Assembly: GCA_963714695.1 (NCBI GenBank)
Contig: CAVQPQ010000001.1
Span: 7,880-71,879, forward strand
Direction: 5' to 3'
Origin: an uncultured Verrucomicrobiae bacterium
GTDB taxonomy: Bacteria; Verrucomicrobiota; Verrucomicrobiia; Limisphaerales; UBA11358
DNA: 64,000 nucleotides
In this document: piece after piece, positions 1 to 64,000 of the stretch
Numbering within the stretch: position 1 is the first letter of the stretch
How the letters are laid out: each line of letters opens with the position of its first letter
Translations under genes and position numbers: made by a program
Notes under the pieces: generated by a model
Databases searched by the model: none
What the model was told of the DNA's origin: nothing
Seen by the model: the letters and a program-made list of their open reading frames with translations, nothing else

Positions 1-723
1 CAATGGCAAGCAGTTTACAGCTATGCGACGAACAACGGCTACAGCTTTGTAAATGCTGGTTCTGGCGAGGCGGCGAATTATCCAGTGCAGACGGTGAACT
101 GGTATGACGTGGTGAAGTGGAGCAATGCGCGGTCGCAGCGGGCGGGTTTGACGCCAGTGTATTACACGGATGCGGGGATGACGCAGATTTATACGAACGG
201 TGAAACAGATGCAATTTATCCAAATTGGGTGGCCACCGGCTATCGGCTGCCGACGGAAGCGGAGTGGGAGAAAGCGGCGCGGGGTGGATTGAGCGGGCAA
301 CGGTTTCCGTGGGGCAATACGATATCCGAAAGTCAGGCCAACTATTACGGAAACACCAACTACTTTAGCTACGATTTGGGACCCAACTACTTCAACACCA
401 ACTTCGTAACCGGATTTTATCCCTACACGAGTCCGGTGGGCTATTTTGCGCCGAACGGATATGGGCTATACGACATGGCGGGAAATGTGTATGAGTGGTG
501 TTGGGACTGGTATGCAGCTCCGCCGTATACAGCGGGCAGTGCGTATTTGGGAGGGACCAATCCGACGGGAGCGGGGCCAGGATCGGGCTTCCGTGTGTTG
601 CGCGGCGGCTCTTGGTTCAACGACTACTACAGCGCCTACTATGCGCGGTGCGCCTTTCGCGGCGACAACTTCCCGGACAACGTCAACTACATCACTGGGT
701 TTCGCTGTGTAAGGGGGCTTTAA
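1..723 (+). CDS. FGE-sulfatase (SUMF1/formylglycine-generating enzyme fold) domain protein, 5' partial
   Basis: Frame 1 is open from base 1, so the start lies upstream of the window. Motifs RLPTEAEWEKAARGG, GNVYEWCWDWY, RVLRGGSW and GFRCV are typical of the FGE-sulfatase domain. Confidence 0.8.
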   Translation, partial: QWQAVYSYATNNGYSFVNAGSGEAANYPVQTVNWYDVVKWSNARSQRAGLTPVYYTDAGMTQIYTNGETDAIYPNWVATGYRLPTEAEWEKAARGGLSGQRFPWGNTISESQANYYGNTNYFSYDLGPNYFNTNFVTGFYPYTSPVGYFAPNGYGLYDMAGNVYEWCWDWYAAPPYTAGSAYLGGTNPTGAGPGSGFRVLRGGSWFNDYYSAYYARCAFRGDNFPDNVNYITGFRCVRGL

Positions 724-757
724 TTTTTGCTCTTTTACCCTTTAACCCTTTTTCACT

Positions 758-2194
758 GCTGACTCACAGGGATGAGGGTTGAGGTGTAAAAAAGGTTGGC
801 TTGCGGGTTTGGGCCTTGCCACAAGGTAAGGCATGAAAAATCAAACACGACACAAGCCAACCGCCAGCAAATTCTCGCTGTTGCGCCAACTTTGCAACTT
901 CATTCCGCCGCATCTGGTGCCGCGACTGGCACGCGAGACCGGCGTGGATGATCAAGCCCGCACTTTCAGTCCGTGGAGTCACGTCGTCAGTCTGCTTTAT
1001 GCCCAACTCACCCACAGCCTCGGTCTCAATAACGTCTGCGACGCCCTGCGGCTGCACTCCGGGTCGTTGTCGGCACTGCGCGGGGCCACGCCGCCGCCCA
1101 AAAACACGCTGTCGCACGCCAACCGCCGACGCGATCCGAAAATGGCCGAGCAACTGTTCTGGGCGGTGCTGGAACATTTGCAAACTTTGCAGCCCGCTTT
1201 CGGCGGCAACCGTCGCCCGAAGTTCGCCTTCCGCTTCAAGCGCCTCATCCATGTCGTGGACTCCACCACCATCCAACTGATGGCCCGCTCGCTGGACTGG
1301 GCCAAGCACCGCCGCCGCAAGGCTGCGGCCAAGTGTCATGTCCGCCTCGACCTGCAAACCTTTCTGCCCCGCTGCGCCATCGTGGCCACCGCCGGTGAGC
1401 ACGACAACCGGCGGGCACGCGAGCTTTGCGCCAATGTTCAAGCGGGTGAAATCGTCATCTTCGACAAGGCTTACCTCGATTTTGCCCATCTCGCCGACTT
1501 GTCCCAGCGCGGCGTCTTTTGGGTCACCCGCGCCAAGGACAATTTGCAATGCCGGGTCGTGCGCAAGTTTCAGGACGGCACGGAGGGTAACATTCTGCGG
1601 GATGACCTGATCGTCCTGACCAATCCGGCGGTGCAAGCCGTTTATCCGGTCGAACTGCGCCGCGTCACCGCCCTCGTCGAAGTGGACGGGCAATGGCGGG
1701 AAATGGTCTTTCTGACCAACAACCTGGAGTGGAGCGCCCAGACCATCGCCAACCTCTATCGCTGCCGCTGGAGCATCGAGGTCTTTTTCAAGGAACTCAA
1801 ACAGACCCTGCAACTGGCCGATTTCCTCGGCCACAACGCCAACGCCGTCAAATGGCAAGTCTGGACGGCACTCCTGGCCTATGTGCTCCTGCGTTTCTGC
1901 GCCCACCTGGGCCAGTGGAGCCACAGCTTTACCCGGCTCTTTGCACTGATCCGCTCGGCCCTCTGGCAAAAACTGGAACTGCGCAGCCTCTTGATATGCT
2001 ATGGGACAGCCGATGGCGGAGGGCGCTTTCTGGGCACGCCGCAACAAGCCTATCTGGCGGGATCCTGTGGGACAGCCAGCGTCCTGGCCAAACCAACGCC
2101 CGAAATTCTTAAACCGATTTTTCATTTTCCATCTCGATCCTCAAAGAAATCCGCCTCAAATTGTCGCGGAATCAATCTCTATTGGCCGACATTG
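758..2194 (+). mobile_element. IS4-family insertion sequence (ends provisional)
   Basis: Single DDE transposase ORF. An identical 13-bp direct repeat ACCCTTTTTCACT sits at 745-757 and 2195-2207, bracketing 1437 bp. That size and duplication length fit IS4-type elements. I could not identify convincing terminal inverted repeats by eye. Confidence 0.5.
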
Positions 2195-2245
2195 ACCCTT
2201 TTTCACTCACACTCGACGATAACTGTTCTTGACGTGGCCAGGTGA
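833..2245 (+). CDS. IS4-family DDE transposase
   Basis: 470-aa ORF. It has the N-terminal DUF4372-like segment (FSPWSHVVSLLYAQL), HVVDSTTI (first D), IVIFDKAYLDF (second D) and YRCRWSIEVFFKELKQ (the Y-x2-R-x3-E-x6-K signature of IS4). The ORF runs 43 bp into the convergent pseudogene, so the stop codon may lie outside the element. Confidence 0.85.
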   Translation: MKNQTRHKPTASKFSLLRQLCNFIPPHLVPRLARETGVDDQARTFSPWSHVVSLLYAQLTHSLGLNNVCDALRLHSGSLSALRGATPPPKNTLSHANRRRDPKMAEQLFWAVLEHLQTLQPAFGGNRRPKFAFRFKRLIHVVDSTTIQLMARSLDWAKHRRRKAAAKCHVRLDLQTFLPRCAIVATAGEHDNRRARELCANVQAGEIVIFDKAYLDFAHLADLSQRGVFWVTRAKDNLQCRVVRKFQDGTEGNILRDDLIVLTNPAVQAVYPVELRRVTALVEVDGQWREMVFLTNNLEWSAQTIANLYRCRWSIEVFFKELKQTLQLADFLGHNANAVKWQVWTALLAYVLLRFCAHLGQWSHSFTRLFALIRSALWQKLELRSLLICYGTADGGGRFLGTPQQAYLAGSCGTASVLAKPTPEILKPIFHFPSRSSKKSASNCRGINLYWPTLTLFHSHSTITVLDVAR

Positions 2246-2809
2246 TTCGAGTGCCGCTCGCGCTTACTTTTCCAGTATTTGGAAATCTCTTTGGTGGCCT
2301 TGTGCAGCCAGTCTTGGTCAGCCACGAGACGAATTATTTCAACGGCCGCGAACCACTTGGGCGCATTAGGAGCGGGATCGCCCAGCGGCGTCAGCTTGCC
2401 CACGGACATCAAAACCTGAATGTCATCTGCGCCTTTTCGATAGCTCAAGGCTAATTGTCTCATACCACCAAGCTGTTTTTTTAGATTGAGTTCAAGCTCT
2501 TCCTGTTCGCCATCGTCAAAGAGGATTTGATCCTTGGTATGACTTACTTCAAATCCCTCCAAAATAAGTTCGCCAAACAAACGTTGGTTGACCAGGTCGT
2601 TCGAGCCACCCTCCTGTTCACCAAATATTGTTTCCGGTCTGTAAGAGTCCGGCCAACCGGTGATGACTCTGTTCTGATTGAATAATTGAAAAGCCGGCAT
2701 CCCGGCGGCTGCCCTTTTCTAGCACACCAGCCCATCCGGAAACAAGTTTCCGGCCAACCTTGAAACGGAAATTTACCTTCGCTGGCTTGCCACTTATAAG
2801 ATGGAGCAA
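2203..2809 (-). pseudogene. C-terminal remnant of a GHKL/HATPase_c_3-type ATP-binding protein, frameshifted and 5'-truncated
   Basis: ORF 2203-2700 (..FGELILEGFEVSHTKDQILFDD..). The upstream -1 frame ORF 2618-2809 (..KVNFRFKVGRKLVSGWAGVLEKGSRRDAGF) reads straight into FQLFNQNRVITGW if one base is restored near 2695-2705. No ATPase N-domain is present upstream. Confidence 0.5.
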
Positions 2810-3132
2810 GCTGGGCGGAGTGCAGCGGTGTGCCGTTCGGTCGCGCGGGACGTCTCTGGGGAAAGCCAGTCTTTCGGCTTACGGCGTCAGCCAGTTGGCT
2901 GAAAGTCTGGCGCGGGGGCGGGGGGGCCATTTCAGCGCGACGGAACGGCACACAAGCGGAATGCAGGCCAGATATGAGTGTGCCGGCATCGGCATCTGTC
3001 GCGTTAGCGAGCAGTGGGCGAGCGTTGACCGTGCAGTGACCAGTTTCTGAGCGGGCAGCCAAACAGGTGAAGATTCCGGTGAAACTCTGACCCCGAACCA
3101 CCATAAAACCCCTATAAATAAAGGGTTTTGAT

Positions 3133-3159
3133 TGGAGGCGAGGGTCGGAATCGACCGAG
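3133..3159 (-). other. tRNA (or tmRNA) 3'-end-like fragment, possible att-site relic
   Basis: Minus strand reads CTCGG-TCGATT-CCGAC-CCTCGCC-T-CCA. That is a T-arm (4 of 5 stem pairs, loop one base short), a 7-nt acceptor strand, a discriminator and CCA. No matching 5' acceptor strand or anticodon arm was found upstream. Confidence 0.35.
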
Positions 3160-3367
3160 TCTCGTCTTCCATAAGCCACTCGAAATCAATCGTCTATGGC
3201 ATCGCTTACTGTTTGACTATAAACGAGTTGCGCTAATTGTCAACACATATCCGGCCATATCATTTTGTGCCGGTTTTTACCCTGTTAAAAGGCTCTGTGC
3301 TGGCATTTTTGCTGGCACTTTTTCCATCAGATTTTTTTCAGGCCGACGAGTTTAATAATTATTCCGT

Positions 3368-3396
3368 TTGCAGAATGGAGCGAACTTCGCTACAAT
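3368..3396 (+). promoter_or_regulatory. Candidate sigma70-type promoter with embedded palindrome upstream of abiEi
   Basis: TTGCAG (3368-3373), 17-nt spacer, TACAAT (3391-3396), 15 bp before the ATG at 3412. The spacer holds the palindrome AGCGAA-C-TTCGCT. Confidence 0.3.
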
Positions 3397-3411
3397 GTGC
3401 AAACGTAAAGA

Positions 3412-4221
3412 ATGAAGCAATCCCAATCCAAATCCCGAATGGACCGGGCGGCTGATGGTTTTATCACCCAGCGCCTGGCCTTGGGGCGCGTCGCTTTCCC
3501 GCTGGCGGATTTGGTCAAAGCGACTGGGTTGTCGGTGACGGCAGCCAGAAATCAGTTGTTGCGGTTGAAAAACCGGGTGACGAGAGTTTCGCCCCGCCAT
3601 CAGTTTTTTCTGATCGTCAGCCCTGAACACAGTGCGGTGGGGGCACCACCCGTGGCGTGGTGGCTGCACGATTATTTTCAATGGTTGGGTGAGCCGTATT
3701 ATCTGGCGCTTCAGTCGGCAGCCAGTTCACTCGGTTCAAATCCGCAGGCATTGCAAGTGACACAGGTGATGACCAGGATTTCGCGGCGTGCCGTGGAGGT
3801 AGGCCGTATTCGCATCCAGTTTTTTGTGAAACGCACTGTGGAGCAGACACCAACGCAGCCATTGGCAAATGCGTTTGCACCGTTGCAAGTCAGCACGCCA
3901 GAGGCAACCGCTTTTGATTTGATCCGATACGCTGCGCGCATCGGCGGCATTGGCCGGGCGGCGGAAACCATCGCTCCGCTGTTGCCGCTCATACGCCCGG
4001 CTGAAATGCGGCGGGTGCTGAAAATCGAAGACGAGCCGGCCACGGCGCAGCGCCTGGGGTTTGTGCTGGAAAAATTGCGGGCGACCGACTTGGCCAAAGT
4101 CGTTGAAAATTGGTTGCCGGCGGATTTGGTATTTGTGCCGCTGGTTCCGGGTGTGCGCGGTGTCGCTCCTGAAATCAAACGGTGGCGAATTCTTAACAAC
4201 GCCGGGGAGTTTGAACGATGA
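3412..4221 (+). CDS. abiEi: Type IV toxin-antitoxin / abortive infection antitoxin, AbiEi family
   Basis: 269 aa. N-terminal wHTH-like region and C-terminal AbiEi_4-like region. 4-bp ATGA overlap with the downstream AbiEii gene. Confidence 0.75.
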   Translation: MKQSQSKSRMDRAADGFITQRLALGRVAFPLADLVKATGLSVTAARNQLLRLKNRVTRVSPRHQFFLIVSPEHSAVGAPPVAWWLHDYFQWLGEPYYLALQSAASSLGSNPQALQVTQVMTRISRRAVEVGRIRIQFFVKRTVEQTPTQPLANAFAPLQVSTPEATAFDLIRYAARIGGIGRAAETIAPLLPLIRPAEMRRVLKIEDEPATAQRLGFVLEKLRATDLAKVVENWLPADLVFVPLVPGVRGVAPEIKRWRILNNAGEFER

Positions 4222-5069
4222 CAACGCCCATCACCCGCCGGGATGTCATCGCCCATCAGGCGGTCGTTCCGTGGCCGAGCCAGATTCAAGTCGAGCAAGA
4301 TTTATTGTTGTGCCGGGCGATGGTGGCGCTGTTCGATGATGCTTTTCTGCAAAGTCAGATTGCCATGCGCGGCGGCACGTTGCTGCACAAGGTTCATCTC
4401 GCGCCGCCATCACGATACAGCGAGGATATTGATCTGGTCGTGGTGGGTGATCGCCCGGAGGGTCACATTCGCAAGGCGCTCAATCGGGTTTTGAAGGGCG
4501 TGCTGGGAACTCCAAAGCAGTCCGCGTGGGCTGATCTCAAACTGGCCATTCGCAACACCGTGAAACCGTCGCGGGTGCTGCGGATGACTTACGCGATTCC
4601 TTCCCTGATGGAACCGGGAACGAACATGGAAATCGTGGTAGAGGCCAACGTCACCGAGCGCAAGCCGCATCGCCCGGTGATTAAAATCCCGTTTGAATTT
4701 CCGTTTCGGGATGCGGCGGTCAGCACACAGGTCAGCGGCCATGACATCCATGAAATGCTGGGAACAAAAATGCGGGCACTGTTTCAACGCCGACGCGGGC
4801 GGGATTTATTTGACCTGTATTGGGCGCTGACGCTGGCCAAACCAGCGGTTAATCCCGCGCAGATTATCGAGTCGTTTCAACATTATCTAAAATTGGAAGG
4901 CAGTGTTGCCGGACGGGCAGAGTATATATCGCTGCTGGACGCGCATCTGGCCAACCGTGGATTTTGTTCGGATATGAATCCATTGTTACGCGTGGGAATC
5001 ACCTACGACCCGCAGCAGGCCGGGGACTATGTGAAAACCAAACTGCTCTCCTTGTTGCCGGCACGCTGA
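4218..5069 (+). CDS. abiEii: Nucleotidyltransferase toxin, AbiEii/AbiGii family (DUF1814)
   Basis: 283 aa. Motifs MRGGTLLHKV and YSEDIDLVV (nucleotidyltransferase GS/D-x-D core) and RGRDLFDLYW are typical of AbiEii. Confidence 0.85.
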   Translation: MTTPITRRDVIAHQAVVPWPSQIQVEQDLLLCRAMVALFDDAFLQSQIAMRGGTLLHKVHLAPPSRYSEDIDLVVVGDRPEGHIRKALNRVLKGVLGTPKQSAWADLKLAIRNTVKPSRVLRMTYAIPSLMEPGTNMEIVVEANVTERKPHRPVIKIPFEFPFRDAAVSTQVSGHDIHEMLGTKMRALFQRRRGRDLFDLYWALTLAKPAVNPAQIIESFQHYLKLEGSVAGRAEYISLLDAHLANRGFCSDMNPLLRVGITYDPQQAGDYVKTKLLSLLPAR

Positions 5070-5108
5070 TGTTCAATTAACCAGACATGCAGACTTCGAG
5101 CGTGATTC

Positions 5109-5306
5109 CTAAGTGCCATCCCTTGGCGGAGCGAACGCGGTCATCGCCTTGCGCTCCAGCCAGCGGTCCATCAGTTTGCCAATCCAACGCGCGACGATGA
5201 AACCAATCACCGCCACGACGAACGCCGAAATGAGCGCGCCGCTGTGACCGATGATGTATTCGATAAGTTTGTCCTGCCAGGCTGCCAGGTTTCCGTTTTT
5301 ATTCAT
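5109..5306 (-). pseudogene. N-terminal fragment of an MscS-type mechanosensitive channel (first TM helix only)
   Basis: 65-aa ORF. AFVVAVIGFIVARWIGKLMDRWLERK resembles the MscS TM1 region and the similarity is lost right after it. It abuts the end of the AbiE module. Confidence 0.4.
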
Positions 5307-5420
5307 GGTCTCCTCAGGTTCAGGGTTGGTTGCCGGCCATTCGTTAAATCAATTCCCAGCACTTCGTCAACATCTGAATGGTTGACGCCAGCCGCCTTTG
5401 TGACAAGCTGCCAACCCAGC

Positions 5421-6329
5421 ATGACGAGGAAAACGCGCAACTGGCTCATTGTGGTCCTGCTCATTCCAACGGTGATTGTAACAGCCGTAGCTGGTCTGCT
5501 GGTCTTTCAGGAACTTCGACCGCTGCCACCAATCCAGCCTTTGCCCCAGCCCAACGGCTACACCGGCCTGGTGCAAGCCGCCGGAATGATTTCACCTGAG
5601 AGTTGGGATTACGCGGCCTTGGACGAAGCGCAACTGCGTGAAATCGTTTCGGCCAATGCCGCAGCCTTGTCGGTCGCCCGCGCCAGTATGAGCAATGAAT
5701 GCCGGGTGCCCATCCAGTTCTCACCGCCCAATTCCGAACCAGCACATCTTTCCGGATTGGCCGGCCTCAAACGGCTGGCGCAGGCATTTACGGTCGAGGG
5801 CAAGTTCGCGGAAGAGCAAAGGCGTTTCGGCGATGCCGCCGGGTCTTATTTGGATGTGATCCGTCTGGGCAACAATTCGGCGCGCGGCGGAGTTTTGATT
5901 GATAGCCTGGTCGGCCTGGCCATTGAAAACATGGGGGTGGCCGGTCTGCAAAAAATTACCGGCCAGCTCGACGCCAAAACCTGTCGTGCCGCCGCCGCAA
6001 CCCTGGAAACGCTTGAAGCCCAAAGACAATCCTGGACGGACATTTTGCAGCAGGAACAGGCCTGGTCGCGCCGGGCTTTTCCCGGCATCAAATATAGATG
6101 GGGTGAACTGGTCATGTCCTCATCATTAAAAAAAGCCGGACAAAAGGCCGGACAAAAATTCAATGGGCAGGAAAAGAAGACACGTCAATTGACAATTGAT
6201 CTGGCCGCCCGCGCCTACGAATTGGAAAATGGCCGCCGCCCGGCGAGCGTGGCCGATTTGGTGCCGAATTATCTCAAAGCCATTCCGCTAGACCCGGTCA
6301 GCAGCACGAACCTGGTTTTGACGCCGTGA
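5421..6329 (+). CDS. Hypothetical membrane-anchored protein
   Basis: Start chosen at MTRKTRNWLIVVLLIPTVIVTAVAGLL (N-terminal TM anchor). The long upstream ORF extension overlaps the opposite-strand fragment. The last codons overlap a family-C repeat arm. Confidence 0.6.
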   Translation: MTRKTRNWLIVVLLIPTVIVTAVAGLLVFQELRPLPPIQPLPQPNGYTGLVQAAGMISPESWDYAALDEAQLREIVSANAAALSVARASMSNECRVPIQFSPPNSEPAHLSGLAGLKRLAQAFTVEGKFAEEQRRFGDAAGSYLDVIRLGNNSARGGVLIDSLVGLAIENMGVAGLQKITGQLDAKTCRAAAATLETLEAQRQSWTDILQQEQAWSRRAFPGIKYRWGELVMSSSLKKAGQKAGQKFNGQEKKTRQLTIDLAARAYELENGRRPASVADLVPNYLKAIPLDPVSSTNLVLTP

Positions 6330-6374
6330 GGAGTCTCTTGTCTTTTAAATGAGTCTCGTCACTTCGTCTCCTAC
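6313..6374. repeat. Family C palindromic element (TGTAGGAG type), left arm overlapping a CDS 3' end
   Basis: The right arm GAGTCTCGTCACTTCGTCTCCTAC is intact. The left arm (..GACGCCGTGAGGAGTCTC) supplies the last codons and the stop of gene 5421-6329. Confidence 0.7.
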
Positions 6375-6385
6375 GAAAACGAAAT

Positions 6386-6748
6386 TCACTCCCCGCGATA
6401 AACCGCCCGCGCCGTGCAGGTTTCGGCCACAACCACTTCGGTGAGCAGCGGCAATCTCGGTTTCAGCTTCTTCCAGATCCACACGGCGATTTCCTCGCTC
6501 GTCGGGTTCTCCAGGCCGGGAACCTGGTTCAGGTAATTGTGGTCAATCTTTTCCCAGACGGGCTTGAATGCCGCCGTGATGTCCGCGTAATCCATCAGCC
6601 AGCCGAGTTTCGCGTCGCATTCGCCCGCCACCACGACGTCCACCTTGAAGCTGTGTCCGTGCAATCGCCGGCACTTGTGCGTCTTGGGCAAACGCGGCAG
6701 CAAATGCGCCGCCTCAAATTGAAAAGTTTTTCGTAATTCCATTTTCAT
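6386..6748 (-). CDS. queD: 6-carboxy-5,6,7,8-tetrahydropterin synthase
   Basis: 120 aa. Motifs FEAAHLLP, CRRLHGHSFKV and the C-terminal ETCTA are typical of QueD/PTPS. Confidence 0.9.
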   Translation of the reverse strand: MKMELRKTFQFEAAHLLPRLPKTHKCRRLHGHSFKVDVVVAGECDAKLGWLMDYADITAAFKPVWEKIDHNYLNQVPGLENPTSEEIAVWIWKKLKPRLPLLTEVVVAETCTARAVYRGE

Positions 6749-6760
6749 AGTTTGTAAAAT

Positions 6761-6817
6761 GTGATTCGTGAAGCGTGAAAACGTGATTGTGCATCACGCA
6801 TCACGTTTCACGTTTCA
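6761..6817. repeat. Heptanucleotide array forming a hairpin between the luxC-like stop and the queD start
   Basis: Left arm is GTGATTC GTGAAGC GTGAAAA CGTGATT. The GTGC loop is followed by the right arm ATCACGC ATCACGT TTCACGT TTCA. The array overlaps the luxC-like stop codon at 6808-6810. Confidence 0.75.
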
Positions 6818-8268
6818 AAATCGGTCCATGTCACCAAATCGCCCAGCGCGGGCCGGCCATCGTGACGCCACGTTAGCGGCGGGTTTTGCATCCGGCCCAG
6901 CGGGCACACCCGCGTCACGCCCCAGCGCGCCAGTTGCTCCGCCAATTCGCGCGCTTTTCGTTCCGGCGCGGCGATGCCAACGGTCGAAACCTGGCCGCGC
7001 ATGCACTCGGCGTTTTGCAGCATCTCGTGCAAATCCTTCACGCCCTTCACATAAACAAACCGGTTCAGGCATGACAGTTGGAAACGCGGATCCGCTTCGT
7101 AAATCACCGTCCACGCCGTTGAATCCCGGCTGTGCCACATCAAAGTTTCCGCTCCCTCGGTGCGGGCGGCCGCGCGCACCTGGTAGAACGCCCGGCGCGA
7201 CGCGATGACCGCCGCATGTTCCGTTGCCAGCTCGCCGCGCGGCTCCGTTTGCTCGCGCCGCTCCAATTCATCCGCAAGCATTTCCGCGAATTGTTCCGGC
7301 GACACTTTGCCGCCAGACTGGACGTATATTACGTGCGGCGAAAGACAGCCCAACTGGTTCCACGCCACCACGTCATCCGCCGCGTGGGAAATGATCTGCC
7401 GGGCGCTCGAAACATGTAAAACCGCGCTGTCCACATAACCAAAACTCACGCGCTGGCCGTACCCAAGAAATCGGATTTTAACCGGCAAACGCGCGCGGAT
7501 GTCCGCCAATGTCTCGTCACTGCCCGTCGCCGTCACACAATCAGCCCCGGCAAACAACGCGGTTTCCAAATCAACTTTGCCACCGCGCCACTCGGCGATT
7601 TCCAGGCAGGCGCCCAGTTTGGGGTCGGCATCATAAAGCGAGTGGGCGAACAGCCGGGGCAAAAACGCCGCGCCGCTCGCGCATTTCACAAATTGCGCCG
7701 AACGGGTCAGCAGGCCGAGCACGATGCTCATCAACGCCGGATTCGGAACGTTGCCCGGCGCGATGTGGACGATAAATTCCGGGCCGCGCCAAAAATGACG
7801 TGGGACGTGTGACGTGGGACGTGGGGAAACTGCATCGCTTGTCACCTGACACCCGTCGCCTGTCACACTGATGGCATCGCCCAATTCCTGTTCCAACAAC
7901 GCCTGTAAATTTTCAGCTGTGAGTTGCCGGAAAAAATTGTCCAGGCCCTTTTCCAACGTGGCGCGGGAAAAAACAGGTCCCGGAGCGCCGGGCACCGTCC
8001 CGGCAACCTTCAACCCCTGGCTTTGGTTCAAGCCGAGGCGGTGCCCGGCGCTCCCCGTTTGCTCCAGGGTCAGCTTGCGGAACCGGTTTTCCGCCCGCAA
8101 CCAGTCCTCCGCCACGTCGCTCAGTGTTTTTATGAGCTGTTCCGTTGAACGGCCGGCAAGATAACGCTCGCGATTGCGCTTCAGCGTCTGGCACGCCTCC
8201 GTGATCATCGCCGGCGACAACGTCGCTTCCGGCGGCAGATCGGCGAGAAAATAATTGGGCAGGCTCAT
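6808..8268 (-). CDS. LuxC-like acyl-CoA/acyl-protein reductase
   Basis: Motif HIAPGNVPNPALMSIVLGLLTRSAQFVKCASG is typical of the LuxC family. Start chosen at the ATG at 8268, which forms an ATGA overlap with the luxE-like stop. Confidence 0.8.
   Translation of the reverse strand: MSLPNYFLADLPPEATLSPAMITEACQTLKRNRERYLAGRSTEQLIKTLSDVAEDWLRAENRFRKLTLEQTGSAGHRLGLNQSQGLKVAGTVPGAPGPVFSRATLEKGLDNFFRQLTAENLQALLEQELGDAISVTGDGCQVTSDAVSPRPTSHVPRHFWRGPEFIVHIAPGNVPNPALMSIVLGLLTRSAQFVKCASGAAFLPRLFAHSLYDADPKLGACLEIAEWRGGKVDLETALFAGADCVTATGSDETLADIRARLPVKIRFLGYGQRVSFGYVDSAVLHVSSARQIISHAADDVVAWNQLGCLSPHVIYVQSGGKVSPEQFAEMLADELERREQTEPRGELATEHAAVIASRRAFYQVRAAARTEGAETLMWHSRDSTAWTVIYEADPRFQLSCLNRFVYVKGVKDLHEMLQNAECMRGQVSTVGIAAPERKARELAEQLARWGVTRVCPLGRMQNPPLTWRHDGRPALGDLVTWTDFET
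7796..7868. repeat. Heptanucleotide arrays inside luxC-like ORF
   Basis: TGACGTG GGACGTG TGACGTG GGACGTG lies at 7796-7823. After 17 bp comes GTCACCT GACACCC GTCGCCT GTCACAC (7841-7868), which is partly complementary. Confidence 0.7.
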
Positions 8269-9539
8269 TGGATTGCGGAGTGCGGAATGTGGAGTGCGGA
8301 ATGAGCCATCAGCGAACATCCGCGCGGTTCGGCCAGGGTCGCGCGGCCAATTAATTCAAATCCGTTGCCGCGACGGATCCCCAAATCTTCCGTTTGAATG
8401 GCCATGACGGAAAACCCGTTCGCCAAATCGAACACGCGAATCAAACCGGTTTCGCCATCAGCCACCTCGCGCCCCGTCTCGGGCGAAACGATCTGGACAC
8501 GAGTCCAAGGGGGAAAATGAAAAAGACGGGTGACACATTCTGGGAGCGCCGGCGTCCCGCCGGCAAGTTCCTTTGTCGCGGTTGGAAGAATTCGCCGGCG
8601 GGGCGCCGGCGCTCCCAGGTCATACGCCTGCGAACTCAACTCGCTCATGCCGTATTCGCAGATGATGTGCGATGGCGGCACACCGAGTTTTTCGGTGATG
8701 AGTCCATGCAATTCAATTTTGGGCAGGGAACGGGATCGGCCTTTGTAACCGCCGGTTTCCATCACGCGTGACCCGGCGGGCAAATCGAAACGCAGATTTT
8801 TCTCCGCCAGAAAATCAAGCAAATGCACGAAGGAAAAGGCCGTGCCCAGAATCAATTGCGGATTGCGGATTGCGGATTGCGGATTGTTGCCCAGCGCCGC
8901 AATCGCACGGTCGAATTCCAGCGTCCACGCGCCGTCCGTTGCCAGTTTGCCGACGAACGCAGTTTCCGGCGCGCCCAGGTTTTGCCGCACGGTTTCAAAC
9001 ATGCGGACGAGTGACGAGTGTGGCGCCTGCGCTGGCGGCGGCGTCAAAATTATCAGTCCGCAATCCGCAATCCGCAATCCGCAATTCTGAAACACGTTTT
9101 CCAGGAACCAAGGCAGCAATGAAGCCTCATACAATTTCAACGACTCGAGCGAATGGAAGTGGCGGCTTGGACGTTGTTCCGTCGTACCGCTGGAATGGAA
9201 AACCGCGATGCGTTCCGCCGGCGTCAGACAGGTCAAATCCAGTTCCTTGAACGCCGATGTCGGCACGGCCGGAATGCGCGCCCAATGTTCGACAACTCCT
9301 GGCGCAAGGCCACGCGATTCGCAGATTTTCCGGTAGGCGGCGTTGGATTTAAATTGCAGCGCAAAAAGTTCGCACGCAAGCCGGTTAAAAACGTTATCGC
9401 AGGAGCCGACGCAAGGAGGCTTGTTTTTTGTTCTGCCAGTGGTAGCTGGAGAAAGACTCCTCACGTCGGCTCCTACATCGGAAAAGAAAATAATGGCCTC
9501 GCGCAAACGCGCGGCAAAGTTTGAAAGTTCGGTGATCAT
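8265..9539 (-). CDS. LuxE-like acyl-protein synthetase (adenylate-forming)
   Basis: Motifs FALQFKSNAAYRKICE, IPAVPTSAFK and VFHSSGTTEQRPSRHF. Start chosen at MITELSNF (9539). The ORF contains four repeat insertions (see findings). Confidence 0.8.
   Translation of the reverse strand: MITELSNFAARLREAIIFFSDVGADVRSLSPATTGRTKNKPPCVGSCDNVFNRLACELFALQFKSNAAYRKICESRGLAPGVVEHWARIPAVPTSAFKELDLTCLTPAERIAVFHSSGTTEQRPSRHFHSLESLKLYEASLLPWFLENVFQNCGLRIADCGLIILTPPPAQAPHSSLVRMFETVRQNLGAPETAFVGKLATDGAWTLEFDRAIAALGNNPQSAIRNPQLILGTAFSFVHLLDFLAEKNLRFDLPAGSRVMETGGYKGRSRSLPKIELHGLITEKLGVPPSHIICEYGMSELSSQAYDLGAPAPRRRILPTATKELAGGTPALPECVTRLFHFPPWTRVQIVSPETGREVADGETGLIRVFDLANGFSVMAIQTEDLGIRRGNGFELIGRATLAEPRGCSLMAHSALHIPHSAIQ
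8270..8304. repeat. Heptanucleotide array at the luxE-like 3' end
   Basis: GGATTGC GGAGTGC GGAATGT GGAGTGC GGAATGA. It encodes the C-terminal ..HSALHIPHSAIQ and starts directly beside the overlapping luxE-like stop and luxC-like start codons. Confidence 0.75.
8540..8618. repeat. Family A palindromic element (WERRRPAGE type), copy inside luxE-like ORF
   Basis: Arms are CTGGGAGCGCCGGCGTCCCGCCGGC and GCCGGCGGGGCGCCGGCGCTCCCAG. The ORF stays open and reads ..APAPRRRILPTATKELAGGTPALPE.. Confidence 0.85.
8853..8887. repeat. Heptanucleotide array (GGATTGC)n inside luxE-like ORF
   Basis: CAATTGC GGATTGC GGATTGC GGATTGC GGATTGT. Confidence 0.9.
9064..9098. repeat. Heptanucleotide array (CAATCCG)n inside luxE-like ORF, inverted partner of 8853-8887
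   Basis: CAGTCCG CAATCCG CAATCCG CAATCCG CAATTCT. It is the reverse complement of the 8853-8887 array, 176 bp away. Confidence 0.9.
9397..9477. repeat. Family C palindromic element inside luxE-like ORF (81 bp)
   Basis: Arms are GCAGGAGCCGACGCAAGGAGGC and GACTCCTCACGTCGGCTCCTACA. The element translates as ..VGADVRSLSPATTGRTKNKPPCVGS.. Confidence 0.8.
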
Positions 9540-9682
9540 GCGGTTTTTGTTTGCCGGCTGGTTTTCCGCCACAGCCGGATGGAATTGTAGCAAGGAATGA
9601 CCTTCCAGCAAGTGCGATTCCGTTTCATTCGAACGCTGCGCAGGATTGCCAATGGCGCCTGTGTCCGTCACACTGCTTTTCA

Positions 9683-11239
9683 ATGAGCAAACAGTTTTAC
9701 ATCACCACCGCCATTTATTACGTCAACGGCCAGCCGCATCTCGGCCATGCCTATGAGAAAATCGTCGCCGACGTCATCGCCCGGTCGCGCCGCAGTCTCG
9801 GACAGGAAACTTTTTTCCTGACCGGGCTGGATGAACACGGCCAGAAGGTTCAGCAAGCCGCCGTCGCCGAAGGGAAAACGCCGCAGGCGTATTGCGACAA
9901 ACTGGCGGCTGACTGGAAGGCGTTCGCCAAAAAACTGGAGTTGACCAACGACGATTTCGTCCGCACCACCGAGCCGCGACACAAGGAAATCGTCCAGGCC
10001 GGCCTCGCGAAGGTGCACCAGGCTGGCCAAATTTACAAAAAAACCTACTCGGGCTTTTACTCGACCAAGGAGGAAACCTTTCTGACCGACAAGGACCGCC
10101 GTCCGGATGGAACGTTCGATCCCAGTTACGGTGAAGTCATCGAACTGCAGGAGGAGAATTATTTCTTCAAGCTGAACGAGCATCAGCAATGGCTGATTGA
10201 TTACCTGGCGGCGAATCCGACGTTCGTCCAGCCCGATCATCGCCGCAATGAGGTGCTTGGTTTTCTCAAGAACAATGAACTGGAAGACCTGTGCATCTCC
10301 CGTCCGGCGGCGCGTTTGAACTGGGGCATTCCCCTGCCCTTCGACAAGGATTTTGTCACCTACGTCTGGTTCGATGCGCTGGTGAATTACATCAGCATCG
10401 CCGCCGCCCACGGCGATCCCACCGTCTGGTCCGTCTTGTCCCCGTCAGCCCGCGCGCATCCCTCGCCGCTTTACCTCTGGCCCGCCGACGTTCACGTGAT
10501 CGGCAAGGACATTGTGAAATTTCACGCCGTCTATTGGCCGATCATGCTCAAGGCGATGGGCCTGCCGCTGCCGAAGCAAATCCTCGTGCACGGCTGGTGG
10601 CAGAAGGACGGCGCGAAAATCAGCAAAAGCACCGGCAACATTGTTGACCCGATTGCGGTCATTGACGAATGGGGCCTGGACGCCTTTCGGTTTTACGTTT
10701 TGCGCGAGCTCGACATCGGCCCGGACGGCAACTGGACTGATGCGGGATTCAAGTCACGTTATCAGGCCGAACTGGCGAACGGCTTGGGCAATCTCGTCAA
10801 CCGCTCGCTCTCGATGCTCAAACGTTACCGTAACGGAGTTGTGCCGGCCAAGAACGACGAACTCGCCGCCGCCGCCGCGAAAACCGCGGACGAAACGCGC
10901 GCCTTGCTCAAACAAAACCAGCTCCAAGCGGCCTTGCAAAGCATCTGGGGACTTGTCACGCGCGCCAATCAATACGTGGACCAGACCGCGCCGTTCAAGC
11001 TGGCCAAGGACCCGGCGCAGGCCAAACGGCTTGACGAAGTGCTCTACAATCTGACGGAAACCTGCCGGGTGCTGGCGGTTTTGCTCTGGCCGTTCCTGCC
11101 CGGCACGGCGGTGAAAATATACGCGCAACTTGGATTGACCGGCGCGCCGGACAAGCTGGACGCCGCGACCTGGGGCGGTCTGGCCGCCGGCCATAAAATC
11201 GGCGAGCCCGCGCCCCTGTTTCCGCGCAAGGAAGCCTGA
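9683..11239 (+). CDS. metG: Methionine--tRNA ligase
   Basis: Start at MSKQFYITTAIYYVNGQPHLGHAYE (HIGH-type motif). KISKS is present (GAKISKSTGN). Confidence 0.95.
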   Translation: MSKQFYITTAIYYVNGQPHLGHAYEKIVADVIARSRRSLGQETFFLTGLDEHGQKVQQAAVAEGKTPQAYCDKLAADWKAFAKKLELTNDDFVRTTEPRHKEIVQAGLAKVHQAGQIYKKTYSGFYSTKEETFLTDKDRRPDGTFDPSYGEVIELQEENYFFKLNEHQQWLIDYLAANPTFVQPDHRRNEVLGFLKNNELEDLCISRPAARLNWGIPLPFDKDFVTYVWFDALVNYISIAAAHGDPTVWSVLSPSARAHPSPLYLWPADVHVIGKDIVKFHAVYWPIMLKAMGLPLPKQILVHGWWQKDGAKISKSTGNIVDPIAVIDEWGLDAFRFYVLRELDIGPDGNWTDAGFKSRYQAELANGLGNLVNRSLSMLKRYRNGVVPAKNDELAAAAAKTADETRALLKQNQLQAALQSIWGLVTRANQYVDQTAPFKLAKDPAQAKRLDEVLYNLTETCRVLAVLLWPFLPGTAVKIYAQLGLTGAPDKLDAATWGGLAAGHKIGEPAPLFPRKEA

Positions 11240-11281
11240 GCGCGAATGGATGCCAATTATCGGTAGTTTCTCAATTAGTCA

Positions 11282-11357
11282 CGGAGCGCGGATTATCCTC
11301 AATCCGCAGCGGATGAGCGGGTTGTATATGCTGCGAGTCGGGACAACTCGCGCTCCG
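11282..11357. repeat. Palindromic element (CGGAGCGCG type) downstream of metG
   Basis: Arms are CGGAGCGCG and CGCGCTCCG, with an internal GCGGATT..AATCCGC hairpin. Single copy in the window. Confidence 0.55.
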
Positions 11358-11441
11358 GCTTTCGACTTAAAATTCAAATTATAGCACTACCCGGTTCTCT
11401 CAACACTTGACGGCGTTGCATCGCTCTTTACGATAGCCGGC

Positions 11442-13082
11442 ATGAAATTGGAAAACAAAAGTCCTTTCTTCCGTCCACTCGTCCTCGCCGCACTTGTCGT
11501 TCTCGTGCCGGTTCTCTGCGCCAGCCCCGCCCGGGCACAGGCCGACAACAATCCGCTGCCGCATCTGGTGACCCAGGACGGACGCCATGCCTTGATCGTG
11601 GACGGCGCGCCGTTCCTCATCCTCGGCGCGCAAAGCCACAACTCCAGCGCCTGGCCGGCAATGCTGCCCAAGGTCTGGCCGGCGATTGATTATCTCCACG
11701 CCAACACGCTCGAAATTCCGATTTATTGGGAACAGTTCGAGCCGGAGCCGGGAAAATTCGACACCACGATTGTGGACACCATCCTCAAGCAGGCGCGTTG
11801 GCACAACGTGCGGCTGGTGTTGCTTTGGTTCGGCACCTGGAAAAATGGCAGCTCGCATTACCTCCCGCTGTGGATGAAAAGCCAGCCCGACAAATATCCG
11901 CGCATCATCGGAAAATCTGGCCGCCGCGTGGATTCGCCGTCGCCGCATGCGCCGGCCACGCTCGCGGCGGACATCAACGCCTTCAGCGCGTTTATGCGGC
12001 ACCTGAAGGAGGCGGACACCCTGCATACGGTCATCATGGTGCAGGTTGAAAACGAGCCTGGCTCCTGGAACACCGTCCGTGACTATTCGCCCGAAGCGCA
12101 AAAACTCTTCACGGCACCAGTGCCGCCGGAACTGTTGAAGGCCATGGGCGCCAACGCGCCCATCGGCGGCGGCAACTGGTCGAAAGTCTTCGGCGCCAAC
12201 GCCGATGAATATTTTCACGCCTGGTCCGTCGCGCATTTCATCGGCCAGGTCGCCGCCGCCGGCAAGCAGGAATATCCCCTGCCGATGTATGTCAATGCCT
12301 CGTTGCGCGATCCACTGAAGCCGGGTCCCGCCAGTGGTTACGAAAGCGGCGGAGCGACCGACAACGTGCTTTGGATCTGGAAGGCTGCGGCCCCGGCGAT
12401 TGATATTCTCGCACCGGACATTTACCAGGGCGACGACATCAAGTATCGGAAGGTGCTGGAACTTTACAGCGGGCCCGACAAGCCGCTGTTCGTGCCTGAG
12501 ACCCGCGGCACCGGCGCGTCCGCCCGGATGTGTTTCGCCGCGCTGGGACAGGGAACCATTGGCTGGTCGCCCTTCGGCCTCGACTACACCAAGTACGCCA
12601 ATACCAACCAGCCGCTCGGCGCGCCCCGGGAAACGGAAAAGACACTGGCCCCGATTGCGCTGAACTACAAGATTCTGGGGCCGATCATGCGCGAAGTCGC
12701 CCGGCTCAATTTTGAGGGCAAACTCCAGGCGGTCGCCGAGGAAAAGGGTGAACTCACGCAAACGCTGGATTTTGGCAACTGGCAGGCCGTCGTCAGTTAC
12801 GGCGTGGCCCGCAACGGCAGCCCGAAAGGAAATCCCGAACTCATCGGTCGCGCTTTGGTCGCAAAAATCGGCGGGAACGAATTTCTGGTGACGGGCGCCT
12901 TCTGCCGCGTGGATTTCAAGGCGGCTTCGGGCGGACAACGCGATTTCCTGCGGGTCGAGGAAGGCGGCTATGAAAAGGGGGCCTGGCATCCGTCTTACAT
13001 CTGGAATGGCGACGAAACCGACTGGGGTCTCGACTTCAGTTCCGCGCCGCAAGTCCTGCGCGTCTCGCTGGGCACCTATTGA
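11442..13082 (+). CDS. Secreted glycoside hydrolase, GH35/GH42-like TIM barrel with DUF5597-like C-terminus (beta-galactosidase-like)
   Basis: Signal peptide. Motifs YWEQFEPEPGKFD, VLLWFGTWKNG and VQVENEPGSW (catalytic NEP). Confidence 0.7.
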   Translation: MKLENKSPFFRPLVLAALVVLVPVLCASPARAQADNNPLPHLVTQDGRHALIVDGAPFLILGAQSHNSSAWPAMLPKVWPAIDYLHANTLEIPIYWEQFEPEPGKFDTTIVDTILKQARWHNVRLVLLWFGTWKNGSSHYLPLWMKSQPDKYPRIIGKSGRRVDSPSPHAPATLAADINAFSAFMRHLKEADTLHTVIMVQVENEPGSWNTVRDYSPEAQKLFTAPVPPELLKAMGANAPIGGGNWSKVFGANADEYFHAWSVAHFIGQVAAAGKQEYPLPMYVNASLRDPLKPGPASGYESGGATDNVLWIWKAAAPAIDILAPDIYQGDDIKYRKVLELYSGPDKPLFVPETRGTGASARMCFAALGQGTIGWSPFGLDYTKYANTNQPLGAPRETEKTLAPIALNYKILGPIMREVARLNFEGKLQAVAEEKGELTQTLDFGNWQAVVSYGVARNGSPKGNPELIGRALVAKIGGNEFLVTGAFCRVDFKAASGGQRDFLRVEEGGYEKGAWHPSYIWNGDETDWGLDFSSAPQVLRVSLGTY

Positions 13083-13136
13083 TCCGATTCCATTTGCGTC
13101 AGAGAACGCGCCCGGGGGCGCGACAGCCACGTCGTG

Positions 13137-14510
13137 TCACTGCAATCTTGTCGGCAACTGGAACACGTTGTCAAAAAGCCGGGACAGGGTCTCGCCGGTG
13201 TGCTGGGCGCGCACGTTCGCTCCAAACTGGAATGTCGCCGCCGGCATGAAGTCGTGCAACACCAGACAATAGGTGTTGTTGGCCATGATCCCCAACAGCT
13301 CGCCGTTCCGGCTCAGGACCAGGTCGCCGCGCGACGGATTGAATTTTCCGAACAGCCCCTTCAACAGGTTGCGATCCAGCTTGACGTATTGCGGCGTGTT
13401 CAAATCCATCTGAAAACCGCACTGGCCGTAGTAGCCCTCCTGCGCGCCCACCAGCACCGCATCCTGGAATTTGTACGGATCGGATGAAATCGGGTAAATC
13501 TTGCAGCCGAGCTGGCCGGCTTCCGCTGGCGTGACCGGCAGGAACACCACCCGCGGGTCTTGACGGTCAAAGGACAATGCGTGGATGGGAACCTGCGCGG
13601 TGTTGTGACTCAAGGTTCCCGTGAGTCCCTCCCAATCCGTTCCGGGGTCCCACAACGTCAACGGCGTGTCCTGCACATGGCATAACGCGTAAGTGTTGAT
13701 CCCGTCGGTAACCAGCACCGTCTCGGTGGTTTTGCTCTTGCCCAAATCAATCCCGAAGATGCCAGTCCGGGAAGCGACAAACGCGGCCCGGACCCGGTTG
13801 GTGACGAACTCGCTGAAAATGGCATTGGGCGCCAAGGCGCGATTCTCCCGGATTTCCCGGCTCAAGGCGCCGGAATTGGTTGCCAGTGTATTGAAGCCTT
13901 CAGCCAGCTTGATGTTTTCGGCGTGCTCGGCCTGCACTTGCTGCTGCATCAGGGCAACTTGATCGGCAGCGGCGCGCTTCTCAACCTCGGCCAGTTGGAG
14001 CTGGCCGGCCAGTTGCTGCTCCCTCGCCAGGGCCTCCTGATTGCTCTTGGCGAGTTGCGCAAGCTGCTCCCGCAGGGCGGCGGACAAGTCGGTTTGCTTT
14101 TGGATTTCCGCCTCTTTGGCCGCGAGCTCTTCCCGCGTCAGCGTGGTTTCGGCGGCACTGCTTTGCAATTTCTGGTTGAGCGCCTGGATGCCGGCCTGGG
14201 CTGAAGCGTACTGCTGCTCAAGATTTGATTGTTTCCGCTGCAACTGCGCCTGTTGCAGCCGGGCGGCCTCCCGGACCCTCGCCAGTTCCGCCTGCAACTG
14301 TTCACGATTCTTTTGCTCCTCGCCAAGCGCCTGTTTCATCACCGCCGCAAGGTCATTCCCTCCGGCATCCGCTGTCTTGGGCAGTGCCTCCTCCTTGACG
14401 GCCGCCGTGGAACCCTCGTTCTCGCCGGCCATCTTGCTGAGGTCCGTCGAAAACGTCAGCAGGCTCAACAACAGGAAGTCGCAGATGACAATGAGAATGC
14501 TGCGGTTCAT
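13137..14510 (-). CDS. Membrane-anchored coiled-coil protein with a C-terminal globular domain (degenerate trypsin-like?)
   Basis: N-terminal TM (ILIVICDFLLLSLLTF), about 200 aa of Q/E/A/L-rich heptad sequence, then about 230 aa of non-repetitive sequence ending ..SRGDLVLSRNGELLGIMAN.. 4-bp overlap with the upstream gene. Confidence 0.65.
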   Translation of the reverse strand: MNRSILIVICDFLLLSLLTFSTDLSKMAGENEGSTAAVKEEALPKTADAGGNDLAAVMKQALGEEQKNREQLQAELARVREAARLQQAQLQRKQSNLEQQYASAQAGIQALNQKLQSSAAETTLTREELAAKEAEIQKQTDLSAALREQLAQLAKSNQEALAREQQLAGQLQLAEVEKRAAADQVALMQQQVQAEHAENIKLAEGFNTLATNSGALSREIRENRALAPNAIFSEFVTNRVRAAFVASRTGIFGIDLGKSKTTETVLVTDGINTYALCHVQDTPLTLWDPGTDWEGLTGTLSHNTAQVPIHALSFDRQDPRVVFLPVTPAEAGQLGCKIYPISSDPYKFQDAVLVGAQEGYYGQCGFQMDLNTPQYVKLDRNLLKGLFGKFNPSRGDLVLSRNGELLGIMANNTYCLVLHDFMPAATFQFGANVRAQHTGETLSRLFDNVFQLPTRLQ

Positions 14511-16183
14511 GACGTTGTGACGGGCATTGGCGCGGCGGTCCCGGCGGCTTCGGCTTCGGCTTCCAAGAGCAATCGCCGGCGGGCCGGGCGCAGGTTGAAA
14601 ATTTTAAACACGCAAACGAAGATGATGCCGAACGACGTGGATGAGTAGGCGGCCATCAAACTGAATTTGATGACCCCCATCGAGACGAGGATCAGCGAGA
14701 TGATGGTGCCGACGAAGCCCAGGTACAGGCCGGCGTCGAACAGGTGGTCTTCGTTTTCGAGCAGCCTGAGCTTGAAGCGCGGCGTGACGTTCTGCCGGCG
14801 GATTTCCGCCAGCTTCACGAGGCAGGCAATATAGATCAGCGCTTGCAGCACGAAGAACAGCAGCAGGGTCAGCAGGATCATGTTGTTCATAATGTTGGGA
14901 TGATTGCGGGCAAATCCGGCCAGGACCACATGGCCCGTCGTGGGCACGTGCAGTCGAAAGATAAACTCCTCCTTCCGTGTGTCCTGGGCGAGAAACGGCT
15001 CGCTCAGAAGCAGCACCACCAGCAGGAAACCCAGCGCAAACAAACTTTCGCGGACCACATGGAACCCGCGCACCTGCAACGGCCGTTCCAGGGACGATAC
15101 GGCCGGCCGCGCAAAGTGCAGCGACGCGGCCAGAAGAAATCCACTCGACAAATAGGCCAGCCATTTCAGCGCGAACGCCAGCCATGGCATCCGCCAGCTC
15201 CAATCCACTCCCAGATGCCGGCGCGGACCGGAACGGTAAAGCAACTGGTCGCGCGCCAACAGTTCGTTCACCGCACCCGCGCCGAACCGGAGACTGAAAC
15301 TAAGATCGTTCAACGCGGTTTTATTGAAACGCGCAACATATTTCGCCACCGCCGCCGGCTGGCCGGAAAGCGCCACGGCGGAGAAAAGCACGGGCAACTG
15401 TCCGCCAGCATCGCGAACCTGGCCGGCGAGAGCATGCATCGTCCCGCCGTCCTCGAGGCGTCCGGTGAACGCCACAAGCTGGTCCCAATTGAATCGCCGG
15501 CCCAGCGACATGAAATCCATCAGCACCTGCTCCAGCGGTTGCGAGTTCCCGCCGCGGTTGGCGGCCGAGGCCAGTTTGAAAATGTCGTCGCCCAAATCCG
15601 TCGTCAGCCGTCCTTCCTCCACCAGCAGTCCGCAAATCGTCACCGCCGCATCAAAGGCCTGGCCGGAGGCTGACGGCGACGGCGGGAACAGGGTGGTGCC
15701 GGTCAACTCGCGGCAGCGCAGCAACTCCTGCACGGTGGGACTGGCCGAAGCGCGCAGCCGGCCCAGCGCCGCCTCACGGTTTTTTTGCCGGACGATGAAA
15801 CTGGTGAAAGGTTCCGGCGATGGGGAATCGTTTCCGAAGAGGCGCTTCAATGCGGAATCGTTGCCCCAAACCAGCCAGTCGGGATGCTGCCGCATGGCAT
15901 TGGTCACGGCCAGTCCGAGCCGGCCCCGGCCGGGAATTCCCTCCGCTTGCGCCGCCTGCAAAAACAACCAGGCGGTTCCCAAGTTCTGCTGGTTCGCCAG
16001 CGACAGCCCTTGGGTGATCAAGGCCGGCGTGTCGCGCCCGGCCCGTTGGATGACATTGTCATCCACCGCCCGCAAATATGCCGGCACCCGCAAACCGCAA
16101 GACAGCAGCAGTAAGCCGGAAATCGCACAAGCCAAAGCCCATAGCCAGCGGTTAATCATGTGTTCAATCCATCCTAATTTCAC
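14507..16183 (-). CDS. Polytopic membrane protein with a MotA/TolQ/ExbB-like C-terminal channel region
   Basis: 558 aa. The C-terminal helices FDAGLYLGFVGTIISLILVSMG and LMAAYSSTSFGIIFVCVFKIF resemble the PLLGLLGTV / ALxTTxxGL motifs of the family. Call made by eye only. Confidence 0.55.
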   Translation of the reverse strand: MKLGWIEHMINRWLWALACAISGLLLLSCGLRVPAYLRAVDDNVIQRAGRDTPALITQGLSLANQQNLGTAWLFLQAAQAEGIPGRGRLGLAVTNAMRQHPDWLVWGNDSALKRLFGNDSPSPEPFTSFIVRQKNREAALGRLRASASPTVQELLRCRELTGTTLFPPSPSASGQAFDAAVTICGLLVEEGRLTTDLGDDIFKLASAANRGGNSQPLEQVLMDFMSLGRRFNWDQLVAFTGRLEDGGTMHALAGQVRDAGGQLPVLFSAVALSGQPAAVAKYVARFNKTALNDLSFSLRFGAGAVNELLARDQLLYRSGPRRHLGVDWSWRMPWLAFALKWLAYLSSGFLLAASLHFARPAVSSLERPLQVRGFHVVRESLFALGFLLVVLLLSEPFLAQDTRKEEFIFRLHVPTTGHVVLAGFARNHPNIMNNMILLTLLLFFVLQALIYIACLVKLAEIRRQNVTPRFKLRLLENEDHLFDAGLYLGFVGTIISLILVSMGVIKFSLMAAYSSTSFGIIFVCVFKIFNLRPARRRLLLEAEAEAAGTAAPMPVTTS

Positions 16184-16294
16184 TTAGACTGCACGTTGCA
16201 AACTCCTGTTCAAGCACGAATAATGCCCGTTGGAGCGCCGGCGACGATTTGCGGGATAATAACAATCAAAGGGTTTTCGGTTGGCGGGTGCAAT

Positions 16295-16377
16295 CCTGGA
16301 GCGCTGCCGTCCCGGCGGCGAGACGTTGGAAGGGACCCCGCCGTGAAAAACGCCGGCGGGACGCCTGCGCTCCCAGG
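16295..16377. repeat. Family A palindromic element
   Basis: Arms are CCTGGAGCGCTGCCGTCCCGGCGGCG and CGCCGGCGGGACGCCTGCGCTCCCAGG. Intergenic. Confidence 0.85.
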
Positions 16378-16436
16378 GCGCGACCTATATTAAATTGTCA
16401 ATGCCACCGGCGATTTTGCCGCACCCCGGCCAGATT

Positions 16437-16910
16437 TTACAGAGCCGCCAGGACCTCGGCGGCATGCTCCTCCGGCTTCACCTTCGGCCAGATTTTTTTG
16501 ATGCGGCCGTCCGGCCCGATGAGAAACGTCACGCGGTGCGTTCCGAGGTATTTGCGGCCCATGAAACTTTTCTCGCCCCAAACGCCGTAAGCCTGGACGA
16601 TCTTTTTATCCTCATCTGCCAGCAGGGTGAAGGGCAGTTTGAATTTTACTGCGAACTTATCGTGTGATTTCACCGGGTCGGTGCTGACGCCCAGCACCAC
16701 CGCCCCGGCCTTTTTGAATTCGGCAAAATGATCGCGGAACGCGCAGGCCTCCTTCGTGCAACCCGGCGTGTCGTCTCTGGGATAAAAATACAGAACAACT
16801 TCTTTACCCCGAAGATCGGTAAGCGAAACTTTGCCGCCGCCGTTCGTCGCCGCCGAAAATTCCGGCGCGGGATCACCTTCCTTCAATTTCAATTCGATTT
16901 CCTTGGCCAT
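16437..16910 (-). CDS. bcp: Thioredoxin-dependent peroxiredoxin Bcp
   Basis: Motifs YFYPRDDTPGCTKEAC and LGVSTD. Confidence 0.9.
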   Translation of the reverse strand: MAKEIELKLKEGDPAPEFSAATNGGGKVSLTDLRGKEVVLYFYPRDDTPGCTKEACAFRDHFAEFKKAGAVVLGVSTDPVKSHDKFAVKFKLPFTLLADEDKKIVQAYGVWGEKSFMGRKYLGTHRVTFLIGPDGRIKKIWPKVKPEEHAAEVLAAL

Positions 16911-17048
16911 AATTGTTTACCACGGATGGACACAGGTGAACACGGATAGAAAAAGGCTTTCGGTAATGCAAACAAATTCGCCAATCAGTGAGCCGCCCGG
17001 GCTTGCTGAAGAAGCTCTTGTCTTGCCTTGATCCGTGTCCATCCGTGG

Positions 17049-17651
17049 TTAATTGACTTTTGTTGTTGGGGTCGGCGAACTGGCCGGATGCGAGCCGAGC
17101 TGTTTTACGCCGTCCCAAACATACAGCAGCCCTGACATACCGGTGCATATCGCCGCTCCGAGCGTCCAGATTTTGAGCCAGCGCGCATTTAAATCGCGGT
17201 CCCAGTCCAGCAAAATCCAGATGACCACGATCATTTGCAAGACGGTCGCGATTTTGCCCATGATGCGCGGGCGCACCACCACTTTGCCGACGGTGAGCCG
17301 GATGACGGCGATGCCGATGAGCAGCAACAAATCGCGTCCGAGGATGGTGCCGGTGAGCCAAAGCGGAATTTGCCCGATATACGACCCGTGGTTGAAACTC
17401 AACGTGATGATGGCCGACACAAGCAGCAGTTTGTCCGCCAGCGGATCAAGGATGGCGCCCAGCTCGCTTTTTTGGTTGTAGCGCCGCGCGACGTAACCAT
17501 CCACACCGTCCAGAATCGCCGTGACCGCAAACGTTAGGAGCGCCAGCAGCCGGTGAACTTCGTTGCCGGTTTCGAGGTAATAAAGCAATTCGACGACAAA
17601 AAACGGAATCAGCAGGATCCGTAGAATCGTGATTTTGTTGGCGGTCGTCAT
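17049..17651 (-). CDS. pgsA: CDP-alcohol phosphatidyltransferase (PgsA-like)
   Basis: The signature DGVDGYVARRYNQKSELGAILDPLADK matches D-G-x2-A-R-x8-G-x3-D-x3-D. Confidence 0.85.
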   Translation of the reverse strand: MTTANKITILRILLIPFFVVELLYYLETGNEVHRLLALLTFAVTAILDGVDGYVARRYNQKSELGAILDPLADKLLLVSAIITLSFNHGSYIGQIPLWLTGTILGRDLLLLIGIAVIRLTVGKVVVRPRIMGKIATVLQMIVVIWILLDWDRDLNARWLKIWTLGAAICTGMSGLLYVWDGVKQLGSHPASSPTPTTKVN

Positions 17652-17669
17652 GGCCGTACACCAGCACTT

Positions 17670-17706
17670 TTAACGCAAAGATGCAAAGATGCAAAGCCGC
17701 AAAAAG
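17670..17706. repeat. TTAACGCAAAG-type octamer array (family E)
   Basis: TTAAC followed by GCAAAGAT GCAAAGAT GCAAAGCC GCAAAAAG. Confidence 0.7.
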
Positions 17707-17756
17707 ATTATCGCAGTTCGTCGGAAAGCAGCCGGCGATTGGACCGGCAGCCCCGT

Positions 17757-17830
17757 CCTGGGAGCGCCGGCGGCTCGCCGGCAGGTTAATCTCACGCGCA
17801 ACTCGCCGGCGGGACGCCGGCGCTCCCAGG
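17757..17830. repeat. Family A palindromic element
   Basis: Arms are CCTGGGAGCGCCGGCGGCTCGCCGGC and CGCCGGCGGGACGCCGGCGCTCCCAGG. Lies between pgsA and purE. Confidence 0.9.
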
Positions 17831-17924
17831 AATAATACTGGCGGCTGGGCAAACTGCTTCCCGTTGGATTGCCGCCAATTTCAAGGGATGACTTTTGGTT
17901 TTGAAATGGGTAATTTGTCTGCCA

Positions 17925-18425
17925 ATGAAAACGAGTGAATCCAAACCTTTGATCGGTATTTTGATGGGCAGCGACTCGGACTGGCCGACGATGAAAGCCG
18001 CTGCCGATACGCTCACCGAATTCGGTATCGCCAGCGAGGCCAAGGTCATCTCGGCGCACCGCGATCCGCATGGCCTGGAGAAATATGCCGGCAGCGCGAT
18101 CAAACGCGGCCTGCGCGTCATCATCGCCGGCGCGGGCGGCGCTGCGCACTTGCCGGGCGTGACGGCGGCATTCACCACCCTGCCCGTCATCGGCGTGCCC
18201 ATCGAAAGCAAATCGCTCAAGGGCCTCGACTCGCTGCTCTCCATCGTGCAAATGCCGCCGGGTGTGCCGGTGGCCACCGTTGGCATCGGCGCGGCCAGAA
18301 ACGCCGGGCTGCTTGCCGTGCAAATCCTGGCCGTGGGCGACGCTCGATTGCAAAAGGCGCTGGCCGGCTTCAAGCAAAAGCTCGCCTCAGAATCGCGCGC
18401 GAAAAACAAAACCCTCGCCGCCTGA
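17925..18425 (+). CDS. purE: N5-carboxyaminoimidazole ribonucleotide mutase
   Basis: Motifs [15 protein letters not shown] and AGGAAHLPG. Confidence 0.95.
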
Positions 18426-18618
18426 CCCTCCCCCAGGTTGATTTCAAGACAACGTGTCTCGGCAGCAGAAATCCCGAAAATCCCGCCCATTCCCTTGCCA
18501 TTGACTGCCTTAACCCAGCGGCAACTTTTTCGGTTGTCTGGTATGAAGGTTGCTATTTTGAGACAGTGACCTAGACAGCCATCCCGGAGGGTGGAGGAAA
18601 ATTTGACATTTTGTAATC

Positions 18619-18777
18619 ATGACTAAATATCTTTTAAACCACACGAGCAAGCTGCTGTTCCCGCATTTGGCACGCGACCAGCGCAAACAACAGTTGAAAG
18701 TCATCATGCTCGTTTTCATCACCAGTCTTTGCTGCGCCGGCTCGTTGGCAATGTGGATGATTTTGGGACGACGCTGA
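18619..18777 (+). CDS. Small hydrophobic ORF (52 aa) inside the purE-proximal insert, speculative
   Basis: Peptide MTKYLLNHTSKLLFPHLARDQRKQQLKVIMLVFITSLCCAGSLAMWMILGRR has a basic N-half and one C-terminal TM helix. It is too short for the ORF track. The local GC is lower than the surroundings. Confidence 0.25.
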   Translation: MTKYLLNHTSKLLFPHLARDQRKQQLKVIMLVFITSLCCAGSLAMWMILGRR

Positions 18778-18863
18778 CGCACACTGACAGTTTAATATCT
18801 GTCCGCCCGGGTTATAGCGCCGGGTATGCCGGACGCAACCATCAGGGTTGGCGCGCAGAGTAG

Positions 18864-18980
18864 GCCAGGCTGCCGGTTATGCAAATCCTGGCGGGGCGAC
18901 GCGAGATTGCAAAAGGCGCTGGCCGGTTTCAAAAAAGCTTGCCGTGAAATCACGCGCGAAGAACAAATCGCTGGCGCGAC
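18864..18980 (+). pseudogene. Decayed duplicate of the purE 3' end
   Basis: About 80% identical by eye to 18303-18422, with indels. It still encodes [13 protein letters not shown], which matches the purE C-terminus. Confidence 0.7.
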
Positions 18981-19112
18981 AACCCTGTTTTATAAGGGAA
19001 AAGGTCCAGTCGCCCGCCCGCCGCTCCGGGTTGTCCATTATAATTTTCTTCGATGTTTTCAGTTGTGGTTCGGACGCCGGGATGATTATTCTCGCCGCAC
19101 AACCTCAATTCC

Positions 19113-19424
19113 ATGAAAACAAAACTACGCCCCCTGTTGTTTTTCTCATCCACGCTGTTCATCGCGCCGCCGTTGTTCGCGGCGGACACCGCACCCGCCG
19201 CCACCTGGCGCGCGCAATCACTCGGCATGGCCATCGGCAACGTGCTGATTTTTGCCGCCATCGGCATTGTCGCCGCCATCATCGGCTTCAAGGTGTTCGA
19301 CAAATGCACGCCGGGACATTTGGAGAAGGAGATCCTCGAAAACAAAAATGTTGCCGCCGCCATCATCGCCGCCGCGGTGATCCTGGGGGTCAGCATCATC
19401 ATCGCCGCGTCCATGCTGGGTTAA
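19113..19424 (+). CDS. DUF350 (YjfL-like) inner membrane protein
   Basis: 103 aa with a signal/TM segment plus two further TM helices. It shows the NVAAAII pattern typical of DUF350. Confidence 0.75.
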   Translation: MKTKLRPLLFFSSTLFIAPPLFAADTAPAATWRAQSLGMAIGNVLIFAAIGIVAAIIGFKVFDKCTPGHLEKEILENKNVAAAIIAAAVILGVSIIIAASMLG

Positions 19425-19437
19425 GCGGGCTTGCGAA

Positions 19438-19818
19438 ATGAAACGGAGCCAACGCATCCGCTTGATTTTGCTGGGCGGCCTGTCCGTCGGCGCGCTGACG
19501 GGCTGCGAGCAGAAGCCGTCCATCAGCGCGGAGAATGTTTATACGAACAATTTTTACATTCCCGGCGCCGGTTATTATCACGCGCCGTTTCGCAACTGGT
19601 ATTCGCTGCCTTACAATCATTTTGACGCGCAGAAAAATCTTTATTTTTACGGCGGCCAGTGGGGCGCGCAGCCGTTTGAGAGCATCACCAACATTTCCTC
19701 GCCCACACCCCAGGCCGCGCAGTTCGCGCAAAATTCGCGCACGGACATTTCGCGCGGCGGCTTTGGCGGTTTTGGGAGCGGACATTATTCCGGCGGCGGC
19801 TGGGGATTTTACTCCTGA
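19438..19818 (+). CDS. DUF1190 (YjfM-like) lipoprotein
   Basis: Lipobox LTGC after MKRSQRIRL. The Gly-rich C-terminal RGGFGGFG resembles E. coli YjfM. Confidence 0.6.
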   Translation: MKRSQRIRLILLGGLSVGALTGCEQKPSISAENVYTNNFYIPGAGYYHAPFRNWYSLPYNHFDAQKNLYFYGGQWGAQPFESITNISSPTPQAAQFAQNSRTDISRGGFGGFGSGHYSGGGWGFYS

Positions 19819-21023
19819 TGAAACGCCATCTGTGCCAACCCCGCTCCGACTGGCGCGAAAAAGTTGAAAGCGTCGGCCTGACGTTTCATTCGCACGACAC
19901 CGGGCCATACTGGGACGAATCCGCCTGCTACGAACTCACCCGCGCCGAGGTGGATGAACTGGAACGGGCCGCGAACACGCTGCATTTTCTTTGCATTGAC
20001 GCCGCCGAGGCGGTCATCCAGAACAACTGGTGGGCGCGGCTGGAAATTCCCGAAGCCGCTGTGCCGTGCATCTTGAAATCATGGGAACGCGATGACTTCA
20101 GCCTCTATGGCCGGTTCGATTTTGCCTACGACGGCGTCACCCCGCCGAAACTGCTTGAATACAACGCCGACACGCCAACCGCACTGGTCGAGGCCGCCGT
20201 CGCCCAATGGTTCTGGCTGCTGGAAACCCATCCCGGCGCGGACCAATTCAATTCCATCCACGAGCGGCTCATCGCGGCGTGGAAGCGGTTGGCCGGAGCG
20301 CCGAGCCCCGGCTCGGCACGGGCGAACGAATTTTCCCAACTCGCCGGGTCGGAGACCGGCACTCCGAGTTTGCAGACACAGCCGATAATTCATTTCAGTT
20401 GCGTCAAGGAACTCGCCGAAGACGAGATGACGGTGCTCTATTTGCGCGACACCTGCGAGCAGGCCGGCGTGAAAACAAAGGCGGTTTTCATTGACGACAT
20501 CGGCTGGCATCGGACGAAAAAGATTTTCGTGGATCTCGACGAGGATCCCATTCAACGCTGCTTCAAGCTGTATCCGTGGGAATGGCTGTGGCAGGAGGAA
20601 TTCAGCGCGCATCTGGCGGACGACTGCCTGCTATTCATCGAGCCGGCGTGGAAGATGCTTTTGAGCAACAAGGGGCTGCTGCCGGTGCTGTGGGAATTGT
20701 TTCCCGGCCATCCGAATCTGCTTCCGGCGTTTGAATTCGCCGCGCCGCTGGGCAGCCGCTACGTCCGCAAACCGAAATTGAGCCGCGAAGGCTGCAACGT
20801 CTCCTGGGTCGAGGGCGGCGTAGTGGTCGAGGAAAACGGCGGCAACTATGGCGAGGAAGGGTTTGTTTTCCAATCGCCCGCCGCGCTGCCGGACTTTGAC
20901 GGCAATCATCCGGTGTTTGGCGTGTGGGTGGTGGATCACGAAGCCGCCGGGCTAGGCCTCCGCGAAGACACGCGGCGCATCACCGGCAACCTCAGCCGGT
21001 TCGTGCCGCACTTTTTCCCATGA
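19818..21023 (+). CDS. Glutathionylspermidine synthase-like ATP-grasp protein (YjfC/YgiC family)
   Basis: Motifs YGRFDFAYDG, LLEYNADTPT and LLSNKGLLPVLW. Confidence 0.9.
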   Translation: MKRHLCQPRSDWREKVESVGLTFHSHDTGPYWDESACYELTRAEVDELERAANTLHFLCIDAAEAVIQNNWWARLEIPEAAVPCILKSWERDDFSLYGRFDFAYDGVTPPKLLEYNADTPTALVEAAVAQWFWLLETHPGADQFNSIHERLIAAWKRLAGAPSPGSARANEFSQLAGSETGTPSLQTQPIIHFSCVKELAEDEMTVLYLRDTCEQAGVKTKAVFIDDIGWHRTKKIFVDLDEDPIQRCFKLYPWEWLWQEEFSAHLADDCLLFIEPAWKMLLSNKGLLPVLWELFPGHPNLLPAFEFAAPLGSRYVRKPKLSREGCNVSWVEGGVVVEENGGNYGEEGFVFQSPAALPDFDGNHPVFGVWVVDHEAAGLGLREDTRRITGNLSRFVPHFFP

Positions 21024-22219
21024 GCTTTGACAATCCAACCCGGCTCCGCATCGGAATGCACGGAAACTTTGCCGGCAAGGATTACCGTGTCGCCGGCCGC
21101 GTCGTCATGGGTGAGACCGAAGGCGGCGAAACTTACTATTGGAACGAATTCAACCTTGAATCCACGGACGGCAGTTACGCGGATCTGGTGTTTGAAGAAA
21201 CCGAACGCGGCGGCGAGTGGCGGCTGTTCACCCTGTTCGAGCCGGAATATCCGATGACCGCCGCGGATGCCGCCACCAAGCGCGTCGGCGACCACCTCAA
21301 TCTCACCGGCGAAGACGTCCGCATCACGCTGCGCAGCGCTTCGCGCGTTTATCACATCGAAGGCCAGGCGCCCGAAGGCGTCGAGGTCGGTGACGTGGCG
21401 AACTATTTCAACGCCGAGGCCGGCAACATTATGCAGGTCGTGAGCTGGACCGGCGACGAGGTGGAGTATTACAACGGCGTGAACATCCCGCAAAGTGTTG
21501 TCGCCGGCGCCTTCAATATACCACGCGCCTCCAATGCCAGCTCCTTCAGCGGCGGCGATTCGTCATGGCTGGGGGGAAATGACGAAAATTACAATAGCGG
21601 CGTCAAAATTTCCCTGAAGGTGGCTCTCGTCATTTTTATTTTCATCATTTTCTTTGGCCGGTTTTTTTCCTTCTCGACAAGTTACGAATCCGAACCGGTG
21701 AAAAAGATTCCCGCCGGTGCGCCGCCGCTGGCCGTCGGCGCGGGCGGCAAATTGAACGATAAGCATTATCGCGTCATCGGCCACGCCGTGGTCGAAATCG
21801 CCGAGGTCGGTTTGGATTTTGAGCGGCACGAATATCAACTGACGGATGACGATGGCATAACCGGCCTGCTGGTCTGCGGCCTGAAGCCGGGCGAAACAAA
21901 CTGGACGCTGTTTACGCCGCTTTCCAATCCATTGCCCCCAAGCCCGCAGCAATGCGCCGCCAAAAAAGCCGGCGACATGGTGAACATTGACAGCGTGATC
22001 GCCTTTGTCCACGAACTGTTTCTGTCCACCACCCGGCAGGTGGAGGGCACGGCATCAGCGGACTGGCAGCCCGGCGATATGCGCTTCGGCTTTGAGGCGC
22101 AGGGGGTAAACGATTTGCTGCTGGCCCGCTGGAATGCCGCCGCGGTCAACTTCCAGCGCGGATTGAACGTTTCAGCCAAGGATGCCACCAACGCCTTTGC
22201 TCCGTCGTCCAAGCAGTAA
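21020..22219 (+). CDS. DUF4178 domain protein (two DUF4178-like halves around a TM segment)
   Basis: ATGA overlap with the upstream gene. GKDYRVAGRVVM..YYWNEF recurs as DKHYRVIGHAVV..ERHEYQL after the TM VALVIFIFIIFFGRFF. Confidence 0.65.
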   Translation: MSFDNPTRLRIGMHGNFAGKDYRVAGRVVMGETEGGETYYWNEFNLESTDGSYADLVFEETERGGEWRLFTLFEPEYPMTAADAATKRVGDHLNLTGEDVRITLRSASRVYHIEGQAPEGVEVGDVANYFNAEAGNIMQVVSWTGDEVEYYNGVNIPQSVVAGAFNIPRASNASSFSGGDSSWLGGNDENYNSGVKISLKVALVIFIFIIFFGRFFSFSTSYESEPVKKIPAGAPPLAVGAGGKLNDKHYRVIGHAVVEIAEVGLDFERHEYQLTDDDGITGLLVCGLKPGETNWTLFTPLSNPLPPSPQQCAAKKAGDMVNIDSVIAFVHELFLSTTRQVEGTASADWQPGDMRFGFEAQGVNDLLLARWNAAAVNFQRGLNVSAKDATNAFAPSSKQ

Positions 22220-22275
22220 CTGGCAGTAGCTGGTTTGCCATCCTGCTGGCTTTCGGTTAATCTCCGGGCCGACAA

Positions 22276-24087
22276 ATGAACAATCCGAACACAGAAAATC
22301 CGCCGCCCGCCGCCCCGTCCGATTTTATCCGCGACATCGTGGAAAAACACGTCGCTGAGAAGAAATATCCGCGCATCCACACGCGTTTTCCGCCCGAACC
22401 GAACGGCTACCTGCACATCGGCCATGCCAAGAGCATCTGCCTGAACTTTGGCATCGCGCGCGAATTCGGCGGCATCTGCAACCTGCGCATGGACGACACC
22501 AACCCGGCCAAGGAAGACGTCGAATACGTGGATTCCATCATCGAAGATGTGAACTGGCTCATCAGCGCCTGGGCCGATAAAAATCTTGGCCTCAAGCCGA
22601 AAGGGAAAACGCCCGAAGCTGTCACGTCAAACGGCAAGCCGGATTTTTATCTGGGAGCAGTTACGGGAACATCCAACATCCAACATCCAACATCCAACAT
22701 CCAAGTCGAAGCGTTTTACGCCTCGGACTACTTCGACCAGATTTACGAATACGCCGTCGCGCTCATCAAGAAAGGCAAGGCCTACGTCTGCGACCTGACG
22801 CCGGACCAGACGGATGAATACCGCCGCAACGCCAAGGAAAGCCCGTTCCGCAACCGCAGCATCGAGGAAAGTCTCGACCTGTTTACGCGAATGAAGAACG
22901 GCGAGTTCCCCGATGGCACGCGCACGCTGCGCGCGAAGATTGACGTGACCGCGCCGAACATCTGGATGCGCGACCCGCTCATTTACCGCATCCGCCACGC
23001 CGAACATCATCACACCGGCGGCAAATGGTGCATTTATCCGATGTACGATTTCGCGCATTGCCTGAGCGATTATCTCGAAGGCATTACGCACAGCATTTGC
23101 ACGCTGGAATTCGAGGTGCATCGCCCGCTGTACGACTGGATATTGGAGAACCTGGATCTGCCGCGTCCCCTACCCCATCAATATGAATTCGCGCGTCTCA
23201 GCCTCACCTACACCATCATGAGCAAACGCAAGCTCATGCAGCTTGTGAACGAAAAACTCGTAACCGGCTGGGACGACCCGCGCATGCCCACCATCAGCGG
23301 CATCCGGCGGCGCGGCGTCACTGCGGAAGCCCTGCGCGCGTTTGCCTACAACATCGGCATCACCAAATACAACGGCCTCACCGACGTGGCCGTGCTGGAA
23401 TTCGCCATCCGCGAAGACCTGAACAAACGCGCCCTGCGCCGCCTCGCCGTGCTGCGCCCAATCAAGGTCATCATCACGAATTTTCCGGAAGGCAAAACCG
23501 AGGAATTGGATGCCGTCAACAACCCCGAGGATGAAAACGCGGGCAAACGGACAATTCCTTTCAGCCGCGAACTATTCATCGAGCAGGACGATTTCAAGGA
23601 AGTTGCCGTGCCGAAATATTTCCGGTTGAAACCCGGCGGCGAAGTCCGGCTGAAATACGCCTACATCATCAAATGCGACGAAGTGGTGAAGGACGCCGCC
23701 GGCAACATCACCGAGCTGCGCTGCACCGCCGATCTCGACAGCAAGAGTGGCGGAGCCACGGCGGCGCGCAAAGTTAAGGGAACAATTCATTGGGTAAGCG
23801 CCGCGCACGCCGTGGATGCCGAAGTACGCCTCTACGACCGCCTGTTCACCGAAGCCGAGCCGGAAAAAGATGGTCGCGATTTCAAGTCCGTGCTCAACCC
23901 GCACTCGCTCGAAGTGGTGACGGCCAAATGCGAGCCGAGCCTGAAAGACGTAAAACCGGAACTGCGCTATCAATTCGAGCGCCTCGCCTACTTCGCGTCG
24001 GACAAAGACACCACGCCCGGCAAGCTGGTTTTGAATCGGACGATAACGCTGAAAGACACTTGGGCGAAGGAAGCGCAGAAAGGTTAA
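22276..24087 (+). CDS. glnS: Glutamine--tRNA ligase
   Basis: Motifs [17 protein letters not shown] (HIGH) and VMSKRK-type TIMSKRKL. It is collinear with E. coli GlnRS as I recall it, apart from an insertion after DVNWL. Confidence 0.95.
22668..22705. repeat. Heptanucleotide array (ATCCAAC)n inside glnS ORF
   Basis: Four exact ATCCAAC units plus ATCCAAG. It translates as [12 protein letters not shown]. Confidence 0.9.
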
Positions 24088-24094
24088 CCCAAAG

Positions 24095-24337
24095 ATGAGC
24101 GTCGAGAAAACATTGGAAAAGCTGCTGCGCGGAGAATCCGATGCCAACATCCGCTTTGAGGAGCTTTGCCATTTGCTCCAGGCCAAAGGTTTTCGGATGC
24201 GCATATCGGGCAGCCATCATATTTTCACCCAGCCCGGCGTGTTGGAGCGCATCAATCTCCAACGCGAAAGCTCAAAGGCAAAACCATATCAGGTTCGACA
24301 AGTGCGAAAGATTCTGGCAAACTACAGAATGTTATGA
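24095..24337 (+). CDS. hicA: HicA-family mRNA interferase toxin
   Basis: 80 aa. [18 protein letters not shown] is typical of HicA/YcfA. ATGA overlap with hicB. Confidence 0.8.
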
Positions 24338-24549
24338 AACAGAACACATACGAGATGATTATCTGGTGGAGCGCCGAAGACGGTGCCTACGTGGTGGATG
24401 TGCCGGAGCTTCCCGGCTGCATGGCTCACGGCTCGACGCGGCAGGAAGCCATAAAAAACGCCGAGGACGCCATCAAGTTCTGGCTCAAGACCGCGAAGGA
24501 CGACGGTCTGGAAATCCCGCAACCGCGCGGGCGGCTGGTTTTTGCGTGA
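24334..24549 (+). CDS. hicB: HicB-family antitoxin
   Basis: 71 aa. [29 protein letters not shown] is typical of the HicB N-domain. Confidence 0.8.
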
Positions 24550-24716
24550 CGGCGAAGTGCGAACCGAGCCTGAAAGACGCGAAGCCGAAGCTGCGTTATC
24601 AATTCGAGCGCCTCGCCTATTTCGCGTTGGACAAAGACAGCGCGCCCGGTAAGTTGGTTTTGAATCGTACGATCACGTTAAAAGACACCTGAGCGAAGGA
24701 AGCGCAGAAAGGGTAA
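24546..24716 (+). pseudogene. Displaced duplicate of the last 57 codons of glnS
   Basis: 171 bp, collinear with 23917-24087 without indels. 149 of 171 bases are identical by my count. TGG (Trp) is replaced by TGA. Confidence 0.85.
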
Positions 24717-24723
24717 ATGCTTG

Positions 24724-25686
24724 ATGATCACAAGCCCGATCCGAAAGCTACGAAACCTACTTATCCTGTTTGCCTGCCTGCTGACGGCGCTGGTGTTGGT
24801 CGCTGTTCCATTTTGTAACAGGGAACCACGCTACCAGGGCCACTCCCTGAGTTACTGGGTCACGCTTTACGGCGACACCGCTTGGGATGAAGGCGGCGAC
24901 CCGAAAGCACGGGAAGCGATTTCTCACATCGGGACTAACGCCTTACCGTTTCTATTGAATTGGATCCGTTATGAGCAACAACCATCTTGGGTTAGAACCG
25001 CATCCATATCTTTTTTCTCGCGCAGAGTACCAAAGGCTATCACATCCGAAGCACTTGTGAAATGGGTATGCGAGGATAAGGAAGAATCCAGAGCGGATGG
25101 TGCGGCCCACGCTTTCTATGCTCTTGGTCCCCAGGTCCAGCCTGCGCTTCCCGAGCTCTTCAGACTGATGAACGACCGCAGTTCCACCAACGTCTCTCCC
25201 CGGCCTCAACTTGCTCCATGCGAGCGGGCTGAACTTGCCCTGCTCTATTCCAGAAACGATGACGCTATACCATTGTTCCTCGCACACATCGCCAACACGA
25301 ACGCCCCGAACCGCGCCGAAGTGGTCTTTTTGGTAGGTCTCTACGATCTGACAACAAATGCCGGACCCGCCGTACCAATGCTTATCCAATGCCTCATAGA
25401 CAATGATCCCGAAGTGATAAAAGAGGCGGCCAGGGCACTTACCAAATGCGACCTCAAGCCAGGATTCATCTTGCCAGCACTGACTAACTGTCTTGTGACT
25501 TCTACCAACCCTCTTCTTCGCAGCCGGGCAATCTGGGTACTTGGCAACTTCAAACCCCAAGTCCGCTTGACCCAACCGTTTCTCATCGCGGCACTCCAGG
25601 ATCCTGACGCCAACGTGCGCAAGCAAGCAACGAACGCCCTCCTGAAAATCGCTCCTGAGGTATTCACCAACACGCCAACACAGTAA
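24724..25686 (+). CDS. HEAT-repeat protein with N-terminal membrane anchor
   Basis: TM LLILFACLLTALVLVAV. HEAT-like repeats include DPEVIKEAARALTK and DANVRKQATNALLKI. Confidence 0.65.
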   Translation: MITSPIRKLRNLLILFACLLTALVLVAVPFCNREPRYQGHSLSYWVTLYGDTAWDEGGDPKAREAISHIGTNALPFLLNWIRYEQQPSWVRTASISFFSRRVPKAITSEALVKWVCEDKEESRADGAAHAFYALGPQVQPALPELFRLMNDRSSTNVSPRPQLAPCERAELALLYSRNDDAIPLFLAHIANTNAPNRAEVVFLVGLYDLTTNAGPAVPMLIQCLIDNDPEVIKEAARALTKCDLKPGFILPALTNCLVTSTNPLLRSRAIWVLGNFKPQVRLTQPFLIAALQDPDANVRKQATNALLKIAPEVFTNTPTQ

Positions 25687-25733
25687 TTTGTCACCGACTG
25701 ATCAAGCGCGTTGCCGGAGTTGCGATTCATTTT

Positions 25734-25863
25734 TTAACGCAAAGACGCCAAGATGCAGAGAAAAGACCGGGGTTCATTTGGAGTGCGGTGACAGGTCACC
25801 GCTTTTCAATGACGCGACATGTCGCGTCAAACCAAAGCGCCGTCATGCCGGTGCACTCCAAAA
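25734..25863. repeat. Family E head plus an 86-bp palindromic element
   Basis: The head is TTAACGCAAAGACGCCAAGATGCAGAGAAAAG. It is followed by TTTGGAGTGCGGTGACAGGTCACCGC ... GGTGCACTCCAAA. The centre is the perfect 20-bp palindrome TGACGCGACATGTCGCGTCA (25810-25829). Confidence 0.7.
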
Positions 25864-26211
25864 CCCATTGCCGCTCCGCGGTCGGGCGAACAAATCAGCC
25901 GCTTATGCCTGGTACGCTTATCACGCTGAACAATGGAACAAATTGAATGAGTTGATCCCCAAACTGGGAACGGTGAATTATAAATATTTTGGCGGCGAAG
26001 ATGAGTTCAACAAAATGCTCCGGCTCGCCAAAGAACACGCCGAAAAAACCTAAATAGTAGCTCTCGTCCCAGCAGGGACACCGGAAATTAGCCCGGCACA
26101 TGTGCCGGGTTTATCGCCCAACATTTAAATCCGTCCTGCCGTGTCGCGCCCGCACTTGCTGGAGCATTGAGCCTGTGGCTCGACCCTGTAGCCAAGGCAG
26201 ATTTTTTTTGA

Positions 26212-26374
26212 CGCCCGCCCTCACCTTTTATCCTCTCCCCCGGGGAGAGGAAATAGCTGTTGGCCAGTTCCGGTTTTCAGGATGGCCAGCCGGCAAATCC
26301 CGTCGCAGGTTTCTCAATTGGACTGCGGACGATTCACCCTCTCCCGGGGGAGAGGGCCGGGGTGAGGGCGAGCG
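26212..26374. repeat. Two family B hairpin elements in inverted orientation (composite palindrome)
   Basis: CGCCCGCCCTCACC-N6-CCTCTCCCCCGGGGAGAGG lies at 26212-26250. CCCTCTCCCGGGGGAGAGGG-CCGG-GGTGAGGGCGAGCG lies at 26337-26374. Confidence 0.85.
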
Positions 26375-26476
26375 TCTCCCACAACCAACTTTGCTTTTCC
26401 ATCGTCCCGCCGGTACTTGACATATTCTTCACGCCAACCGGGACGTTGTCCCCGGCTAATCTCCGTTGCCGCTCCG

Positions 26477-26507
26477 CAGCCTTTGCGACTTTGCGCCTTC
26501 GCGTTAA
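26477..26507. repeat. Family E array, reverse orientation
   Basis: GCAGCCTTTGCGACTTTGCGCCTTCGCGTTAA is the reverse complement of TTAACGCGAAGGCGCAAAGTCGCAAAGGCTGC. Confidence 0.7.
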
Positions 26508-26519
26508 ACCTGTTCAGTG

Positions 26520-26969
26520 TCAAAAGAGCCTCGAGATTCCGGCGATGACGGCCAGAACCGCCGCAAAAACGACCAGGATAATGATCGCCGTCTGGAAATG
26601 GCCGAAAAACAGGGACACACCCAGACAACCAATGACAATCTGAAAAACCAGCAGCAAAAGAACCTCGAAGCGGCCCCAATCTTCAAAGTGGGCGACCTTG
26701 TAAATCAGGGCCACGACCAGGGCGGGGAAAATCATTGCGCGGGCCCCAGCCGGGACAAACGTCACCACCAACCAAAGAGATGCGGCTTCAATGAGCGAGG
26801 CGATGACGGCAATTACCGCTTCCTTTCCCAAGCCGAGCAATTCGAGGCCGTCGCCGATCAAACCGTAAAATATGTTCAGCAACACGAGCGCTGTGCAAAG
26901 CGACAGAAAAGCCATCACCCAAAACACCGAAAGCTGTATCGCAGCGTGCATGATTAGCCTGACGACCAC
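26520..26969 (-). CDS. Hypothetical polytopic membrane protein
   Basis: 149 aa with four or five hydrophobic helices and coding-like composition. The start could instead be the internal Met at 26951. Confidence 0.5.
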   Translation of the reverse strand: MVVRLIMHAAIQLSVFWVMAFLSLCTALVLLNIFYGLIGDGLELLGLGKEAVIAVIASLIEAASLWLVVTFVPAGARAMIFPALVVALIYKVAHFEDWGRFEVLLLLVFQIVIGCLGVSLFFGHFQTAIIILVVFAAVLAVIAGISRLF

Positions 26970-27088
26970 CCAATTTTGCGTTTACCGTTTCCGTCGTTGC
27001 GTTCAATCTTCTCCCTCGTTTGCGTCACGCGCCGACCATTCAAAGACTGGTCCCAAAACTGTTGAGCGCGCTGCTGACAGATGTTTGG

Positions 27089-27559
27089 CTAGCGATGCAG
27101 GCGATCGGAATTTGAAATGCCCACCAATCCCAGCGGCACATCGTCCACACGCGGGCGAAAGACTTTCTCAATGGCATCCAGCAGTACAGTCCGGTTGATC
27201 GGTTTTCGCAAGTAGCCCACTGCGCCGGCGGCCAGACAACGATTCCTAAATTCCGCCGGGTCAGCCCCGGAAATGACGATGATGGGGATGCGTCTGGCCT
27301 GGGGGTTCATGCGTTTGATCCAATGAATGATCAGAAAGGCATCCCAGGTGTTGCCGCTCTCAAAGCCATCGGATGAAAAGAAAATATCGAGCAGGATGAG
27401 GTCCAGCTTTTCCTGGCGCACGATGGCAAAGGCTTCGGGACCGTCAACGGCGGTAAACACCTCGTAAAACTTGGGTTTGAGGGCCAGCGACAAGACTTTT
27501 AAAGCCACCGGATTGTCGTCAACAACCAGTATCTTTTTGGTTGGAAAACTTAACGCCAT
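27089..27559 (-). CDS. Stand-alone response regulator receiver protein
   Basis: Start at MALSFPTKKILVVDD. Motifs LILLDIFF and IIVISG, with GYLRKP at the end of the REC fold. Confidence 0.8.
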   Translation of the reverse strand: MALSFPTKKILVVDDNPVALKVLSLALKPKFYEVFTAVDGPEAFAIVRQEKLDLILLDIFFSSDGFESGNTWDAFLIIHWIKRMNPQARRIPIIVISGADPAEFRNRCLAAGAVGYLRKPINRTVLLDAIEKVFRPRVDDVPLGLVGISNSDRLHR

Positions 27560-27633
27560 AACAACAGAAACAGCATGCAAAATGCGCCAGAAAAAGGGAA
27601 GACAAATTTTTGGCCATTTGCCTATGGCGATGG

Positions 27634-27664
27634 GAGCGTGACAGGTCGCATTTTTTTGCGTTAA
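27634..27664. repeat. Family E-related fragment, reverse orientation
   Basis: GAGCGTGACAGGTCGCATTTTTTTGCGTTAA shares the GTGACAGGTC and GCGTTAA parts with 25734-25863. Confidence 0.5.
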
Positions 27665-27677
27665 ATCTTTTGTCTCG

Positions 27678-28058
27678 ATGGCGGATGAATCGTTCAAAGA
27701 ATTTGTGCTGGACCAGTTGCGCGCATTGCCGGATGTGCGTGCCAAGGCGATGTTCGGCGCGCATGGACTGTATCAAGACGAACATTTCTTCGGGATTTTG
27801 GACGAGGGCCGGTTGTTTTTCAAAACGGACGCGCAATCGCAGGCGGATTATGTGGCGCGCGGCATGGAACCCTTCACTTACGAATCGAGGGGGCGCACGC
27901 TGACGATGAGTTATCACGAAGTGCCGCTGGACGTGCTGGAAAATGCGCCGGAACTGGCGGCTTGGGCGCGCCGGGCAATCGAGGTGGCCGCCCGCAGCGG
28001 GAAATCTCGGAAACCATCCCGCCGGAACAAAGGAAATCAGTCCGACGCGCCGGTGTAA
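27678..28058 (+). CDS. TfoX/Sxy N-terminal domain protein
   Basis: FKEFVLDQL..VRAKAMFGAHGLYQDEHFFGIL..GRLFFKTD is typical of TfoX_N. Confidence 0.75.
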   Translation: MADESFKEFVLDQLRALPDVRAKAMFGAHGLYQDEHFFGILDEGRLFFKTDAQSQADYVARGMEPFTYESRGRTLTMSYHEVPLDVLENAPELAAWARRAIEVAARSGKSRKPSRRNKGNQSDAPV

Positions 28059-28363
28059 CGGATGCGCCAGAGGCAGTTCGGCGCCTTGGGCCAGGCCCCG
28101 GCCGGGCGCGGCACAAGGTGCGGCCCGTTGTCACTGGCACTGGTGGCGTAAGGCCGGGGCAGATCGCCGACGGTAATGAGACGGCGCACACCGGGCGCAT
28201 CGGTGGTCCAATCGCCCATGGCCACCGCTCCCTTGAGCAAATCGCCGGATGCTTCACCCGCCCGGGCAACGGCAAAACTGCAGGGCAGCGACCCGACGCC
28301 GATGGCAACAACCAGAGCCAGGCAACCCAACGTGTTAAGCGAAATGTGTTTTGATTTACACAT
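28037..28363 (-). pseudogene. N-terminal fragment of a PQQ-dependent sugar (sorbosone/glucose) dehydrogenase-like protein
   Basis: A signal peptide is followed by GDWTTDAPGVRRLITVGDLPRPYATSASDNGPHLVPRPAGAWPKAP. The ORF then stops after 108 aa and overlaps the tfoX 3' end. Confidence 0.4.
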
Positions 28364-28469
28364 TGCTCGTATTTATTGCCGGTTTGGGAGCGTCGTCAAG
28401 AGCGGGTTTGTCGAAAGCAAACCGGCCTTCCAACAAAGGCCCCGTGCCGGAGGCGCGCGACCTTTCTTT

Positions 28470-28525
28470 TGTAGCGGCGGTTTGTGACCGCCGCCATCCT
28501 CCGACGCTCACCGAGCGCCGCTACA
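28470..28525. repeat. Palindromic element (TGTAGCGGCG type)
   Basis: Arms are TGTAGCGGCGG and GCGCCGCTACA, with an internal GGCGGTTTGTGACCGCC hairpin. Single copy in the window. Confidence 0.6.
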
Positions 28526-28527
28526 AC

Positions 28528-28806
28528 CTACTTTTTGTAATGGCAGAGGTAGGCCACGTCCGCCGTGGCCTCGACATCGAAAGAAGCATGAGCCGGGACG
28601 ACAAAGAACTGGCCTTTGGAAAATGTCTGCCATGCGGCGCCCGGCAATTTTGCCTTCAACGTGCCGGCAACGACTTGCATCCGCTCTTCCGAGTCGGTCT
28701 TGAAGGTGTATTTGCCCGGCTCGATGACCCCGGCCGTGGCCGGCCCTTCCGGGGTGTTCACGGCCAGACTCTGAACTTTTCCGTCAAAATATGAATTATG
28801 TTTCAT
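28528..28806 (-). CDS. ppnP: Pyrimidine/purine nucleoside phosphorylase PpnP (DUF1255)
   Basis: Start at MKHNSYFDGKVQS. The 92-aa cupin-like protein is typical of PpnP/YaiE. Confidence 0.85.
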   Translation of the reverse strand: MKHNSYFDGKVQSLAVNTPEGPATAGVIEPGKYTFKTDSEERMQVVAGTLKAKLPGAAWQTFSKGQFFVVPAHASFDVEATADVAYLCHYKK

Positions 28807-28901
28807 GGGCAACAGTGTTGCCGGTTCGAAGGCAATTGGCAATCCAACACCCGGCGGCAGACTTGTGTTTCGCTGACCGTACGCGTAGAACACTTGGCGC
28901 C

Positions 28902-29258
28902 ATGACCGTAAATGACGAAAAAAACAGTCCGGTTTCATCCTCCAAGCGGGGCTCTCGGCTCCGGCTGACTGGCATCATCGTGCTGCTGCTGGGAATCGGC
29001 GGGGCGGGCGTGGTTTATTGGCTGGGGACGCGTTCTCCGGATGTGTCGGATGACCTTTCCATGGTGGGATACAACAAAGCCCAGACGCGGCAAATGGGAA
29101 TGCTTTACGGAAAAATGGGCCCGGTGATTGAGGAGTGGTGCGATGATTTGAAACAGCCCGGCACACAGGCGAAAATCATCGTGGGGGTTTCAATCCTCAT
29201 TGCGGCCGGCTGTTTTTACTTCGCCCGGTTGTTGGGCCATGACGACGAACCGCGCTGA
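28902..29258 (+). CDS. Hypothetical two-TM membrane protein
   Basis: Start at MTVNDEKN. TM helices IIVLLLGIGGAGVVYWL and IIVGVSILIAAGCFYFA. Confidence 0.5.
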   Translation: MTVNDEKNSPVSSSKRGSRLRLTGIIVLLLGIGGAGVVYWLGTRSPDVSDDLSMVGYNKAQTRQMGMLYGKMGPVIEEWCDDLKQPGTQAKIIVGVSILIAAGCFYFARLLGHDDEPR

Positions 29259-29309
29259 CGGAGTTGCGCGCCATGTCGAGGCACAGTCTCGACGCTACAA
29301 CACGGAAGG

Positions 29310-30185
29310 CTATACGCCGGGCTGCGCCGGCGCGCCACCCTTCACCACTGGCGCGTGTTTGACCGGAGTAGCGGCTTTTGCCAGGTCTTCCTTGCTCATG
29401 AGTTCAGTGTAGCTTTGCTGCTCCGCTTCAGCTTCCTCGATGTTCTTTCTGAGGGATTCCAGTTCGTTTGAGAGGATGGTTTGCTCATTGGCCAGATGTT
29501 CGGCCAGTTCCGCGATATACACCGGCAGCTTTTGGCCTCTCGGATCGCGCGCCATGAAGTTGCTTAGATCCTTCACATGTTCGCGTATCAGGTTGCCGAC
29601 ATGCACGACATTGGCGATCTTGGATTGCTTGACCTGGTCGGAAGCCAGGCCGGCAGAAACATCGGCATTCTTGAGCATGTTGCCCACATTGCGCATCACG
29701 CTGGCGGCTATCTCCACCATCCCCGCCTGACGGGAAGCCGCGAGAAGTTCCTTCTGCGTCCTCTCGATTTCCGCCTCCATTTGTTTGCGCCCGTCAATTT
29801 CCATCTGTAGTTCCTCAATGGCTCTGATCAAGTGCGCTGTTTTCTTTTTAACTTCCGATTCCAATTCGGCCCGCAAACGCTGTTCCTCGCGCTCCAGCCG
29901 CAAGCGCTCATTGAGCAAGGTTTCAATGTGGACCATGCCGGTCAGCATCAGCAGCGATATGAGCGCATACATCACTTCAACCTCAACCCCTAAAGGCGCG
30001 CCGGCATTGAACAACGCGATGGATTGAAACAAGTGGAGCAGTGCGAGGAGCGAGAAAGCCCAGAACAGCGACCAACCCACGCGCGCCGTTCCGAAGATCC
30101 GGTTAAGTCGCAGGGCGTAGCCGGCGACGACGAATTGCAGCGCAGTGGCAATGAAACCCATGACCTCTTGCAAATTAAAATTCAT
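29310..30185 (-). CDS. Membrane-anchored sensor-kinase-like protein lacking a catalytic ATPase domain
   Basis: Start at MNFNLQEV, preceded by AAGGGGGA. Three TM helices and a coiled coil are followed by AGMVEIAASVMRNVGNMLKN (a DHp-like segment of some kinases, with no His at the usual place). No HATPase_c follows. Confidence 0.55.
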   Translation of the reverse strand: MNFNLQEVMGFIATALQFVVAGYALRLNRIFGTARVGWSLFWAFSLLALLHLFQSIALFNAGAPLGVEVEVMYALISLLMLTGMVHIETLLNERLRLEREEQRLRAELESEVKKKTAHLIRAIEELQMEIDGRKQMEAEIERTQKELLAASRQAGMVEIAASVMRNVGNMLKNADVSAGLASDQVKQSKIANVVHVGNLIREHVKDLSNFMARDPRGQKLPVYIAELAEHLANEQTILSNELESLRKNIEEAEAEQQSYTELMSKEDLAKAATPVKHAPVVKGGAPAQPGV

Positions 30186-30546
30186 ACGATCCCCCTTTGC
30201 GTATTGGCAGCAGAGCCGGCCTCTGGAACACAGTTGCGTCCAGAATTTAGACATGCCGTGCCCTCACCCTGTGAGCTTTGTCTTTTATAGTTTGTTCCCA
30301 TTATAAGCACACCCTTGGTAAAGCATTTGGAGAGCCAATCGTGAACCGCTGGCGCAGACACTCTGGCATTATTCCCGGCGCCAGCCAAATTCATCGCCTG
30401 TGCCAGTTCGCGACTCGGGCGATGAAAAACATATTGAACATGCGCAATCCCAGGAAGTCCAAGTAACGTTCGTCGCCGTTTGATTTGGCTTGCGGCGGCT
30501 GGACAACCGTGTTTTGCTGAAATGAGGCCAATTCCAATCATCAACC

Positions 30547-31362
30547 ATGATAAATAAAGTTGCCACCATTCTGGGAGTCGCGGTGCTGTTGTTGTCGGGT
30601 CAACGCGCCTTCACCGCCGACGCCACGGTTGAACTCAAGACTTTGGTCGAGAAAATCAGGTCCGATATGACCGCCGGTAAAACGAACTCGATTGATCTGG
30701 CCGATGACCTGAAGCAATTCGATATGCTGCTCGCTGAACACCAGGGTGAAAAAACGGATGCCGTGGCCGGGGTTGTGTACATGAAGGCCATGTTTTATGA
30801 TCAGGTTCTTCACGATCAGGCAAAAGCCGCCGAACTAGTGAAACAACTCAAGACCGACTTCCAAGGCACTGAATTTGTCGCCACACTGGAAAAACGCGAA
30901 GCGGCTCAGTTGGCGGCCCAACAAATCCAGGCCGGACTGGTGGTGGGAGCAAAATTCCCCGACTTCAATGAAACGGACGTGGCCGGCAAACCACTTTCCA
31001 TCGCCAATGACAAGGGCAAGGTGGTCCTCATAGATTTCTGGGCAACCTGGTGTGCGCCGTGCCGCGCCGAACTGCCCAACGTCCTTGCCACCTACAGAAA
31101 ATATCACGACCAGGGATTTGAGATCATCGGCATCAGCCTGGATCAGGATCAGACAAAACTCACCAGCTTCACCAAATCCATGAACATGACCTGGCCGCAA
31201 TTTTTTGACGGGCAGGGCTGGGGCAACAAACTGGCGGCGAAATATGGCATTGACAGCATTCCCGCCACTTTCCTGCTCGATGGCGAGGGTAAAATTATCG
31301 GCCGGGATTTGCGCGGTGAAGATCTGCAAGCGGCGGTGGCCAAAGCTCTGGCGAAAAAGTAG
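30547..31362 (+). CDS. TlpA/ResA-family thiol:disulfide oxidoreductase
   Basis: Signal peptide. Motifs VLIDFWATWCAPCRAELP and GIDSIPATFLLD. Confidence 0.85.
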   Translation: MINKVATILGVAVLLLSGQRAFTADATVELKTLVEKIRSDMTAGKTNSIDLADDLKQFDMLLAEHQGEKTDAVAGVVYMKAMFYDQVLHDQAKAAELVKQLKTDFQGTEFVATLEKREAAQLAAQQIQAGLVVGAKFPDFNETDVAGKPLSIANDKGKVVLIDFWATWCAPCRAELPNVLATYRKYHDQGFEIIGISLDQDQTKLTSFTKSMNMTWPQFFDGQGWGNKLAAKYGIDSIPATFLLDGEGKIIGRDLRGEDLQAAVAKALAKK

Positions 31363-31535
31363 CCTGTGTTTTTTACCGCAAGTTGCCGGACTGGCAGGCC
31401 GGGGCAAAGTCGCTGTTTGGTTGCCGCGTTGAGCCTTGTGACTCAATTTGTGAAGAATCAAGGCAGCGCCCCGACACCACGCGCAAATGTTTTTTGCTTT
31501 TCTTCCACGAACACCGGAAGGATTATCGCGCCGCC

Positions 31536-32249
31536 ATGAAACTGATTTTTATTCTCTTCGCGCTGGTTTGCGCCGCCACCATCGCGCGGGCCGATCTGGT
31601 CATGCAACAGCAAATCACGGTCTCAACCAACAACAGCATTGCCACGATGAAAGTCAAGGGGGCCAAAGTCCGCCTGGATTTGTATGCCGGCCAACCGCGA
31701 GCCATAAGCACCATCACGGATTTGAAGACGGGCGACGCCATCACCCTGCTGCACAACCAGAAAATGTTTGTAAAAACGTCCGGGGCGCCGACGAAGCAAA
31801 CCAAACCGTCGGGCAATGGCGCCAACACGAACACCGCACCCAAACCGCCCGTCCCGCAAGCCACGGGTAAAACCGAAAAAGTGGGCGGTTACAACACTGA
31901 GATTTACACGTGGTCGAATTCCCGCGGCATCACCGGAACGGCCTGGGTGGCCAAAAACTATCCGGATTACGCACGGATCCAGACCGACCTCGCCTTGCTG
32001 GACAAAGCCGCCGCCGATGCGAACAACACCCAGAATCCCGAGTTGAGCAAGCTGCCGGGCATGGTGGTGAGGTCACAAGTTGCCGGAGGCAAACAGACCA
32101 TTACAGTGACATTGGTTTCCGCCAGGGAAGAATCCATGGACGCATCGCTCTTTCAGATACCCGCCGGCTATAAAGAAATGCCGCAGCCAAAACCGTTTGT
32201 CCGCCCGGCTCCCAAGGTCGCGCCTGGCAACACCGCGCCCGGCAAATAA
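31536..32249 (+). CDS. DUF4412-like secreted protein
   Basis: Start at MKLIFILFALVCAATIARA (signal peptide). The beta-rich body has the VKGAKVRLD pattern. Confidence 0.6.
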   Translation: MKLIFILFALVCAATIARADLVMQQQITVSTNNSIATMKVKGAKVRLDLYAGQPRAISTITDLKTGDAITLLHNQKMFVKTSGAPTKQTKPSGNGANTNTAPKPPVPQATGKTEKVGGYNTEIYTWSNSRGITGTAWVAKNYPDYARIQTDLALLDKAAADANNTQNPELSKLPGMVVRSQVAGGKQTITVTLVSAREESMDASLFQIPAGYKEMPQPKPFVRPAPKVAPGNTAPGK

Positions 32250-32292
32250 GCGGCTCATTAGAGCGTCCGGCAACCGTTCGCGCCCATTTCAT

Positions 32293-35200
32293 TTACGGTG
32301 TGGCGGAACGGTAAAACTGGACCGGATGGCTGCCGGCATTCGTATCGGTGAATTGCCATGCGCCCGCGGGTCCGGCCACGTTGGTGCAGATGGGTTGCCA
32401 GATGACCGGCGGGGTCAGATTGGTGGCTGCGAAGACACGGCTGCCGATGTTCGGAGCGGTCAGCAAATTGAGCGTCACGCTGCCGTCCGGATTGAAAACG
32501 GACTTTGAAATGAGCGGCGCGGTGGCCACGCTCAACGTGACCAAGCTGCTGGTGAAGCTGCCGTAAGGACCGGTGACGATGACGGAATAATTACCGCTAT
32601 TGTTCATGGTGATATTGTTCAGGGTCAGCGTGGGATAGCTGGCAAACAGGCTCACTTTACAGATACGGTTGTTGAGTGTGTCTGCGATCAACAGATTGCC
32701 GGAGGCGTCCGTTTCCACGCCTCCAGTGAGATTAAAACTCGCATTGGTGATGGCGCCATTGCCCGCTACGGTGGTGATCACGCCGTTCGTGTCCACTTTA
32801 CGAATGCAGTTGTTGAGCCAATCCGCAATGAACAAATTGCCGAAGGGGTCCAATACGACGCCTGTCGGCAGATTTAGCATGGCATTGGTGGCCGCGCCAC
32901 CGTCACCGGAATAACCGCGTGTGCCGTTGCCTGCAACGGCGGTGATGATACCGTTGACATCCACTTTACGGATGCAGTTATTGCCTGTATCTGCAAAAAA
33001 CAGATTGCCGGAGATGTCAAACACGAGGTTTTCAGGATTATGCAGGATGGCATTGGTGGCCGCGCCACCGTTGCCGGAATAACCGCCTGTACCATTGCCC
33101 GCAACACTTGTAATAATGCCACTGCTGTCCACTTTGCGGATACAGTTGTTGAAATAGTCCCCAATGAACAGATTGCCGAAGGCATCCAAGGCCACACCGA
33201 AAGGACCGTGCAGTCCGGCATTAGTCGCCGGGCCACCATCACCGAAATAGCCGCCTGAACCATTGCCTGCCATAGTGGTGATCATGCCGTTGGTATTTAT
33301 TTTGCGGATGCGGTTGTTGGCGTAATCCCCAATGAACAGGTTCCCGTTGGCGTCCACGGTTACACCGTAGGGTGCGTTCAGACTGGCATTGGTGGCCGCG
33401 CCGCCGTCACCGGAAAAGCCGTTTATGCCGTTGCCTGCCACAGTGGTGATGATGCCATTGACGCTCAATTTGCGGATCCGATTATTGGATGCATCCGCGA
33501 TGAACAGGTTGCCGAAGGCATCCCAGGCCATACCCAAGGGGCTGTTCAGCATGGCATTGGTGGCCGGACCGTCGTCGCCGGAAAAGCCGGGACTGCCGTT
33601 GCCTGCCACGGTGGTCATGCCGTATGGCAGATTAGTGCCGTTCAACTGCCATTGATAGGTGAACGGGCCGGTATCGAAAATTTCTACATTGAATGTCGCC
33701 TTGCCGCCCATCATCACCAATTGATTGGCCGGCTCAACAGACACTAATTCGCCTCTCAAATGAGCCACACTGCTGGTCACACTGCCCCACATATTGGTGA
33801 TGATAACCGTATAATCACCCACGTCATTGGTGGCGGTGGCGTTCAGGAGCAGGTTGGTTGTCGTCGAACCAGAAAGGTTGCCATCATCGGCCAGATTCGC
33901 CCCGTTTTTCTGCCATTGAAAATGAAAAGGCACCGTGCCAATGACGGAAACACCAAATGAGGCCGGCGTCCCATATCGGACTGCAAGATTTTGAGGTTGA
34001 GACACAATGATCGGCGGCGACGAGGCCACAGTCAACGTGACAATACTGCTGGTAAAGCTGCCGTAGGGAGTGGTGATGATTACGGAATAATTGCCGGCGT
34101 CGCGCGCGGTGACGTTGTTCAGGGCAAGGGTGGGATAACTGGCAAACAATGCCACTTTCCGGACGCGGTTGTTGCTGGTGTCCGCAATAAACAGGTTGCC
34201 GAAAGTGTCCACCGCCACACCCAATGGTTGATACAGGCTGGTATTGGTGGCTGCGCCACCGTCACTGGAATAACCGGAACTGCCATTGCCCGCCACGGTC
34301 GTAATCATGCCATCAATACTTACTTTGCGGATGCGGCTGTTGATGTCGTCCGCGATGAACAGGTTGCCGGAAGCATCCAAGGCCACACCGTATGGAAAAT
34401 ACAGCTTGGCATTGGTGGCCGCGCCACCGTCGCCGGAATAGCCGTTTATGCCGTTGCCCGCCACAGTGGTGATGATGCCGTTGATGTCCACTTTCCGAAC
34501 GCGAAAGTTTAACGAGTCTGAAATGAACAAATTGCCGAAGGCATCCAAGGCCACACCAAAGGGATGATTCAGGCTGGCATTGGTGGCTGTCCCACCGTCG
34601 CCGGAATAACTGCCTGTGCCATTACCCGCTACTGTGTTAATCATGCCATTGGTGTCCATTTTGCGAACCCGGTTATTTAAGAAATCCGCAATGTACAGGT
34701 TGCCTAAATTGTCAAATGTTATGCCGTAGGGGTGGTTCAGGCTGGCATTGGTGGCGGGGCCGCCATCGCCGGAATAACTATTTGTACCGTTGCCGGCCAC
34801 AGTCGTAATGATGCCATTGGTGTCCACTTTGCGAATCCTATTGTTGTTATAGTCTGCAATGAAAAGATTGCCGGAAGGATCCGTAACGGTGCTTCCGGAG
34901 GAAGACAGGCTGGCATTGGTTGCAGGGCCGCCATCGCCGGAATAACTGTTTGTCCCGTTGCCCGCCACGGTGGTAATCACGCCGTTGACACTTACTTTGC
35001 GAATGCGATTGCTTGAGCCTGTAATGAACAAATTGCCGGAGATGTCCAAGAACACACTGAAGGGATGCACGGAGGCATTGGTAGCGGGACCGCCGTCGCC
35101 GGAAAAAGCATTTGTGCCGTTGCCGGCCACGGTGGTAATGATGCCATCCGGCAAATTGGTGCCATTCAACTGCCATTGAAAGGTGAACGGGCCGGCGCCG

Positions 35201-36870
35201 GCAACAGCTACAGTAAATGTCGCCGTGCCTCCCGCCATCACGGTTTGATCGGCCGGCTCGGCCGGCATCATGACCACCAAGCTGGCCGCGCTGCTGGTCA
35301 CACTGCCCCACACATTGGTGATGATGACCGTGTAACCGCCCGCGTCATTGGTGGCGGCGGCGGTCACAAACAGGTTGTTCGTCGCCGAACCGGAAAGGTT
35401 GCCGTCATCAGTCAGATTCACCCCGTTTTTTTGCCATTGAAAATGAAACGGCGTGGTGCCGACAACGGAGACGCCAAACGAGGCCGGCGCTCCACCCAGC
35501 ACGGCAAGGCTTTGAGGTTGGGACACAATGATGGGCGGTGATAAAACCGTCAACGTGACATTGCTGCTGGTCACGCTGCCGTCGGGACCGGTGATGACGA
35601 TGGAATAATTTCCTTCGTTGTATGGACCCACATTGTTCAGGGTGAGCGTGGGGTTACTGGCAAACAACACCACTTCCCGGACGCGTTCGTTGCCCAAATC
35701 CGCCAGGAACAGGTTGCCGGTGCTGTCCAACGCCACGCCGGAAGGCAGATTCAGGGTGGCATTGGTGGCCATTCCGCCGTCGCCGGAATAACCCCAGTTG
35801 TCATTGCCCGCCACGGTCGTGATGATGCCGAAAGAGTCCACTTTGCGGATGCGATCGTTCGATGAGTCCGCAAAAAACAAATTGCCGAAGGCATCCACAG
35901 CCACGCCATAAGGCGCGTCCAGGCAGGCGTTGGTGGCCAGTCCGCCATCGCCGGAATAATCCAGGCTGCCGTTGCCGGCCACAGTCGTAATGATGCCATT
36001 GGTGTCCACTTTGCGAATGCGATTATTGTCCATGTCCGCAATGAACAGATTGCCGGTGGCATCCACAGCCACACCATAAGGCGCATTCAGGCTGGCGTTG
36101 GTGGCCGGGCCACCATCGCCGGAATAGCTTCCGTAAACAGCGGGGCCTTTGCCGGCCACCGTGGTGATGATGCCGTTGGTGTCCACTTTGCGGATGCGAT
36201 TGTTGTCCGTATCCGCAATAAACAGATTGCCGGAGCCGTCCACGTCCACGGCTTCAACGTAAGCCAGGCTGGCGCTGGTGGCCGGGCCACCGTCGCCGGA
36301 ATAGCCGGGACTGCCATTGCCGGCCACGGTCGTGATGATGCCGTTGGTGTCCACCTTGCGAACGCGGTTGTTGTTCCAATCCGCGATGAAGAGGTTGCCT
36401 GAGGCGTCCAGCGCCACCCCGGCAGGACGGATGGTGGCATTGGTGGCAGCGACGCCATCGCCGGAGTAACCGGTGCTGCCGTTGCCCGCGACCGTCGTGA
36501 TGATCCCGTTGGTGGTTACCTTGCGGATGCGATTGTTGACAAAGTCGGCAATGAACAGGTTGCCGGCGGCGTCAAAAGCCGCACCCTCAGGATAATACAG
36601 GCTGGCATTGGTGGCCGGTCCGCCGTCGCCGGAATAACCGCCACTGCCATTGCCGGCCACGGTGGTGATAATGCCATTGGGCAGATTGGTGCCATTGAAT
36701 TGCCATTGGCAGGTAAACGGGCCGTCACCGGAAACCGCCACGCTCAACTTCGTCATGCTTCCGGCCATCACTGTCTGGTTGGTCGGCTGGGTGGTGATGG
36801 TTTGTGCGGACAAAATCGTCGCCGCAAAGGCCGGTGCCGCTGCCGCCCAAAAAAACATTTTCAGTTTCAT
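32293..36870 (-). CDS. Giant secreted NHL-repeat protein with interspersed Ig-like domains
   Basis: 1525 aa with a signal peptide. More than 25 units of IITTVAGNGxxGYSGDGGPATNAxLxxPxGVAxDxxGNLFIADxxNNRIRKV are grouped in four propeller blocks. Each block is followed by an Ig-like segment (FxWQxNGxNL). Confidence 0.9.
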   Translation of the reverse strand: MKLKMFFWAAAAPAFAATILSAQTITTQPTNQTVMAGSMTKLSVAVSGDGPFTCQWQFNGTNLPNGIITTVAGNGSGGYSGDGGPATNASLYYPEGAAFDAAGNLFIADFVNNRIRKVTTNGIITTVAGNGSTGYSGDGVAATNATIRPAGVALDASGNLFIADWNNNRVRKVDTNGIITTVAGNGSPGYSGDGGPATSASLAYVEAVDVDGSGNLFIADTDNNRIRKVDTNGIITTVAGKGPAVYGSYSGDGGPATNASLNAPYGVAVDATGNLFIADMDNNRIRKVDTNGIITTVAGNGSLDYSGDGGLATNACLDAPYGVAVDAFGNLFFADSSNDRIRKVDSFGIITTVAGNDNWGYSGDGGMATNATLNLPSGVALDSTGNLFLADLGNERVREVVLFASNPTLTLNNVGPYNEGNYSIVITGPDGSVTSSNVTLTVLSPPIIVSQPQSLAVLGGAPASFGVSVVGTTPFHFQWQKNGVNLTDDGNLSGSATNNLFVTAAATNDAGGYTVIITNVWGSVTSSAASLVVMMPAEPADQTVMAGGTATFTVAVAGAGPFTFQWQLNGTNLPDGIITTVAGNGTNAFSGDGGPATNASVHPFSVFLDISGNLFITGSSNRIRKVSVNGVITTVAGNGTNSYSGDGGPATNASLSSSGSTVTDPSGNLFIADYNNNRIRKVDTNGIITTVAGNGTNSYSGDGGPATNASLNHPYGITFDNLGNLYIADFLNNRVRKMDTNGMINTVAGNGTGSYSGDGGTATNASLNHPFGVALDAFGNLFISDSLNFRVRKVDINGIITTVAGNGINGYSGDGGAATNAKLYFPYGVALDASGNLFIADDINSRIRKVSIDGMITTVAGNGSSGYSSDGGAATNTSLYQPLGVAVDTFGNLFIADTSNNRVRKVALFASYPTLALNNVTARDAGNYSVIITTPYGSFTSSIVTLTVASSPPIIVSQPQNLAVRYGTPASFGVSVIGTVPFHFQWQKNGANLADDGNLSGSTTTNLLLNATATNDVGDYTVIITNMWGSVTSSVAHLRGELVSVEPANQLVMMGGKATFNVEIFDTGPFTYQWQLNGTNLPYGMTTVAGNGSPGFSGDDGPATNAMLNSPLGMAWDAFGNLFIADASNNRIRKLSVNGIITTVAGNGINGFSGDGGAATNASLNAPYGVTVDANGNLFIGDYANNRIRKINTNGMITTMAGNGSGGYFGDGGPATNAGLHGPFGVALDAFGNLFIGDYFNNCIRKVDSSGIITSVAGNGTGGYSGNGGAATNAILHNPENLVFDISGNLFFADTGNNCIRKVDVNGIITAVAGNGTRGYSGDGGAATNAMLNLPTGVVLDPFGNLFIADWLNNCIRKVDTNGVITTVAGNGAITNASFNLTGGVETDASGNLLIADTLNNRICKVSLFASYPTLTLNNITMNNSGNYSVIVTGPYGSFTSSLVTLSVATAPLISKSVFNPDGSVTLNLLTAPNIGSRVFAATNLTPPVIWQPICTNVAGPAGAWQFTDTNAGSHPVQFYRSATP

Positions 36871-37024
36871 GGAAGAATGTTCCTTTGGGCATCATTTTAG
36901 TTTTTTAGGTTTTAATGTAAATGGTTAATCTTCCAACGAGTTTGTCTTGTCGGCCCGAAGCATCGTGAAGTTGGACGTTGAAATGGCATTGAGTGTTTGT
37001 GCCGCTGCGATATAGTTTGCGGTG

Positions 37025-38485
37025 ATGCCAGTTCAAAACCGCATTGTCAAAGTTCAGAAACGCAACCGGGCGCTGGTCAAATTTGATTCGGACCGCATCC
37101 GCAAGGTCATCTTGTGGGCCGCGGAATCCATCGGCGGTTTTCACGGCGATTTTCTGCCGGGGGTGAACGACAAGATTTTCAGCGCGCAAGGTTCGGATGA
37201 AAACATCGCGGGCTTTCTGGCGGACGCGGCCATTGTCTGCCTCAACTCCGATCCCCATCACCTGATTTCAAATTTTCCGCCGACGATCGAGACCATCCAG
37301 GACGAGGTGTTGCACGCGCTGCGCAGCTATGGTTTCCAAAACACCGCCGACGCCTACGAGTGTTATCGCTGGGGACGGCATTGGCTGCGGGAAGGAGCGC
37401 TGACGCCGGATAAATTCTCCGGCAACGGCTTTCCGCTCGAACGCATGAAGCAAATCCTCGACTGGAACCGCCAGAATGGCGTGGACACGGTGGCCGGCCT
37501 GAATGAGGCGGTGCGCAGCGGGCGCATCAAGGAGGTCATCGCCGCGTCGCTGGCCGTTTATGAGTCGTCGCTGGACGACGCCGCGCGGAAGGTTTTGTCC
37601 CGCCTGAACGCCGGCAACCGTTTGCGAATGATGTGGGTGAGCGGCCCCAGTTCCTCCGGCAAGACCACCACCACGGTCAAGCTGACCCAGCGGCTCGAAA
37701 AGCAGGGCCTCCGGTTTTTGATGCTCAATCTCGACGACTATTTCTGGTCGCTGGTCGAGCATCCTACCGACTGGATCAATGACCGGAATTACGAAACGCC
37801 GGAAGCGCTGGACATTCAGTTGTTGAATCAGCATCTCCGCGCGCTGCTCGACGGCCAGACGATTGAAAAACCGGTTTACAGTTTCAAGGAAGGCGGGCGC
37901 GTGGGCACCAAGCCGGTCAGGCTGGAGCCGGACCAGATTCTGTTGCTGGATTGTCTGCACGGATTTTATCCGCCCATTACCGAGGGCATTGACGCCTCCG
38001 CGCAATTCCGTCTCTACATCGAAACACTGAACGTGATGTACGAAGGCGACGGGAGCACCAAACGGCTCACGCAACTCACCGACGTGCGCCTCATCCGGCG
38101 GATGTTGCGGGACGCGCGCCATCGCAATCACAGCGCGCTGCGCACGATTTTGCACTGGCATTACGTGCGCTACGGCGAGCTGTTCAGCATCATCCCGCTG
38201 ATGGGACTATGCGATTGCATTATCAATGGCGGATTCCCCTTTGATTTGCCCGCGCTCAAACCGTTCTTCATCGGTGAAGGCGGCCTCCTGCCCAAGCCGG
38301 AGGATTTCGCGCCTTATTCGGGTTTTCTCGACGCGCGCATCCGTTACGACCGGGTCAAGGCGCTGCTCGAATCGGTGGAAGGGTTCACGGAGAAACAGAT
38401 TGCCACCGGCGACCTCATCCCGGGCGACGCCGTGATCCGGGAATTCATCGGCGGAAGCACAATTCAGATTCCACACAACGAATAG
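37025..38485 (+). CDS. ATP-cone domain fused to a uridine kinase/phosphoribulokinase-family P-loop kinase
   Basis: N-terminus IVKVQKRNRALVKFDSDRIRKVI is ATP-cone-like. The Walker A GPSSSGKTTT and the ETPEALD and LLLDCLHG patterns fit the Udk/PRK family. Confidence 0.7.
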   Translation: MPVQNRIVKVQKRNRALVKFDSDRIRKVILWAAESIGGFHGDFLPGVNDKIFSAQGSDENIAGFLADAAIVCLNSDPHHLISNFPPTIETIQDEVLHALRSYGFQNTADAYECYRWGRHWLREGALTPDKFSGNGFPLERMKQILDWNRQNGVDTVAGLNEAVRSGRIKEVIAASLAVYESSLDDAARKVLSRLNAGNRLRMMWVSGPSSSGKTTTTVKLTQRLEKQGLRFLMLNLDDYFWSLVEHPTDWINDRNYETPEALDIQLLNQHLRALLDGQTIEKPVYSFKEGGRVGTKPVRLEPDQILLLDCLHGFYPPITEGIDASAQFRLYIETLNVMYEGDGSTKRLTQLTDVRLIRRMLRDARHRNHSALRTILHWHYVRYGELFSIIPLMGLCDCIINGGFPFDLPALKPFFIGEGGLLPKPEDFAPYSGFLDARIRYDRVKALLESVEGFTEKQIATGDLIPGDAVIREFIGGSTIQIPHNE

Positions 38486-38537
38486 CGGCCTGGCGCATCT
38501 GCACTTGGATGGCGGTGCAATTTGCCGCATCCCAAAA

Positions 38538-39290
38538 TCACTTCAACATTCCCTCCAGCGCCGGTTCCATCGCTGCGGCCCAGATCTGATAGCCGCGTTC
38601 GTTGGGATGCAGTAAATCCGGCATGATTTCCCGGGGCAACGTGCCGTCGGCTTCCAGAAATTTTGGGCCAATGTCGAGATACTTCACCATTTTGCCATCA
38701 TCGAGCTTGGCGATGACGGTGTTGATCAGGGCGACCTGGGCGCGTTGCGGATCGTCCAGCGTGCCGCGCGGGAAAATGGCGAGCAGCAGGATTTTGCTGT
38801 CCGGCAGTTTCGCGTGCAATTCTTGGACAACCGCCTGCACCCCGGCAATCGTCTCGGGAACGTTGTTGCGGATTTTGCCGGTGTCCTTTTCCTTGCCGGT
38901 GTTGTTGGTGCCAATCATGAGCACAACCACCTTCGGCTTGACGCCGTCGAGTTCACCGTGGTCCATGCGCCAGAGAACGTGCTGGGTGCGATCGCCGCTG
39001 ATGCCAAAGTTGGCCGCGTGGCGCGACACATAATATTTGTTCCACACGTTCAAGCCTTGGTTCCGCCATCCGTCCGTGATGGAATCGCCCAGGAACAACA
39101 CATCAATGCCGCCTTTTCGGGCCTCCCGCACAAAAACTTCGTGACGGGCAACCCATTGGGAATCGCGCGGCACCGGAACGATGGCAGTGTTTTGAACAAC
39201 TTCATTCGTGTTTTGCGCAAACGATCCGGGGGCGGTTGAAAAAATGAACAACGCGGCACCGAAAACCCATAACGAGGAGATTCTCTTCAT
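38538..39290 (-). CDS. SGNH/GDSL hydrolase (PAF-acetylhydrolase-like)
   Basis: Signal peptide. Motifs FLGDSITDGW, GISGDRT, IGTNN and DLLHPNERGY (blocks I, II, III and V). Confidence 0.8.
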   Translation of the reverse strand: MKRISSLWVFGAALFIFSTAPGSFAQNTNEVVQNTAIVPVPRDSQWVARHEVFVREARKGGIDVLFLGDSITDGWRNQGLNVWNKYYVSRHAANFGISGDRTQHVLWRMDHGELDGVKPKVVVLMIGTNNTGKEKDTGKIRNNVPETIAGVQAVVQELHAKLPDSKILLLAIFPRGTLDDPQRAQVALINTVIAKLDDGKMVKYLDIGPKFLEADGTLPREIMPDLLHPNERGYQIWAAAMEPALEGMLK

Positions 39291-39421
39291 GCGCGGAAAA
39301 TAGAAATTCATGAGGGCGCAGACAATTTTAATTTTTGAGCGCTGTTCGTAACAGTGGTCGGCAGGCCGCCGAATGATTAGGGGAATTTGACCGGTGCGGC
39401 CTTCTGCCGAAAGACATTTTA

Positions 39422-39449
39422 CTCTCAACCTTCAACCCTCAACCCTCAA
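39422..39449. repeat. Heptanucleotide array (CTCAACC)n, intergenic
   Basis: CTCAACC TTCAACC CTCAACC CTCAACT. Its complement GAGGGTTGA also occurs at about 775-787 and 41097-41106. Confidence 0.8.
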
Positions 39450-39457
39450 CTTTTTCC

Positions 39458-40255
39458 TCACGTGCTCGCGCTGGTGTAGCGGCGAATCGAGAAACGCCAG
39501 AACCATTCGGAAATGAGCGCCCAAACAACACCCAGGCCGATCAGCACCAACCAGGTAGCGGGCGAAGTCAATTTGTCCGCCAGCACGCGCACGGGCACGT
39601 TGGACACCAGCAGCACGGGCAGCGCGAAAGTGAACACGGCCTTGAACAGGCCCCGAAACGCCTCGTCCGGCATCCGTGCGATGTTGAACAGACTGTAGTA
39701 GCCCCACACGATGCCTTGCGCGCGCACCGTCCAAAAGCTCACCGAGGCCAGCATGAACATCAGCGAATAATGCACCAGCAATCCCACCGCGCATAACGCG
39801 CCGAAGCCGAGGAACTGCGCGGCCGTCGGGTGCAAATGCAATTTCCCCGCCGCATAGGTCATGACGCAAACGGCGAACGCGGCGTTGGCAAACGATGGGA
39901 TGTCCACCTGCCGCAAGGAAACCAAAAAGCGCGTGTTGACCGGCAACAACAACAGGAAATCCATTTTGCCGGTCCGCACGAGTTCGGAAAGGTTTGTGCA
40001 GTTCACGAGGAAAAACGCCTGGTAAATCTGCTGGATGAAACTGCTCGTGCCGGTGAGCAGCACCACCTGCCAGACCGTCCAGGTGCCGACGGTGGTGGTC
40101 TGGCTGAAAATCACGCCGACGAACGCGAGTTGCAGCCCGAACCAGGCCAGCTCGACGATGATCCACAGGAGGAAATTGCCCTTGAACGACATCTCGCGCG
40201 TGACGGAAGTCCGCCACAACACTCCGTAAATCGTGAGATAACGATTCAAGTTCAT
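39458..40255 (-). CDS. ABC-2 family transporter permease (DUF990-like)
   Basis: Six predicted TM helices. MDFLLLLPVNTRFLV is typical of the family. Confidence 0.7.
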   Translation of the reverse strand: MNLNRYLTIYGVLWRTSVTREMSFKGNFLLWIIVELAWFGLQLAFVGVIFSQTTTVGTWTVWQVVLLTGTSSFIQQIYQAFFLVNCTNLSELVRTGKMDFLLLLPVNTRFLVSLRQVDIPSFANAAFAVCVMTYAAGKLHLHPTAAQFLGFGALCAVGLLVHYSLMFMLASVSFWTVRAQGIVWGYYSLFNIARMPDEAFRGLFKAVFTFALPVLLVSNVPVRVLADKLTSPATWLVLIGLGVVWALISEWFWRFSIRRYTSAST

Positions 40256-40320
40256 TTGTCCGCCGCAAAACTTAACATCAGGTAAAACGGAAGCCAACTC
40301 TTTGGCGCTTACAATTAGAG

Positions 40321-40342
40321 CTTTCTCACGTCGCCTCCTACA
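40321..40342. repeat. Family C half element
   Basis: CTTTCTCACGTCGCCTCCTACA. Only a single arm is present. Confidence 0.6.
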
Positions 40343-40349
40343 TCATGGG

Positions 40350-40450
40350 GAATTTGAGAACTGGGCCGTCATCGCCCTCGGCGGCATCCCGAACAAGGTG
40401 CAGGTGGGCGACATGGGCGTGGATGGCCGCATTGCCGGAAGCGTGAATGC
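40350..40450 (+). pseudogene. Short C-terminal fragment resembling DNA methyltransferase-associated domain
   Basis: The frame reads EFENWAVIALGGIPNKVQVGDMGVDGRIAGS. The G-D-x-G-(I/V)-D-G motif recalls C-termini of some N4/N6 DNA methylases. There is no upstream coding context. Confidence 0.3.
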
Positions 40451-40456
40451 TAAAGT

Positions 40457-40494
40457 CCTCTCCTCGGGGGAGAGGATTTAGGTGCGGGCGAGCG
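40457..40494. repeat. Family B hairpin element
   Basis: CCTCTCCTCGGGGGAGAGG followed by ATTTAGGTGCGGGCGAGCG. Confidence 0.8.
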
Positions 40495-40541
40495 TCAAAA
40501 CAAACTTTTCAGTCTTCCCATCAATAATCTAAATTCCCGTC

Positions 40542-40936
40542 ATGGCCGACATTGAACGCGCCCGCCAGCTTCGTAAAAAAAAACATGGGCGGAAAAACTC
40601 ATGTGGCGCTGGCTGCGCGCCCGGCGGTTCAGTGGCTACAAATTCCGCCGCCAGCATCCCTGCGGCATTTACTATCTCGATTTCTGTTGCAAGGAGGCGA
40701 ATTTGAATGTGGAACTGGACGGCAGCCAGCACGGTTTTCCCGACCAGCGCAAACATGATTTGGAACGCGAAAAGTTTCTGCAATCGCTCGGTATCAAGAC
40801 GCTGCGGTTCTGGAATTCGCATTTGCGCCGCAATGCCCAAAGCATCCGTGACACAATCTTTAACGAATTGCAGGCACGCGCACCACATCCGTTGCCGGAA
40901 TATACGAGGCCGATGAAACCTGAAAAGAAAAGTTAG
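40542..40936 (+). pseudogene. DUF559 (Vsr-like) endonuclease gene interrupted by a frameshift in an A9 run
   Basis: MADIERARQLRKKK in one frame continues as (K)TWAEKLMWRWLRARRFSGYKFRRQHP..LDFCC..VELDGSQH in the -1 frame. A 10th A at 40575-40583 would fuse the two frames. Confidence 0.65.
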
Positions 40937-40944
40937 TTGAATGT

Positions 40945-40978
40945 CCTCCCTCACCCAACCCTCTCCCCAAGGAGAGGG
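40945..40978. repeat. Family B hairpin element (opposite orientation)
   Basis: CCTCCCTCACCCAA followed by CCCTCTCCCCAAGGAGAGGG. Confidence 0.8.
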
Positions 40979-41064
40979 CTTTCACGTCCACCGTCCCCTT
41001 GAAAATCCGCGCGCCGGGATTGCCGGACAGTCAATCAAATCACCGAGACCGTGATTGCCAAAAT

Positions 41065-41100
41065 CCTCTCCCCGGGGTAGAGGACACAGGTGAGTAGAGG
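41065..41100. repeat. Family B hairpin element
   Basis: CCTCTCCCCGGGGTAGAGG followed by ACACAGGTGAGTAGAGG. Confidence 0.75.
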
Positions 41101-41155
41101 GTTGAAGGCTAATGGTCAGCAGCCGGAATGAGAAATCGTTCCGGCCGTTTTTTGT

Positions 41156-41962
41156 TCATCCGCCGAAAGCCGCGTATTTTTTGATGCCGCGCCGCCAGGC
41201 GAATCGCGCCAGCGCATACGCGAGCAGCAACCAAAGCAATTGCGTCAGCAATCCGAGCCAGATGCCGGCTCCGGTGATCTTGCCCATGTAAATGGCGATG
41301 GGTACGTAAAGCATGTACGGAAACGGCGTGAAGAAAAGCGCGTGGCCAATCACGGGCGGCAACAGGTCGAGCGGGAATAAATGGCCGCTGGCCAGATATT
41401 CGAGCGCGAACAGGATGAAGATGAACGTGGAAATTTCCAGCATCCAGAACGCCAGCATGGCCATGGTGTAGGAAATGAAAAATTGCAGCAACGCCGTCAG
41501 CACTAGCGAAATCACAAAGGCGGCCAGCGCCTCGCCGCCGACCGGAAAAACCACATAATCCCGGAAACAGAAAATAAAAACCGCCAGCGGCACGCACGCC
41601 ATGGAGATGAATGCGATGCGCCCGGAAAAGAACAGGCACAACCGGTACCACAGGTAATCAATTGGCTTAAGCAGGAACTGGCTGATGTTACCTTCGCGGA
41701 TGTCCGCGGCAATCTGCCAGTCATCCTCGTTCACCGCCGTCAGCACGTCCACGACCGCGACCATGAGGTAGTAAAATATCATCTGCGCCTGGGTGTAACC
41801 AGAGAGAGAGCTTCCCTGCCCTTTCCCCGCGTAAATCGTGCGCCAGAGCGACAGCATGGCGAACAGCGGGATGAAACTGAACAGCGTTCGCGTCACGTAA
41901 TTGACGCGATACGTCAGGTTGTTCTGGATCCCGATGCCGATGACGTGCCAGTATTTTTTCAT
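41156..41962 (-). CDS. ABC-2 family transporter permease (DUF990-like)
   Basis: 268 aa with six TM helices. It is a paralogous partner of 39458-40255. Confidence 0.7.
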   Translation of the reverse strand: MKKYWHVIGIGIQNNLTYRVNYVTRTLFSFIPLFAMLSLWRTIYAGKGQGSSLSGYTQAQMIFYYLMVAVVDVLTAVNEDDWQIAADIREGNISQFLLKPIDYLWYRLCLFFSGRIAFISMACVPLAVFIFCFRDYVVFPVGGEALAAFVISLVLTALLQFFISYTMAMLAFWMLEISTFIFILFALEYLASGHLFPLDLLPPVIGHALFFTPFPYMLYVPIAIYMGKITGAGIWLGLLTQLLWLLLAYALARFAWRRGIKKYAAFGG

Positions 41963-42150
41963 TCCTCTGCGAATGCCGGGAATTTAGCCGCGTTCCGCCA
42001 TTTTGCGAATGGAAATTTTCCGCGGCTGATTGATGCTTGTGTCCATTCTCGGGACTGAGCCGTTCACAACCCGGTGGGACGGCGGTGAAAATAGTTCGGG
42101 ATTTTCATTGAAATAATCCGCCACTGGCCTAGATATTGCGCGCATTCACA

Positions 42151-43602
42151 ATGGTCTTTAGTTCTCCCATATTCCTGTTTTTGTTCCTGCCGATTGCGCT
42201 CACGGTTTATGTGTTGCTGCCGGGCATAAAACTCAGAAATTTCTGGCTCCTGTTGATGAGCCTGGCGTTTTATGCGTGGGGCCAGATTGATTTCATTCTT
42301 CTGTTGCTGGCCTCCACGCTGATGAACTACGGCCTCGGCTTGTGGGTGGACCGCAGCGAACGCGCCGCCGGCCGCAAACTCGCCATCGCCGTCGCGGTGT
42401 TCGTGAACATCGGCCTGCTCGCTTTTTTCAAATATGCGGATTTCGTTGTCCGCCTGCTCAATTCCGCATTGCCTCTGGCGGGCATCGCTCCGATTCATGC
42501 GCCGCACATCCCGCTGCCGATTGGCATTTCGTTTTTCACCTTCCATGCGTTGTCCTACGTGATGGACGTGTATCGCCGCAAATGGAAGGCGACGACCAAC
42601 CCCGGGCACGTGGCGCTTTACATCTTCTTTTTTCCCCAGCTCATCGCCGGCCCGATTTTGCGCTGGAGTTCCATCGGCCCGCAACTGTTGCAACGCGCGG
42701 CCAGCCTGGACGGGTTTGCGGAGGGGATTCGCCGGTTTGCCGGCGGCCTGGCCAAGAAAACCCTTGTCGCCAATACGGTCGCCCTGCCCGCCGACCAGAT
42801 ATTCTCCCTGCCGGCCAATGAGCTTTCCGCCCCGGTGGCCTGGTTCGGAGCGCTTTGCTACACAATCCAAATTTACTTCGATTTCTCGGGTTATTCGGAC
42901 ATGGCCGTCGGGATGGGCAAAATGTTCGGCTTCACTTTCATGGAAAACTTCAATTTTCCCTACGTGGCGCAGTCCATCAGGGATTTTTGGCGGCGCTGGC
43001 ACATCTCGCTGTCAACCTGGTTTCGCGATTACCTTTACCTGCCGCTGGGAGGCAATCGCGTTTCCGAGGCGCGAACCTACCTGAATCTCATCGTGGTCTT
43101 CTTCCTGTGCGGTTTGTGGCACGGCGCCAGTCTGACGTTTGTGGTGTGGGGCCTTTATCACGGTTTCTTCCTGGTGTTGGAGCGAACCCGCTTCGGAAAC
43201 CTCCTGGCGAAGCTCCCCCAATCCCTCCGGCACCTGTACACGGTCCTGGTGGTGATGATGGGCTGGGTGATTTTCCGCGCCGCCACTTTCAAGGCGGCCG
43301 GGAGTTATTTCACGGTGCTGTTCGGGCGGGGCCACGCGCCGTTCGCACAACCGCTTCCTTTTTACCTGACGAACGAGGTCCTCGCGGCGGTCTTTGTTGG
43401 CATCGCGTTCAGCGGACCCATGTGGCAATGGATTAAAACCGCCTGCGTGAAACTGGCACAAGCCCTGCCGGCGGCAGGTCAAACCGTTGCGCTGAATTCG
43501 GGCAGGATCCTGGAAATTCTGTTGGTGCTCGGGCTGCTCCTGATTTCGTCAGCCTGGCTGGCGGCCAACACGTACAATCCCTTCATTTATTTCCGCTTTT
43601 GA
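42151..43602 (+). CDS. MBOAT-family O-acyltransferase (AlgI/DltB-like)
   Basis: MVFSSPIFLFLFLP N-terminus. Motifs FSGYSDMAVGMGKMFGF, FWRRWHISLSTWFRDYLYLPLGGNR and LCGLWHGA (conserved His). Confidence 0.9.
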   Translation: MVFSSPIFLFLFLPIALTVYVLLPGIKLRNFWLLLMSLAFYAWGQIDFILLLLASTLMNYGLGLWVDRSERAAGRKLAIAVAVFVNIGLLAFFKYADFVVRLLNSALPLAGIAPIHAPHIPLPIGISFFTFHALSYVMDVYRRKWKATTNPGHVALYIFFFPQLIAGPILRWSSIGPQLLQRAASLDGFAEGIRRFAGGLAKKTLVANTVALPADQIFSLPANELSAPVAWFGALCYTIQIYFDFSGYSDMAVGMGKMFGFTFMENFNFPYVAQSIRDFWRRWHISLSTWFRDYLYLPLGGNRVSEARTYLNLIVVFFLCGLWHGASLTFVVWGLYHGFFLVLERTRFGNLLAKLPQSLRHLYTVLVVMMGWVIFRAATFKAAGSYFTVLFGRGHAPFAQPLPFYLTNEVLAAVFVGIAFSGPMWQWIKTACVKLAQALPAAGQTVALNSGRILEILLVLGLLLISSAWLAANTYNPFIYFRF

Positions 43603-43608
43603 TTGGCC

Positions 43609-44757
43609 ATGAATCCCGCCCCAACCAGTTTAACCTGGACCCGCCGGCTGAATGTCCTCCTGATTGTGATGTTCGGCGTGTTGCTTTGGCTGCCAACCCT
43701 CGACACATTTTTTTATATTGACCACACGCCGGTCATTGATGAAAAGCGGATCCCGGCGCAACTGCCGTATCTCAAATCCTTCCCCGGGGGCCTTAAGGAA
43801 TACCTCGTCGGCCTGGAAGCCTGCTTCAACGACCATTTTGGCTGCCGCAACCAGCTCATCCGCTGGCAAATGGACTGGCGCCAAATCATTCGCGCCACGG
43901 GTGAAAACGCGCACGATGTCATCATCGGCAGTGACGGCTGGCTGTTTATTTCCCAGAACCAGATGGTGGAGCATTACCGGGGCATGCGGCAATTCGTGCC
44001 GCAGAACCTGCGCCACTGGCAGGCGCTGCTCGAATATCGCCGCGACTGGCTGGCCGGGCGCGGAATCAAATACATCTTCGTGGTCGCCCCGGACAAACAG
44101 TCAATCTATTCCGAATACCTGCCGCCCTGGATGACGAAACTGCGGCCGGAAACAAAACTCGACCAGCTCTGCAGTTACATGCGCGCCCATTCAAGCGTTG
44201 AGGTGGTTGACCTGCGGCCGGCCCTGCTCGACGCCCGCCGGATTGCGCCAACGTATTACAAAACGGACACCCATTGGAATGCGTTCGGCGGTTTTATGGC
44301 CTGTCAGGAAATTGTAAAAAAACTGCCCGGACTGGAGCCGCTGTCATTGGATTCGTTTGAACTGGGAAAAACTCCCGCCCCCGGCGGCGATCTGGCCATC
44401 ATGTTGGGATTGAAAACAGCCGAGGAAAACGCCGTTTCCCTGACTCCCAAACCCGGCCTGCCCCCGCTGGAGATGAGTTCTAAAGATCTGGTCAAACATC
44501 CTGAATATCGCGGACCCTCCTTTACGAAAAACTCCCAGGCGACGGGCGCCGCGCTGCTGTTTTGCGACTCCTTCGGGACAGCTCTCATCCCCTTCCTGGG
44601 CTGGCACTTTGGCAAAGTCACCCATCTTCGAAGATACACGCTGGATGCGCGATGGATCGAGCAGGAAAAACCGGACGTGGTCATCAGTGAAATGGTCGAG
44701 CGGGAATTTAACACGACGGATCCAAAATATTTGAAAACCGAAGAGGTGTTGCCGTAA
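43609..44757 (+). CDS. AlgJ/AlgX-like SGNH O-acetyltransferase partner
   Basis: N-terminal TM. VVAPDKQSIY and YYKTDTHWN motifs. Immediately downstream of the MBOAT gene. Confidence 0.7.
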   Translation: MNPAPTSLTWTRRLNVLLIVMFGVLLWLPTLDTFFYIDHTPVIDEKRIPAQLPYLKSFPGGLKEYLVGLEACFNDHFGCRNQLIRWQMDWRQIIRATGENAHDVIIGSDGWLFISQNQMVEHYRGMRQFVPQNLRHWQALLEYRRDWLAGRGIKYIFVVAPDKQSIYSEYLPPWMTKLRPETKLDQLCSYMRAHSSVEVVDLRPALLDARRIAPTYYKTDTHWNAFGGFMACQEIVKKLPGLEPLSLDSFELGKTPAPGGDLAIMLGLKTAEENAVSLTPKPGLPPLEMSSKDLVKHPEYRGPSFTKNSQATGAALLFCDSFGTALIPFLGWHFGKVTHLRRYTLDARWIEQEKPDVVISEMVEREFNTTDPKYLKTEEVLP

Positions 44758-44834
44758 CCGGTTTAATGACTTGAACATTAGCCCGGAATGCGCGATAAAC
44801 GGATACAGAAGCTGCAAAGACAAACCGGAGACGA

Positions 44835-45710
44835 ATGACTATGAAAACTTATGCCGAACCATCTCATCCCGAACCCCAAAACCCTGGCACACGCGAACGC
44901 GCCTTCACGTTGACCGATTTGCTGGTCGTCATGGCCACGCTCGCCATTCTGGCCGCGGTGATTTTGCCGGTGCTGGCCAGGTCCGGCGACAACGGCATGA
45001 GGATGGTCTGCCTCAACAACCTGAGGCAGATGGGAACGGCCCAGAATATGTATTTAACCGACGACCAGGATTATATGCCCTGGCCAAATTGGGGTTGTGA
45101 CGGAGACTGCCCGGCGGGATGGTTATATTCCCCGAATCCCAATACGCCCAATAACCTTAATCAAGGGCTGGCTCTGGATACCGCGAATTGGTCCACCGGT
45201 CGGGTGGCCAACCTTAAAACCGGCGTTTATTGGCAATACCTTCAAAACCCTGACGTGTTTATGTGCCCGGTTTTCGCCGCGACTTTGGTGGGATCCGTAA
45301 TTTGGGAACAATATAACAACAAGTTATCCACTTATTGCATGAATGGTGCGAGCGCCTTCTTTCCTGCGGTATCTCCTGCCAACACTTACGGATACCGGAC
45401 TGCCAAGGCGAGCCAGATTTGGAGCCCCTTGTGCATCATCCAATGGGAACCGTCAGGGACCTCTGGGAACGACAATGGTTACAATGACGGCGCCAACTAC
45501 CCGGATATAAATGAAGGTGTTAGCAGTCTTCATGTCACAGGCGCCCCTGTGTTGGCAGTGGGCGGCAACAGCAGGTTTATGTCGTTCGCCGATTTTACTG
45601 CTGAAATGCATAATCCTCCGAATCAGTGGATGTACAATATTTGCACCGTATCAAAAGGGTTGTTGTGGTGGAATCCCCAACTGTGTGACGGGCATGGAAT
45701 TCAAGAATAA
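44835..45710 (+). CDS. Prepilin-type N-terminal cleavage/methylation domain protein (pseudopilin-like)
   Basis: RAFTLTDLLVVMATLAILAAVILP is followed by CLNNLRQMG, as in the DUF1559-like proteins of PVC bacteria. Confidence 0.8.
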   Translation: MTMKTYAEPSHPEPQNPGTRERAFTLTDLLVVMATLAILAAVILPVLARSGDNGMRMVCLNNLRQMGTAQNMYLTDDQDYMPWPNWGCDGDCPAGWLYSPNPNTPNNLNQGLALDTANWSTGRVANLKTGVYWQYLQNPDVFMCPVFAATLVGSVIWEQYNNKLSTYCMNGASAFFPAVSPANTYGYRTAKASQIWSPLCIIQWEPSGTSGNDNGYNDGANYPDINEGVSSLHVTGAPVLAVGGNSRFMSFADFTAEMHNPPNQWMYNICTVSKGLLWWNPQLCDGHGIQE

Positions 45711-45740
45711 ACCCTCATTATTCAACCCGGAAAAGAACTT

Positions 45741-48700
45741 ATGAAAAGCCCATTTTCAATCTGGAGAACGGCGCTTCGTTTCCAACGTGCGCAACTCGAC
45801 GCTGCCCCTGTTCGGAGTTCCACCTTCAAGCGGTTCGGACGGGCAACCGCGTTTGGCCGCCTGCCTTTTGTAGGAGACGAGGTAACGAGTCTCAATTTTC
45901 TTCAGAAACCACCGATTGGCGGCGAGAAGCAAGCCTCCTCACGTCGGCTCCTGCGGTTTTTCGCCCTCGCCGTTTTTTGCCTCGCCGTTCCAGCCCTGGC
46001 AACGCCGCTTCAACTGGTCACCACCATTGATCCTTCCGTGGGTCCGCCCGCAAGCGGCGGCGGCAACTCCATGAACCCCATCATCACACCGGACGGACGT
46101 TACGTCCTGTTTGCCAGCACGGCCAACAATCTGGCCTTGACCAGCAGCAACACTCCGTTCCTGGCCCAAGGCTCGCCCAAAATAAATGTGTTCCTGCGCG
46201 ACCGCACCAACGGAACCACGACCCTGGTCAGCGTCAACCTCACCGGCACGGGCGGCGGCAACGGCGATTCCATGCCCATCGGGCTTTCCACCAACGGGCA
46301 GTATGCGCTTTATGAAAGCATCGCCAGCGACCTGGCGCCCGGCGACACCAACAATGCCAACGATGTGTTCGTGCGTGACCTGGTCCACGGGACGAACATT
46401 CTGGTGAGCATCAGCACGAACGGCGGCTGTGCCAACAGCGTGTCCGGGGAATCGGCCATGACGCCCGACGGACGTTACGTGGCATTCGCCAGCACCGCCA
46501 GCAATCTCGTGCCGGGTGACACGAATGGCGTCCGGGACATCTTTGTCCGTGATTTGCAGAATGGTACAACCGTCCGTGCCAGTTCCGACGCGATGGGTGG
46601 AATGGTTGCTGTACCTATAGACGTCCCCGCTTCTTATTGCACGATCCAAGCCATCAGTTCGGATTCACCTGAGATTACGCCGGACGGGCGCTGTGTTGCC
46701 TTTATTACCGCTTTCAACTTTTCTTCTCAAGAAAGAGCATATAATTTGGGAATATCGCAAGGGGTCGTCGTTAGTGATTTGGTAATCGGTACCAAGACTT
46801 TGGTCAACAGTAATTTATTTGTTGCCGCTTACCCCCCTTGGTACGACTCAGCTAATCCCTCCTACAACCATGCCATCAGCGACAACGGCCAATTCATTGC
46901 CTTCGAGACCTTGACGAATGCTTCAGGCGGCAATGGAGTCATTCAACGATACAACCTTCAAACCGGTTTCACGGACATCGTGTGTACCAATGCCATCGCA
47001 CTTCAGACCAGCCCCTTTTTCCGGGACATGGATATCACTCCGGATGGGCGGTTCATTGCCTTTGTCGTCAACTCTAATAACTACACGTATTCATCCGTTT
47101 ACGTCTGGGACGCCCAGACGGCGACGACAACTCTGGTGAGTTGCAATACCAACAACGCAGTGCCGACGAACTCGTTCAGCTACCAGCCAGCCATTGATTC
47201 CAGCGGACAGTTTGTTGTTTTCCTCAGCAACGCCTCCGGTTTGACCACCAATGCCATGGCCGGCGGTTTTCACCTGTATCTCCGCGATCTCCTGGCCGGC
47301 ACCACCACCCTGCTGGATGCCGACACCAACGGCTTCGGCTTCAGCAAGGATTTCATGAACCCCGCCCGCCTGACGCCGGATGGACGTTATGTGGCTTTCG
47401 ATTGCACCGGGGAAATGCCCGCAACGAACGTCTATAACCAGCCTTATGCCATCGCCAATCGCAGCCTTATGCCGGGCGACAACAATCGCGCTTTTGACGT
47501 GTTTCTGCGCGATCTCACCACCAATACGACTGAGTTGGTTTCCGTCCGCCAGCCGGCTTTGCCATCGCAAACCCCCGGCGGTTCCGGTGCCGCGCCGATT
47601 TTCTCCGTGGATACCGGGGGCCGGTTCATCGCCTTTGCCAGCGCCGCCAACAGCCTCGTGCCCAATTACACCAATCTTTATCGCGGCGTGTTCGTGCAGG
47701 ATCTTCTGAACGGAACAAATGTCCTGGTGAGCGCCGACACCAACGGTCTCGCCAACGCCGGCGGCATGTCTTCAGACCCGTCCATCAGCGGCGATGGCCG
47801 TTATGTGGTGTTTGCCAGCAGCGCCTCCAACCTGACTCCGGGTGACAACAAGTCAACTGCCACCGCCGCGCAGGACGTATTTCTCCGCGATCAGCAGACC
47901 GGAATCACCACCCTCATCAGCACCAACGCCACCGGCTCCGGTCCGGGCAATGGCGATTCCTATTCACCGGTGATCAGCGCCAACGGTCGTTTCGTTCTCT
48001 TCCACAGCAAGGCGAACAATCTCGCCGCAAATGGCCCGTCTTGCACATGTACCGAAAACTTGTTTTTGCGGGACCTGCAAGCCGGCACAACTTACACCTT
48101 GACCACAGCCGGCATATCCTTCACCGCGATGACTCCGGATGGTCATTTCGTTGTATTCGGTGGATCACCTTTGTATGTTTGGGATTCGCAGGCTGCCACC
48201 ACGGTTTACAGCGTTAACGCAACCGCAAACAACGCAGCCATCAGCCCCGACGGGAACCGGATCGTGTATTCCACCAGCGCCGGATTCTACGCTGTGGACC
48301 GCGCCGCCAATGCCAACTGGCAGATTGGCGCTTCCGTTTCCGGTTCCCATTCCGGATTGCAATTCAGCGGTGACGCGCGGTTTCTGGTTTATTCCACCAC
48401 CAACGCCCAAGTCGCCTTCGACACCAACAGCATCGCCGATGTTTATCTCTATGACTTTGTCACTCGCAGCAATTTCCTCGTCAGTCAGGGCAATCCGCCC
48501 GGCGCGGCCAGCGGCCCGTCCGATTCACCGGTTATCAGCAACGACGGACGGTTTGTGGCCTATCACAGCACCGCCGCCAACCTCGTCGCCGGCGCCACCA
48601 ACGGTCTGCCGAATGTGTTCCTCTATGACCGGCAAACCGGCGTCACGACACTTCTGAGCGCCAACACTTCTGGTCTGGCCGGCAACAGCCGCTCGCTCAC

Positions 48701-49052
48701 ACCCATGTTCAGCGGCGACGGCCAGACGGTCGTGTTCCAAAGCTGGGCTTCGGATCTGATTCCGCAGGATTACAATCAGGCCAACGATTTGGTCGCAATC
48801 AAGATTGCCACGTCCAATCCCACGCCGGTGTTCGTCGGCCAGATGGTATTCGCTCCCGCAACCCTTCAAAGCCCGACGCTGACCTGGCCGGCGGTGAACG
48901 GGAAGACCTATCAAGTCCAGTTCAAGAACAGCCCGGCCGATGCCGTCTGGCAGACATTGAGCGGCAACGTGTGGGTGAGCGGCAGCCAAGGTTACGCCAC
49001 CGACCTCGCGCCCAACGCCAGCCTGCGGATTTATCGCGTCGTTGCCTTTTGA
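45741..49052 (+). CDS. Giant PD40/TolB-like beta-propeller repeat protein
   Basis: More than 15 units of (I/M)(T/S)PDGRYVAFxSxASNLVPGDTNxxxDVFVRDL. A signal-peptide-like segment LLRFFALAVFCLAVPALA appears only at residue about 70. The first 70 codons are largely repeat-element sequence, so the true start is uncertain. Confidence 0.8.
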   Translation: MKSPFSIWRTALRFQRAQLDAAPVRSSTFKRFGRATAFGRLPFVGDEVTSLNFLQKPPIGGEKQASSRRLLRFFALAVFCLAVPALATPLQLVTTIDPSVGPPASGGGNSMNPIITPDGRYVLFASTANNLALTSSNTPFLAQGSPKINVFLRDRTNGTTTLVSVNLTGTGGGNGDSMPIGLSTNGQYALYESIASDLAPGDTNNANDVFVRDLVHGTNILVSISTNGGCANSVSGESAMTPDGRYVAFASTASNLVPGDTNGVRDIFVRDLQNGTTVRASSDAMGGMVAVPIDVPASYCTIQAISSDSPEITPDGRCVAFITAFNFSSQERAYNLGISQGVVVSDLVIGTKTLVNSNLFVAAYPPWYDSANPSYNHAISDNGQFIAFETLTNASGGNGVIQRYNLQTGFTDIVCTNAIALQTSPFFRDMDITPDGRFIAFVVNSNNYTYSSVYVWDAQTATTTLVSCNTNNAVPTNSFSYQPAIDSSGQFVVFLSNASGLTTNAMAGGFHLYLRDLLAGTTTLLDADTNGFGFSKDFMNPARLTPDGRYVAFDCTGEMPATNVYNQPYAIANRSLMPGDNNRAFDVFLRDLTTNTTELVSVRQPALPSQTPGGSGAAPIFSVDTGGRFIAFASAANSLVPNYTNLYRGVFVQDLLNGTNVLVSADTNGLANAGGMSSDPSISGDGRYVVFASSASNLTPGDNKSTATAAQDVFLRDQQTGITTLISTNATGSGPGNGDSYSPVISANGRFVLFHSKANNLAANGPSCTCTENLFLRDLQAGTTYTLTTAGISFTAMTPDGHFVVFGGSPLYVWDSQAATTVYSVNATANNAAISPDGNRIVYSTSAGFYAVDRAANANWQIGASVSGSHSGLQFSGDARFLVYSTTNAQVAFDTNSIADVYLYDFVTRSNFLVSQGNPPGAASGPSDSPVISNDGRFVAYHSTAANLVAGATNGLPNVFLYDRQTGVTTLLSANTSGLAGNSRSLTPMFSGDGQTVVFQSWASDLIPQDYNQANDLVAIKIATSNPTPVFVGQMVFAPATLQSPTLTWPAVNGKTYQVQFKNSPADAVWQTLSGNVWVSGSQGYATDLAPNASLRIYRVVAF
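45869..45954. repeat. Family C palindromic element inside the 5' part of the PD40 ORF
   Basis: Arms are TGTAGGAGACGAGGTAACGAGTCTC and GCCTCCTCACGTCGGCTCCTGC. Confidence 0.8.
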
Positions 49053-49060
49053 GCGTAGCG

Positions 49061-49202
49061 CCAACCTGGGAGCGCTGGCGTCTCGCCGGCGAGTTTCGCG
49101 ATGAAGAATTTCCTCATCCACTCGCCGCCGGGACGCCGGCGCTCCCGGGAGAGCAATCGTCAGCGGTGGCTCTTTGATTGTTTGTCAAAGACATAATCCC
49201 GC
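49061..49202. repeat. Family A element, long 142-bp variant
   Basis: Family A palindrome plus a conserved tail TGGCTCTTTGATTGTTTGTCAAAGACATAATCCCGC. Collinear with 56181-56322. Confidence 0.85.
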
Positions 49203-49340
49203 TGTTTATTTTAACGCAACTGTCCGCGCGCGCGAATTGCGATTCAATTTTTATTTGCCGAACCGCGCACCCGCAATTATTGTCTGCGCCGTTGGCCGGC
49301 CATTGGCGCCGGCCAGCGCAACATTTAGGATCAAAGACGT

Positions 49341-51518
49341 ATGACAAGGAAACCTCTCGCGGGCGCGGAATTGGACCGGCTGGTGGCCGGCCTGAACAAG
49401 TTGTCCCGCAATTTGTGGTGGAGCTGGGACCAGGAGGCGCAGGATTTGTTTCAGGAACTCTCGCCGCGCGCCTGGCAGAATCTTTATCACAACGCCGCCG
49501 CCATTTTGCGCGAAGTCTCCGAATACGAACTCCGCATGCGCCTGCAGGACGCCGACTTTGAGCGGCGCGCGCGGACGGTATTGCAGAATTTCGAGGAATA
49601 TCTCGCCGCCAAAAACACCTGGGGACAGGTGAACGCGCCGCAATTGCTCCAAAACCCCGTCGCGTACTTTTCCGCCGAATTCGGCTTTCACGAGTCGCTG
49701 CCGATTTCGGCGGGCGGCCTCGGCATCCTGGCCGGCGACCACGCGAAATCCGCCAGCGACCTCGGTCTCGGCTTCGTCGGCGTCGGTTTGTTTTACCGCG
49801 AGGGTTATTTCCAGCAGGCCATTGACTCGAACAACTGGCAGACCGAATTCTACAATCTGATTCATCCGGAAAATGTGCCGCTCGAACCCGTGCTGGATGC
49901 CGGCGGCCAGCCCCTGGTGTGCGAAGTGGAAATTGACATGAACCGCGTTCTTTTTCAGGTCTGGCGCGTGAATGTCGGGCGCGTGCCGGTCTATTTGCTG
50001 GACGCCAACCGGCCGGAAAACGCCCAGCATTTCCGCGATTTGACCGCGCGCGTTTATGGCGGCGACAACACCATGCGCGTCATGCAGGAAATGCTGCTCG
50101 GCATCGGCGGCGTGCGCCTGCTGCGCAAGCTTGGCGTGCAACCGTCGGTCTTTCACATGAACGAAGGGCACGCGGCCTTCCTGGCGGTGGAATTAATCCG
50201 CGAAAAACTGGTGGCCAGACAAACATTTGCCGACGCGCTCGCCGCCACCAAGGCGCAATGTATTTTCACCACCCACACGCCGGTGGAAGCCGGCCACGAC
50301 CGCTTCCCTCTGGAATTGATGGATTTCGCCTTCATGCTGTACCAGCACCAGTTGCCCGTGCCGTTTCAGGATATCCTGCCGCTGGGCCGCGTGCATCCGG
50401 AAAACGCGCAGGAGCCGTTTTGCATGACCGTCCTCGCGCTCAAGATGTCGCGCGCCGCCAACGGCGTGAGCGAACTCCACGGCGACGTCAGCCGCCACAT
50501 GTGGCAATCCCTTTATCCCGGCACGCCCGTTGAAAAAGTCCCCATCGGCCACATCACCAACGGCATCCACCTGCTCGGCTGGATGAAAGGTTCCGTGCGC
50601 CAGTTTTGGCGGGAAAAAATGAAGGACAAAAAAGAGGGCGTGGTCAAGATGTGGAATGAAAAGTACGGACAAGATTGGGCGTCGGCGATTCACCACCCTG
50701 AATTCTGGGAAAAAATGGCCGACGCGTCGTTTGTTTCCGACGAGGAGCTTTGGGCGTTGCGCTACAAATTGCGGCGCGAGATGATCGAGTTCATCCGCCG
50801 CCGGCTGCTGCTCCAAAACCAGCGCATGACCCAGGGCGATTTCATCCGCTTCGACAGCCTGCTGAATCCCGACGCGCTGACCATCGGCTTCGCGCGCCGC
50901 TTTGCGACTTACAAGCGCGCGCCGCTGATTTTCCAGCAGTTCGACAACATCGTGAAACTCGCGCATGACCAGCAGCGGCCCGTGCAATTTATTTTCGCCG
51001 GCAAGGCGCATCCGCGCGACGACGAGGGCAAGCGCTTCATCCAGCAAATCATTCACCTGAGCAAACACGGCGGATTGGCAGGCTGCGTGGTGTTTGTCGA
51101 AAACTACGACGTTCACATCGCACGGCAGATGGTTTCCGGCTGCGACGTGTGGCTGAACAACCCGCGCCGTCCGCTGGAAGCGTCCGGCACCAGCGGCATG
51201 AAGGCCGGCTGCAATGGCTGCCTGAATTTTAGCATTCTCGACGGCTGGTGGCGCGAAGGCTACGACGGCGCCAACGGTTTTGCCATCGGCGGCGATTCCA
51301 ACCCGAATAATGTCGAGGAGCAGGACCGCGTGGACAGCGCCAATCTTTACCGGACGCTCACCGAGCAGGTCGTTCCGATGTTCTTCGACCGCGACGAACA
51401 GGGCATTCCGCGCCAGTGGATTCAGCGCATCCGCCGCGCAATGGTCACACTCGTGCCGCAATTCACCACCGATCGCATGGTCAAGGAATACACCCGGAAA
51501 TATTATCTGACGAAGTGA
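49341..51518 (+). CDS. glgP: Alpha-glucan phosphorylase (GT35, GlgP family)
   Basis: Motifs WSWDQEA, FSAEFGFHESLPISAGGLGILAGDH and EASGTSGMKA (PLP lysine region). Confidence 0.9.
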   Translation: MTRKPLAGAELDRLVAGLNKLSRNLWWSWDQEAQDLFQELSPRAWQNLYHNAAAILREVSEYELRMRLQDADFERRARTVLQNFEEYLAAKNTWGQVNAPQLLQNPVAYFSAEFGFHESLPISAGGLGILAGDHAKSASDLGLGFVGVGLFYREGYFQQAIDSNNWQTEFYNLIHPENVPLEPVLDAGGQPLVCEVEIDMNRVLFQVWRVNVGRVPVYLLDANRPENAQHFRDLTARVYGGDNTMRVMQEMLLGIGGVRLLRKLGVQPSVFHMNEGHAAFLAVELIREKLVARQTFADALAATKAQCIFTTHTPVEAGHDRFPLELMDFAFMLYQHQLPVPFQDILPLGRVHPENAQEPFCMTVLALKMSRAANGVSELHGDVSRHMWQSLYPGTPVEKVPIGHITNGIHLLGWMKGSVRQFWREKMKDKKEGVVKMWNEKYGQDWASAIHHPEFWEKMADASFVSDEELWALRYKLRREMIEFIRRRLLLQNQRMTQGDFIRFDSLLNPDALTIGFARRFATYKRAPLIFQQFDNIVKLAHDQQRPVQFIFAGKAHPRDDEGKRFIQQIIHLSKHGGLAGCVVFVENYDVHIARQMVSGCDVWLNNPRRPLEASGTSGMKAGCNGCLNFSILDGWWREGYDGANGFAIGGDSNPNNVEEQDRVDSANLYRTLTEQVVPMFFDRDEQGIPRQWIQRIRRAMVTLVPQFTTDRMVKEYTRKYYLTK

Positions 51519-51529
51519 ATGAAAGGTGG

Positions 51530-51557
51530 GGCGCGTCACTCCGTGCGCGCCGTTTTA
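51530..51557 (+). terminator. Candidate intrinsic terminator after glgP
   Basis: GGCGCG stem (51530-51535 pairing with 51546-51551), a 10-nt loop, then GTTTTAGGTTT. Confidence 0.35.
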
Positions 51558-51722
51558 GGTTTCAATAAGGAATCCATGAAACCATGAAGAGGCTTTGCTT
51601 CCGCCTTCCTGGTTTCCTTATTCAATAAACCAACACCAGCGCCGCCTCGTGTTGCGTTGACTTTATCGTGCATTGAGTTTCAGAGACAGGCGCGACACCA
51701 TGTCTTGCGGCATGGATACAAC

Positions 51723-53555
51723 TCAGTGTGCGCCCAGTTCAAAAGCCCCAATGTCGCTGCCATCGCCGCCCGGCGCATTGGGAATGGAGGGATAATCGTA
51801 AGGCCGATAATAACCGCGCTGGTCGGTATGAATCCCGAAGCTGTTGCCCTGATCAACCGCCGGACTGCCGGGCAAAAGCGCATGGGTGGGTGTGGGTCCG
51901 CCATTCATTTGCAGCGGACCGATGAACGGATCAATCGGTGAGGCGATGCTGCCCACCTGGTCGGCGTTCACACCGTTGACAAAGCCGATGCTGCCGTCAG
52001 CCATGCCAATCAAGTTGAATCCTTGTGAAGTAAAATCGCCGGCCAAGTCAGGGCCGAAGCCCTCAGAACCAGCATCCCCTATCGTTGCTTGTTGCCCATA
52101 ATAATTACCATTGGTTCCGCCCAATCCTCCAGCGCTGGTTGTGTTTAACGCAATCAAAGTGTTGCGCAAAATAACATTTGTGGTGCTGGTATCATTCAAA
52201 ACACCACCGCCGTCGCCACCTTGTCCGCCCGAAGAAACTGCTGAAGAACTGTTAAAAAAACTGCTAACAGTATTTCCGCCATTGCCGCCAGCTCCAGTCT
52301 GATTCAACGCAATCGTGCATGAAGTCAAATCCAATGAACCAGCGTTACAAATTCCGCCGCCACCACCACCACTGGCGCCACTGGCGCCACCACCTAAATC
52401 GCCAGACCCGCCCGCACCGCCATTACCACAGATATTTCCACTAATGGTGCAGGTGTTAAGGCTTGACTGACCCGCGTTAAAAATGCCCGCACCACCGCCT
52501 CCCGCACCAGCATTCCCGCCTGTGCCAAAACTGCCGCCGTCTCCGCCATTGCCACACGAATTGCCATTAACCGTGGAAAAATTTAGCCGCATTTGTCCGG
52601 CATTATAGATGCCAGAACCGTCGCCACCTGAGCCGCCCCATCCTCCCGGAAAATAAATTGTAACTATACCACTTGGACCGCTTCCACTGCTTCCCTGTCC
52701 GCTTATGTTGTCGCTGACGATGCAATTGTTAAAAACGATTGTTCCGGCATTATAAACCCCTCCGCCGTTCCCACCGCTGCCACCAAAGCCTTCAGAATTG
52801 CCATCCGGCCCGCCACCATTGCCGCTATGATTTTCACAAATAACACAATCTGTTAAGAGACACGTTCCGTCATTTTTAATACCGCCGCCGTTTCCCCCGG
52901 GAGCACCATCTGCGCCAGTGCCTGATAAATTCCCAGCCACGATACAATTGTTCATCGTCAGCGTTCCCGAATTATAAATGCCACCACCATCGCCGCCGCC
53001 CGTGCCGCCAGCATTGCCTTCAGGAAAATTTCCGCCGCCACTGGAATTGTTGGTGATGATGCAATTTTCCAAAGATAAAGCTCCAGCATTGTAAATCGCC
53101 CCGCCCGATTCCCCGTCCTCAAACCAGGCATCTCCGTTTCCCGGAGCCGTTCCGCCGGTGATGATGAGGTTTTTAAGCTTCAAACTGGCTCTCGGAAAAA
53201 CTTGAAACACCCGGTCTCCCAAACCGGTCGCGTCAATGGTCACATCGGCACCGACACCGTTGATGGTCAGGCTGCCATTGGTGATGTCCAAATCGCCCGT
53301 GCGCGCCGCATCCTCGTCCGCGCCGGAAAGGGTCAGCCGATACGTTAGCCGCCGCCGCGACTGGCCAAGCATGATGGTGTTGTTTCCGCCATGACTGTTC
53401 GCGTCCATGATGGCGCCGCGCAGACTGCTGATCTTGGTTGTGTCGTTTGTGTTGGTGATTACGTAAATGCGGCCTTGCGCCTGCAGGCTGAACAACAACA
53501 GTAAGGCAAAAACACCCAAAAAAGGGCGAGCACCATTTTTGAAGCGGTCTTTCAT
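51723..53555 (-). CDS. Secreted right-handed beta-helix protein with choice-of-anchor-Q C-terminal domain
   Basis: Signal peptide. Repeated GGAIYNAGxLxLxNCIxxxN units. The C-terminal FIGPLQMNGGPTPTHALLPGSPAVDQG..DQRG..R..GDGSDIGAFE is typical of choice-of-anchor Q. Confidence 0.8.
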   Translation of the reverse strand: MKDRFKNGARPFLGVFALLLLFSLQAQGRIYVITNTNDTTKISSLRGAIMDANSHGGNNTIMLGQSRRRLTYRLTLSGADEDAARTGDLDITNGSLTINGVGADVTIDATGLGDRVFQVFPRASLKLKNLIITGGTAPGNGDAWFEDGESGGAIYNAGALSLENCIITNNSSGGGNFPEGNAGGTGGGDGGGIYNSGTLTMNNCIVAGNLSGTGADGAPGGNGGGIKNDGTCLLTDCVICENHSGNGGGPDGNSEGFGGSGGNGGGVYNAGTIVFNNCIVSDNISGQGSSGSGPSGIVTIYFPGGWGGSGGDGSGIYNAGQMRLNFSTVNGNSCGNGGDGGSFGTGGNAGAGGGGAGIFNAGQSSLNTCTISGNICGNGGAGGSGDLGGGASGASGGGGGGICNAGSLDLTSCTIALNQTGAGGNGGNTVSSFFNSSSAVSSGGQGGDGGGVLNDTSTTNVILRNTLIALNTTSAGGLGGTNGNYYGQQATIGDAGSEGFGPDLAGDFTSQGFNLIGMADGSIGFVNGVNADQVGSIASPIDPFIGPLQMNGGPTPTHALLPGSPAVDQGNSFGIHTDQRGYYRPYDYPSIPNAPGGDGSDIGAFELGAH

Positions 53556-53719
53556 AAAGAAGTGTTGTTGTATGCTATCAGGATTATCAGCCATGTCAAT
53601 AATTCAGTGTTGATGATTACAGCGGCTGGCACTTGCGTATTGCCAACGTTTGGAGTTCCGCCTTCAGGCGGCTCAGGGCATTCACCACCCATCGCCGCGT
53701 AAAGAGCCGGTGAAATCAT

Positions 53720-53806
53720 TGTAGGAGCCGACGTGAGGAGGCTTGTTTCCCGCCGCAAATCACAGGTTTCCGAAGACGATTGAGACTCGTTACCTCGTCT
53801 CCTACA
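53720..53806. repeat. Family C palindromic element (intergenic, upstream of aminotransferase)
   Basis: Arms are TGTAGGAGCCGACGTGAGGAGGC and GAGACTCGTTACCTCGTCTCCTACA. Confidence 0.85.
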
Positions 53807-53869
53807 GATCGCAGGAATTCCTTTCTTGCACTCCCCTGCCCGGCTCGTAATCTTTCCGCGATTAAAATT

Positions 53870-55045
53870 ATGAATTACAAAATTTCTCAACGCGCCGCGT
53901 CGCTGTCACCGTCACTCACCCTCGCCATTGACGCCAAGGCCAAGGCCATGAAGGCCGCGGGCGAGGACGTCGTGGGCTTCGGCGCCGGCGAGCCGGATTT
54001 CGACACGCCGCAACACATCAAGGACGCCGCCGCCAAGGCGCTCGCCGCCGGGTTCACCAAATACACGCCGTCCAGCGGCATCCCGGAATTGCGCCAGGCC
54101 ATCGCCGACAAGTTCCAGCGCGAGAACGGCCTCACTTACAAGCCCTCGCAAATCATCGTGAGCAGCGGCGGCAAGCATTCCTGCTACAACGTCATTCTGA
54201 CAACGTGCCAGGAAGGCGATGAGGTCATCATCCCCGCGCCGTATTGGTTGAGTTATCCGGAAATGGTGAAACTCGCCAGCGCCAAGCCGGTGATTGTGCA
54301 AACCACCGACCAGAACGAATTCAAAGTCACGCCCGCGCAACTTCGCGCCGCCATCACGCCCAAGACACGTTTGTTCATCCTGAATTCGCCGAGCAACCCG
54401 ACGGGCAGCGTTTATACGCCGGAGGAAACCAAGGCGCTGGGCGACATCTGCGTTGAAAAGGGCGTGCTCATCATGAGCGACGAAATTTACGAGCACCTGC
54501 TTTATGACGGCGCGAAAGTAAAAAGCGTTGCCAGCTTCTCGCCGGCGCATCAGGAACACACCATCATCGTTCACGGCTTCGCCAAGGCGTGGAGCATGAC
54601 CGGCTGGCGGCTGGGTTTCCTGGCCGCGCCGGAACCGATTGCGAAAGCGATTGACGCGATTCAAAGCCACAGCACGAGCAACCCAACGTCGTTCGCCCAA
54701 AAAGGCGGCGTCGCCGCGCTCACCGGTCCGCAGGACCATCTGAAAGCCTGGCTGTCGGAATTCGACAAGCGCCGCCGTTTCGCGCACCAGAAGTTGAACG
54801 CCATTCCGGGCATTTCGTGCGTCAATGCCAAAGGGGCGTTCTATCTCTTCCCGAACATTTCCAAGACCGGCCTCAAGTCCACCGATTTCTGCGCAAGGCT
54901 GCTCGAAGCGGAAAAAGTCGCCGCCGTGCCCGGCATCGCTTTCGGCGCGGATGATTATATCCGCATCAGCTACGCCACCAGCATGGCGAACCTGGAGAAG
55001 GGACTGGAGCGGATTGATAAATTCGCGCGCAGTCTGGCAAAATAA
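53870..55045 (+). CDS. Class I pyridoxal-phosphate aminotransferase (aspartate aminotransferase-like)
   Basis: Motifs GEPDFDTP, NSPSNPTG and FAKAWSMTGWRLG (PLP lysine). Confidence 0.9.
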   Translation: MNYKISQRAASLSPSLTLAIDAKAKAMKAAGEDVVGFGAGEPDFDTPQHIKDAAAKALAAGFTKYTPSSGIPELRQAIADKFQRENGLTYKPSQIIVSSGGKHSCYNVILTTCQEGDEVIIPAPYWLSYPEMVKLASAKPVIVQTTDQNEFKVTPAQLRAAITPKTRLFILNSPSNPTGSVYTPEETKALGDICVEKGVLIMSDEIYEHLLYDGAKVKSVASFSPAHQEHTIIVHGFAKAWSMTGWRLGFLAAPEPIAKAIDAIQSHSTSNPTSFAQKGGVAALTGPQDHLKAWLSEFDKRRRFAHQKLNAIPGISCVNAKGAFYLFPNISKTGLKSTDFCARLLEAEKVAAVPGIAFGADDYIRISYATSMANLEKGLERIDKFARSLAK

Positions 55046-55063
55046 AATTGCGCGCGGCGTAAT

Positions 55064-55999
55064 TTAAATTTGCGGCGTTGAAAGCTGTTCGAGTTTCGCG
55101 CCTTCACGCCGCAAGAGGATGGCTTCCACCCGGGGCACATACATCTGTGTTTCAGCAGGCAGATGTCCGGCGATGACGTCATAACTGCGCGCTTTATAGC
55201 GATCCAAAAGTTTTTGCACCGTGCTCTCACCGGCGTTGTAGGCGGCCAGAGCGAGCCGCCAATCCTTGAAATGGTCGTGAAGATGTTTCAGATACCGGGC
55301 GGAGGCGGTCGCGCTCGGTTCCGGTTGATAACGCTGGTCGCGCGGCCACAGGGAAAGACCGAACCGTTTGGCCGTGTCCGGCATCAATTGAAACAATCCC
55401 GCCGCTCCCGCCGGACTCCGGGCGCGGCGGTCAAACGATGATTCCACTTCCGCCATCCAGACCAGCTCCGACGGAATCTTTTGCGCGACGAAAATTGGCT
55501 TCAACTCCGGCACATATTCTTTTGCCAGGGCCGGCCAGGGCCGGCCGGAAACTTTTCTCACCCAAATCTCGCGTTCCTTCTGCGGCGGGGGATTGGAAAC
55601 CGGCTGGGTCGGCTGGTTCGTTTCAACTTTTGGCGGCGGGATCGTGAGCCGGATTTCGTCCGCGACCTCCAGGTAATCCATCCGCGCCTTGAGCCACGCG
55701 GCGTAGGGCTGGGTTTCCTCGTGACTTTCCAGCAACGGCAGGACAGTGCGCGCGGTCTGCCGCAGCGCCGCAAGATCCACCACGTAGTCGCCTTGAAAAC
55801 TCTGCTGCACTTCGCGAAAAAATTGCTGGACGGCGCGTTCGTCCACCTCGGACAGCGCGTTGAGAACATTCGTGTCGAGATTTTCCTGCGCCCAGTCTTG
55901 CGCGCCTTGAACCAGTTCCGGCAACGTAACCGTGCCGTCATCCGCCCGCGCCACGAGCAAACCCGCCAAAAACAACACGAGGACGCCGTACATTTTCAT
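55064..55999 (-). CDS. Lytic transglycosylase (SLT domain)
   Basis: Signal peptide. Motifs AEVESSFDRRARSPAGAAGLFQLMPDTA and AAYNAG. Confidence 0.85.
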   Translation of the reverse strand: MKMYGVLVLFLAGLLVARADDGTVTLPELVQGAQDWAQENLDTNVLNALSEVDERAVQQFFREVQQSFQGDYVVDLAALRQTARTVLPLLESHEETQPYAAWLKARMDYLEVADEIRLTIPPPKVETNQPTQPVSNPPPQKEREIWVRKVSGRPWPALAKEYVPELKPIFVAQKIPSELVWMAEVESSFDRRARSPAGAAGLFQLMPDTAKRFGLSLWPRDQRYQPEPSATASARYLKHLHDHFKDWRLALAAYNAGESTVQKLLDRYKARSYDVIAGHLPAETQMYVPRVEAILLRREGAKLEQLSTPQI

Positions 56000-56180
56000 G
56001 ATTTCATCCCTGTTCCTCTTTCGAGGCGGCGGAACCACAAACGGCGGGAAACAGGAAATTCCCGCGCGTCCAACGACTCGCCTGAAATGTTTCCGAAGGC
56101 ATGATCGTATCATAGGTCGAAGCGCCGGCGGGGCAACGGATTTTTCATCAGGTTAAACTGATCAAGCTGAAGCTTGAACT

Positions 56181-56322
56181 CCAACCTGGGAGCGCTGGCG
56201 TCTCGCCGGCGTGTTTCGCTGCGAAGCATTCCCCAAACACTCGCCGCCGGGACGGCGGCGCTCCCAGGCTTGCAACCGTCAAGTTATGGCTCCTTGATTG
56301 TTTGACAAAGACATAATCCCGC
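56181..56322. repeat. Family A element, long 142-bp variant
   Basis: Same length and order as 49061-49202. The 36-bp tail differs at 2 positions. Confidence 0.85.
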
Positions 56323-56337
56323 AACCGCGTATAAACG

Positions 56338-56859
56338 TCATTTCAAAAAATCGCCTTGAAGCATCTGTATCAAATCCCGATAGCTGGTCATCAATTTCCC
56401 CGGCCGCCCGGCTGACGCTTTCCCGGCGGACAAATCAACCGGCTTGCTCATGGCCCGCACGTAGCGTTCACTCAAGGCGAGCCGCTCGTCATCCGAACCC
56501 ATCCGGCGCAAAAGTTCACAAACTATTTCCTCCTGCCGTTTGGCTTGGGCGATCTTCTTCAACGCTGCATCCGTGCCCAACTCACCGGCCTGAACGCGCT
56601 TCAACAAACCGCATTCAAACGTCCGGCAACGCACGGGACGTTCCGCATAAACCCGGCACAGCTTGCCATCGAAACAGGCGCATGGCTGCGCGAAAACCTG
56701 CTTGCGGCCCTTTTTCACCAGCGACAATCCAAGATCAGCAAGCCGTTCGGCATCATCGCCTGTTCGCAATTCCACGTCGGCAAACAAAACGCCATTGCAG
56801 CACAGGCCGCACTTCGGGCAAAGTTGTGAAACAAAGTTGGTTGAGAGATTTTTGTTCAT
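56338..56859 (-). CDS. YkgJ-family cysteine-cluster protein (UPF0153)
   Basis: CPKCGLCCNG and C..C..C patterns. Start at MNKNLSTN. Confidence 0.75.
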   Translation of the reverse strand: MNKNLSTNFVSQLCPKCGLCCNGVLFADVELRTGDDAERLADLGLSLVKKGRKQVFAQPCACFDGKLCRVYAERPVRCRTFECGLLKRVQAGELGTDAALKKIAQAKRQEEIVCELLRRMGSDDERLALSERYVRAMSKPVDLSAGKASAGRPGKLMTSYRDLIQMLQGDFLK

Positions 56860-56881
56860 CGCGCACTGTCCTCTTCTCACA

Positions 56882-56921
56882 CCCTCTCCCCGCCAAACGG
56901 GGAGAGGGACGGGGCGAGGGG
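56882..56921. repeat. Family B hairpin element
   Basis: CCCTCTCCCCGCCAAACGGGGAGAGGG followed by ACGGGGCGAGGGG. Lies between the ykgJ-like start and the hrpB stop. Confidence 0.8.
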
Positions 56922-56953
56922 TTCGTTCACTTCACATATAAAAATTCCTGATT

Positions 56954-59638
56954 TCATCGCCACAGATGTTTCGGATATTTCCGCTGCAACTCGGATTTGA
57001 TGCGCGGATAGTGCTCGCGCCAGAAATTGGCCAGGTCCTGCGTTATCTGGATCGGTTTCATGCCCGGCGTCAAAATGTGAACCAGCACCGGCACGCGCCC
57101 CAGCGCAATCTTCGGAGTCTGGGTCACGTCGTAAAGTTCCTGGATGCGCAACGAAATATACGGCGAACCGGTTGCCTCGTAAGCGACCTTCGGCGTGCGC
57201 CCGTTCGGCAGCGTCAACCGCTCCGGCGCGTGCTTGTCCAGCAACGCGCGTTGCGACTCGGACAGCCACGACATCACAACCGGTTTCACTTCGCGTTCCT
57301 TGATGTCCTTGTAGCTCACCGCGCCGTGGCAAAGCTGCCCGATGATGTGCTTGCGGTCGTCTTCGGTAATGGGCGGAAGCTGAAGCTCGGGACAATGCTG
57401 GCAAAGCAGCCTCAGCCGCAACAGCCATTGCTCGACGCTGTGATCCCAGTTCGGCAGCGGCAATCGTCCGGCAATAATCTCACCGGCCAGTATCCGTGCC
57501 GCCGCGTCAGCCGGCGGCGGTTCAACGCGTTTGGCCGACAACGCCAAACCGCGAAATTTCACCAACTCCGCGGCTTGCACCCGTCTGGCCGTTGAATCGA
57601 ACTGGACGTGCAGGTCGGATTCCATGTCTTCGGGGTAAAGTTCGCGCAACCAGTCCGCTTCAATGGCGGTGGCCAGGGAAAGAATGGTGTTCACTTCCCG
57701 GCCCTCGACTTCGCGGACTTCGGTGGCGACGAACAAAGGACTGTGTTGCACGGAGCTTTCGCGCGCCAGTACACCGCGTCGTCCGTGAACGAGTTCGCAA
57801 CGCAGCGTGCCCTGGTCCAGCCGCCGCGCCACGCGGTCGGAAAACCCGATGAGAATGCATTTTTGCAACGCCTCGTCCTTCACCTCGCGCGGTTTCACAT
57901 CGAGTCCCTCGCGTTCGGCGATGCGCACGAATTGTTCTAACAATGGCCCGACCTGACGTGCGGTCACGGCGTGGATGCCGAGCCGGCGGCAAGCATCGAG
58001 ACGGAACTGGTTTTTGGCCGCATAAGTCCACGCGCGCATGAGAATCCAGAAATCCGACGATGCTTTCTCCCCCAGCAAATCCTCGCGAAGTGAGTTTGTA
58101 TCGCGGTCCACATTGCGCAGCAGCAGGTCGCGTCCCTGTGTGAGCGCGGCAACGAGGCAGGCTTGATGAACGCAGCCATACTCGTGGGCGGCGAGCAACA
58201 TGCGCGAGTAGCGCGGATGCAGCGGAAACGCGAGCATCTTGCGGCCGATGGCGGTGATGGTAGTGGCACAGGCGTCTCGCCTGTGAGTTTCCGTCTGTTC
58301 CGCCGCACCTGAAACACACAGGCGAGACGCCTGTGCCACTTTCAGCGCCCCCAAATCCAGCAACAATTCCTCCGCATGGACCAGGCTTTGTTCATCCGGC
58401 GGTTCGAGCCAGCGGAACTTCCGCAAATCTTCGACACCGGCGGCTTTGAGTGTGAGCACCACTTCAGCCAGATCAAGCCGCTTGATTTCCGGCAGTTCCT
58501 GAACCAACCGATGGCCATGTTCCTCCCGCAACCAAAGCCTCATGCAGACGCCCGGCGCGGTGCGGCCCGCCCGGCCCGTGCGCTGGTCCGCCGATGATTG
58601 GCTGATCTTCTCGATGAGCAGCGTATTGAAGCCCCGACACGAGTCGTGTCGGGGAATGCGTGCCAGCCCGCTGTCAATCACCAGCCGGATGCCGTCAATG
58701 GTCAGCGAGGTCTCGGCGACATTGGTGGAAACGACCACTTTGCGCTGGCCGTAACGCGCCACCGCGGCGTCCTGGTCTTTGGGGGAAAGTTCGCCGTGCA
58801 ACGGAAGCAGAATAAAACCTTTTGACTCCGAGGTGTGCCGAATGGCCTCGATGGTTTGCGAAATTTCATACCCGCCCGGCATGAACACCAGCACGTCACC
58901 CTCCCCGCCAGAACCAACGTAGCGGCTGAAGGCCTCGGCGGCCTGCTCCCAAACCGGGCGTTTGTCCACGTAACCCGGCTGCGCGGCGTATTCGATTTCG
59001 ACCGGAAACACGCGGCCTTCGGAGGAAAGGATGGAGCAGGATAATTTATTTGTAGGAGACGACGTGAGGAGTCTCTGATTTATGTCTTTTGAAGTGTGAG
59101 CCTCGTCACCTCGGCACCTACATTTCGACAAATAATCCCCTAGCAACTCCACATCCAACGTGGCGGACATGACGATGAGATTCAGGTCGGGCCGGTGCTG
59201 TTCCTGCAAATCCAAAGACCGCGCCAGCGTGATATCGCCGTAAAGATGCCTTTCGTGAAACTCGTCGAAGATAAGAACGGAAACGCCGCGCAATTGTGGA
59301 TCGTCAATCATTTGCCGGAGTAAAACCCCTTCCGTTACAAACCGGATTTTCGTCCGCGGCGACGTTACGTTCTCGAAACGGATTTGGTAGCCGACTTCGT
59401 TACCAAGCTGGACGCCGAGCTCCTGTGCCACGCGCGACGCGAGCAACCGCGTAGCCAGCCTGCGCGGCTGGAGGATGACAACTTGCCCGTCGCCGAGCAA
59501 TCCGTGCCGGAGCAGCATCTGCGGGACTTGCGTGGATTTGCCGGAACCGGTTGGCGCGGACAAAATCAGTCGCCGGTCGGTTTTCAGCCGGGCAACGATG
59601 TCGCGCTCGATTTCGTAAATGGGCAAATGGTCAGCCAT
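56954..59638 (-). CDS. hrpB: ATP-dependent RNA helicase HrpB (DEAH box)
   Basis: Motifs APTGSGKST, DEFHER, MSATL and QRTGRAGR, plus a C-terminal HrpB_C-like region. Two palindromic repeats lie within the ORF. Confidence 0.9.
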   Translation of the reverse strand: MADHLPIYEIERDIVARLKTDRRLILSAPTGSGKSTQVPQMLLRHGLLGDGQVVILQPRRLATRLLASRVAQELGVQLGNEVGYQIRFENVTSPRTKIRFVTEGVLLRQMIDDPQLRGVSVLIFDEFHERHLYGDITLARSLDLQEQHRPDLNLIVMSATLDVELLGDYLSKCRCRGDEAHTSKDINQRLLTSSPTNKLSCSILSSEGRVFPVEIEYAAQPGYVDKRPVWEQAAEAFSRYVGSGGEGDVLVFMPGGYEISQTIEAIRHTSESKGFILLPLHGELSPKDQDAAVARYGQRKVVVSTNVAETSLTIDGIRLVIDSGLARIPRHDSCRGFNTLLIEKISQSSADQRTGRAGRTAPGVCMRLWLREEHGHRLVQELPEIKRLDLAEVVLTLKAAGVEDLRKFRWLEPPDEQSLVHAEELLLDLGALKVAQASRLCVSGAAEQTETHRRDACATTITAIGRKMLAFPLHPRYSRMLLAAHEYGCVHQACLVAALTQGRDLLLRNVDRDTNSLREDLLGEKASSDFWILMRAWTYAAKNQFRLDACRRLGIHAVTARQVGPLLEQFVRIAEREGLDVKPREVKDEALQKCILIGFSDRVARRLDQGTLRCELVHGRRGVLARESSVQHSPLFVATEVREVEGREVNTILSLATAIEADWLRELYPEDMESDLHVQFDSTARRVQAAELVKFRGLALSAKRVEPPPADAAARILAGEIIAGRLPLPNWDHSVEQWLLRLRLLCQHCPELQLPPITEDDRKHIIGQLCHGAVSYKDIKEREVKPVVMSWLSESQRALLDKHAPERLTLPNGRTPKVAYEATGSPYISLRIQELYDVTQTPKIALGRVPVLVHILTPGMKPIQITQDLANFWREHYPRIKSELQRKYPKHLWR
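58263..58339. repeat. Family D palindromic element inside hrpB ORF
   Basis: Arms are GTGGCACAGGCGTCTCGCCTGTG and CACAGGCGAGACGCCTGTGCCAC (23-bp perfect inverted arms, 31-bp spacer). Confidence 0.85.
59051..59122. repeat. Family C palindromic element inside hrpB ORF (72 bp = 24 codons)
   Basis: Arms are TGTAGGAGACGACGTGAGGAGTCTC and GAGCCTCGTCACCTCGGCACCTACA. The element translates as ..RCRGDEAHTSKDINQRLLTSSPTN.. Confidence 0.85.
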
Positions 59639-59709
59639 GCGCCTCAATCGTAACTGGCGGAGGAAGCTTCTGGCGAAATGATTTTTTCACCGGACGCAGT
59701 TCGACACCG

Positions 59710-59792
59710 CCTGGGAGCGCTGGCGTCCCGCCGGCGTGTTGGAGATGTCTGTCGCAACGCAGCAAGCTGGCGGGACGCCGGCGCTCCCAAGG
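59710..59792. repeat. Family A palindromic element
   Basis: Arms are CCTGGGAGCGCTGGCGTCCCGCCGGCG and GCTGGCGGGACGCCGGCGCTCCCAAGG. Lies upstream of hrpB. Confidence 0.85.
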
Positions 59793-59999
59793 CACAAAAT
59801 CCAGTTCCGTAGAAACATTGCAATTGGCAGCGGTGCCGGTTTTGGAGATTGACTTGACGCAGGGAATTGGTAATAAAAGGAAAAACTCAGAAAGTCTTGG
59901 CGCAGTTGGAAATCAACCCTGTATGAACGGACTCAAATGTCATAATTCTAGGACTGACCCTTTCATTTTCTTCCATTAAAATAAACTAGAACTAAAATT

Positions 60000-60608
60000 A
60001 TGAAAATCCGTCCTTTATTAATATTGATAGCTTGTTTATCCTGCTTGCCTTCGGCTTTTGCAACTGCTTTTTCAAATCCAACTAATGGGATTTACTTGGC
60101 GATTACAGAAAACGTATCGGGATTGGGGATACCCAGCACAAACGAGCCATTCCATTTCAATGACAACCTTAATTGGGCGACGTATTGCAACACTGGTAAG
60201 ATTAGTATTTGGTATCCGGTAGATCATGCTTATGGAGTTAAAATTAAAATGTTCGCTCCAGATGGTAAAGAGGTGCCAAAGACTGCATTGGGCGATAGTT
60301 TTGGTTCAAAGTGGGACAGGCTGCATGACTATAAAAGCACTCGATTGCAGCCTATTTACGCTTGGGGATCATTTAAGGAAAATCAGGGTGAATCAAGTGG
60401 TGGAATTCTTCCTGCGCCAAAAGAGCTATTTGAGATGAAAGACCCCGGCCTTTATACGATGGAGATTGAAATGCAGATGTTTCGTTATGTTGCCACTAGA
60501 GACACTGATGTATGGTTTCGAAACTTGCTTTGCTTTTCTCCAATTAGAATCAAAGTGGAAAATCCGCCGGAAGCAAAAACAAAATTGAACTCGACACGCC
60601 AACCATAG
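60000..60608 (+). CDS. Hypothetical secreted protein in a low-GC islet
   Basis: Signal peptide MKIRPLLILIACLSCLPSAFA. The region is markedly AT-richer than its neighbours. I recognise no family. Confidence 0.5.
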   Translation: MKIRPLLILIACLSCLPSAFATAFSNPTNGIYLAITENVSGLGIPSTNEPFHFNDNLNWATYCNTGKISIWYPVDHAYGVKIKMFAPDGKEVPKTALGDSFGSKWDRLHDYKSTRLQPIYAWGSFKENQGESSGGILPAPKELFEMKDPGLYTMEIEMQMFRYVATRDTDVWFRNLLCFSPIRIKVENPPEAKTKLNSTRQP

Positions 60609-60689
60609 CACGCGTGATGCCAATGAAAGTTGAACGCTGGAACGGCTTCTCGGTTATGAACGCTTCATAAAACGAAGCCAAGCTCACCC

Positions 60690-60815
60690 ACATCAAACTG
60701 AACCGCCAAACGCGTTGCCCTCCTCGTGGCGCTGTCCCGGTTACCCATCGTCGTTTTGAGATCGCGCAGACACACCTCCAAACGCCACCGGCGGCAATAG
60801 AGCGCCATCATCATT
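60690..60815 (-). pseudogene. Relic of an IS4-like transposase
   Basis: Minus strand translates ALYCRRWRLEVCLRDLKTTMG. This is the same Y-x2-R-W-x-(I/L)-E signature block as the intact transposase (YRCRWSIEVFFKELKQT). There is no surrounding ORF. Confidence 0.5.
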
Positions 60816-60914
60816 CCCGCCCCCGGCCTGGCCGAATTTCAAAAACTGCTGGAAGAAAAGATCAAGACGTCAAACGAATTGCCGGAGAAAAACCTGCCGG
60901 AGACGTAACGCGGT

Positions 60915-61997
60915 TCAATCACCAAGGGAAATCCCAAGGGCGCGCGCCGTCCGCGCCATGTTGCCATCGGGGGGAACGGTTTTCAACCGGCCGACGGCAT
61001 CGGCTATCGGCACGGAACCAACGTGCTGGCCGGTGAACGCAACCATTTTGCCGAAGCCGCCGGCGGCAATCAGTTCCACGGCGACCGCGCCAAACATGGA
61101 ACAGAGCACGCGATCAAAAGTCGTCGGGCTGCCGCCGCGCTGGAGATGGCCGAGCACACAGCAGCGTGCCTCCTTGCCCGTGCGTTTTTCCAGTTCGGCG
61201 GTGACCACCGCGCCGATGCCGCCCAACCGGGCCTCGCGATTGGCTTCCTGGGCGCCGGTTGTGACGAAGCCGCCGGCCTTTTCCCGCGCACCCTCCGCCG
61301 CAACCACGAGCGTGAACTTTTTTCCCTTGGCCTCGCGCTCGCGAATTTTGGCGCAGATGCTGTCGTAGGTGAACGGGATTTCCGGAATCAGAATCACATC
61401 CGCGCCGCCCGCCACTCCGGCGTAAAGCGCAATCCAGCCCGCGTACCGGCCCATGACTTCGAGCACCATCACGCGGTTGTGGCTCTCGGCGGTGGTATGG
61501 AGCCGGTCCAGGGCGTCGGTCGCGCAAGCCACGGCGGAATCGAATCCGAAGGTCAGCAGCGTGCCATCGAGGTCGTTGTCAATTGTCTTGGGCACGCCGA
61601 CGATGGGAATGCCGTGTTCAAGCATCTGCAGGGCAATGCTGAGCGAGCCGTCACCGCCGATGGACACCAGCGCCGAGAGGCCGAGGGCATCCATGCCGGC
61701 CTTGGTGGCATCGAGCAATTCCTTCGGCAATTGCCGGCCTTCGCCGTGGCCGGTCTTGGCGGAGAATTTCCCGCGGTTGGCGGTGCCAAGAATGGTGCCG
61801 CCGCGGGTAAGCAATCCGCCCAGGGCGTTGTAGTCGAGCAGACGGAACTGGCGCGGTTCCAGCAGGCCTTCATAGCCGCCGATGATGCCGAAGGTTTCCC
61901 AACCGCGCATGGCGGCCGCCTTGGCCACGGCACGGATGACCGCGTTGAGTCCGGGGCAATCGCCGCCGCCGGTGACAATGCCGATTTTTTTATTCAT
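60915..61997 (-). CDS. pfkA: 6-phosphofructokinase
   Basis: Motifs GIVTGGGDCPGLNAVIR, IGGDGS, PKTIDND and MGRYAG. Confidence 0.9.
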   Translation of the reverse strand: MNKKIGIVTGGGDCPGLNAVIRAVAKAAAMRGWETFGIIGGYEGLLEPRQFRLLDYNALGGLLTRGGTILGTANRGKFSAKTGHGEGRQLPKELLDATKAGMDALGLSALVSIGGDGSLSIALQMLEHGIPIVGVPKTIDNDLDGTLLTFGFDSAVACATDALDRLHTTAESHNRVMVLEVMGRYAGWIALYAGVAGGADVILIPEIPFTYDSICAKIREREAKGKKFTLVVAAEGAREKAGGFVTTGAQEANREARLGGIGAVVTAELEKRTGKEARCCVLGHLQRGGSPTTFDRVLCSMFGAVAVELIAAGGFGKMVAFTGQHVGSVPIADAVGRLKTVPPDGNMARTARALGISLGD

Positions 61998-62070
61998 GGC
62001 TGATGCTCGAAATGAAGTTCCTGGTCAGATTGCAAAAGTTGGCGTCCAATGTCACGCAACAGTTGCACGA

Positions 62071-62097
62071 CATGAACATTCAACATCGAACATCCAA
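62071..62097. repeat. Degenerate heptanucleotide array (CATCCAA-like), intergenic
   Basis: CATGAA CATTCAA CATCGAA CATCCAA. It lies immediately 3' of the AI-2E transporter stop and uses the same unit as the glnS array. Confidence 0.7.
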
Positions 62098-63180
62098 TCA
62101 GGACACGGCGGGCGGCGGTGATGGAACTGATTCGGTACGGTGGGTGGAAATCCATTCGGCCACCAGCCGGTAACCGACGGCCAGCAGCGTCGGGCCAAGA
62201 AAAACGCCGATGAAGCCGAATGTCAGCGCACCGCCCACCACGCCGAAGAAAATCAGGATGAATGGCAGGTCGCTGCCTTGGCTGATGAGCCACGGCTTGA
62301 CAAAGTTGTCAATGTTGGCGACGCCCACGCCCCAGACGAGCAGGAAGACGCCCCAGCCGGTCAGGCCTTGATGAAAAAGCCAGAGGGCGGCGGGAATCCA
62401 GATCAAACCGGTCCCCACCACCGGCACCACGGAGGCGAAAAAGGTCAGCAGCGCCAGCAGCATGGCCCCCGGCACGCCGGCGATGAGCAGGCCGATGCCC
62501 GTCGTAATCGCCTGCAGGAGCGCAGTGCCCAGGATGCCATAGACGACCCCGCGAACCGTCTTGCCGGCGACGGTCAGTAGGTGTTTGCCCGGTTCGCCGG
62601 CGATCCGATCAACCGCCGTGGTCAAAAGTCCACCGGCGGCAACACCATCGCGGAACAGGAAGAACGCGACAAAAATGCTCAAGGTCAGTTGGATCAGGCC
62701 GCCGCCCAGCGCCAGGCCGCCCTTGAGCAGCCACGCACCCGCCGGTTCGACAAAGCGTTGGGCTTCCGTCCACAACTTCGAGGTGTCCGCCGCCATGCTT
62801 TGCCAGTAGGCCGCCGCTTGTGGTCCGACGACGGGTACTTTGGCCAGCCAATCGGGCGGAGCCGGCGGACCGTTTTCGATCCAGTGTTTTGTCGCGTCGG
62901 TAAGCTGGTTGATATTGTCGGCGAGCGTCATGCCCACGACGACGAAAGGCAGCAGGATGACGAGCACCATTGCGAGTGTCATCAGGAGGGCGGCCAGCGT
63001 GCGCCGGTTGCCAAGCAGTGCAAGCAGCCGGCGATAGACGGGCCAGCTCGAAATACTGAGCACCACCGCCCAGAGCAGGGCGGACACGAAGGGGCGCAAC
63101 ACGAGCAGGCAGCCGGCCAGCAGGACCAGCAGGACAATCCAGCCAAGGTTTTGTTCCAGTTTCGATCGCAATGGATTCAT
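62098..63180 (-). CDS. AI-2E family transporter (PerM/UPF0118)
   Basis: Eight TM helices. The VPVVGTGLIWIPAALWL pattern is typical of the family. Confidence 0.85.
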   Translation of the reverse strand: MNPLRSKLEQNLGWIVLLVLLAGCLLVLRPFVSALLWAVVLSISSWPVYRRLLALLGNRRTLAALLMTLAMVLVILLPFVVVGMTLADNINQLTDATKHWIENGPPAPPDWLAKVPVVGPQAAAYWQSMAADTSKLWTEAQRFVEPAGAWLLKGGLALGGGLIQLTLSIFVAFFLFRDGVAAGGLLTTAVDRIAGEPGKHLLTVAGKTVRGVVYGILGTALLQAITTGIGLLIAGVPGAMLLALLTFFASVVPVVGTGLIWIPAALWLFHQGLTGWGVFLLVWGVGVANIDNFVKPWLISQGSDLPFILIFFGVVGGALTFGFIGVFLGPTLLAVGYRLVAEWISTHRTESVPSPPPAVS

Positions 63181-63440
63181 CGGGGCGGTTTCCGTGCAAC
63201 GGATGCAGCCAGTTCATCATGGACGCACCGGGGGTTCAATGCTGTTTTTTCGCTCCCGCCGTCCGGGGGCCGCCCTTCACGCACCGCCCGGGAGCGCGGC
63301 CGTGTCGAAGAACAGCCGCAGCAGTTGCAAAACGTCCGCTGGAAGGCGACCACAACGTCCAGCGCGCATCGGACGGAACTCGTCACGCTGATTGAACACG
63401 CGCCCTGACTCCGTTTCGTGCTCCTGGCATGGCGATGAAT

Positions 63441-64000
63441 CTATTTTCCCGCCGCCTTAAACTCCCGCACCAGTTTTTCAGCGGTGGCAATCTGATCTGC
63501 GGTCATTGAGGCAGAGCACGTTTTCAATTCATTGGCAGCCTCTTCGTTCCCCTGGAGTTCCGCCAACTTCAGCCACTTGCAGGCTTCCACGTAATCCGGT
63601 TTAACTCCCCGCCCCAATTCGTACATTTTGGCGAGATCTATTTGTGCCTGGGCATGACCAAGCTCTGCGGCTTTTTGGAACCATTGCCCCGCCAGTTCAT
63701 AATTCTGCCGGACCCCCAGGCCGTTGCGATGGAGGACGCCGAGATTATACTGGGCGTCGGCATTTCCTTGGGCGGCCGCCCGCTCAAACCATGGGGCGGC
63801 GCCCGCATAATCCCGCCCCATCGCCAGCAGCATGGCCAGACTGTTCTGCGCGTCGCTGTGTCCCTTCTCCGCCGCCCGTTGATACCAGACGGCCGCCTCG
63901 GCCAGGTCCCGTTTCACCCCGAAGCCGTTTTGATAGGCCCGCCCAAGATTGTATTGTGCCTCCAGGTCGCCTTTCGGCGCGGCGGAAATCAAATCCAAAA
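63441..64000 (-). CDS. Sel1-repeat (TPR-like) protein, 5' partial (start beyond window)
   Basis: Repeated AQYNLGxxYxNGxGVxxDxxxAxxWxxKAAxxG units. The ORF is open to the window edge. Confidence 0.8.
   Translation of the reverse strand, partial: LDLISAAPKGDLEAQYNLGRAYQNGFGVKRDLAEAAVWYQRAAEKGHSDAQNSLAMLLAMGRDYAGAAPWFERAAAQGNADAQYNLGVLHRNGLGVRQNYELAGQWFQKAAELGHAQAQIDLAKMYELGRGVKPDYVEACKWLKLAELQGNEEAANELKTCSASMTADQIATAEKLVREFKAAGK

Follow-up and report, generated by a model that had tools for sequence, protein, structure and literature searches.

Tandem arrays of 7-nt units have been described in several bacterial lineages. The closest to those reported here are the STRR sequences and other heptamer SSRs (2007, as summarised in PMC4692102), which share with them the 7-nt unit, the several families, the hundreds of short arrays per genome, the formation of inverted repeats by some arrays and an unexplained role. 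In the same summary, the cyanobacterial STRR arrays are described as intergenic and sometimes long, with 26 units in one from the Nostoc pec operon (PMC4692102). The GGGAATC repeats of Xanthomonas hold mostly four units, occupy shared positions in related species with variation in sequence and length, and include some inverted pairs, as is the case here; however, they are built from a single G-rich, quadruplex-prone unit, lie in intergenic regions, and some of them reach 26 units (PMC4692102). TAACTGA direct repeats, known in Beggiatoaceae, cyanobacteria and Bacteroidetes, are also heptamers, present in 2–6 copies that cluster at start and stop codons, with a few lying within ORFs at the protein periphery. 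Nevertheless, they consist of one dominant unit whose forward orientation gives stops in all frames, and insertions into the core of a protein, common here, are rare among them (PMC4679880). Rickettsia RPEs and other intragenic MITE/REP elements resemble the elements described below in being small palindromes that lie in frame in unrelated metabolic genes and are translated at permissive places, although RPEs are ~150 bp long and have a consensus and an encoded peptide that are conserved within the family (PMC10969869).

The arrays analysed here come from a window of 64,000 nt (the whole stretch of DNA under study) of a soil Verrucomicrobium MAG of the order Limisphaerales, with a genome of 5.16 Mb. 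An earlier note on this DNA had likened them to the heptamers of cyanobacterial STRRs and knew of no account of such elements in PVC bacteria. The likeness holds, as short heptanucleotide arrays form a genome-wide and lineage-wide class, and no description of them in Verrucomicrobia was found in the literature searched. The STRR likeness extends to an excess of period 7 over chance and over other periods, and to several unit families at many loci each. Unlike STRRs, these arrays belong to a host from the Verrucomicrobiota (Limisphaerales), about half of them are coding and translated in frame, and they show a sharp length ceiling at ~33 nt; unlike the Xanthomonas repeats, they comprise ~137 units, mostly not G-rich, and many are intragenic. 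They are probably dispersed, lineage-specific repeat modules, that is, tolerated selfish or mutational DNA, and not switches.

The lux operon and its repeat elements

The repeats lie in and between three genes, all on the minus strand:

6386–6748, minus strand: PTPS/QueD-like gene (6-pyruvoyl-tetrahydropterin synthase), 3' of the hairpin; Pfam PTPS 3.5e-35
6761–6819, minus strand: hairpin of inverted heptamer arrays (GTGAAAC / TCACGTT family), from the TRF rows at 6791–6817 and the fold
6808–8268, minus strand: luxC-like gene (acyl-CoA reductase); Pfam LuxC 5.5e-65, PDB 7xc6_A 2.5e-10
7797–7868 (7797–7825 and 7840–7868), minus strand: (GACGTGG)x4.1 array and a degenerate inverted array, in LuxC, in frame
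8265–9539, minus strand: luxE-like gene (acyl-protein synthetase); Pfam LuxE 1.8e-15, PDB 7xc6_E 5e-9
8270–8303, minus strand: degenerate AATCCGC-type array (GGAGTGC/GGAATGT), encoding the LuxE C-terminal tail HSALHIPHSAIQ
8540–8618, minus strand: GC-rich palindromic REP-like element (CTGGGAGCGCCGGCG...CGCCGGCGCTCCCAG), LuxE site 3, in frame, LGAPAPRRRILPTATKELAGGTPALP
8855–8886, minus strand: LuxE site 2 array, perfect (ATTGCGG)x4.6 on the plus strand, AATCCGC in the mRNA, translated NNPQSAIRNPQL
9057–9085, minus strand: LuxE site 1 array, perfect (TCCGCAA)x4.1 on the plus strand, GCGGATT in the mRNA, translated QNCGLRIADCGL
9402–9474, minus strand: second palindromic REP-like element (GGAGCCGACGTGAGGAG...CTCCTTGCGTCGGCTCC), LuxE site 0, near the N-terminus, in frame

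The likely start of luxE is the ATG at 9539 (MITELSNF...), chosen on the basis that M49 of the long luxE ORF is almost invariant among homologs, while the TGA of luxE (8267–8265) overlaps the likely ATG of luxC (8268). Without loss of the ORFs, and in this respect as in RPEs, luxE holds five translated in-frame repeat elements (three heptamer arrays and two REP-like palindromes) and luxC holds one. Period-7 repeats were found by TRF at all five sites where the earlier note had placed 7-bp arrays, with small shifts in coordinates: the single array reported at 7796–7868 consists of two arrays facing each other, and the one reported at 9064–9098 is a perfect array that spans 9057–9085, so that its ends had been off by ~7–13 nt.

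The two arrays in luxC are translated in frame as ...SVTGDGCQVTSDAVSPRPTSHVPRHF..., and the pair forms no significant hairpin now (z = -0.2 and -0.9). LuxC orthologs carry at this place a conserved segment, RRLDxxVA...SNRAAMAV, which in a patchy subset of them is replaced by the array-hairpin peptide VTGDGCQVTGKAVSPRHSPLATCHFWR. The tail array of luxE terminates at the luxE TGA. Most orthologs end in RGCSLM[TA]A*, 9 nt past RGCSL, whereas seven close relatives end 42 nt past it, which corresponds to a 33-nt insertion; in one of the orthologs (L027) the insertion is a perfect (CAATCCG)x4. The site 2 array is one of 14 perfect genome matches to a 25-nt (GCGGATT)3.5 pattern, and most of the arrays of its type in the genome have the same fixed length. 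At site 1, the orthologs bear GATTTAC, AATTCAA, ATTCAGC, GATTGCC and other units, all inside an equal stretch of 45–48 nt, and orthologs with and without an array are both 48 nt long. Partly homogenised arrays are also found there, as in L003 (GATTTAC GATTTAC CATTTTC GATTTTC) and L010. The equal length and the partial homogenisation are as compatible with concerted evolution in place as they are with replacement.

The two palindromes in luxE are unrelated to the heptamer arrays. The one at 8540–8618 folds at -57.1 kcal/mol (z = -8.1) and belongs to a mainly intergenic family, which the genome carries as 125 arm motifs and 18 paired copies, and whose words reach a depth of 334 in Logan contigs, against ~13. 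The one at 9402–9474 folds at -47.4 kcal/mol on the sense strand, and its arm motif has 52–83 genome copies, depending on the pattern used. Site 3 varies between 24 and 264 nt in length and is in frame in all 86 loci where it is readable, a strict constraint that argues against excision of the coding copies from the transcript in the manner of rRNA IVS stems cleaved by RNase III. Across 92 orthologous loci, the luxE loops are empty, or hold arrays of other units, or other elements. Within the genus, the LuxE tree leaves 37 of 88 forks open, too low a resolution for counting gains, losses and recombination. In an AlphaFold model of generally poor quality, the insert segments of luxE fall in stretches with pLDDT<50, and the modules of luxE and luxC occupy variable loops.

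Between luxC and the PTPS gene, the earlier note had recognised a hairpin over the luxC stop codon at 6761–6817, and this is confirmed by a significant fold of 6761–6819 (-26.0 kcal/mol on the mRNA strand, z = -4.6; -28.3 kcal/mol on the other strand, z = -5.5) and by the TGA at 6810–6808 on the minus strand. The right arm comprises 6791–6805 (GCATCAC x2.1) and 6801–6817 (TCACGTT x2.4), and the left arm (6764–6787) is its inverted copy, the whole filling the 59-nt spacer from the luxC stop to the PTPS start (6748). The hairpin is best read as an insertion into an ancestrally overlapping junction, since many orthologs have the luxC stop and the PTPS start overlapping (GAATTATGAAAATGG) with no hairpin, and the hairpins that other species have there belong to at least four further unit families. 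A comparison of filled and empty junctions leaves an ambiguity of no more than 2 nt (AA), and it shows no distinct TIR besides the arms. The first unit at the luxC end (GAAACGTGA) runs on from native-looking sequence, so the hairpin array could have been seeded locally.

Heptamer arrays across the genome and the genus

The genome-wide census and test of positional bias that had been proposed for these arrays yielded ~426 non-redundant period-7 arrays by TRF, with 0 in a shuffled contig control, and a ~4-fold bias towards gene ends. Exact runs of at least three copies number 109 for period 7, 22 for period 6 and 1 for period 8, and this excess, together with the empty shuffled control, excludes chance. 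At the mean density of the genome, 0.19 arrays would be expected per 2.3 kb (P(>=4) = 5e-5); still, the cluster in the lux operon is not unique, because ~15 clusters like it exist in the genome.

Perfect runs are evenly spread between 21 and 33 nt, beyond which their number falls abruptly: 12 runs measure 32 nt and 9 measure 33 nt, but a single one measures 34 nt, and the longest has 37 nt. This sets the ceiling for perfect arrays at 33 nt, or ~4.7 units. The module is thus a stretch of ~28–33 nt with 4–4.7 tandem 7-nt words, found alone or as an inverted pair with hairpin arms of ~30 nt. Its unit vocabulary is restricted and differs between genomes, and its flanks are not conserved. In the source genome, 137 canonical units cover 430 TRF rows, led by AACCCTC (24 arrays), AATCCGC (21) and AACATCC (21); 10 of 25 AATCCGC loci consist of precisely (AATCCGC)4 plus a partial unit, and their flanks are unrelated. 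The RPE pattern, an element of ~100–150 bp with a conserved consensus and peptide, was not found: the modules measure 28–33 nt (typically ~32 nt, or ~75 nt as hairpins), have many units and are defined by their 7-nt periodicity and not by a consensus.

Regarding location, 18.8% of the arrays have a stop codon no more than 15 nt away, compared with 4.6% for random positions, and intergenic and gene-end positions are enriched 2.4- to 4-fold. Even so, the predominantly intergenic location of the Nostoc and Xanthomonas arrays was not found among the 426 arrays under crude gene calls: 205 lie in the core of a predicted CDS, and 245 have an open frame of at least 150 nt on both sides. These gene positions come from our own crude ORF caller, which missed luxE itself. 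About a third of the arrays (135/426) have an inverted partner, forming 76 hairpin loci with a mean of ~-44 kcal/mol, which, together with the two GC-rich families in luxE, makes dispersed imperfect palindromes of the REP kind a feature of this genome.

Within the genus, 22 of 41 genomes, the source genome among them, contain perfect (GCGGATT)3.5 arrays, with none in one extra congener sampled, compared to 6 of 79 genomes sampled from other families of the order and 4 of 300 sampled elsewhere in the phylum. Vocabularies also differ among congeners: GTGAAAC-type arrays have 12 matches in the source genome and 0 in G004, whereas GTCAGTA-type arrays have 8 matches in G004 and 0 in the source genome. 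One of these G004 matches falls within the locus bearing its luxC–PTPS junction, where the source genome has the GTGAAAC-type hairpin.

Slippage, selected structure and phase variation

One alternative, which we regard as rather unlikely, is that these are ordinary microsatellites, each array made and kept locally by slippage that favours 7-nt steps, with no copying between loci. A polymerase footprint has been proposed to underlie such slippage (Mrazek et al. 2007), an excess of heptamer SSRs is known in many bacteria, and the Xanthomonas arrays, mostly of four units, vary between species at identical intergenic sites (PMC4692102). The partly homogenised arrays of L003 and L010 look like in-place concerted evolution, and site 1 keeps its length whether an array is visible or not. 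However, the length distribution is not geometric but stays level up to 33 nt and stops there abruptly, and up to 24 loci share one unit at equal length with unrelated flanks. Nor does local slippage account well for the whole 33-nt insertions observed, or for vocabularies that differ among congeneric genomes, with a genome's own abundant family sitting at the luxC–PTPS junction. Inside a gene, moreover, homogenisation by slippage would have to pass through dead alleles, because single-unit slippage frameshifts the intermediates.

It is also unlikely that the arrays and hairpins, coding copies included, are selected RNA or DNA signals, kept as functional binding sites or structures. They might, for example, serve as stems for RNase III or for processing, stabilise the mRNA, or act as translational operators close to start codons, and the long-range stem in luxE might be regulatory. 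The ~4-fold enrichment within 15 nt of stops and starts, the pairing of 135 arrays into hairpins and the position of the junction hairpin, 12 nt upstream of the PTPS start, are in line with this idea, and there are precedents in the TAACTGA heptamers of Beggiatoaceae, proposed as translational operators (PMC4679880), and in the Coxiella 23S rRNA IVS stems with heptamer repeats, which are RNase III substrates (PMC4990558). Yet orthologous sites show no sequence conservation, with units, element types and presence all varying, and many lineages lack the junction hairpin. For hairpins within CDSs, the mRNA strand systematically gives the weaker fold (24 vs 5, p = 0.0025), while intergenic hairpins have no strand bias (18 vs 20), and this looks like selection against mRNA structure in genes and not for it.

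The long-range stem deserves separate mention. The arrays that the earlier note had paired at 8853 and 9064 are indeed reverse complements (8855–8886 and 9057–9085), separated by ~170 nt and not by 176. The long-range mRNA stem that it had envisaged also folds in the source species, as a 34-bp stem with one bulge (-122.5 kcal/mol, z = -5.4, in a 251-nt mRNA segment), but sites 1 and 2 are complementary in only 1 of 21 orthologs, and the stem is missing in the other 20. Among the orthologs, GCGGATT is present at site 1 only where site 2 is AATCCGC, and L005 has a variant unit kept in both arms of its inverted pair, which could also be taken as a sign of selection. The sequence pattern indicates that the 34-bp stem is probably a by-product of copying one array from the other.

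The earlier note had seen the arrays as potential contingency sites. This reading, in which frequent gain or loss of units would switch luxC and luxE between open and frameshifted states, is highly improbable, and phase variation is not supported, because unit number is invariant in five conspecific proteins and in the spanning contigs of eight metagenomes. The five are full-length proteins from separate assemblies, with 97–100% identity, and their array-encoded peptides are identical; no indel was found in any Logan contig spanning one of three imperfect arrays in the eight metagenomes, although not every array was spanned in every run, contigs break inside the two perfect arrays, and Logan contigs drop rare variants, so that this invariance holds at the consensus level. 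A protein at 77% identity (P0005) keeps the same unit count in its arrays, with point substitutions only. Likewise, luxE is open across every array site in all 92 orthologs (minimum 358 aa), and no OFF (frameshifted) allele was found among these ORFs.

In favour of the idea, 7 nt is not divisible by 3, and the gain or loss of a single unit would therefore cause a frameshift; one more unit at 8270–8300 would join the luxE and luxC frames. Changes of one or two units would join two long ORFs at 16 of 426 arrays, against 3.8 expected at random positions, but these 16 arrays lie mostly at gene junctions, which are array-enriched anyway. Like the SSR contingency loci at hmw promoters and in neuO, the arrays are tandem 7-nt units in or next to genes; unlike them, they are short (4–4.7 units only, with the 33-nt ceiling), invariant in the data examined and located in metabolic genes, whereas those loci have long tracts, show polymorphism within populations and act on surface or variable genes. 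The heptanucleotide switches of Haemophilus influenzae hmw and Escherichia coli K1 neuO have roughly 9–39 units. Longer tracts do exist in some relatives, with estimates from overlapping match runs of at least 7.6 units in G014 and ~11.6 or more in G342. The lux operon has no long tract at a promoter or within the 5' CDS of a variable gene; its arrays are found in the middle of genes and at their 3' ends, and the genes, LuxC and LuxE homologues of an ordinary metabolic operon, are neither surface nor restriction genes.

Proposed spread and retention of the modules

As dispersed repeat modules, the arrays would spread within a genome by the copying of existing arrays, and not by free slippage at each site. 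Microhomology would prime this copying, which would proceed by template switching or ectopic conversion. In luxE, the site 1 array would be rewritten as the reverse complement of the site 2 array 170 nt away, leaving the 34-bp inverted pair as a by-product. Selection would then keep only those insertions that have a net length divisible by three, lack a stop codon and lie in permissive loops or at the ends of genes.

The copying machinery was not identified in the surroundings of the 21 Y1-transposase genes (PF01797, RAYT-type) examined: none has a heptamer array within 1.2 kb, the comparison being ~10% of random windows with an array within 600 nt. Terminal inverted repeats or clear target-site duplications of the arrays were not seen either. 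In these respects the modules depart from REPIN–RAYT systems, as no RAYT-type gene is flanked by arrays, the arms are tandem heptamers of many sequences, and many copies are intragenic. They do resemble REP/BIME/REPINs in forming dispersed hairpins at intercistronic junctions, with a plausibly similar effect on mRNA ends. REPs protect upstream mRNA. If active at all, the luxC–PTPS hairpin would be REP-like, forming a barrier at the 3' end of the mRNA or a site for its processing, and it would also uncouple the translation of luxC and PTPS. As a class, the arrays are a coding-tolerant Verrucomicrobial variant of the known, unexplained heptamer repeats of bacteria (STRR-like).

Arrays and palindromes within the luxCE operon

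The operon in which the earlier note had described five arrays of 7-nt units holds three genes, all of them on the minus strand.

6386-6748, minus: PTPS/QueD-like gene, downstream of luxC
6808-8268, minus: luxC-like acyl-CoA reductase (Pfam LuxC, 5.5e-65)
8265-9539, minus: luxE-like acyl-protein synthetase (Pfam LuxE, 1.8e-15), with its ATG at 9539

Repeats with a period of 7 nt are present at all five places, both by Tandem Repeats Finder (TRF) and by direct reading, with three coordinate corrections. The fifth array lies at 9057-9085 rather than at 9064-9098, and the stretch 7796-7868, described as one array, consists of two, with (GACGTGG)x4 facing a degenerate second array; the inverted pair has a spacer of about 170 nt instead of 176. 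A hairpin at 7797-7868 was rejected, given z scores of -0.2 and -0.9, and 7790-7875 folds no better than shuffled sequences. The hairpin proposed at the luxC stop codon is real, as 6761-6819 overlaps the stop and folds with z = -4.6 and -5.5. Both luxC and luxE appear to be intact, functional genes, and the arrays look benign for the operon. Two other heptamer arrays were found in the window: (AACATCC)x5.3 at 22668-22704 and (CTCAACC)x3.9 at 39424-39450. The minus strand also carries long arrays with a 168-nt period (32790-36680; 56 aa, 72-75% identity), which presumably encode a large protein with repeat domains and have no connection with the heptamers.

The gene for LuxE was present in 40/40 relatives searched, and 12, then 92 orthologous loci were compared; the LuxE tree leaves the genus unresolved. 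Five variable sites were recognized along the gene.

9402-9474: site 0, palindromic REP-like element near the N-terminus, in frame, GGAGCCGACGTGAGGAG...CTCCTTGCGTCGGCTCC, -47 kcal/mol on the sense strand
9057-9085: site 1, 45-48 nt long in most of the genus; unit here GCGGATT
8855-8886: site 2, with AATCCGC, GTCACTC-type or AGACGCC-type units, or array-free, in orthologs
8540-8618: site 3, here a GC-rich perfect palindrome, in frame, CTGGGAGCGCCGGCG...CGCCGGCGCTCCCAG, -57 kcal/mol; a loop of 24-264 nt among orthologs, in frame in 86/86 loci
8270-8303: site 4, C-terminal tail, 33 nt longer by insertion than the usual ending RGCSLM[TA]A*

The contents of these sites change between species. Site 1 holds GATTTAC (the most widespread unit), AATTCAA, ATTCAGC, GATTGCC or GATTGGC across the genus, larger palindromic elements in some species, and non-repetitive sequence of equal length in deeper lineages. 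Site 3 ranges from short plain loops (8-10 aa) through a single 33-nt array or a 75-78-nt array hairpin to larger elements, and the insertion at site 4 is common to seven close relatives, one of which has a perfect (CAATCCG)x4. Both palindrome families are dispersed, with 52-83 genomic copies of the site-0 arm motif and 125 of the site-3 arm motif, the latter mostly intergenic; translations of the 'PPHVGGY / SRRLL' type, akin to the site-0 element, also occur in other loops of orthologs. In luxC, the conserved RRLDxxVA...SNRAAMAV is replaced by a peptide encoded by an array hairpin in a patchy subset of species that includes the present one.

The luxE frame is open across every site in 92/92 orthologs, which means that the elements are translated or, at the least, held in frame by constraint, with NNPQSAIRNPQL and QNCGLRIADCGL as candidate array-encoded peptides of LuxE. 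Alignment to 7xc6, the solved LuxC-LuxE complex, fits the presence of additional residues where the inserts lie, though it is too sparse for exact placement, and the insert segments fall within stretches of pLDDT<50 in an AlphaFold model of LuxE that is poor overall (mean pLDDT 60). Directly before the luxE ATG (9540-9585, minus strand), about 40 nt are conserved in many orthologs and read in frame as '(S)AVAENQPANKNRM', conservation being lost farther upstream; either an N-terminal extension missing from the annotation or a conserved 5' leader or ribosome-binding region could explain it.

A genome-wide family of heptamer modules

The census suggested by the earlier note was run on the 5.16-Mb, 9-contig metagenome-assembled genome (MAG), whose soil and peat relatives are titled Limisphaerales or Verrucomicrobiota, and the arrays proved to be far more abundant than in a shuffled control and non-randomly placed relative to stop codons. 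Counting only exact runs with three or more copies in tandem, the genome has 109 with 7-nt units, 22 with 6-nt units and a single one with 8-nt units, and TRF returned 426 non-redundant period-7 arrays, against 0 in a shuffled contig. Perfect runs are evenly spread over 21-33 nt and then drop (12 at 32 nt, 9 at 33, 1 at 34, maximum 37), and the vocabulary is restricted to 137 canonical units, the top three with 24, 21 and 21 arrays. In the AATCCGC family, 10/25 loci consist of precisely four units, (AATCCGC)4, followed by part of another, between unrelated flanks. An inverted Watson-Crick partner lies within 250 nt of 135/426 arrays (control, 2), mostly across loops of 10-35 nt, and paired arrays form 76 hairpin loci.

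According to crude gene calls of our own (85% coding; luxE missed), arrays are depleted in the cores of coding sequences (CDS; 205 vs 312 expected) and enriched between genes (134 vs 55 expected), and 18.8% of them are no more than 15 nt from a stop codon, compared with 4.6% of random positions. They are also clustered, with about 15 genome windows of 2.3 kb holding at least four arrays, so the luxCE cluster is not unique. Perfect (GCGGATT)3.5 arrays were found in 22/41 genomes of the genus, the present one included, in none of one further congener sampled, in 6/79 sampled genomes from other families of the order, and in 4/300 sampled genomes from the rest of the phylum. A few relatives carry longer (GCGGATT)n tracts, estimated from overlapping pattern matches at about 7.6 units or more in one genome (G014, C168:11548-11600) and about 11.6 units or more in another (G342, C272:47739-47819 and C102:4-84), so that elsewhere in the order the 33-nt ceiling can be exceeded.

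Array hairpins in well-scoring CDS (for example, C1:157357-157447 and C5:362552-362626) fold more weakly as mRNA than as the antisense strand in 24/29 cases (Wilcoxon p = 0.0025), some of the 29 being copies of one element, which makes the effective sample smaller. Hairpins between co-directional genes show no strand bias (18 vs 20). Selection against strong mRNA structure in translated regions would produce such an asymmetry. The C-to-T bias usual on a non-transcribed or leading strand would be expected to work the other way, and mutation bias was rejected as the cause on this ground and on that of the unbiased intergenic hairpins.

Phase variation as a proposed role of the arrays

The earlier note regarded the arrays as potential contingency sites, and variation in unit number was sought at several levels. 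Five full-length conspecific proteins with 97-100% identity, from separate assemblies, do not differ in the segments that the arrays encode; two shorter members of the same cluster end exactly in the GC-rich palindrome at 8540-8618, which points to assembly breaks. The locus was found in 20 DNA runs, and in the Logan contigs of the eight soil and peat metagenomes examined, those spanning 6761-6817, 7797-7868 or 8270-8303 showed no indels, not every array being spanned in each run. Branching of the k=31 graph kept contigs from spanning the two perfect arrays (sites 1 and 2), whose unit number was checked through the assembled conspecific proteins. Word depth at the two perfect arrays is 900-3000, and in metagenome runs X1-X5 the (GGATTGC)n 31-mers of 8800-8890 and 9052-9135 range from 150 to 3100, compared with about 13 in the flanks, which shows that a great many soil and peat organisms and loci share the word. 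In one public MAG the site-2 array contains Ns. At 77% protein identity the unit count is still unchanged, and point substitutions are the only differences.

The short tracts, the 92/92 intact orthologs and the invariance of conspecific proteins and contigs at the level of assembled sequence argue against a switch. One extra unit at the junction array (8265-8303) would join luxE and luxC into a fusion ORF, and no such fusion allele was seen. A genome-wide search for OFF alleles by +/-1-2 units was uninformative, its 16 matches being dominated by gene junctions, luxE/luxC included. At most 6% of the sampled luxC words were present in metatranscriptomes. A 97%-identical conspecific LuxE (P0004) reads QNVSPVI for PECVTRL directly after the GC-rich palindrome (8520-8545), a difference that, judged from the proteins, resembles the outcome of two 1-nt indels compensating each other.

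Origin and meaning of the modules

Two places in the operon bear on how modules are replaced. The arrays of sites 1 and 2, reported as an inverted pair, do pair as a 34-bp mRNA stem (z = -5.4), across a spacer of about 170 nt. Among 21 orthologs with both sites readable, they are complementary only in the present species, and a different unit at site 1 is not matched by a corresponding change at site 2. Every protein with GCGGATT at site 1 has AATCCGC at site 2 (10/10 proteins, about four lineages); AATCCGC at site 2 is also found together with GATTTAC. One ortholog (L005) has the same variant unit, mirrored, in each arm. Site 1 was probably rewritten from site 2 through an intramolecular template switch, the stem being a consequence of the rewriting rather than its purpose.

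The second place is the luxC-PTPS junction, where the genes overlap in many lineages (GAATTATGAAAATGG, with ATGA common to stop and start). Other lineages have a hairpin of inverted heptamer arrays, drawn from at least four unit families.

Unit families of the junction hairpin
GAAACGT: the present species and four others
GGAGTGA: five species
CAGTAGT: eight species
GGCAGAT: two species

The family at the junction is one that is multi-copy in its own genome: the GTGAAAC type has 12 matches in the present genome and 0 in the relative G004, and the GTCAGTA type has 8 in G004, one of them within the locus holding its luxC-PTPS junction, and 0 here.

Genome-specific blooms of units with a fixed length and no common flanks point to copying between loci and not to slippage acting separately at every site. 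No copying machinery was found; none of 21 Y1-transposase (IS200/IS605-type) genes is near an array, and a RAYT/IS200 link was rejected on this basis (0/21). Four of these matches score equally and four more lie within about 3 bits, all of them 171-aa open frames (for example, C3:88898, C6:111248, C6:448176 and C8:34681), which suggests a recently active IS family. It is conceivable, though on balance doubtful, that the ~32-nt modules and their hairpin pairs are a distinct class of self-propagating Limisphaerales elements, spread by dedicated or specific copying and overwriting older cassettes. Such elements would move by templated insertion or conversion, via strand switching between arrays, writing fixed-length cassettes of the genome's current vocabulary into permissive sites, interiors of working genes included, and older cassettes would be overwritten in place, as luxE site 1 seemingly was with the reverse complement of site 2.

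To our knowledge, bacterial heptanucleotide repeats, noted since about 1990, are still unexplained. Over-representation of heptamer simple sequence repeats (SSRs) is documented in many bacteria, and the GGGAATC arrays of Xanthomonas resemble those described here in their four-unit mode, inverted pairs and positional conservation with sequence turnover (PMC4692102). The TAACTGA repeats of Beggiatoaceae cluster at gene starts and rarely occur in ORFs, then only at the periphery (PMC4679880), and repeats translated in frame inside metabolic genes are classically the Rickettsia palindromic elements (PMC10969869). The Limisphaerales arrays combine heptamer SSR behaviour with in-frame translation within genes, and our literature search found no description of such heptamer repeats for the phylum. 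In practice, they inflate protein lengths, break short-read assemblies, and risk being annotated as phase-variable switches or domain insertions.

With fixed-size cassettes, genome-specific vocabularies and comparable orthologous sites in many uncultured species, within the coding sequence of functional enzymes, this lineage is an unusually informative one. It makes testable whether modules spread by slippage or by templated copying, what causes the ~33-nt limit, and how proteins absorb them. If the modules were indeed self-propagating, the weaker sense-strand folding of the coding hairpins would be a record of ongoing selection against imposed mRNA structure.

Follow-up and report, generated by a model that had tools for sequence, protein, structure and literature searches.

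Five repeat segments from three dispersed families within a luxE-like gene of an uncultured Verrucomicrobiae bacterium

Background

Intragenic REPs that remain in frame, including double insertions, are known from Opitutus terrae (Verrucomicrobia) and Rickettsia (PMC3733652). GTAG/CGTC REP hairpins and their dimers encode 20-30 in-frame residues in conserved genes, some ORFs having been hit twice; shorter homologues reveal the REPs as additions, for which a location in linkers or loops was proposed, and most intragenic GTAG REPs were found in Opitutus terrae (Di Nocera, De Gregorio & Rocco 2013, PMC3733652). The luxE-like gene described here is alike in that one of its repeat families (family C) bears the GTAG...CTAC tag. 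It differs in that a single 424-aa enzyme combines two REP families with three heptamer arrays, in that its sites hold different elements order-wide, and in that its other REP family (family A) is without the GTAG tag. In-frame REPs are already published; less familiar is the turnover of heptamer arrays that we report at fixed sites.

Rickettsia palindromic elements (RPE), reportedly described by Ogata et al. in 2000, are said to be in-frame selfish palindromes in protein genes that are tolerated at the protein surface; they are unlike the present repeats in their unrelated sequences and hosts, in having no RAYT, and in not being combined with tandem heptamers. The cyanobacterial STRR heptanucleotide repeats, attributed to Mazel et al. 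in 1990, reportedly include an STRR within the RNase P RNA gene. Like them, the arrays here are dispersed, short and tandem, with several 7-nt units, some in functional genes at variable positions; unlike them, they belong to another phylum, use other units, run to ~4 units, are often hairpin-paired, and lie mostly in ORFs, read in all three frames. REPIN-RAYT systems are said to have been treated by Nunvar et al. in 2010. Family A is similar to these systems in its inverted doublets of ~76 nt, its 74 copies and its position flanking a RAYT-type gene, whereas classical REPINs are almost wholly extragenic (Bertels & Rainey 2011, PMC3116915) and about one quarter of family A copies lie inside called ORFs (an approximate fraction, from a rough codon-usage gene caller), one of them translated in luxE. 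The host gene itself recalls the LuxC-LuxE pair of luminous bacteria (PDB 7xc6): it lies next to luxC and encodes an adenylating enzyme of the LuxE family whose C-terminus bears the cysteine of ...GCSL, but this enzyme is a distant member, ~57 residues longer owing to repeats.

Results

The window is the whole stretch of 64,000 nucleotides that was analysed, and all positions refer to it. The features discussed are:

6808-8268, minus strand: luxC-like acyl-CoA reductase CDS (Pfam PF05893, 5.5e-65)
8265-9539, minus strand: luxE-like acyl-protein synthetase CDS, 424 codons plus stop (PF04443, 7xc6_E, ANL fold)
9397-9477: site 1, family C hairpin (by its ends a GTAG-type REP), arms 9401-9422 and 9453-9474, residues 21-48, VGADVRSLSPATTGRTKNKPPCVGSC
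9054-9086, minus strand: site 2, heptamer array, GCGGATT on the coding strand, translated CGLRIADCGL, residues ~152-162
8854-8886, minus strand: site 3, heptamer array (ATTGCGG)x4.6 at 8855-8886, AATCCGC on the coding strand, translated NPQSAIRNPQ, residues 218-229
8540-8618: site 4, family A REPIN-like hairpin, arms 8540-8570 and 8588-8618, residues 308-334, LGAPAPRRRILPTATKELAGGTPALP
8270-8303, minus strand: tail, degenerate heptamer array, C-terminal HSALHIPHSAIQ, residues 412-424

The 424-codon luxE-like ORF proposed in a first-pass annotation of this DNA is confirmed: its product scores 57.8 bits against Pfam LuxE PF04443 (cut-off 24.9) and matches the sequence of the 373-aa Vibrio-type LuxE 7xc6_E in the PDB at E=1e-14, including the ...RGCSL C-terminus, while the ATG at 9539 agrees with the homologue N-terminus MxxELSxFAARL. 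Against NCBIfam NF052244, the Vibrio/Photobacterium LuxE equivalog, it reaches 49.4 bits, below the cut-off of 550, and by these scores the product is a distant member of the LuxE family and not an equivalog of Vibrio/Photobacterium LuxE. Residues R406, G407, C408 and S409 are invariant among 142 sequences and align to KGCSL of 7xc6_E. The P-loop HSSGTT is encoded at ~9194-9180, and the codon of Cys408, which is conserved near the C-terminus, lies at 8318-8316; in Photobacterium LuxE, the C-terminal cysteine is the acylation site. Immediately downstream, luxC has its probable start at the ATG at 8268, in an ATGA overlap with the luxE stop, and the gene call on a near-identical contig (L031) also has luxC overlapping luxE by 4 nt. 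Together, luxE and luxC are likely to be the acyl-protein synthetase and reductase halves of a LuxC/LuxE fatty-acid reductase.

Of 61 related genomes, 59 have a luxE homologue (41/41 among the high-quality ones), thousands of homologues align to the product over its full length at 60-97% identity, and 49 columns are invariant among 142 homologues, including S116, S117, T119, E261-K266, E295-M298 and C408. No frameshift or stop occurs in the luxE reading frame. Its presence in these relatives and the invariance of its catalytic columns support the view that luxE is a real gene on which purifying selection acts. In four metatranscriptomes, matches fell only in heptamer arrays and came from many loci, with nothing usable for luxE itself.

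Some 57 luxE codons derive from three dispersed repeat families, to which all five repeats belong (shuffled controls, 0 matches). The first-pass annotation had placed these repeats correctly, including the fifth array as the C-terminal codons, except for the array given at 9064-9098, which was ~10 nt off and really lies at 9054-9086. The family A arms in luxE are 90% complementary, and an independent metagenome contig spans this element intact; the two ends of the luxE copy of family C read GCAG and CTAC. The site-2 array is the reverse complement of the site-3 array (33 nt, 97% complementary, 167 nt apart). The tail array adjoins the luxC start codon, directly upstream of it, and begins 4 residues past Cys408, which is followed by 16 residues here vs 5 in most homologues; it extends the arm by which Vibrio LuxE delivers the acyl group to LuxC, and may have a functional effect.

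Family C numbers ~76 copies genome-wide with ends GTAGGAGCCGACG...GGCTCCTAC (family consensus GTAGGAGCCGACGTGAGGAGGCT...GGCTCCTAC); because of its GTAG...CTAC ends it is, on sequence grounds, a GTAG-type REP as defined in PMC3733652. A multi-copy IS200/IS605 transposase has one copy (contig C1:143065) with seven family C arms around it, and no single-copy RAYT could be assigned to the family. Family A comprises 74 paired hairpins in inverted doublets, with a modal length of 76 nt; the GTAG tag is absent from it, the arms beginning CTGGGAGCGCC. Two of its copies, one on each side, enclose a RAYT-type gene (contig C4:426929-427552); with 85.3 bits this gene passes the cut-off of 80 for NF047646, the profile of REP-associated tyrosine transposase. 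Family A is a REPIN with its cognate RAYT elsewhere in the same genome.

The third family is more numerous, with 426 period-7 arrays genome-wide (TRF); exact tandem arrays number 109 at period 7, 1 at period 8 and 22 at period 6. Called ORFs hold 81% of the exact arrays vs a coding density of 84%, fractions that are approximate given the rough gene calls. The same few heptamer units come back across dozens of genomes, at numerous loci that are unrelated to one another, and a reversed-pattern control was empty apart from 1 and 3 matches (two genomes) for AATTCAA. The 21 ATTGCGG arrays lie in unrelated surroundings and are uniformly 26-36 nt long (4-5 units). Neighbouring arrays form 108 pairs; both members have the same unit in inverted orientation in 46 of them and in direct orientation in 1, where ~3.5% would be expected of each. 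Local slippage alone fails to explain either the recurrence of heptamer units at unrelated loci in dozens of genomes or the narrow 4-5-unit length of arrays with unrelated flanks. No enzyme was found linked to the heptamer arrays.

Genome counts give a chance model of ~0.11 elements per kb, or 0.14 expected in luxE, and a Poisson probability of ~4e-7 for at least five elements there. Since this remains low (~0.002) over 4036 called genes, the clustering in luxE is real, as had been claimed, and far above chance. Such density is less singular than first supposed, with three or more repeats in 17-18 genes of this genome, one of which has six arrays. The luxE gene is an unusually dense case of a known tolerance, neither unique nor a new kind of element.

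The first-pass annotation had named a homologue alignment as the check that could expose the segments as conserved parts of the family. Instead, the four loops and the tail vary in most of ~230 homologues, which supports reading the repeat segments as variable additions. Among ~229 homologues, site 1 ranges over 5-130 aa, site 4 over 12-67 aa and the tail over 5-32 aa, while site 2 measures 15, 22 or 40 aa; the tail is missing in ~150/229, which end CSLMxx. The exception is site 3, whose segment is almost constant in length (20-24 aa in 211/228 homologues), so its array is not a net insertion and the original tally of four insertions has to be amended. Without its repeats the protein had been estimated at ~365 aa, which agrees well with an ortholog of 367 aa that has no recognisable repeat at any site (L016), with the homologue length mode of 360-379 aa, and with the length of 7xc6_E.

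The occupants of these sites differ among orthologs. Site 1 holds other hairpins, arrays or nothing; site 2 holds GATTGCG, GATTTAC, GATTGCC or AATTCAA arrays in one register, or no array; the units at site 3 differ. Site 4, a REPIN here, is occupied by heptamer hairpins in six or more orthologs and by single arrays or further palindromes in others, and the different element families begin 0-2 codons from the same point after ...QAYD. In the mixed site-2 arrays of three orthologs (L003, L004, L012), adjacent units share a variant, the pattern expected from slippage-driven homogenisation. We directly observed an in-frame change in two close relatives (P0008 vs P0026), which are exactly three GATTTAC units (21 nt) apart at site 2 with identical flanks; their site-1 hairpin family and tail also differ, and their C-terminal halves are nearly identical. 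The site-2 unit often differs from the dominant heptamer unit of its genome, and in two genomes (G015, G028) AATTCAA is confined to luxE; the idea that the dominant genomic unit dictates the luxE unit holds only weakly. The gene tree is star-like and gives at least 14 state changes per site, a lower bound from which gains and losses are not reliably countable. All luxE arrays are identical in contig L031, and no array-length variants were seen in contigs from four metagenomes, among which short contigs break at the repeats, so that the contig across family A is the one informative on the presence or absence of an insert. The frameshifts of one ortholog (L029) are located away from the arrays and resemble errors of long-read sequencing, and in another (L018) one array is interrupted by an N gap.

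Family A and the AATCCGC unit are stop-free in 6/6 frames and family C in 2/3 coding-strand frames; the lone stop within the site-2 interval is outside the repeat itself, in its flank, and on the non-coding strand. As the repeats are stop-free in nearly all frames, selection need filter only their length (a multiple of three). The preserved frame that the first-pass annotation thought unusual is real, but less remarkable than it seemed, the repeats being near stop-free and broken alleles simply going unseen.

A structural model built from 142 sequences has a mean pLDDT of 83.3 (an earlier model from 25 close sequences was poor, at 59), and a Foldseek search with it found PaaK1 2y27 (E=6e-12), indicating a PaaK-like ANL fold with an SSGTT P-loop. 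The lowest-confidence blocks, residues 21-40, 311-330 and 401-424, correspond to family C (pLDDT 51-59), family A (48-52) and the C-terminal stretch including the tail array (40-43), whereas sites 2 and 3 are modelled as helix-to-strand connectors. Low pLDDT together with variability suggests that the inserts are near-neutral for enzyme function.

Discussion

We think it likely that this is a working luxE-type gene of a Limisphaerales-like soil Verrucomicrobium in which loops and tail are permissive, and in which repeats of its own genome have lodged and been replaced repeatedly. The permissive sites would be four surface loops and the C-terminal tail. REP-type hairpins (the family A REPIN and the GTAG-tagged REP of family C) supply two of the inserts, and the three heptamer arrays would grow, shrink and homogenise via replication slippage. 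Since hardly any frame of the repeats contains a stop, insertions and slippage events could survive if their net length were a multiple of three and they fell in a dispensable loop; all others would be purged by selection on an otherwise strongly conserved gene. It had been suggested that the gene is either under selection to stay open or exceptionally tolerant of insertions; purifying selection does act, and the gene as a whole is not exceptionally tolerant, tolerance being confined to the four loops and the tail. We infer that slippage and selection, rather than targeted insertion, account for the placement of the inserts.

A different emphasis would put placement at the level of DNA, the sites being insertion or rewriting hot spots of an active repeat system, by REPIN transposition into hairpin-prone DNA and some process that writes and overwrites ~30-nt heptamer arrays, with protein tolerance a partial cause. 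The shared starting point after ...QAYD at site 4, the recurrence of units across loci and genomes against a nearly empty reversed-pattern control, the uniform ATTGCGG arrays, the excess of inverted same-unit pairs, and the differing site-1 hairpin family and tail of P0008 and P0026 all speak for it. However, the shared boundaries are the last and first conserved residues, which a purely selective filter would give as well; mixed arrays with adjacent variants and the clean three-unit deletion fit ordinary slippage; the frequent mismatch of the site-2 unit with the dominant unit of its genome argues for inheritance; and the arrays are without a linked enzyme. We regard placement at the DNA level as unlikely. 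More improbable is that the repeats are kept for an operon function, as a 33-bp mRNA stem (RNase III or translation control) or as frameshifting on/off switches (contingency loci). The 261 nt spanning the inverted arrays of sites 2 and 3 do fold very stably (-129.5 kcal/mol, z -6.8), but the complementarity is found only here and in L006, partially in L024 and L029, most orthologs combining unrelated units, and a conserved RNA stem is rejected on this ground. The 167 nt that separate the arms also code for a stretch of the enzyme that is conserved. A 7-nt slip would indeed shift the frame, yet 4-5 units per array are short for an efficient switch, and phase variation is rejected since L031 and the metagenome contigs show no out-of-frame variants and the sole length difference found is the three-unit one, in frame. 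As for a decaying pseudogene in which the open frame would be coincidental, a condition that the first-pass annotation had set against its own reading, five repeat insertions within 1.3 kb might suggest decay, and with repeats that lack stop codons an open frame alone is weak evidence to the contrary. It is nonetheless rejected, and stands as the least probable reading by far, on the conservation described above (full-length alignment, presence in 59/61 relatives, invariant motifs and Cys408), and against it also stand the intact frame, the coupling to luxC via the ATGA overlap and the confident ANL fold outside the inserts.

To return to the permissive-loop reading, luxE offers nature's own small-scale test of the amount of foreign or slippery DNA that a conserved enzyme can take up: five segments of three repeat classes sit in it, and in dozens of orthologs the corresponding sites are filled by other elements or empty. 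Comparison of orthologs charts the dispensable loops of the LuxE fold, and the natural variants with and without inserts are ready for testing the neutrality of REP- and microsatellite-encoded peptides. The gene also documents concerted evolution of non-triplet repeats within a reading frame, and it carries a warning for annotation that differences of 50-60 residues in length among these proteins are repeat DNA and not extra domains. A new mechanism is not established by the luxE case. It is tempting to speculate that the ~30-nt heptamer arrays, often hairpin-paired, are an undescribed, actively propagating or templated micro-element of Limisphaerales-type Verrucomicrobiota, but we consider this doubtful; were it true, a small shared 7-nt vocabulary would be written into chromosomes, coding loops included, and luxE would record how a few sites were overwritten in succession, not how old insertions slipped passively. 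Heptamer arrays at this locus extend beyond luxE, as luxC has an in-frame array of its own (7797-7825, TRF).

Repeat load of luxE

Judging by sequence comparison and a structural model, the luxE-like gene is very probably a dense case of tolerated repeat DNA lodged in the permissive loops of a working gene. All five repeat stretches named in the first-pass annotation were located, including a second heptamer array that does exist but lies at 9054-9086 and not, as had been given, at 9064-9098:

8265-9539, minus strand: luxE-like coding sequence, 424 residues
6808-8268, minus strand: luxC-like gene
9397-9477: site 1, family C hairpin (residues 21-48)
9054-9086: site 2, heptamer array
8854-8886: site 3, heptamer array
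8540-8618: site 4, family A hairpin (residues 308-334)
8270-8303: tail array

All five are members of dispersed families, for which shuffled-sequence controls gave zero matches. The 5.16-Mb genome holds 109 exact arrays of at least three units with period 7, 22 with period 6 and 1 with period 8; TRF reports 426 arrays of period 7, most with ~4 units and a length of 26-32 nt, and there are 74 paired family A hairpins (modal length 76 nt) and ~76 copies of family C. From genome counts, 0.14 repeats are expected in a luxE-sized gene and five are observed, far outside chance (~4e-7 per gene). The load is not unique in the genome, in which 17-18 genes carry at least three repeats and one gene of 927 aa has six arrays.

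The repeat load of luxE is a variant of an already published tolerance: in-frame REPs within conserved genes, including double insertions, have been described, with most intragenic GTAG REPs in Opitutus terrae (Verrucomicrobia) and the Rickettsia RPEs as the classical case of in-frame elements (PMC3733652). Less familiar are the presence of three repeat classes within a single small enzyme, the way four loops are used again and again throughout the order, and the concerted evolution of non-triplet arrays within a reading frame. What the first-pass annotation observed (repeats, gene and length) is borne out, while its interpretation, an unusual insertion density in a gene either under selection to stay open or exceptionally tolerant, is supported in part only.

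Gene identity and function

The Pfam LuxE profile scores 57.8 bits against the 424-residue ORF (cut-off 24.9), the family profile retrieves the solved LuxE chain 7xc6_E (E=1e-14), and the C-termini, ...RGCSLM in the family and ...KGCSLS in 7xc6_E, fall within the profile alignment. Identity with the luminescence LuxE is rejected, the NCBIfam equivalog score being 49 bits against a cut-off of 550; on profile evidence the predicted product is a distant LuxE-family member. Directly downstream lies the luxC-like gene (profile match 5.5e-65). On L031, a near-identical public contig, the calls for the two genes overlap by 4 nt, which places the luxC start, probably, at the ATG at 8268, within the luxE stop (ATGA). 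The luxC-like gene likewise contains a heptamer array in frame, (GACGTGG)x4.1 at 7797-7825, so that the repeat load spans the entire operon.

A pseudogene might stay open by coincidence. We reject this reading on the strength of thousands of homologues at 60-97% identity, the occurrence of luxE in 59 of the 61 related genomes and in all 41 of those rated high-quality, the 49 invariant columns of a 142-sequence alignment (including the SSGTT loop, ETGGYK, EYGM, and RGCS with Cys408), and a confident AlphaFold model from that alignment (mean pLDDT 83.3, pTM 0.84) with a PaaK-type adenylating fold. A search for luxE expression in four metatranscriptomes yielded nothing usable. Many metatranscriptome contigs of the RNA runs X22-X24 carry (ATTGCGG)n arrays, some twice per contig in direct or inverted orientation; such arrays are therefore often transcribed in these soil/peat communities.

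The lowest-pLDDT blocks of the model, residues 21-40, 311-330 and 401-424, match family C, family A and the C-terminal stretch including the tail array, respectively, and sites 2 and 3 are modelled as helix-to-strand connectors (pLDDT 74-84). That the repeat segments are conserved parts of the LuxE family is rejected by the homologue alignments, in which they are variable. Across ~229 homologues site 1 spans 5-130 residues, site 2 falls into classes of 15, 22 and 40, site 4 spans 12-67, and the tail beyond Cys408 spans 5-32, with ~150 sequences terminating CSLMxx. Site 3, by contrast, hardly varies in length (20-24 aa in 211 of 228 homologues); its array therefore substitutes for sequence and is not an addition. 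Ortholog L016, with recognisable repeats at none of the sites, has 367 aa, matching the ~365 aa that the first-pass annotation reached by subtracting repeats.

Turnover among orthologs

The DNA of 30 orthologs was compared. Site 2 arrays keep one shared register with differing units.

Contents of sites 2 and 3 in this genome and in orthologs (L numbers)
Site 2, unit GATTGCG: this genome, L029, L006
Site 2, unit GATTTAC: L002, L010, L026
Site 2, unit GATTGCC: L007
Site 2, unit AATTCAA: L005, L008, L013, L018
Site 2, mixed arrays, variant common to adjacent units: L003, L004, L012
Site 2, without array: more distant orthologs
Site 3, units: CAATCCG, CGTCACC, AGACGCC, CCCCGCG, CGGCAAT, or without repeat

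Site 4 holds a REPIN (an inverted REP doublet) in this genome and several close homologues; in six or more orthologs it is occupied by heptamer hairpins, and in others by single arrays or different palindromes. Site 1 holds three distinct hairpin families, arrays, or nothing. At site 2, a length difference of exactly three GATTTAC units (21 nt) between identical flanks separates the close relatives P0008 and P0026 (87% identity), which also differ in site-1 hairpin family and tail yet share the site-4 REPIN. Both the mixed arrays and this clean change by three units are as expected if slippage occurs under frame selection. Over 30 tips, parsimony requires a minimum of 14 changes at site 2 and likewise at site 3, on a gene tree too unresolved for event counts.

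All five repeats are unaltered in the near-identical ENA contig L031, whose sole differences are 18 substitutions and, beside family A, a -1/+1 frameshift that compensates itself; the frameshift is probably an assembly error, since the window's frame fits the homologues. In L031 metG is also broken into two gene calls (1431-2989), and together these indicate that the assembly probably carries indel errors. Short contigs in a metagenome search end at repeats; one contig spans family A intact.

Maintenance of the reading frame

Neither family A nor the AATCCGC unit has stops in any of six frames; the sole stop in the site-2 interval belongs to its flank and lies on the non-coding strand. Read on the coding strand, the tail array is open in each of the three frames and family C in two of them. 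The one hard requirement for insert survival would then be a net length divisible by three, and alleles of other net length would be lost because luxE is needed. Heptamer arrays show no avoidance of genes: by rough ORF calls, 87 of 107 exact ones fall inside ORFs, at a coding density of 84%. Family A avoids genes in part, with 27% of copies in ORFs.

Heptamer arrays

Dispersed heptanucleotide repeats are known from cyanobacteria as STRR, a likeness to the luxE arrays. Many units are in use here, AATCCGC most commonly. Among 108 neighbouring array pairs at most 400 nt apart, 46 are inverted and one is direct with the same unit (random ~3.5% each), and loops are mostly 10-42 nt, so many arrays are hairpin arms. 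About half of the inverted same-unit hairpins lie within called genes (for example C3:284158-284231 and C6:694956-695029, on other contigs of this genome). Sites 2 and 3 form an unusually wide inverted pair (33 nt, 97% complementarity, 167 nt apart) with a predicted, very stable mRNA stem of -129.5 kcal/mol (z -6.8). An (AACATCC)x5.3 array lies at 22668-22704 of the window, and inverted AACATCC pairs occur at other genome loci.

Across the genus and order, dozens of genomes have GATTGCG, GATTTAC and AATTCAA at numerous loci, and the 21 ATTGCGG arrays of this genome are uniform in length with unrelated flanks. The shared vocabulary goes beyond what local slippage alone explains, and a spreading or templating process is possible. 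The luxE unit often differs from its genome's dominant unit, AATTCAA being confined to luxE in related genomes G015 and G028, for example, which counts against genome-wide rewriting.

Hairpin families

REPIN systems with a REP-associated tyrosine transposase (RAYT) have been described (PMC3116915). Of 21 matches in the genome to the Y1 transposase family, one (C4:426929-427552) scores 85.3 bits against the 'REP-associated tyrosine transposase' model (NF047646, curated cut-off 80). Family A copies lie on both its flanks, which identifies family A as a REP/REPIN family that has a RAYT. The region C4:426700-427700, outside the window, is a REPtron (a RAYT gene between its own REPs) and the likely source of the luxE family A insert.

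The family C consensus reads GTAGGAGCCGACGTGAGGAGGCT...loop...GAGCCTCGTTACCTCGGCTCCTAC and bears the GTAG tag, the defining mark of the REP superfamily in Di Nocera et al. (PMC3733652). Among the Y1 matches none was assigned to family C as its RAYT. Seven family C arms are grouped around a single copy of a multi-copy IS200/IS605 transposase gene, which sits in a tandem cluster of family C-like units (period ~100 nt) at C1:142100-144000. Genome-wide, the usual 3' arm GAGCCTCGTTACCTCGGCTCCTAC is an inexact complement of the 5' arm, and pairing at some positions needs G-T/G-U wobble, possible on one strand only, an indication that the hairpin is a strand-specific one of RNA or single-stranded DNA.

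Long tandem arrays of 168-nt (and 345-nt) repeats at 72-75% identity occupy 32790-36680 of the window, probably a large repeat-domain protein gene. A further repeat, TAAAGGGGTCAGTCCAAATAATTTATAAT (~20 copies), flanks two weaker Y1-transposase-like ORFs at C3:478782-479813 and C1:6986-7089, the latter locus just upstream of the window start; this repeat could represent a third REP or TIR family that has a transposase of its own.

Follow-up and report, generated by a model that had tools for sequence, protein, structure and literature searches.

The repeated 3′ end of purE in a verrucomicrobial genome: a conserved small-protein gene between two gene tails, with parallels behind glnS and ilvD

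Introduction

Jackson et al. (2009, PMC2935791) described replacement of the gene end in rhs genes as C-terminal displacement and proposed a circular intermediate. Kirchberger et al. (2017, PMC5361080) explained arrays of T6SS effector–immunity genes by homology-facilitated illegitimate recombination. In rhs, CDI and T6SS loci alike, a conserved gene receives a new 3′ tip together with the downstream gene linked to it, and the old tip is displaced downstream, where such tips can pile up into arrays. The proposed mechanism combines homology in the conserved 5′ part with one illegitimate joint, or else involves a circular intermediate.

Other systems show part of this pattern. At icd, the inserts e14 and phage 21 supply the functional gene end, and a displaced, diverged 3′ fragment (the icdC pseudogene) forms the direct repeat on the far side (PMC13626634). 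The minimal mobile elements of Neisseria are small cassettes without mobility genes, exchanged by transformation and flanking homologous recombination (PMC3787668). Chromosomal integrons hold compact arrays of promoterless cassettes in one orientation, often toxin–antitoxin (TA) pairs, with repeats of ~100–150 nt.

The window, i.e. the whole stretch of 64,000 nt analysed here, contains gene-tail repeats at two genes, purE and glnS, and at these only (BLAST of the window against itself). At purE (window and the related locus L171), glnS (window and L180) and ilvD (L183), the 5′ part of the gene is kept, the tip and the downstream gene are replaced and the old tip is retained, as in C-terminal displacement. 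The difference from rhs, CDI and T6SS loci is that the target is a housekeeping enzyme gene whose new tip encodes nearly the same residues, with mainly synonymous changes, and thus no diversification or functionally different tip. In place of an immunity gene, the cargo is a small membrane protein or a TA pair. As at icd, a functional tail is followed by a displaced tail as direct repeat, but there is neither an integrase nor a fixed crossover core (junctions lie at ~−70, −139, −146 and −170 nt), the inserts measure only 0.4–0.9 kb, and the purE cargo is a homologue of the gene natively found downstream. In contrast to the Neisseria elements, both homology arms would stem from one gene, the duplicated tail, and not from two conserved neighbours. 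The layout that carries TA genes behind other housekeeping genes in related bacteria is most likely the outcome of ordinary recombination, not of a dedicated insertion machine.

The repeated 3′ end of purE

The features of both loci in the window are collected in Table 1. The purE protein is 83–88% identical to that of the relatives L168, L171, L174 and L177. A gapped local alignment pairs positions 18256–18418 with 18818–18975 at 77.6% identity over 165 columns, with seven gap sites (E = 4.5e-24 in the BLAST of the window against itself); the repeat is real and well beyond chance. It begins at codon 111 and spans the stop codon, with matching bases for ~5 nt more. The first copy (c1) is the end of the working gene. 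The second (c2) is frameshifted by at least six indels, so that a 13-residue peptide is read in one frame and LAVKSRAKNKSLAR in another; it is 69–76% identical to every purE tail examined.

An earlier, sequence-only reading of this DNA had reported a decayed second copy of the purE end with about 80% identity and indels, starting at 18303 and 18864. Its description holds, and the start lies 47 nt further upstream. With this earlier start, the sequence between the copies is 392 bp (18426–18817) and not the 438 bp given there; the unit length is 562 bp. The insert is indeed richer in A and T, with a GC content of 0.455 at 18500–18799 as against 0.60–0.69 in purE, and the 52-aa open reading frame placed within it exists.

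Table 1. Features of the purE and glnS loci in the window.
Feature	Position	Strand	Remarks
purE (N5-CAIR mutase / AIR carboxylase)	17925..18425	+	intact, functional; Pfam AIRC 3.2e-63
Repeat copy 1 (c1)	18256..18425	+	last 56 purE codons and stop, from alignments; 'A type' end …KNKTLAA*
Spacer A	18426..18618	+	GC below surroundings; collinear with L171 spacer; short motifs in common with L169
pepA (52-aa small protein)	18619..18777	+	polar N-terminus KLLFPHLARDQRK conserved, one hydrophobic C-terminal helix; conserved verrucomicrobial family
Tail and junction	18778..18817	+	candidate illegitimate joint; ~17 nt homologous to native pep 3′ flank, then ~15–23 nt scrambled
Repeat copy 2 (c2)	18818..~18985	+	displaced purE 3′ end, pseudogene fragment; codons 111–166 and former stop
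Breakpoint zone, then conserved region upstream of DUF350 gene	18986..19112	+	breakpoint ~18986–19018; alignment with L081 resumes at ~19019
DUF350 gene	19113–19424		Pfam DUF350
glnS	22276..24087	+	intact open reading frame; tRNA-synt_1c Pfam domains on identical gene in L162
glnS copy 1	23917–24087	+	last 171 nt, from self-alignment of the window
hicA	24095–24337	+	Pfam HicA_toxin 4.1e-6 (27.2 bits, cut-off 27)
hicB	24334–24549	+	Pfam HicB_lk_antitox 9.7e-13
Displaced glnS 3′ end	24546..24716	+	87% identical to copy 1, no indels, one nonsense change (TGG to TGA)

The two window copies have an A-like end and two synonymous states in common, and the distance between them is ~0.29; for comparison, dS between the window and L171 is 0.4–0.7. 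A diversity-generating retroelement was considered as a source of the differences and rejected: the mismatches involve all base types and are not adenine-specific, there are several indels, and no reverse-transcriptase domain occurs in the neighbourhood.

The 52-aa protein encoded between the copies

In the sequence and the family alignment, the N-terminal half of the small protein is polar, and a stretch of ~22 hydrophobic residues comes after it. It has no match in Pfam, NCBIfam, PADLOC or the PDB. A search of 1.84 billion proteins gave 15 cluster representatives at E ≤ 1e-3, and a larger collection gave at least 200 clusters at the same threshold. Among the matches listed, all that carry an organism name are metagenome-assembled genomes of Verrucomicrobiota, Limisphaerales or Verrucomicrobiae. 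A gene of this family (pep) lies directly downstream of purE in L081, L168, L171–179 and one further contig; it follows purE directly in every relative with enough sequence. The length of the open reading frame is held at 52–54 aa, with dN/dS of 0.2–0.7. Between the window and L171, dS in pepA is 0.22, as against 0.4–0.7 in core genes, a value that rests on few sites only.

The conserved family and its position directly after purE in relatives argue against an imported addiction cassette. Judged by sequence and gene order, pepA encodes a native, conserved small membrane protein and is not an imported toxin or foreign cargo.

The sequence-only reading had likened the peptide to type I toxins, and with fewer than 60 residues and its hydrophobic character it has their size and composition, membrane activity being predicted. 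If an antisense RNA lay unseen in the spacer, the purE unit could be an addiction cassette like hicAB. Tandem pep paralogues in L174 and L177 would fit such a role, as would the non-coding spacer of 200–570 nt ahead of pep, which has a few conserved motifs, and the position of pep, which is that of the TA cargo in the parallel loci. However, the best-conserved part of the family is the polar N-terminal motif and not the hydrophobic helix, and the gene sits stably beside purE across the clade instead of occurring patchily. Its synonymous sites are under no extra constraint (0.29 versus 0.29–0.31 elsewhere). Spacer A folds in an ordinary way (z-score 0.21) and has no Rfam, Pfam, NCBIfam or PADLOC match. 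A type I toxin is thus an unlikely identity for the peptide; the reading concerns the cargo and is compatible with any model for the origin of the duplication. Around the gene, the only Rfam matches in 17600–25000 were spurious miRNA assignments on a GC-rich palindrome that lies upstream of purE, and no sigma-70-like promoter was found in 17600–19500.

purE loci in relatives

The related species represented by L171, L172 and L173 carries the same unit, with a length of 560 nt, and its second purE tail also starts at codon 111. Window and L171 are collinear over an alignment of 779 nt (78% identical), the junction between tail and c2 is homologous in the two, and both have the A-type end in c1. 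In L171, the displaced tail is followed by a spacer of its own (spacer′) and by a second family member, pepB; both are absent after c2 of the window. This displaced segment of L171 (c2, spacer′ and pepB) has the look of a resident one: it lines up throughout with the tail, spacer and pep of L081, where they are present once (86% over 872 nt). Since the displaced tail of L171 keeps its own spacer and pepB, the purE 'insert' is best seen as a second version of the native segment that runs from the purE tail to the small gene.

The comparison with relatives bears out one part of the earlier description, namely that the layout is real and recurs (glnS–hicAB in the window and L180, the ilvD array), and goes against the other, a foreign addiction cassette, pep being native beside purE. 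Nor is the duplication limited to the gene tail as had been described: in L171 it spans the 'insert' itself, which comes near to the longer segmental duplication that the same reading had named as a result that would speak against it.

This relation among the loci could be explained by a plain tandem duplication within the genome, a possible but tentative alternative. A single microhomology join, from ~17 nt past pep to purE codon ~104–111, would have duplicated the 0.56-kb segment of purE tail, spacer and pep; copy 2 would then have decayed, and in the window lineage the second spacer and pep would later have been deleted, with no foreign DNA involved. Units 1 and 2 of L171 have the same gene content, as this model predicts. 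The tail opens with ~17 nt that agree with the native pep 3′ flank, and CTGTCC is a possible microhomology with purE codons 104–105. The A-like end and some synonymous states are common to c1 and c2 of the window, and their distance of ~0.29 fits neutral decay since roughly the split of window and L171.

The two L171 units are uneven, however: identity is 88–92% between their tails but drops to 74% at the nucleotide level between the pep genes (dS 0.87), and no alignment is possible for the spacers, 200 and 525 nt long. Moreover, the gene end of L171 c2 is of the 'B' type, and with 98% identity this copy is close to the working purE tail of a relative, L174. By comparison, c1 of L171 seems to be recombinant, with a body like that of the relatives and the last ~35 nt and following spacer of the window ('A') type. 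Tandem duplication also leaves the glnS–hicAB and ilvD loci unexplained, where the cargo is unrelated to the sequence after copy 2.

That the structure is what is left of a prophage, genomic island or other larger integrative element is highly improbable. An element of this kind would have entered at the purE 3′ end with a replacement tail and later lost its integrase and most of its cargo. The order of functional tail, insert and displaced tail is that of icd and icdC around e14 (PMC13626634), and the lower GC content of the insert would fit. Yet the spacer and small gene that make up the whole insert are found natively next to purE in relatives, the same compact 560-nt unit is found in another species, and no phage or integrase remnants were found at the locus.

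Other arrangements occur in the clade. L174 and L177 have the order purE–spacer′–pepA–pepB, and in some relatives purE, pep and glnS are directly adjacent. Among the fetched relatives, no genome was recovered with the A-type unit alone and no pseudo-tail. A contig scan for purE relatives in reference genomes gave only distant matches (≤70% identity) with no shared gene order.

The companion locus at glnS

Of the two loci in the window, only glnS has a cargo that resembles a TA family; family searches found no similarity of the purE cargo to any TA family. The sequence-only reading had described a TA cargo between two copies of the glnS end, and both the repeat and the Pfam matches to HicA and HicB confirm it. 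The two copies align without gaps over 171 nt (E = 1.8e-54). The start of hicA lies 8 nt past the glnS stop, hicA and hicB overlap by 4 nt (ATGA, 24334–24337), and the stop of hicB overlaps the first bases of the displaced glnS tail. Adjacent genes for a HicA-fold toxin and a HicB antitoxin in one predicted operon are the arrangement of type II HicAB systems.

The glnS copies differ at 22 positions, 15 of them third codon positions (13 synonymous and six non-synonymous codons), and relative to outgroups the changes are spread about equally over both copies. Such an even spread of mostly third-position changes is expected if both copies were functional in separate lineages. A target-site duplication by staggered cuts is disfavoured, the tail differences being mostly synonymous and the changes lying on both copies.

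L180 carries the same 629-nt glnS–hicAB unit with the same junction; its displaced tail and the gene downstream are not those of the window. Because the purE and glnS loci are only 6 kb apart and relatives exist with adjacent purE, pep and glnS, a single 5.7-kb import ending in both pseudo-tails was also considered. It was ruled out on three observations: L081 has the boundary of the DUF350 block without hicAB, the DUF350 block is missing from L171, which does have the purE unit, and the decay of the two pseudo-tails is very unequal (at least six indels versus none).

The ilvD array and recurrence of the layout

A third gene with this layout is ilvD. In L183 and L184, three small cassettes lie behind ilvD, which precedes the array in L183, and each is followed by a copy of the ilvD tail. 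These copies are ~140 nt long and ~90% identical to one another, again with mostly synonymous differences. One cassette is hicAB, another is a pair with an Rv0078B-like antitoxin, and in the third the second gene is cut off at the joint; two of the three thus have TA signatures. Two open reading frames of the array have no match in Pfam, NCBIfam, PADLOC or PDB family searches. Array formation recalls the displaced tips of rhs, CDI and T6SS loci.

The earlier suggestion to look for further cases was thus borne out by the ilvD array and by glnS–hicAB in L180. The fetched loci, 2.2 Mb in all, were also covered for other local gene-tail repeats; the matches inspected outside the clade, in L024 and L103, are short dispersed repeats and not gene tails, four more in L013, L042, L044 and L052 having been left out of inspection.

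From two loci with this layout, the sequence-only reading had suggested a mechanism that inserts small cassettes at gene ends. In its strong form, this idea is that of a dedicated trans-acting system, integron-like or with a site-specific integrase, for which the tail of a housekeeping gene serves as attachment site for small promoterless cassettes. The layout at three different genes speaks for it, and the ilvD array does look integron-like, with compact, promoterless cassettes in one orientation and repeats of ~140 nt at ~90% identity. In the glnS and ilvD contexts alike, the hicAB cargo ends almost exactly at the limits of the open reading frames. The hicA family is also very abundant (1754 clusters at E ≤ 1e-5, with at least 83% identity among 120 matches listed); no hicA relatives were found in viral contigs.

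The repeats and junctions themselves argue against this picture. The attC sites of integrons are imperfect palindromes with no relation to adjacent genes; the repeats here, by contrast, are true coding tails of the upstream gene, matching the 3′ ends of purE, glnS and ilvD and alignable with orthologues. Junction positions vary, from ~−139, −70 and −146 nt for the ilvD cassettes to ~−170 nt at glnS and purE; they have no motif in common, and one junction truncates a cargo gene. There is no intI or attI: no integrase, recombinase or transposase Pfam family was found on genes within ~10 kb of the window loci (examined on identical public contigs). A close hicAB relative occupies an ordinary intergenic site without a flanking repeat. 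The mainly synonymous tail differences, finally, argue against duplication of a resident target at insertion. A dedicated system is for these reasons decidedly unlikely: the recurrence of the layout at purE, glnS and ilvD stands, and the dedicated mechanism read into it is not supported. The near-equal cargo size that had been cited in its favour carries no weight, as units range from ~0.4 to 0.95 kb.

A proposed origin by recombination

Varied junctions, no recombinase nearby and mostly synonymous tail differences point to recombination anchored in a conserved gene together with one illegitimate joint. The structure at purE is accordingly best read as a relic of C-terminal displacement by general recombination and not as the footprint of a cassette-insertion machine, a reading held with about even confidence.

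On this account, DNA from a related lineage would have entered with the last ~56 purE codons, a spacer and pep, a segment orthologous to the resident region. On the left side, the incoming DNA may have recombined through homology within purE. Its right end, ~17 nt past the pep stop, would have been joined illegitimately to resident purE near codon 104–111; the joint between pep flank and purE is itself visible in the sequence. The incoming tail would then have become the new working purE end, and the resident tail, with its own spacer and pep, would have been pushed downstream, where decay began. Homology-facilitated illegitimate recombination pairs one homologous anchor with a microhomology of 3–10 nt at the joint; possible microhomologies are GTGA between hicB and glnS and CTGTCC between pep flank and purE.

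With purE sequence now on either side of the insert, homologous recombination could carry the allele into other purE-bearing lineages. Spread through this flanking homology would explain why the junction is identical in the window and L171, despite displaced tails that differ in type and decay. Subsequently, the lineage of the window would have lost the displaced spacer and the second pep gene through a deletion or rearrangement that brought the DUF350 gene block right up to the pseudo-tail. The same process is proposed for glnS–hicAB here and for the ilvD cassette array in another genome. TA cargo would probably be over-represented among such units, as recombination between the flanking repeats would remove it and kill the cell.

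This proposal is complicated by several observations. The A-like end and the two synonymous states common to c1 and c2 of the window are equally predicted by plain tandem duplication. The arrangement of L174 and L177 and that of L171 are not one step apart in either direction, and the ORF-precise limits of hicAB are not predicted by random illegitimate joints. In a test for mosaic structure, synonymous divergence in purE was higher in codons 111–164 than in codons 1–110, and control pairs without the unit showed the same.

Implications

If these readings hold, a previously unannotated 52-aa membrane protein would accompany purE stably throughout an order of Verrucomicrobiota, and the 3′ ends of essential genes in these bacteria would act as landing pads for DNA that recombines via the conserved gene. 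Displaced gene tails would be datable scars, and the ilvD array would preserve a natural series of such events in compact form. TA modules would have a simple route to spread and persist without a mobility gene: a module between two tail copies of a core gene has homology arms in every related genome, and its loss by recombination between the arms may be punished by the toxin.

A bolder view, and a rather doubtful one, is that these units are selfish cassettes without a recombinase, natural 'knock-in constructs' flanked by the tail of a housekeeping gene. With TA pairs as cargo, and possibly a type-I-like 52-aa toxin, they would spread between verrucomicrobial lineages by the homologous recombination of the host alone, their own toxicity would guard them against repeat-mediated loss, and successive arrivals would stack into arrays behind ilvD, glnS and purE.

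A gene with a TfoX_N domain lies ~3.5 kb downstream of glnS and is the only hint of a DNA-uptake route.

The purE tail repeat

The 3' end of purE is present twice in the window. A gapped local alignment of the two copies spans 165 columns, contains seven gap sites and shows 77.6% identity. In a BLAST self-comparison of the window the match has E = 4.5e-24, and the only gene-tail repeats found by this search are the two at purE and glnS. The alignment and the BLAST match bear out the layout described in a sequence-only reading, namely a gene tail, an insert and a decayed copy of the tail, but not its boundaries. The repeat begins at codon 111, 47 nt upstream of the start then proposed, and extends past the stop codon by about 5 matching nt. 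The copies are therefore separated by 392 bp, not 438 bp, and the repeating unit measures 562 bp. GC content is 0.455 within the insert versus 0.60–0.69 in purE. In the second copy, the coding sequence is split over several reading frames.

Features of the window and of related loci (L numbers; own coordinates)
Locus	Feature	Position or length	Remarks
Window	purE	17925 (likely ATG start)–18425	Pfam AIRC, 3.2e-63
Window	purE tail pair	18256–18418; 18818–18975	
Window	glnS tail pair	23917–24087; 24546–24716	last 171 nt of glnS
L171–L173	purE	6301–6801	
L171–L173	spacer after purE	199 nt	
L171–L173	pepA	7001–7159	
L171–L173	tail after pepA	32 nt	
L171–L173	second purE tail	7192–7361	starts at codon 111, as in window
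L171	pepB	7876–8037	
L174; L177	pepA–pepB tandem	7001–7335; 7001–7337	14–20 nt apart
L183; L184	ilvD array of three small cassettes	3831–5943; 2631–4743	ilvD 3'-end copy after each
L183; L184	ilvD cassette 1		hicAB, then tail copy of 136–139 nt
L183; L184	ilvD cassette 2		Rv0078B-like antitoxin (Pfam 5.5e-9) and 189-aa gene, then tail copy of 67–70 nt
L183; L184	ilvD cassette 3		72-aa gene and second gene cut off at joint, then tail copy of 143 nt
Window; L089; L172; L168; L180	glnS 3' flanks compared	24088–25700; 5680–6374; 9963–10520; 6170–6595; 4646–5695	
Window	palindromic repeat family	8540–8619, 16281–16377, 17756–17831, 25777–25862, 49061–49202, 56181–56322, 58249–58353, 59709–59789	

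A small protein family next to purE

The insert carries a 52-aa ORF (pep), a predicted small membrane protein that had been likened to type I toxins. Among 1.84 billion cluster representatives, 15 relatives were found at E ≤ 1e-3, and a profile search of a larger collection gave at least 200. All organism-named matches are Verrucomicrobiota, Limisphaerales or Verrucomicrobiae metagenome-assembled genomes; the majority are 52–54 aa long and the majority are annotated as hypothetical protein, with no matches in Pfam, NCBIfam or PADLOC. The consensus consists of MTEYLxKRTGKLLFPHLARDQRK, a hydrophobic helix and a terminal GRH, and the family splits into two distinguishable subgroups, pepA and pepB. 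Pairwise dN/dS is 0.2–0.7. Synonymous-site conservation is equal in the invariant N-terminal motif (0.29) and elsewhere in the gene (0.29–0.31), and the spacer upstream of pep has an ordinary fold (z = 0.21) and no Rfam match; what is conserved is therefore the protein. Neither these tests nor the family searches support a type I toxin.

At every locus with enough flank (L081, L168, the P0005 contig and L171–L179), pep lies directly 3' of purE on the same strand. The usual gene order in relatives is AhpC(-), pgsA(-), purE, pep, an optional second pep, and glnS. Sequence and position mark pep as a genuine, conserved gene that belongs natively beside purE. This purE-linked family, hitherto unannotated, is one of the two most valuable by-products of the analysis. 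In L174 and L177, purE is followed by pepA and pepB in tandem and then by glnS; no purE pseudo-tail separates the two pep genes.

Two versions of the purE end

Comparison of purE loci in relatives, the check proposed with the earlier reading, found a unit of 560 nt (562 nt in the window) with the same joint in L171–L173, whose purE protein is 83% identical to that of the window. Window and L171 are clearly homologous across the stretch that connects the tail after pepA to the second purE tail, so the joint was made once and is common by descent or recombination. The two L171 tails are 92% identical over a 157-nt BLAST match (88.5% in a longer alignment); the second contains a single in-frame stop and a deletion of 1 nt. 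After this second tail come a 525-nt spacer, pepB and glnS. The displaced unit aligns collinearly with L081, where purE tail, spacer and pep are each present once (86% over 872 nt), and its tail and the functional purE tail of L174 share 98% identity. In the window, the conserved region upstream of a DUF350 gene begins about 30 nt after the second copy; the displaced spacer and pepB have therefore been lost there.

The purE ends fall into two types. The working copies of the window and L171 end in …KNK(T/I)LAA* (A type), and the displaced copy of the window is A-like. The displaced tail of L171 ends in …KNQNLKI* (B type), as do L174, L177 and L081, with a variant in L168 (…KNQNLKV*). The working L171 purE combines a body resembling its relatives with an A-type end, which suggests a recombinant gene. 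A plain tandem duplication competes seriously as the origin of the purE unit. It accounts for the A-like end of the displaced window copy and predicts equal gene content in both units, but the parts have diverged very unevenly in L171, which it explains poorly. No single step connects the L171 arrangement with that of L174 and L177 (purE, long spacer, pepA, pepB).

In the window (19113–22219) and in L081, pep and glnS are separated by a block of DUF350, a 126-aa ORF, a GSP_synth-family gene and DUF4178. It is missing from that position in L168 and L171–L179, and precedes glnS in the more distant relatives L085 and L089.

The glnS and ilvD loci

The companion locus is as first described: a 171-nt tail repeat, ungapped and 87% identical, flanks hicA and hicB (Pfam). 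The copies differ at 22 sites, 15 of them third codon positions, with no indels (13 synonymous versus 6 non-synonymous codons), and comparison with outgroups places similar numbers of derived changes on both. This pattern fits two tail versions, each a working gene end in a separate lineage; a resident tail that was duplicated and then decayed fits it poorly. In L180, HicA is 95% identical to that of the window and the glnS–hicAB unit (629 nt) has the same joint between hicB and tail, but the displaced tail contains 12 nt inserted in frame, ends differently and is followed by another gene. L081 has a 42-nt in-frame insertion in the variable C-terminal region of glnS (7455–7515), at the same place as that of L180. 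The 3' flank of glnS differs in all relatives examined, behaving as an accessory-gene hotspot; it contains hicAB, a putative Mrr-like ORF (by eye), an HNH_5 gene, an APH-like gene or unrelated ORFs.

The hicA family is very large: it comprises 1754 clusters at E ≤ 1e-5, the 120 matches listed being at least 83% identical. A member with 90% identity sits 28 nt 3' of ilvD in L183, L184 and L185. In L183 and L184 it is part of an array that is the second of the two most valuable by-products. The start of the cut-off gene in the third cassette of this array looks MazF/PemK-like by eye. Among the ilvD tail copies identity is about 90%, and most differences are synonymous.

Origin of the displaced tails

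The recurring layout is best read as C-terminal displacement. DNA from a relative would pair with a conserved housekeeping gene, and its far end would be joined illegitimately a short distance before the stop codon of the resident gene. The insertion would bring in a new tail together with the sequence that followed the gene in the donor, and the resident tail would be pushed downstream. Once formed, the insert would be flanked on both sides by the same gene, and ordinary double-crossover recombination could carry it to every lineage that has this gene, which would account for the window, L171 and L180 having identical joints but differing displaced tails. Toxin–antitoxin cargo may be enriched through counter-selection of loss by repeat–repeat recombination.

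The architecture is real and recurs with toxin–antitoxin cargo at glnS and ilvD. The imported addiction cassette proposed at purE does not hold: given pep 3' of purE in relatives and the displaced unit of L171, the insert is a second version of the native purE–pep segment, and under displacement the 'cargo' is no more than a native small gene in the donor's form. The evidence also favours general recombination over the dedicated insertion mechanism first suggested: the ilvD junctions are scattered (about 139, 70 and 146 nt before the stop), no motif is common to the three of them, or to them and the joints at glnS and purE, and the annotations up to about 10 kb from the window loci include no recombinase family. 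Contrary to the expectation for random joints, the limits of the hicAB cargo are ORF-precise in two gene contexts. A counter-example to the repeat-flanked layout is another close hicAB relative, which occupies a plain intergenic site without a flanking repeat. In a test for a mosaic purE, synonymous divergence was higher over codons 111–164 than over codons 1–110, in control pairs lacking the unit as well.

Similar models exist for rhs tips, where a circular intermediate was proposed (PMC2935791), and for T6SS effector–immunity arrays, where the proposed route is homology-facilitated illegitimate recombination (PMC5361080). Integrative elements of the e14 type leave the icd/icdC arrangement, the same picture as here, but by a site-specific route (PMC13626634).

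Other features of the window

About 3 kb downstream of glnS (~27089–28058) lie a response-regulator gene (-) and a TfoX_N-domain gene, annotated from the identical contig L162. TfoX-family proteins are competence regulators in some bacteria, and this gene could have a bearing on DNA uptake.

A family of GC-rich palindromic intergenic repeats of about 80 nt (CCTGGGAGCGCCGGCG…CGCCGGCGCTCCCAGG) yields spurious ORFs and spurious Rfam miRNA matches; a 142-nt direct repeat (49061–49202 and 56181–56322, 85% identical) overlaps it. A 93-nt inverted repeat is found at 45860–45952 and 53723–53815 (87% identical); like the direct repeat, it connects parts of the window that lie far apart. A 1525-aa ORF (32293–36870, -), predicted to encode a large repeat protein, contains many tandem units of about 168 nt that are mutually 60–80% identical.
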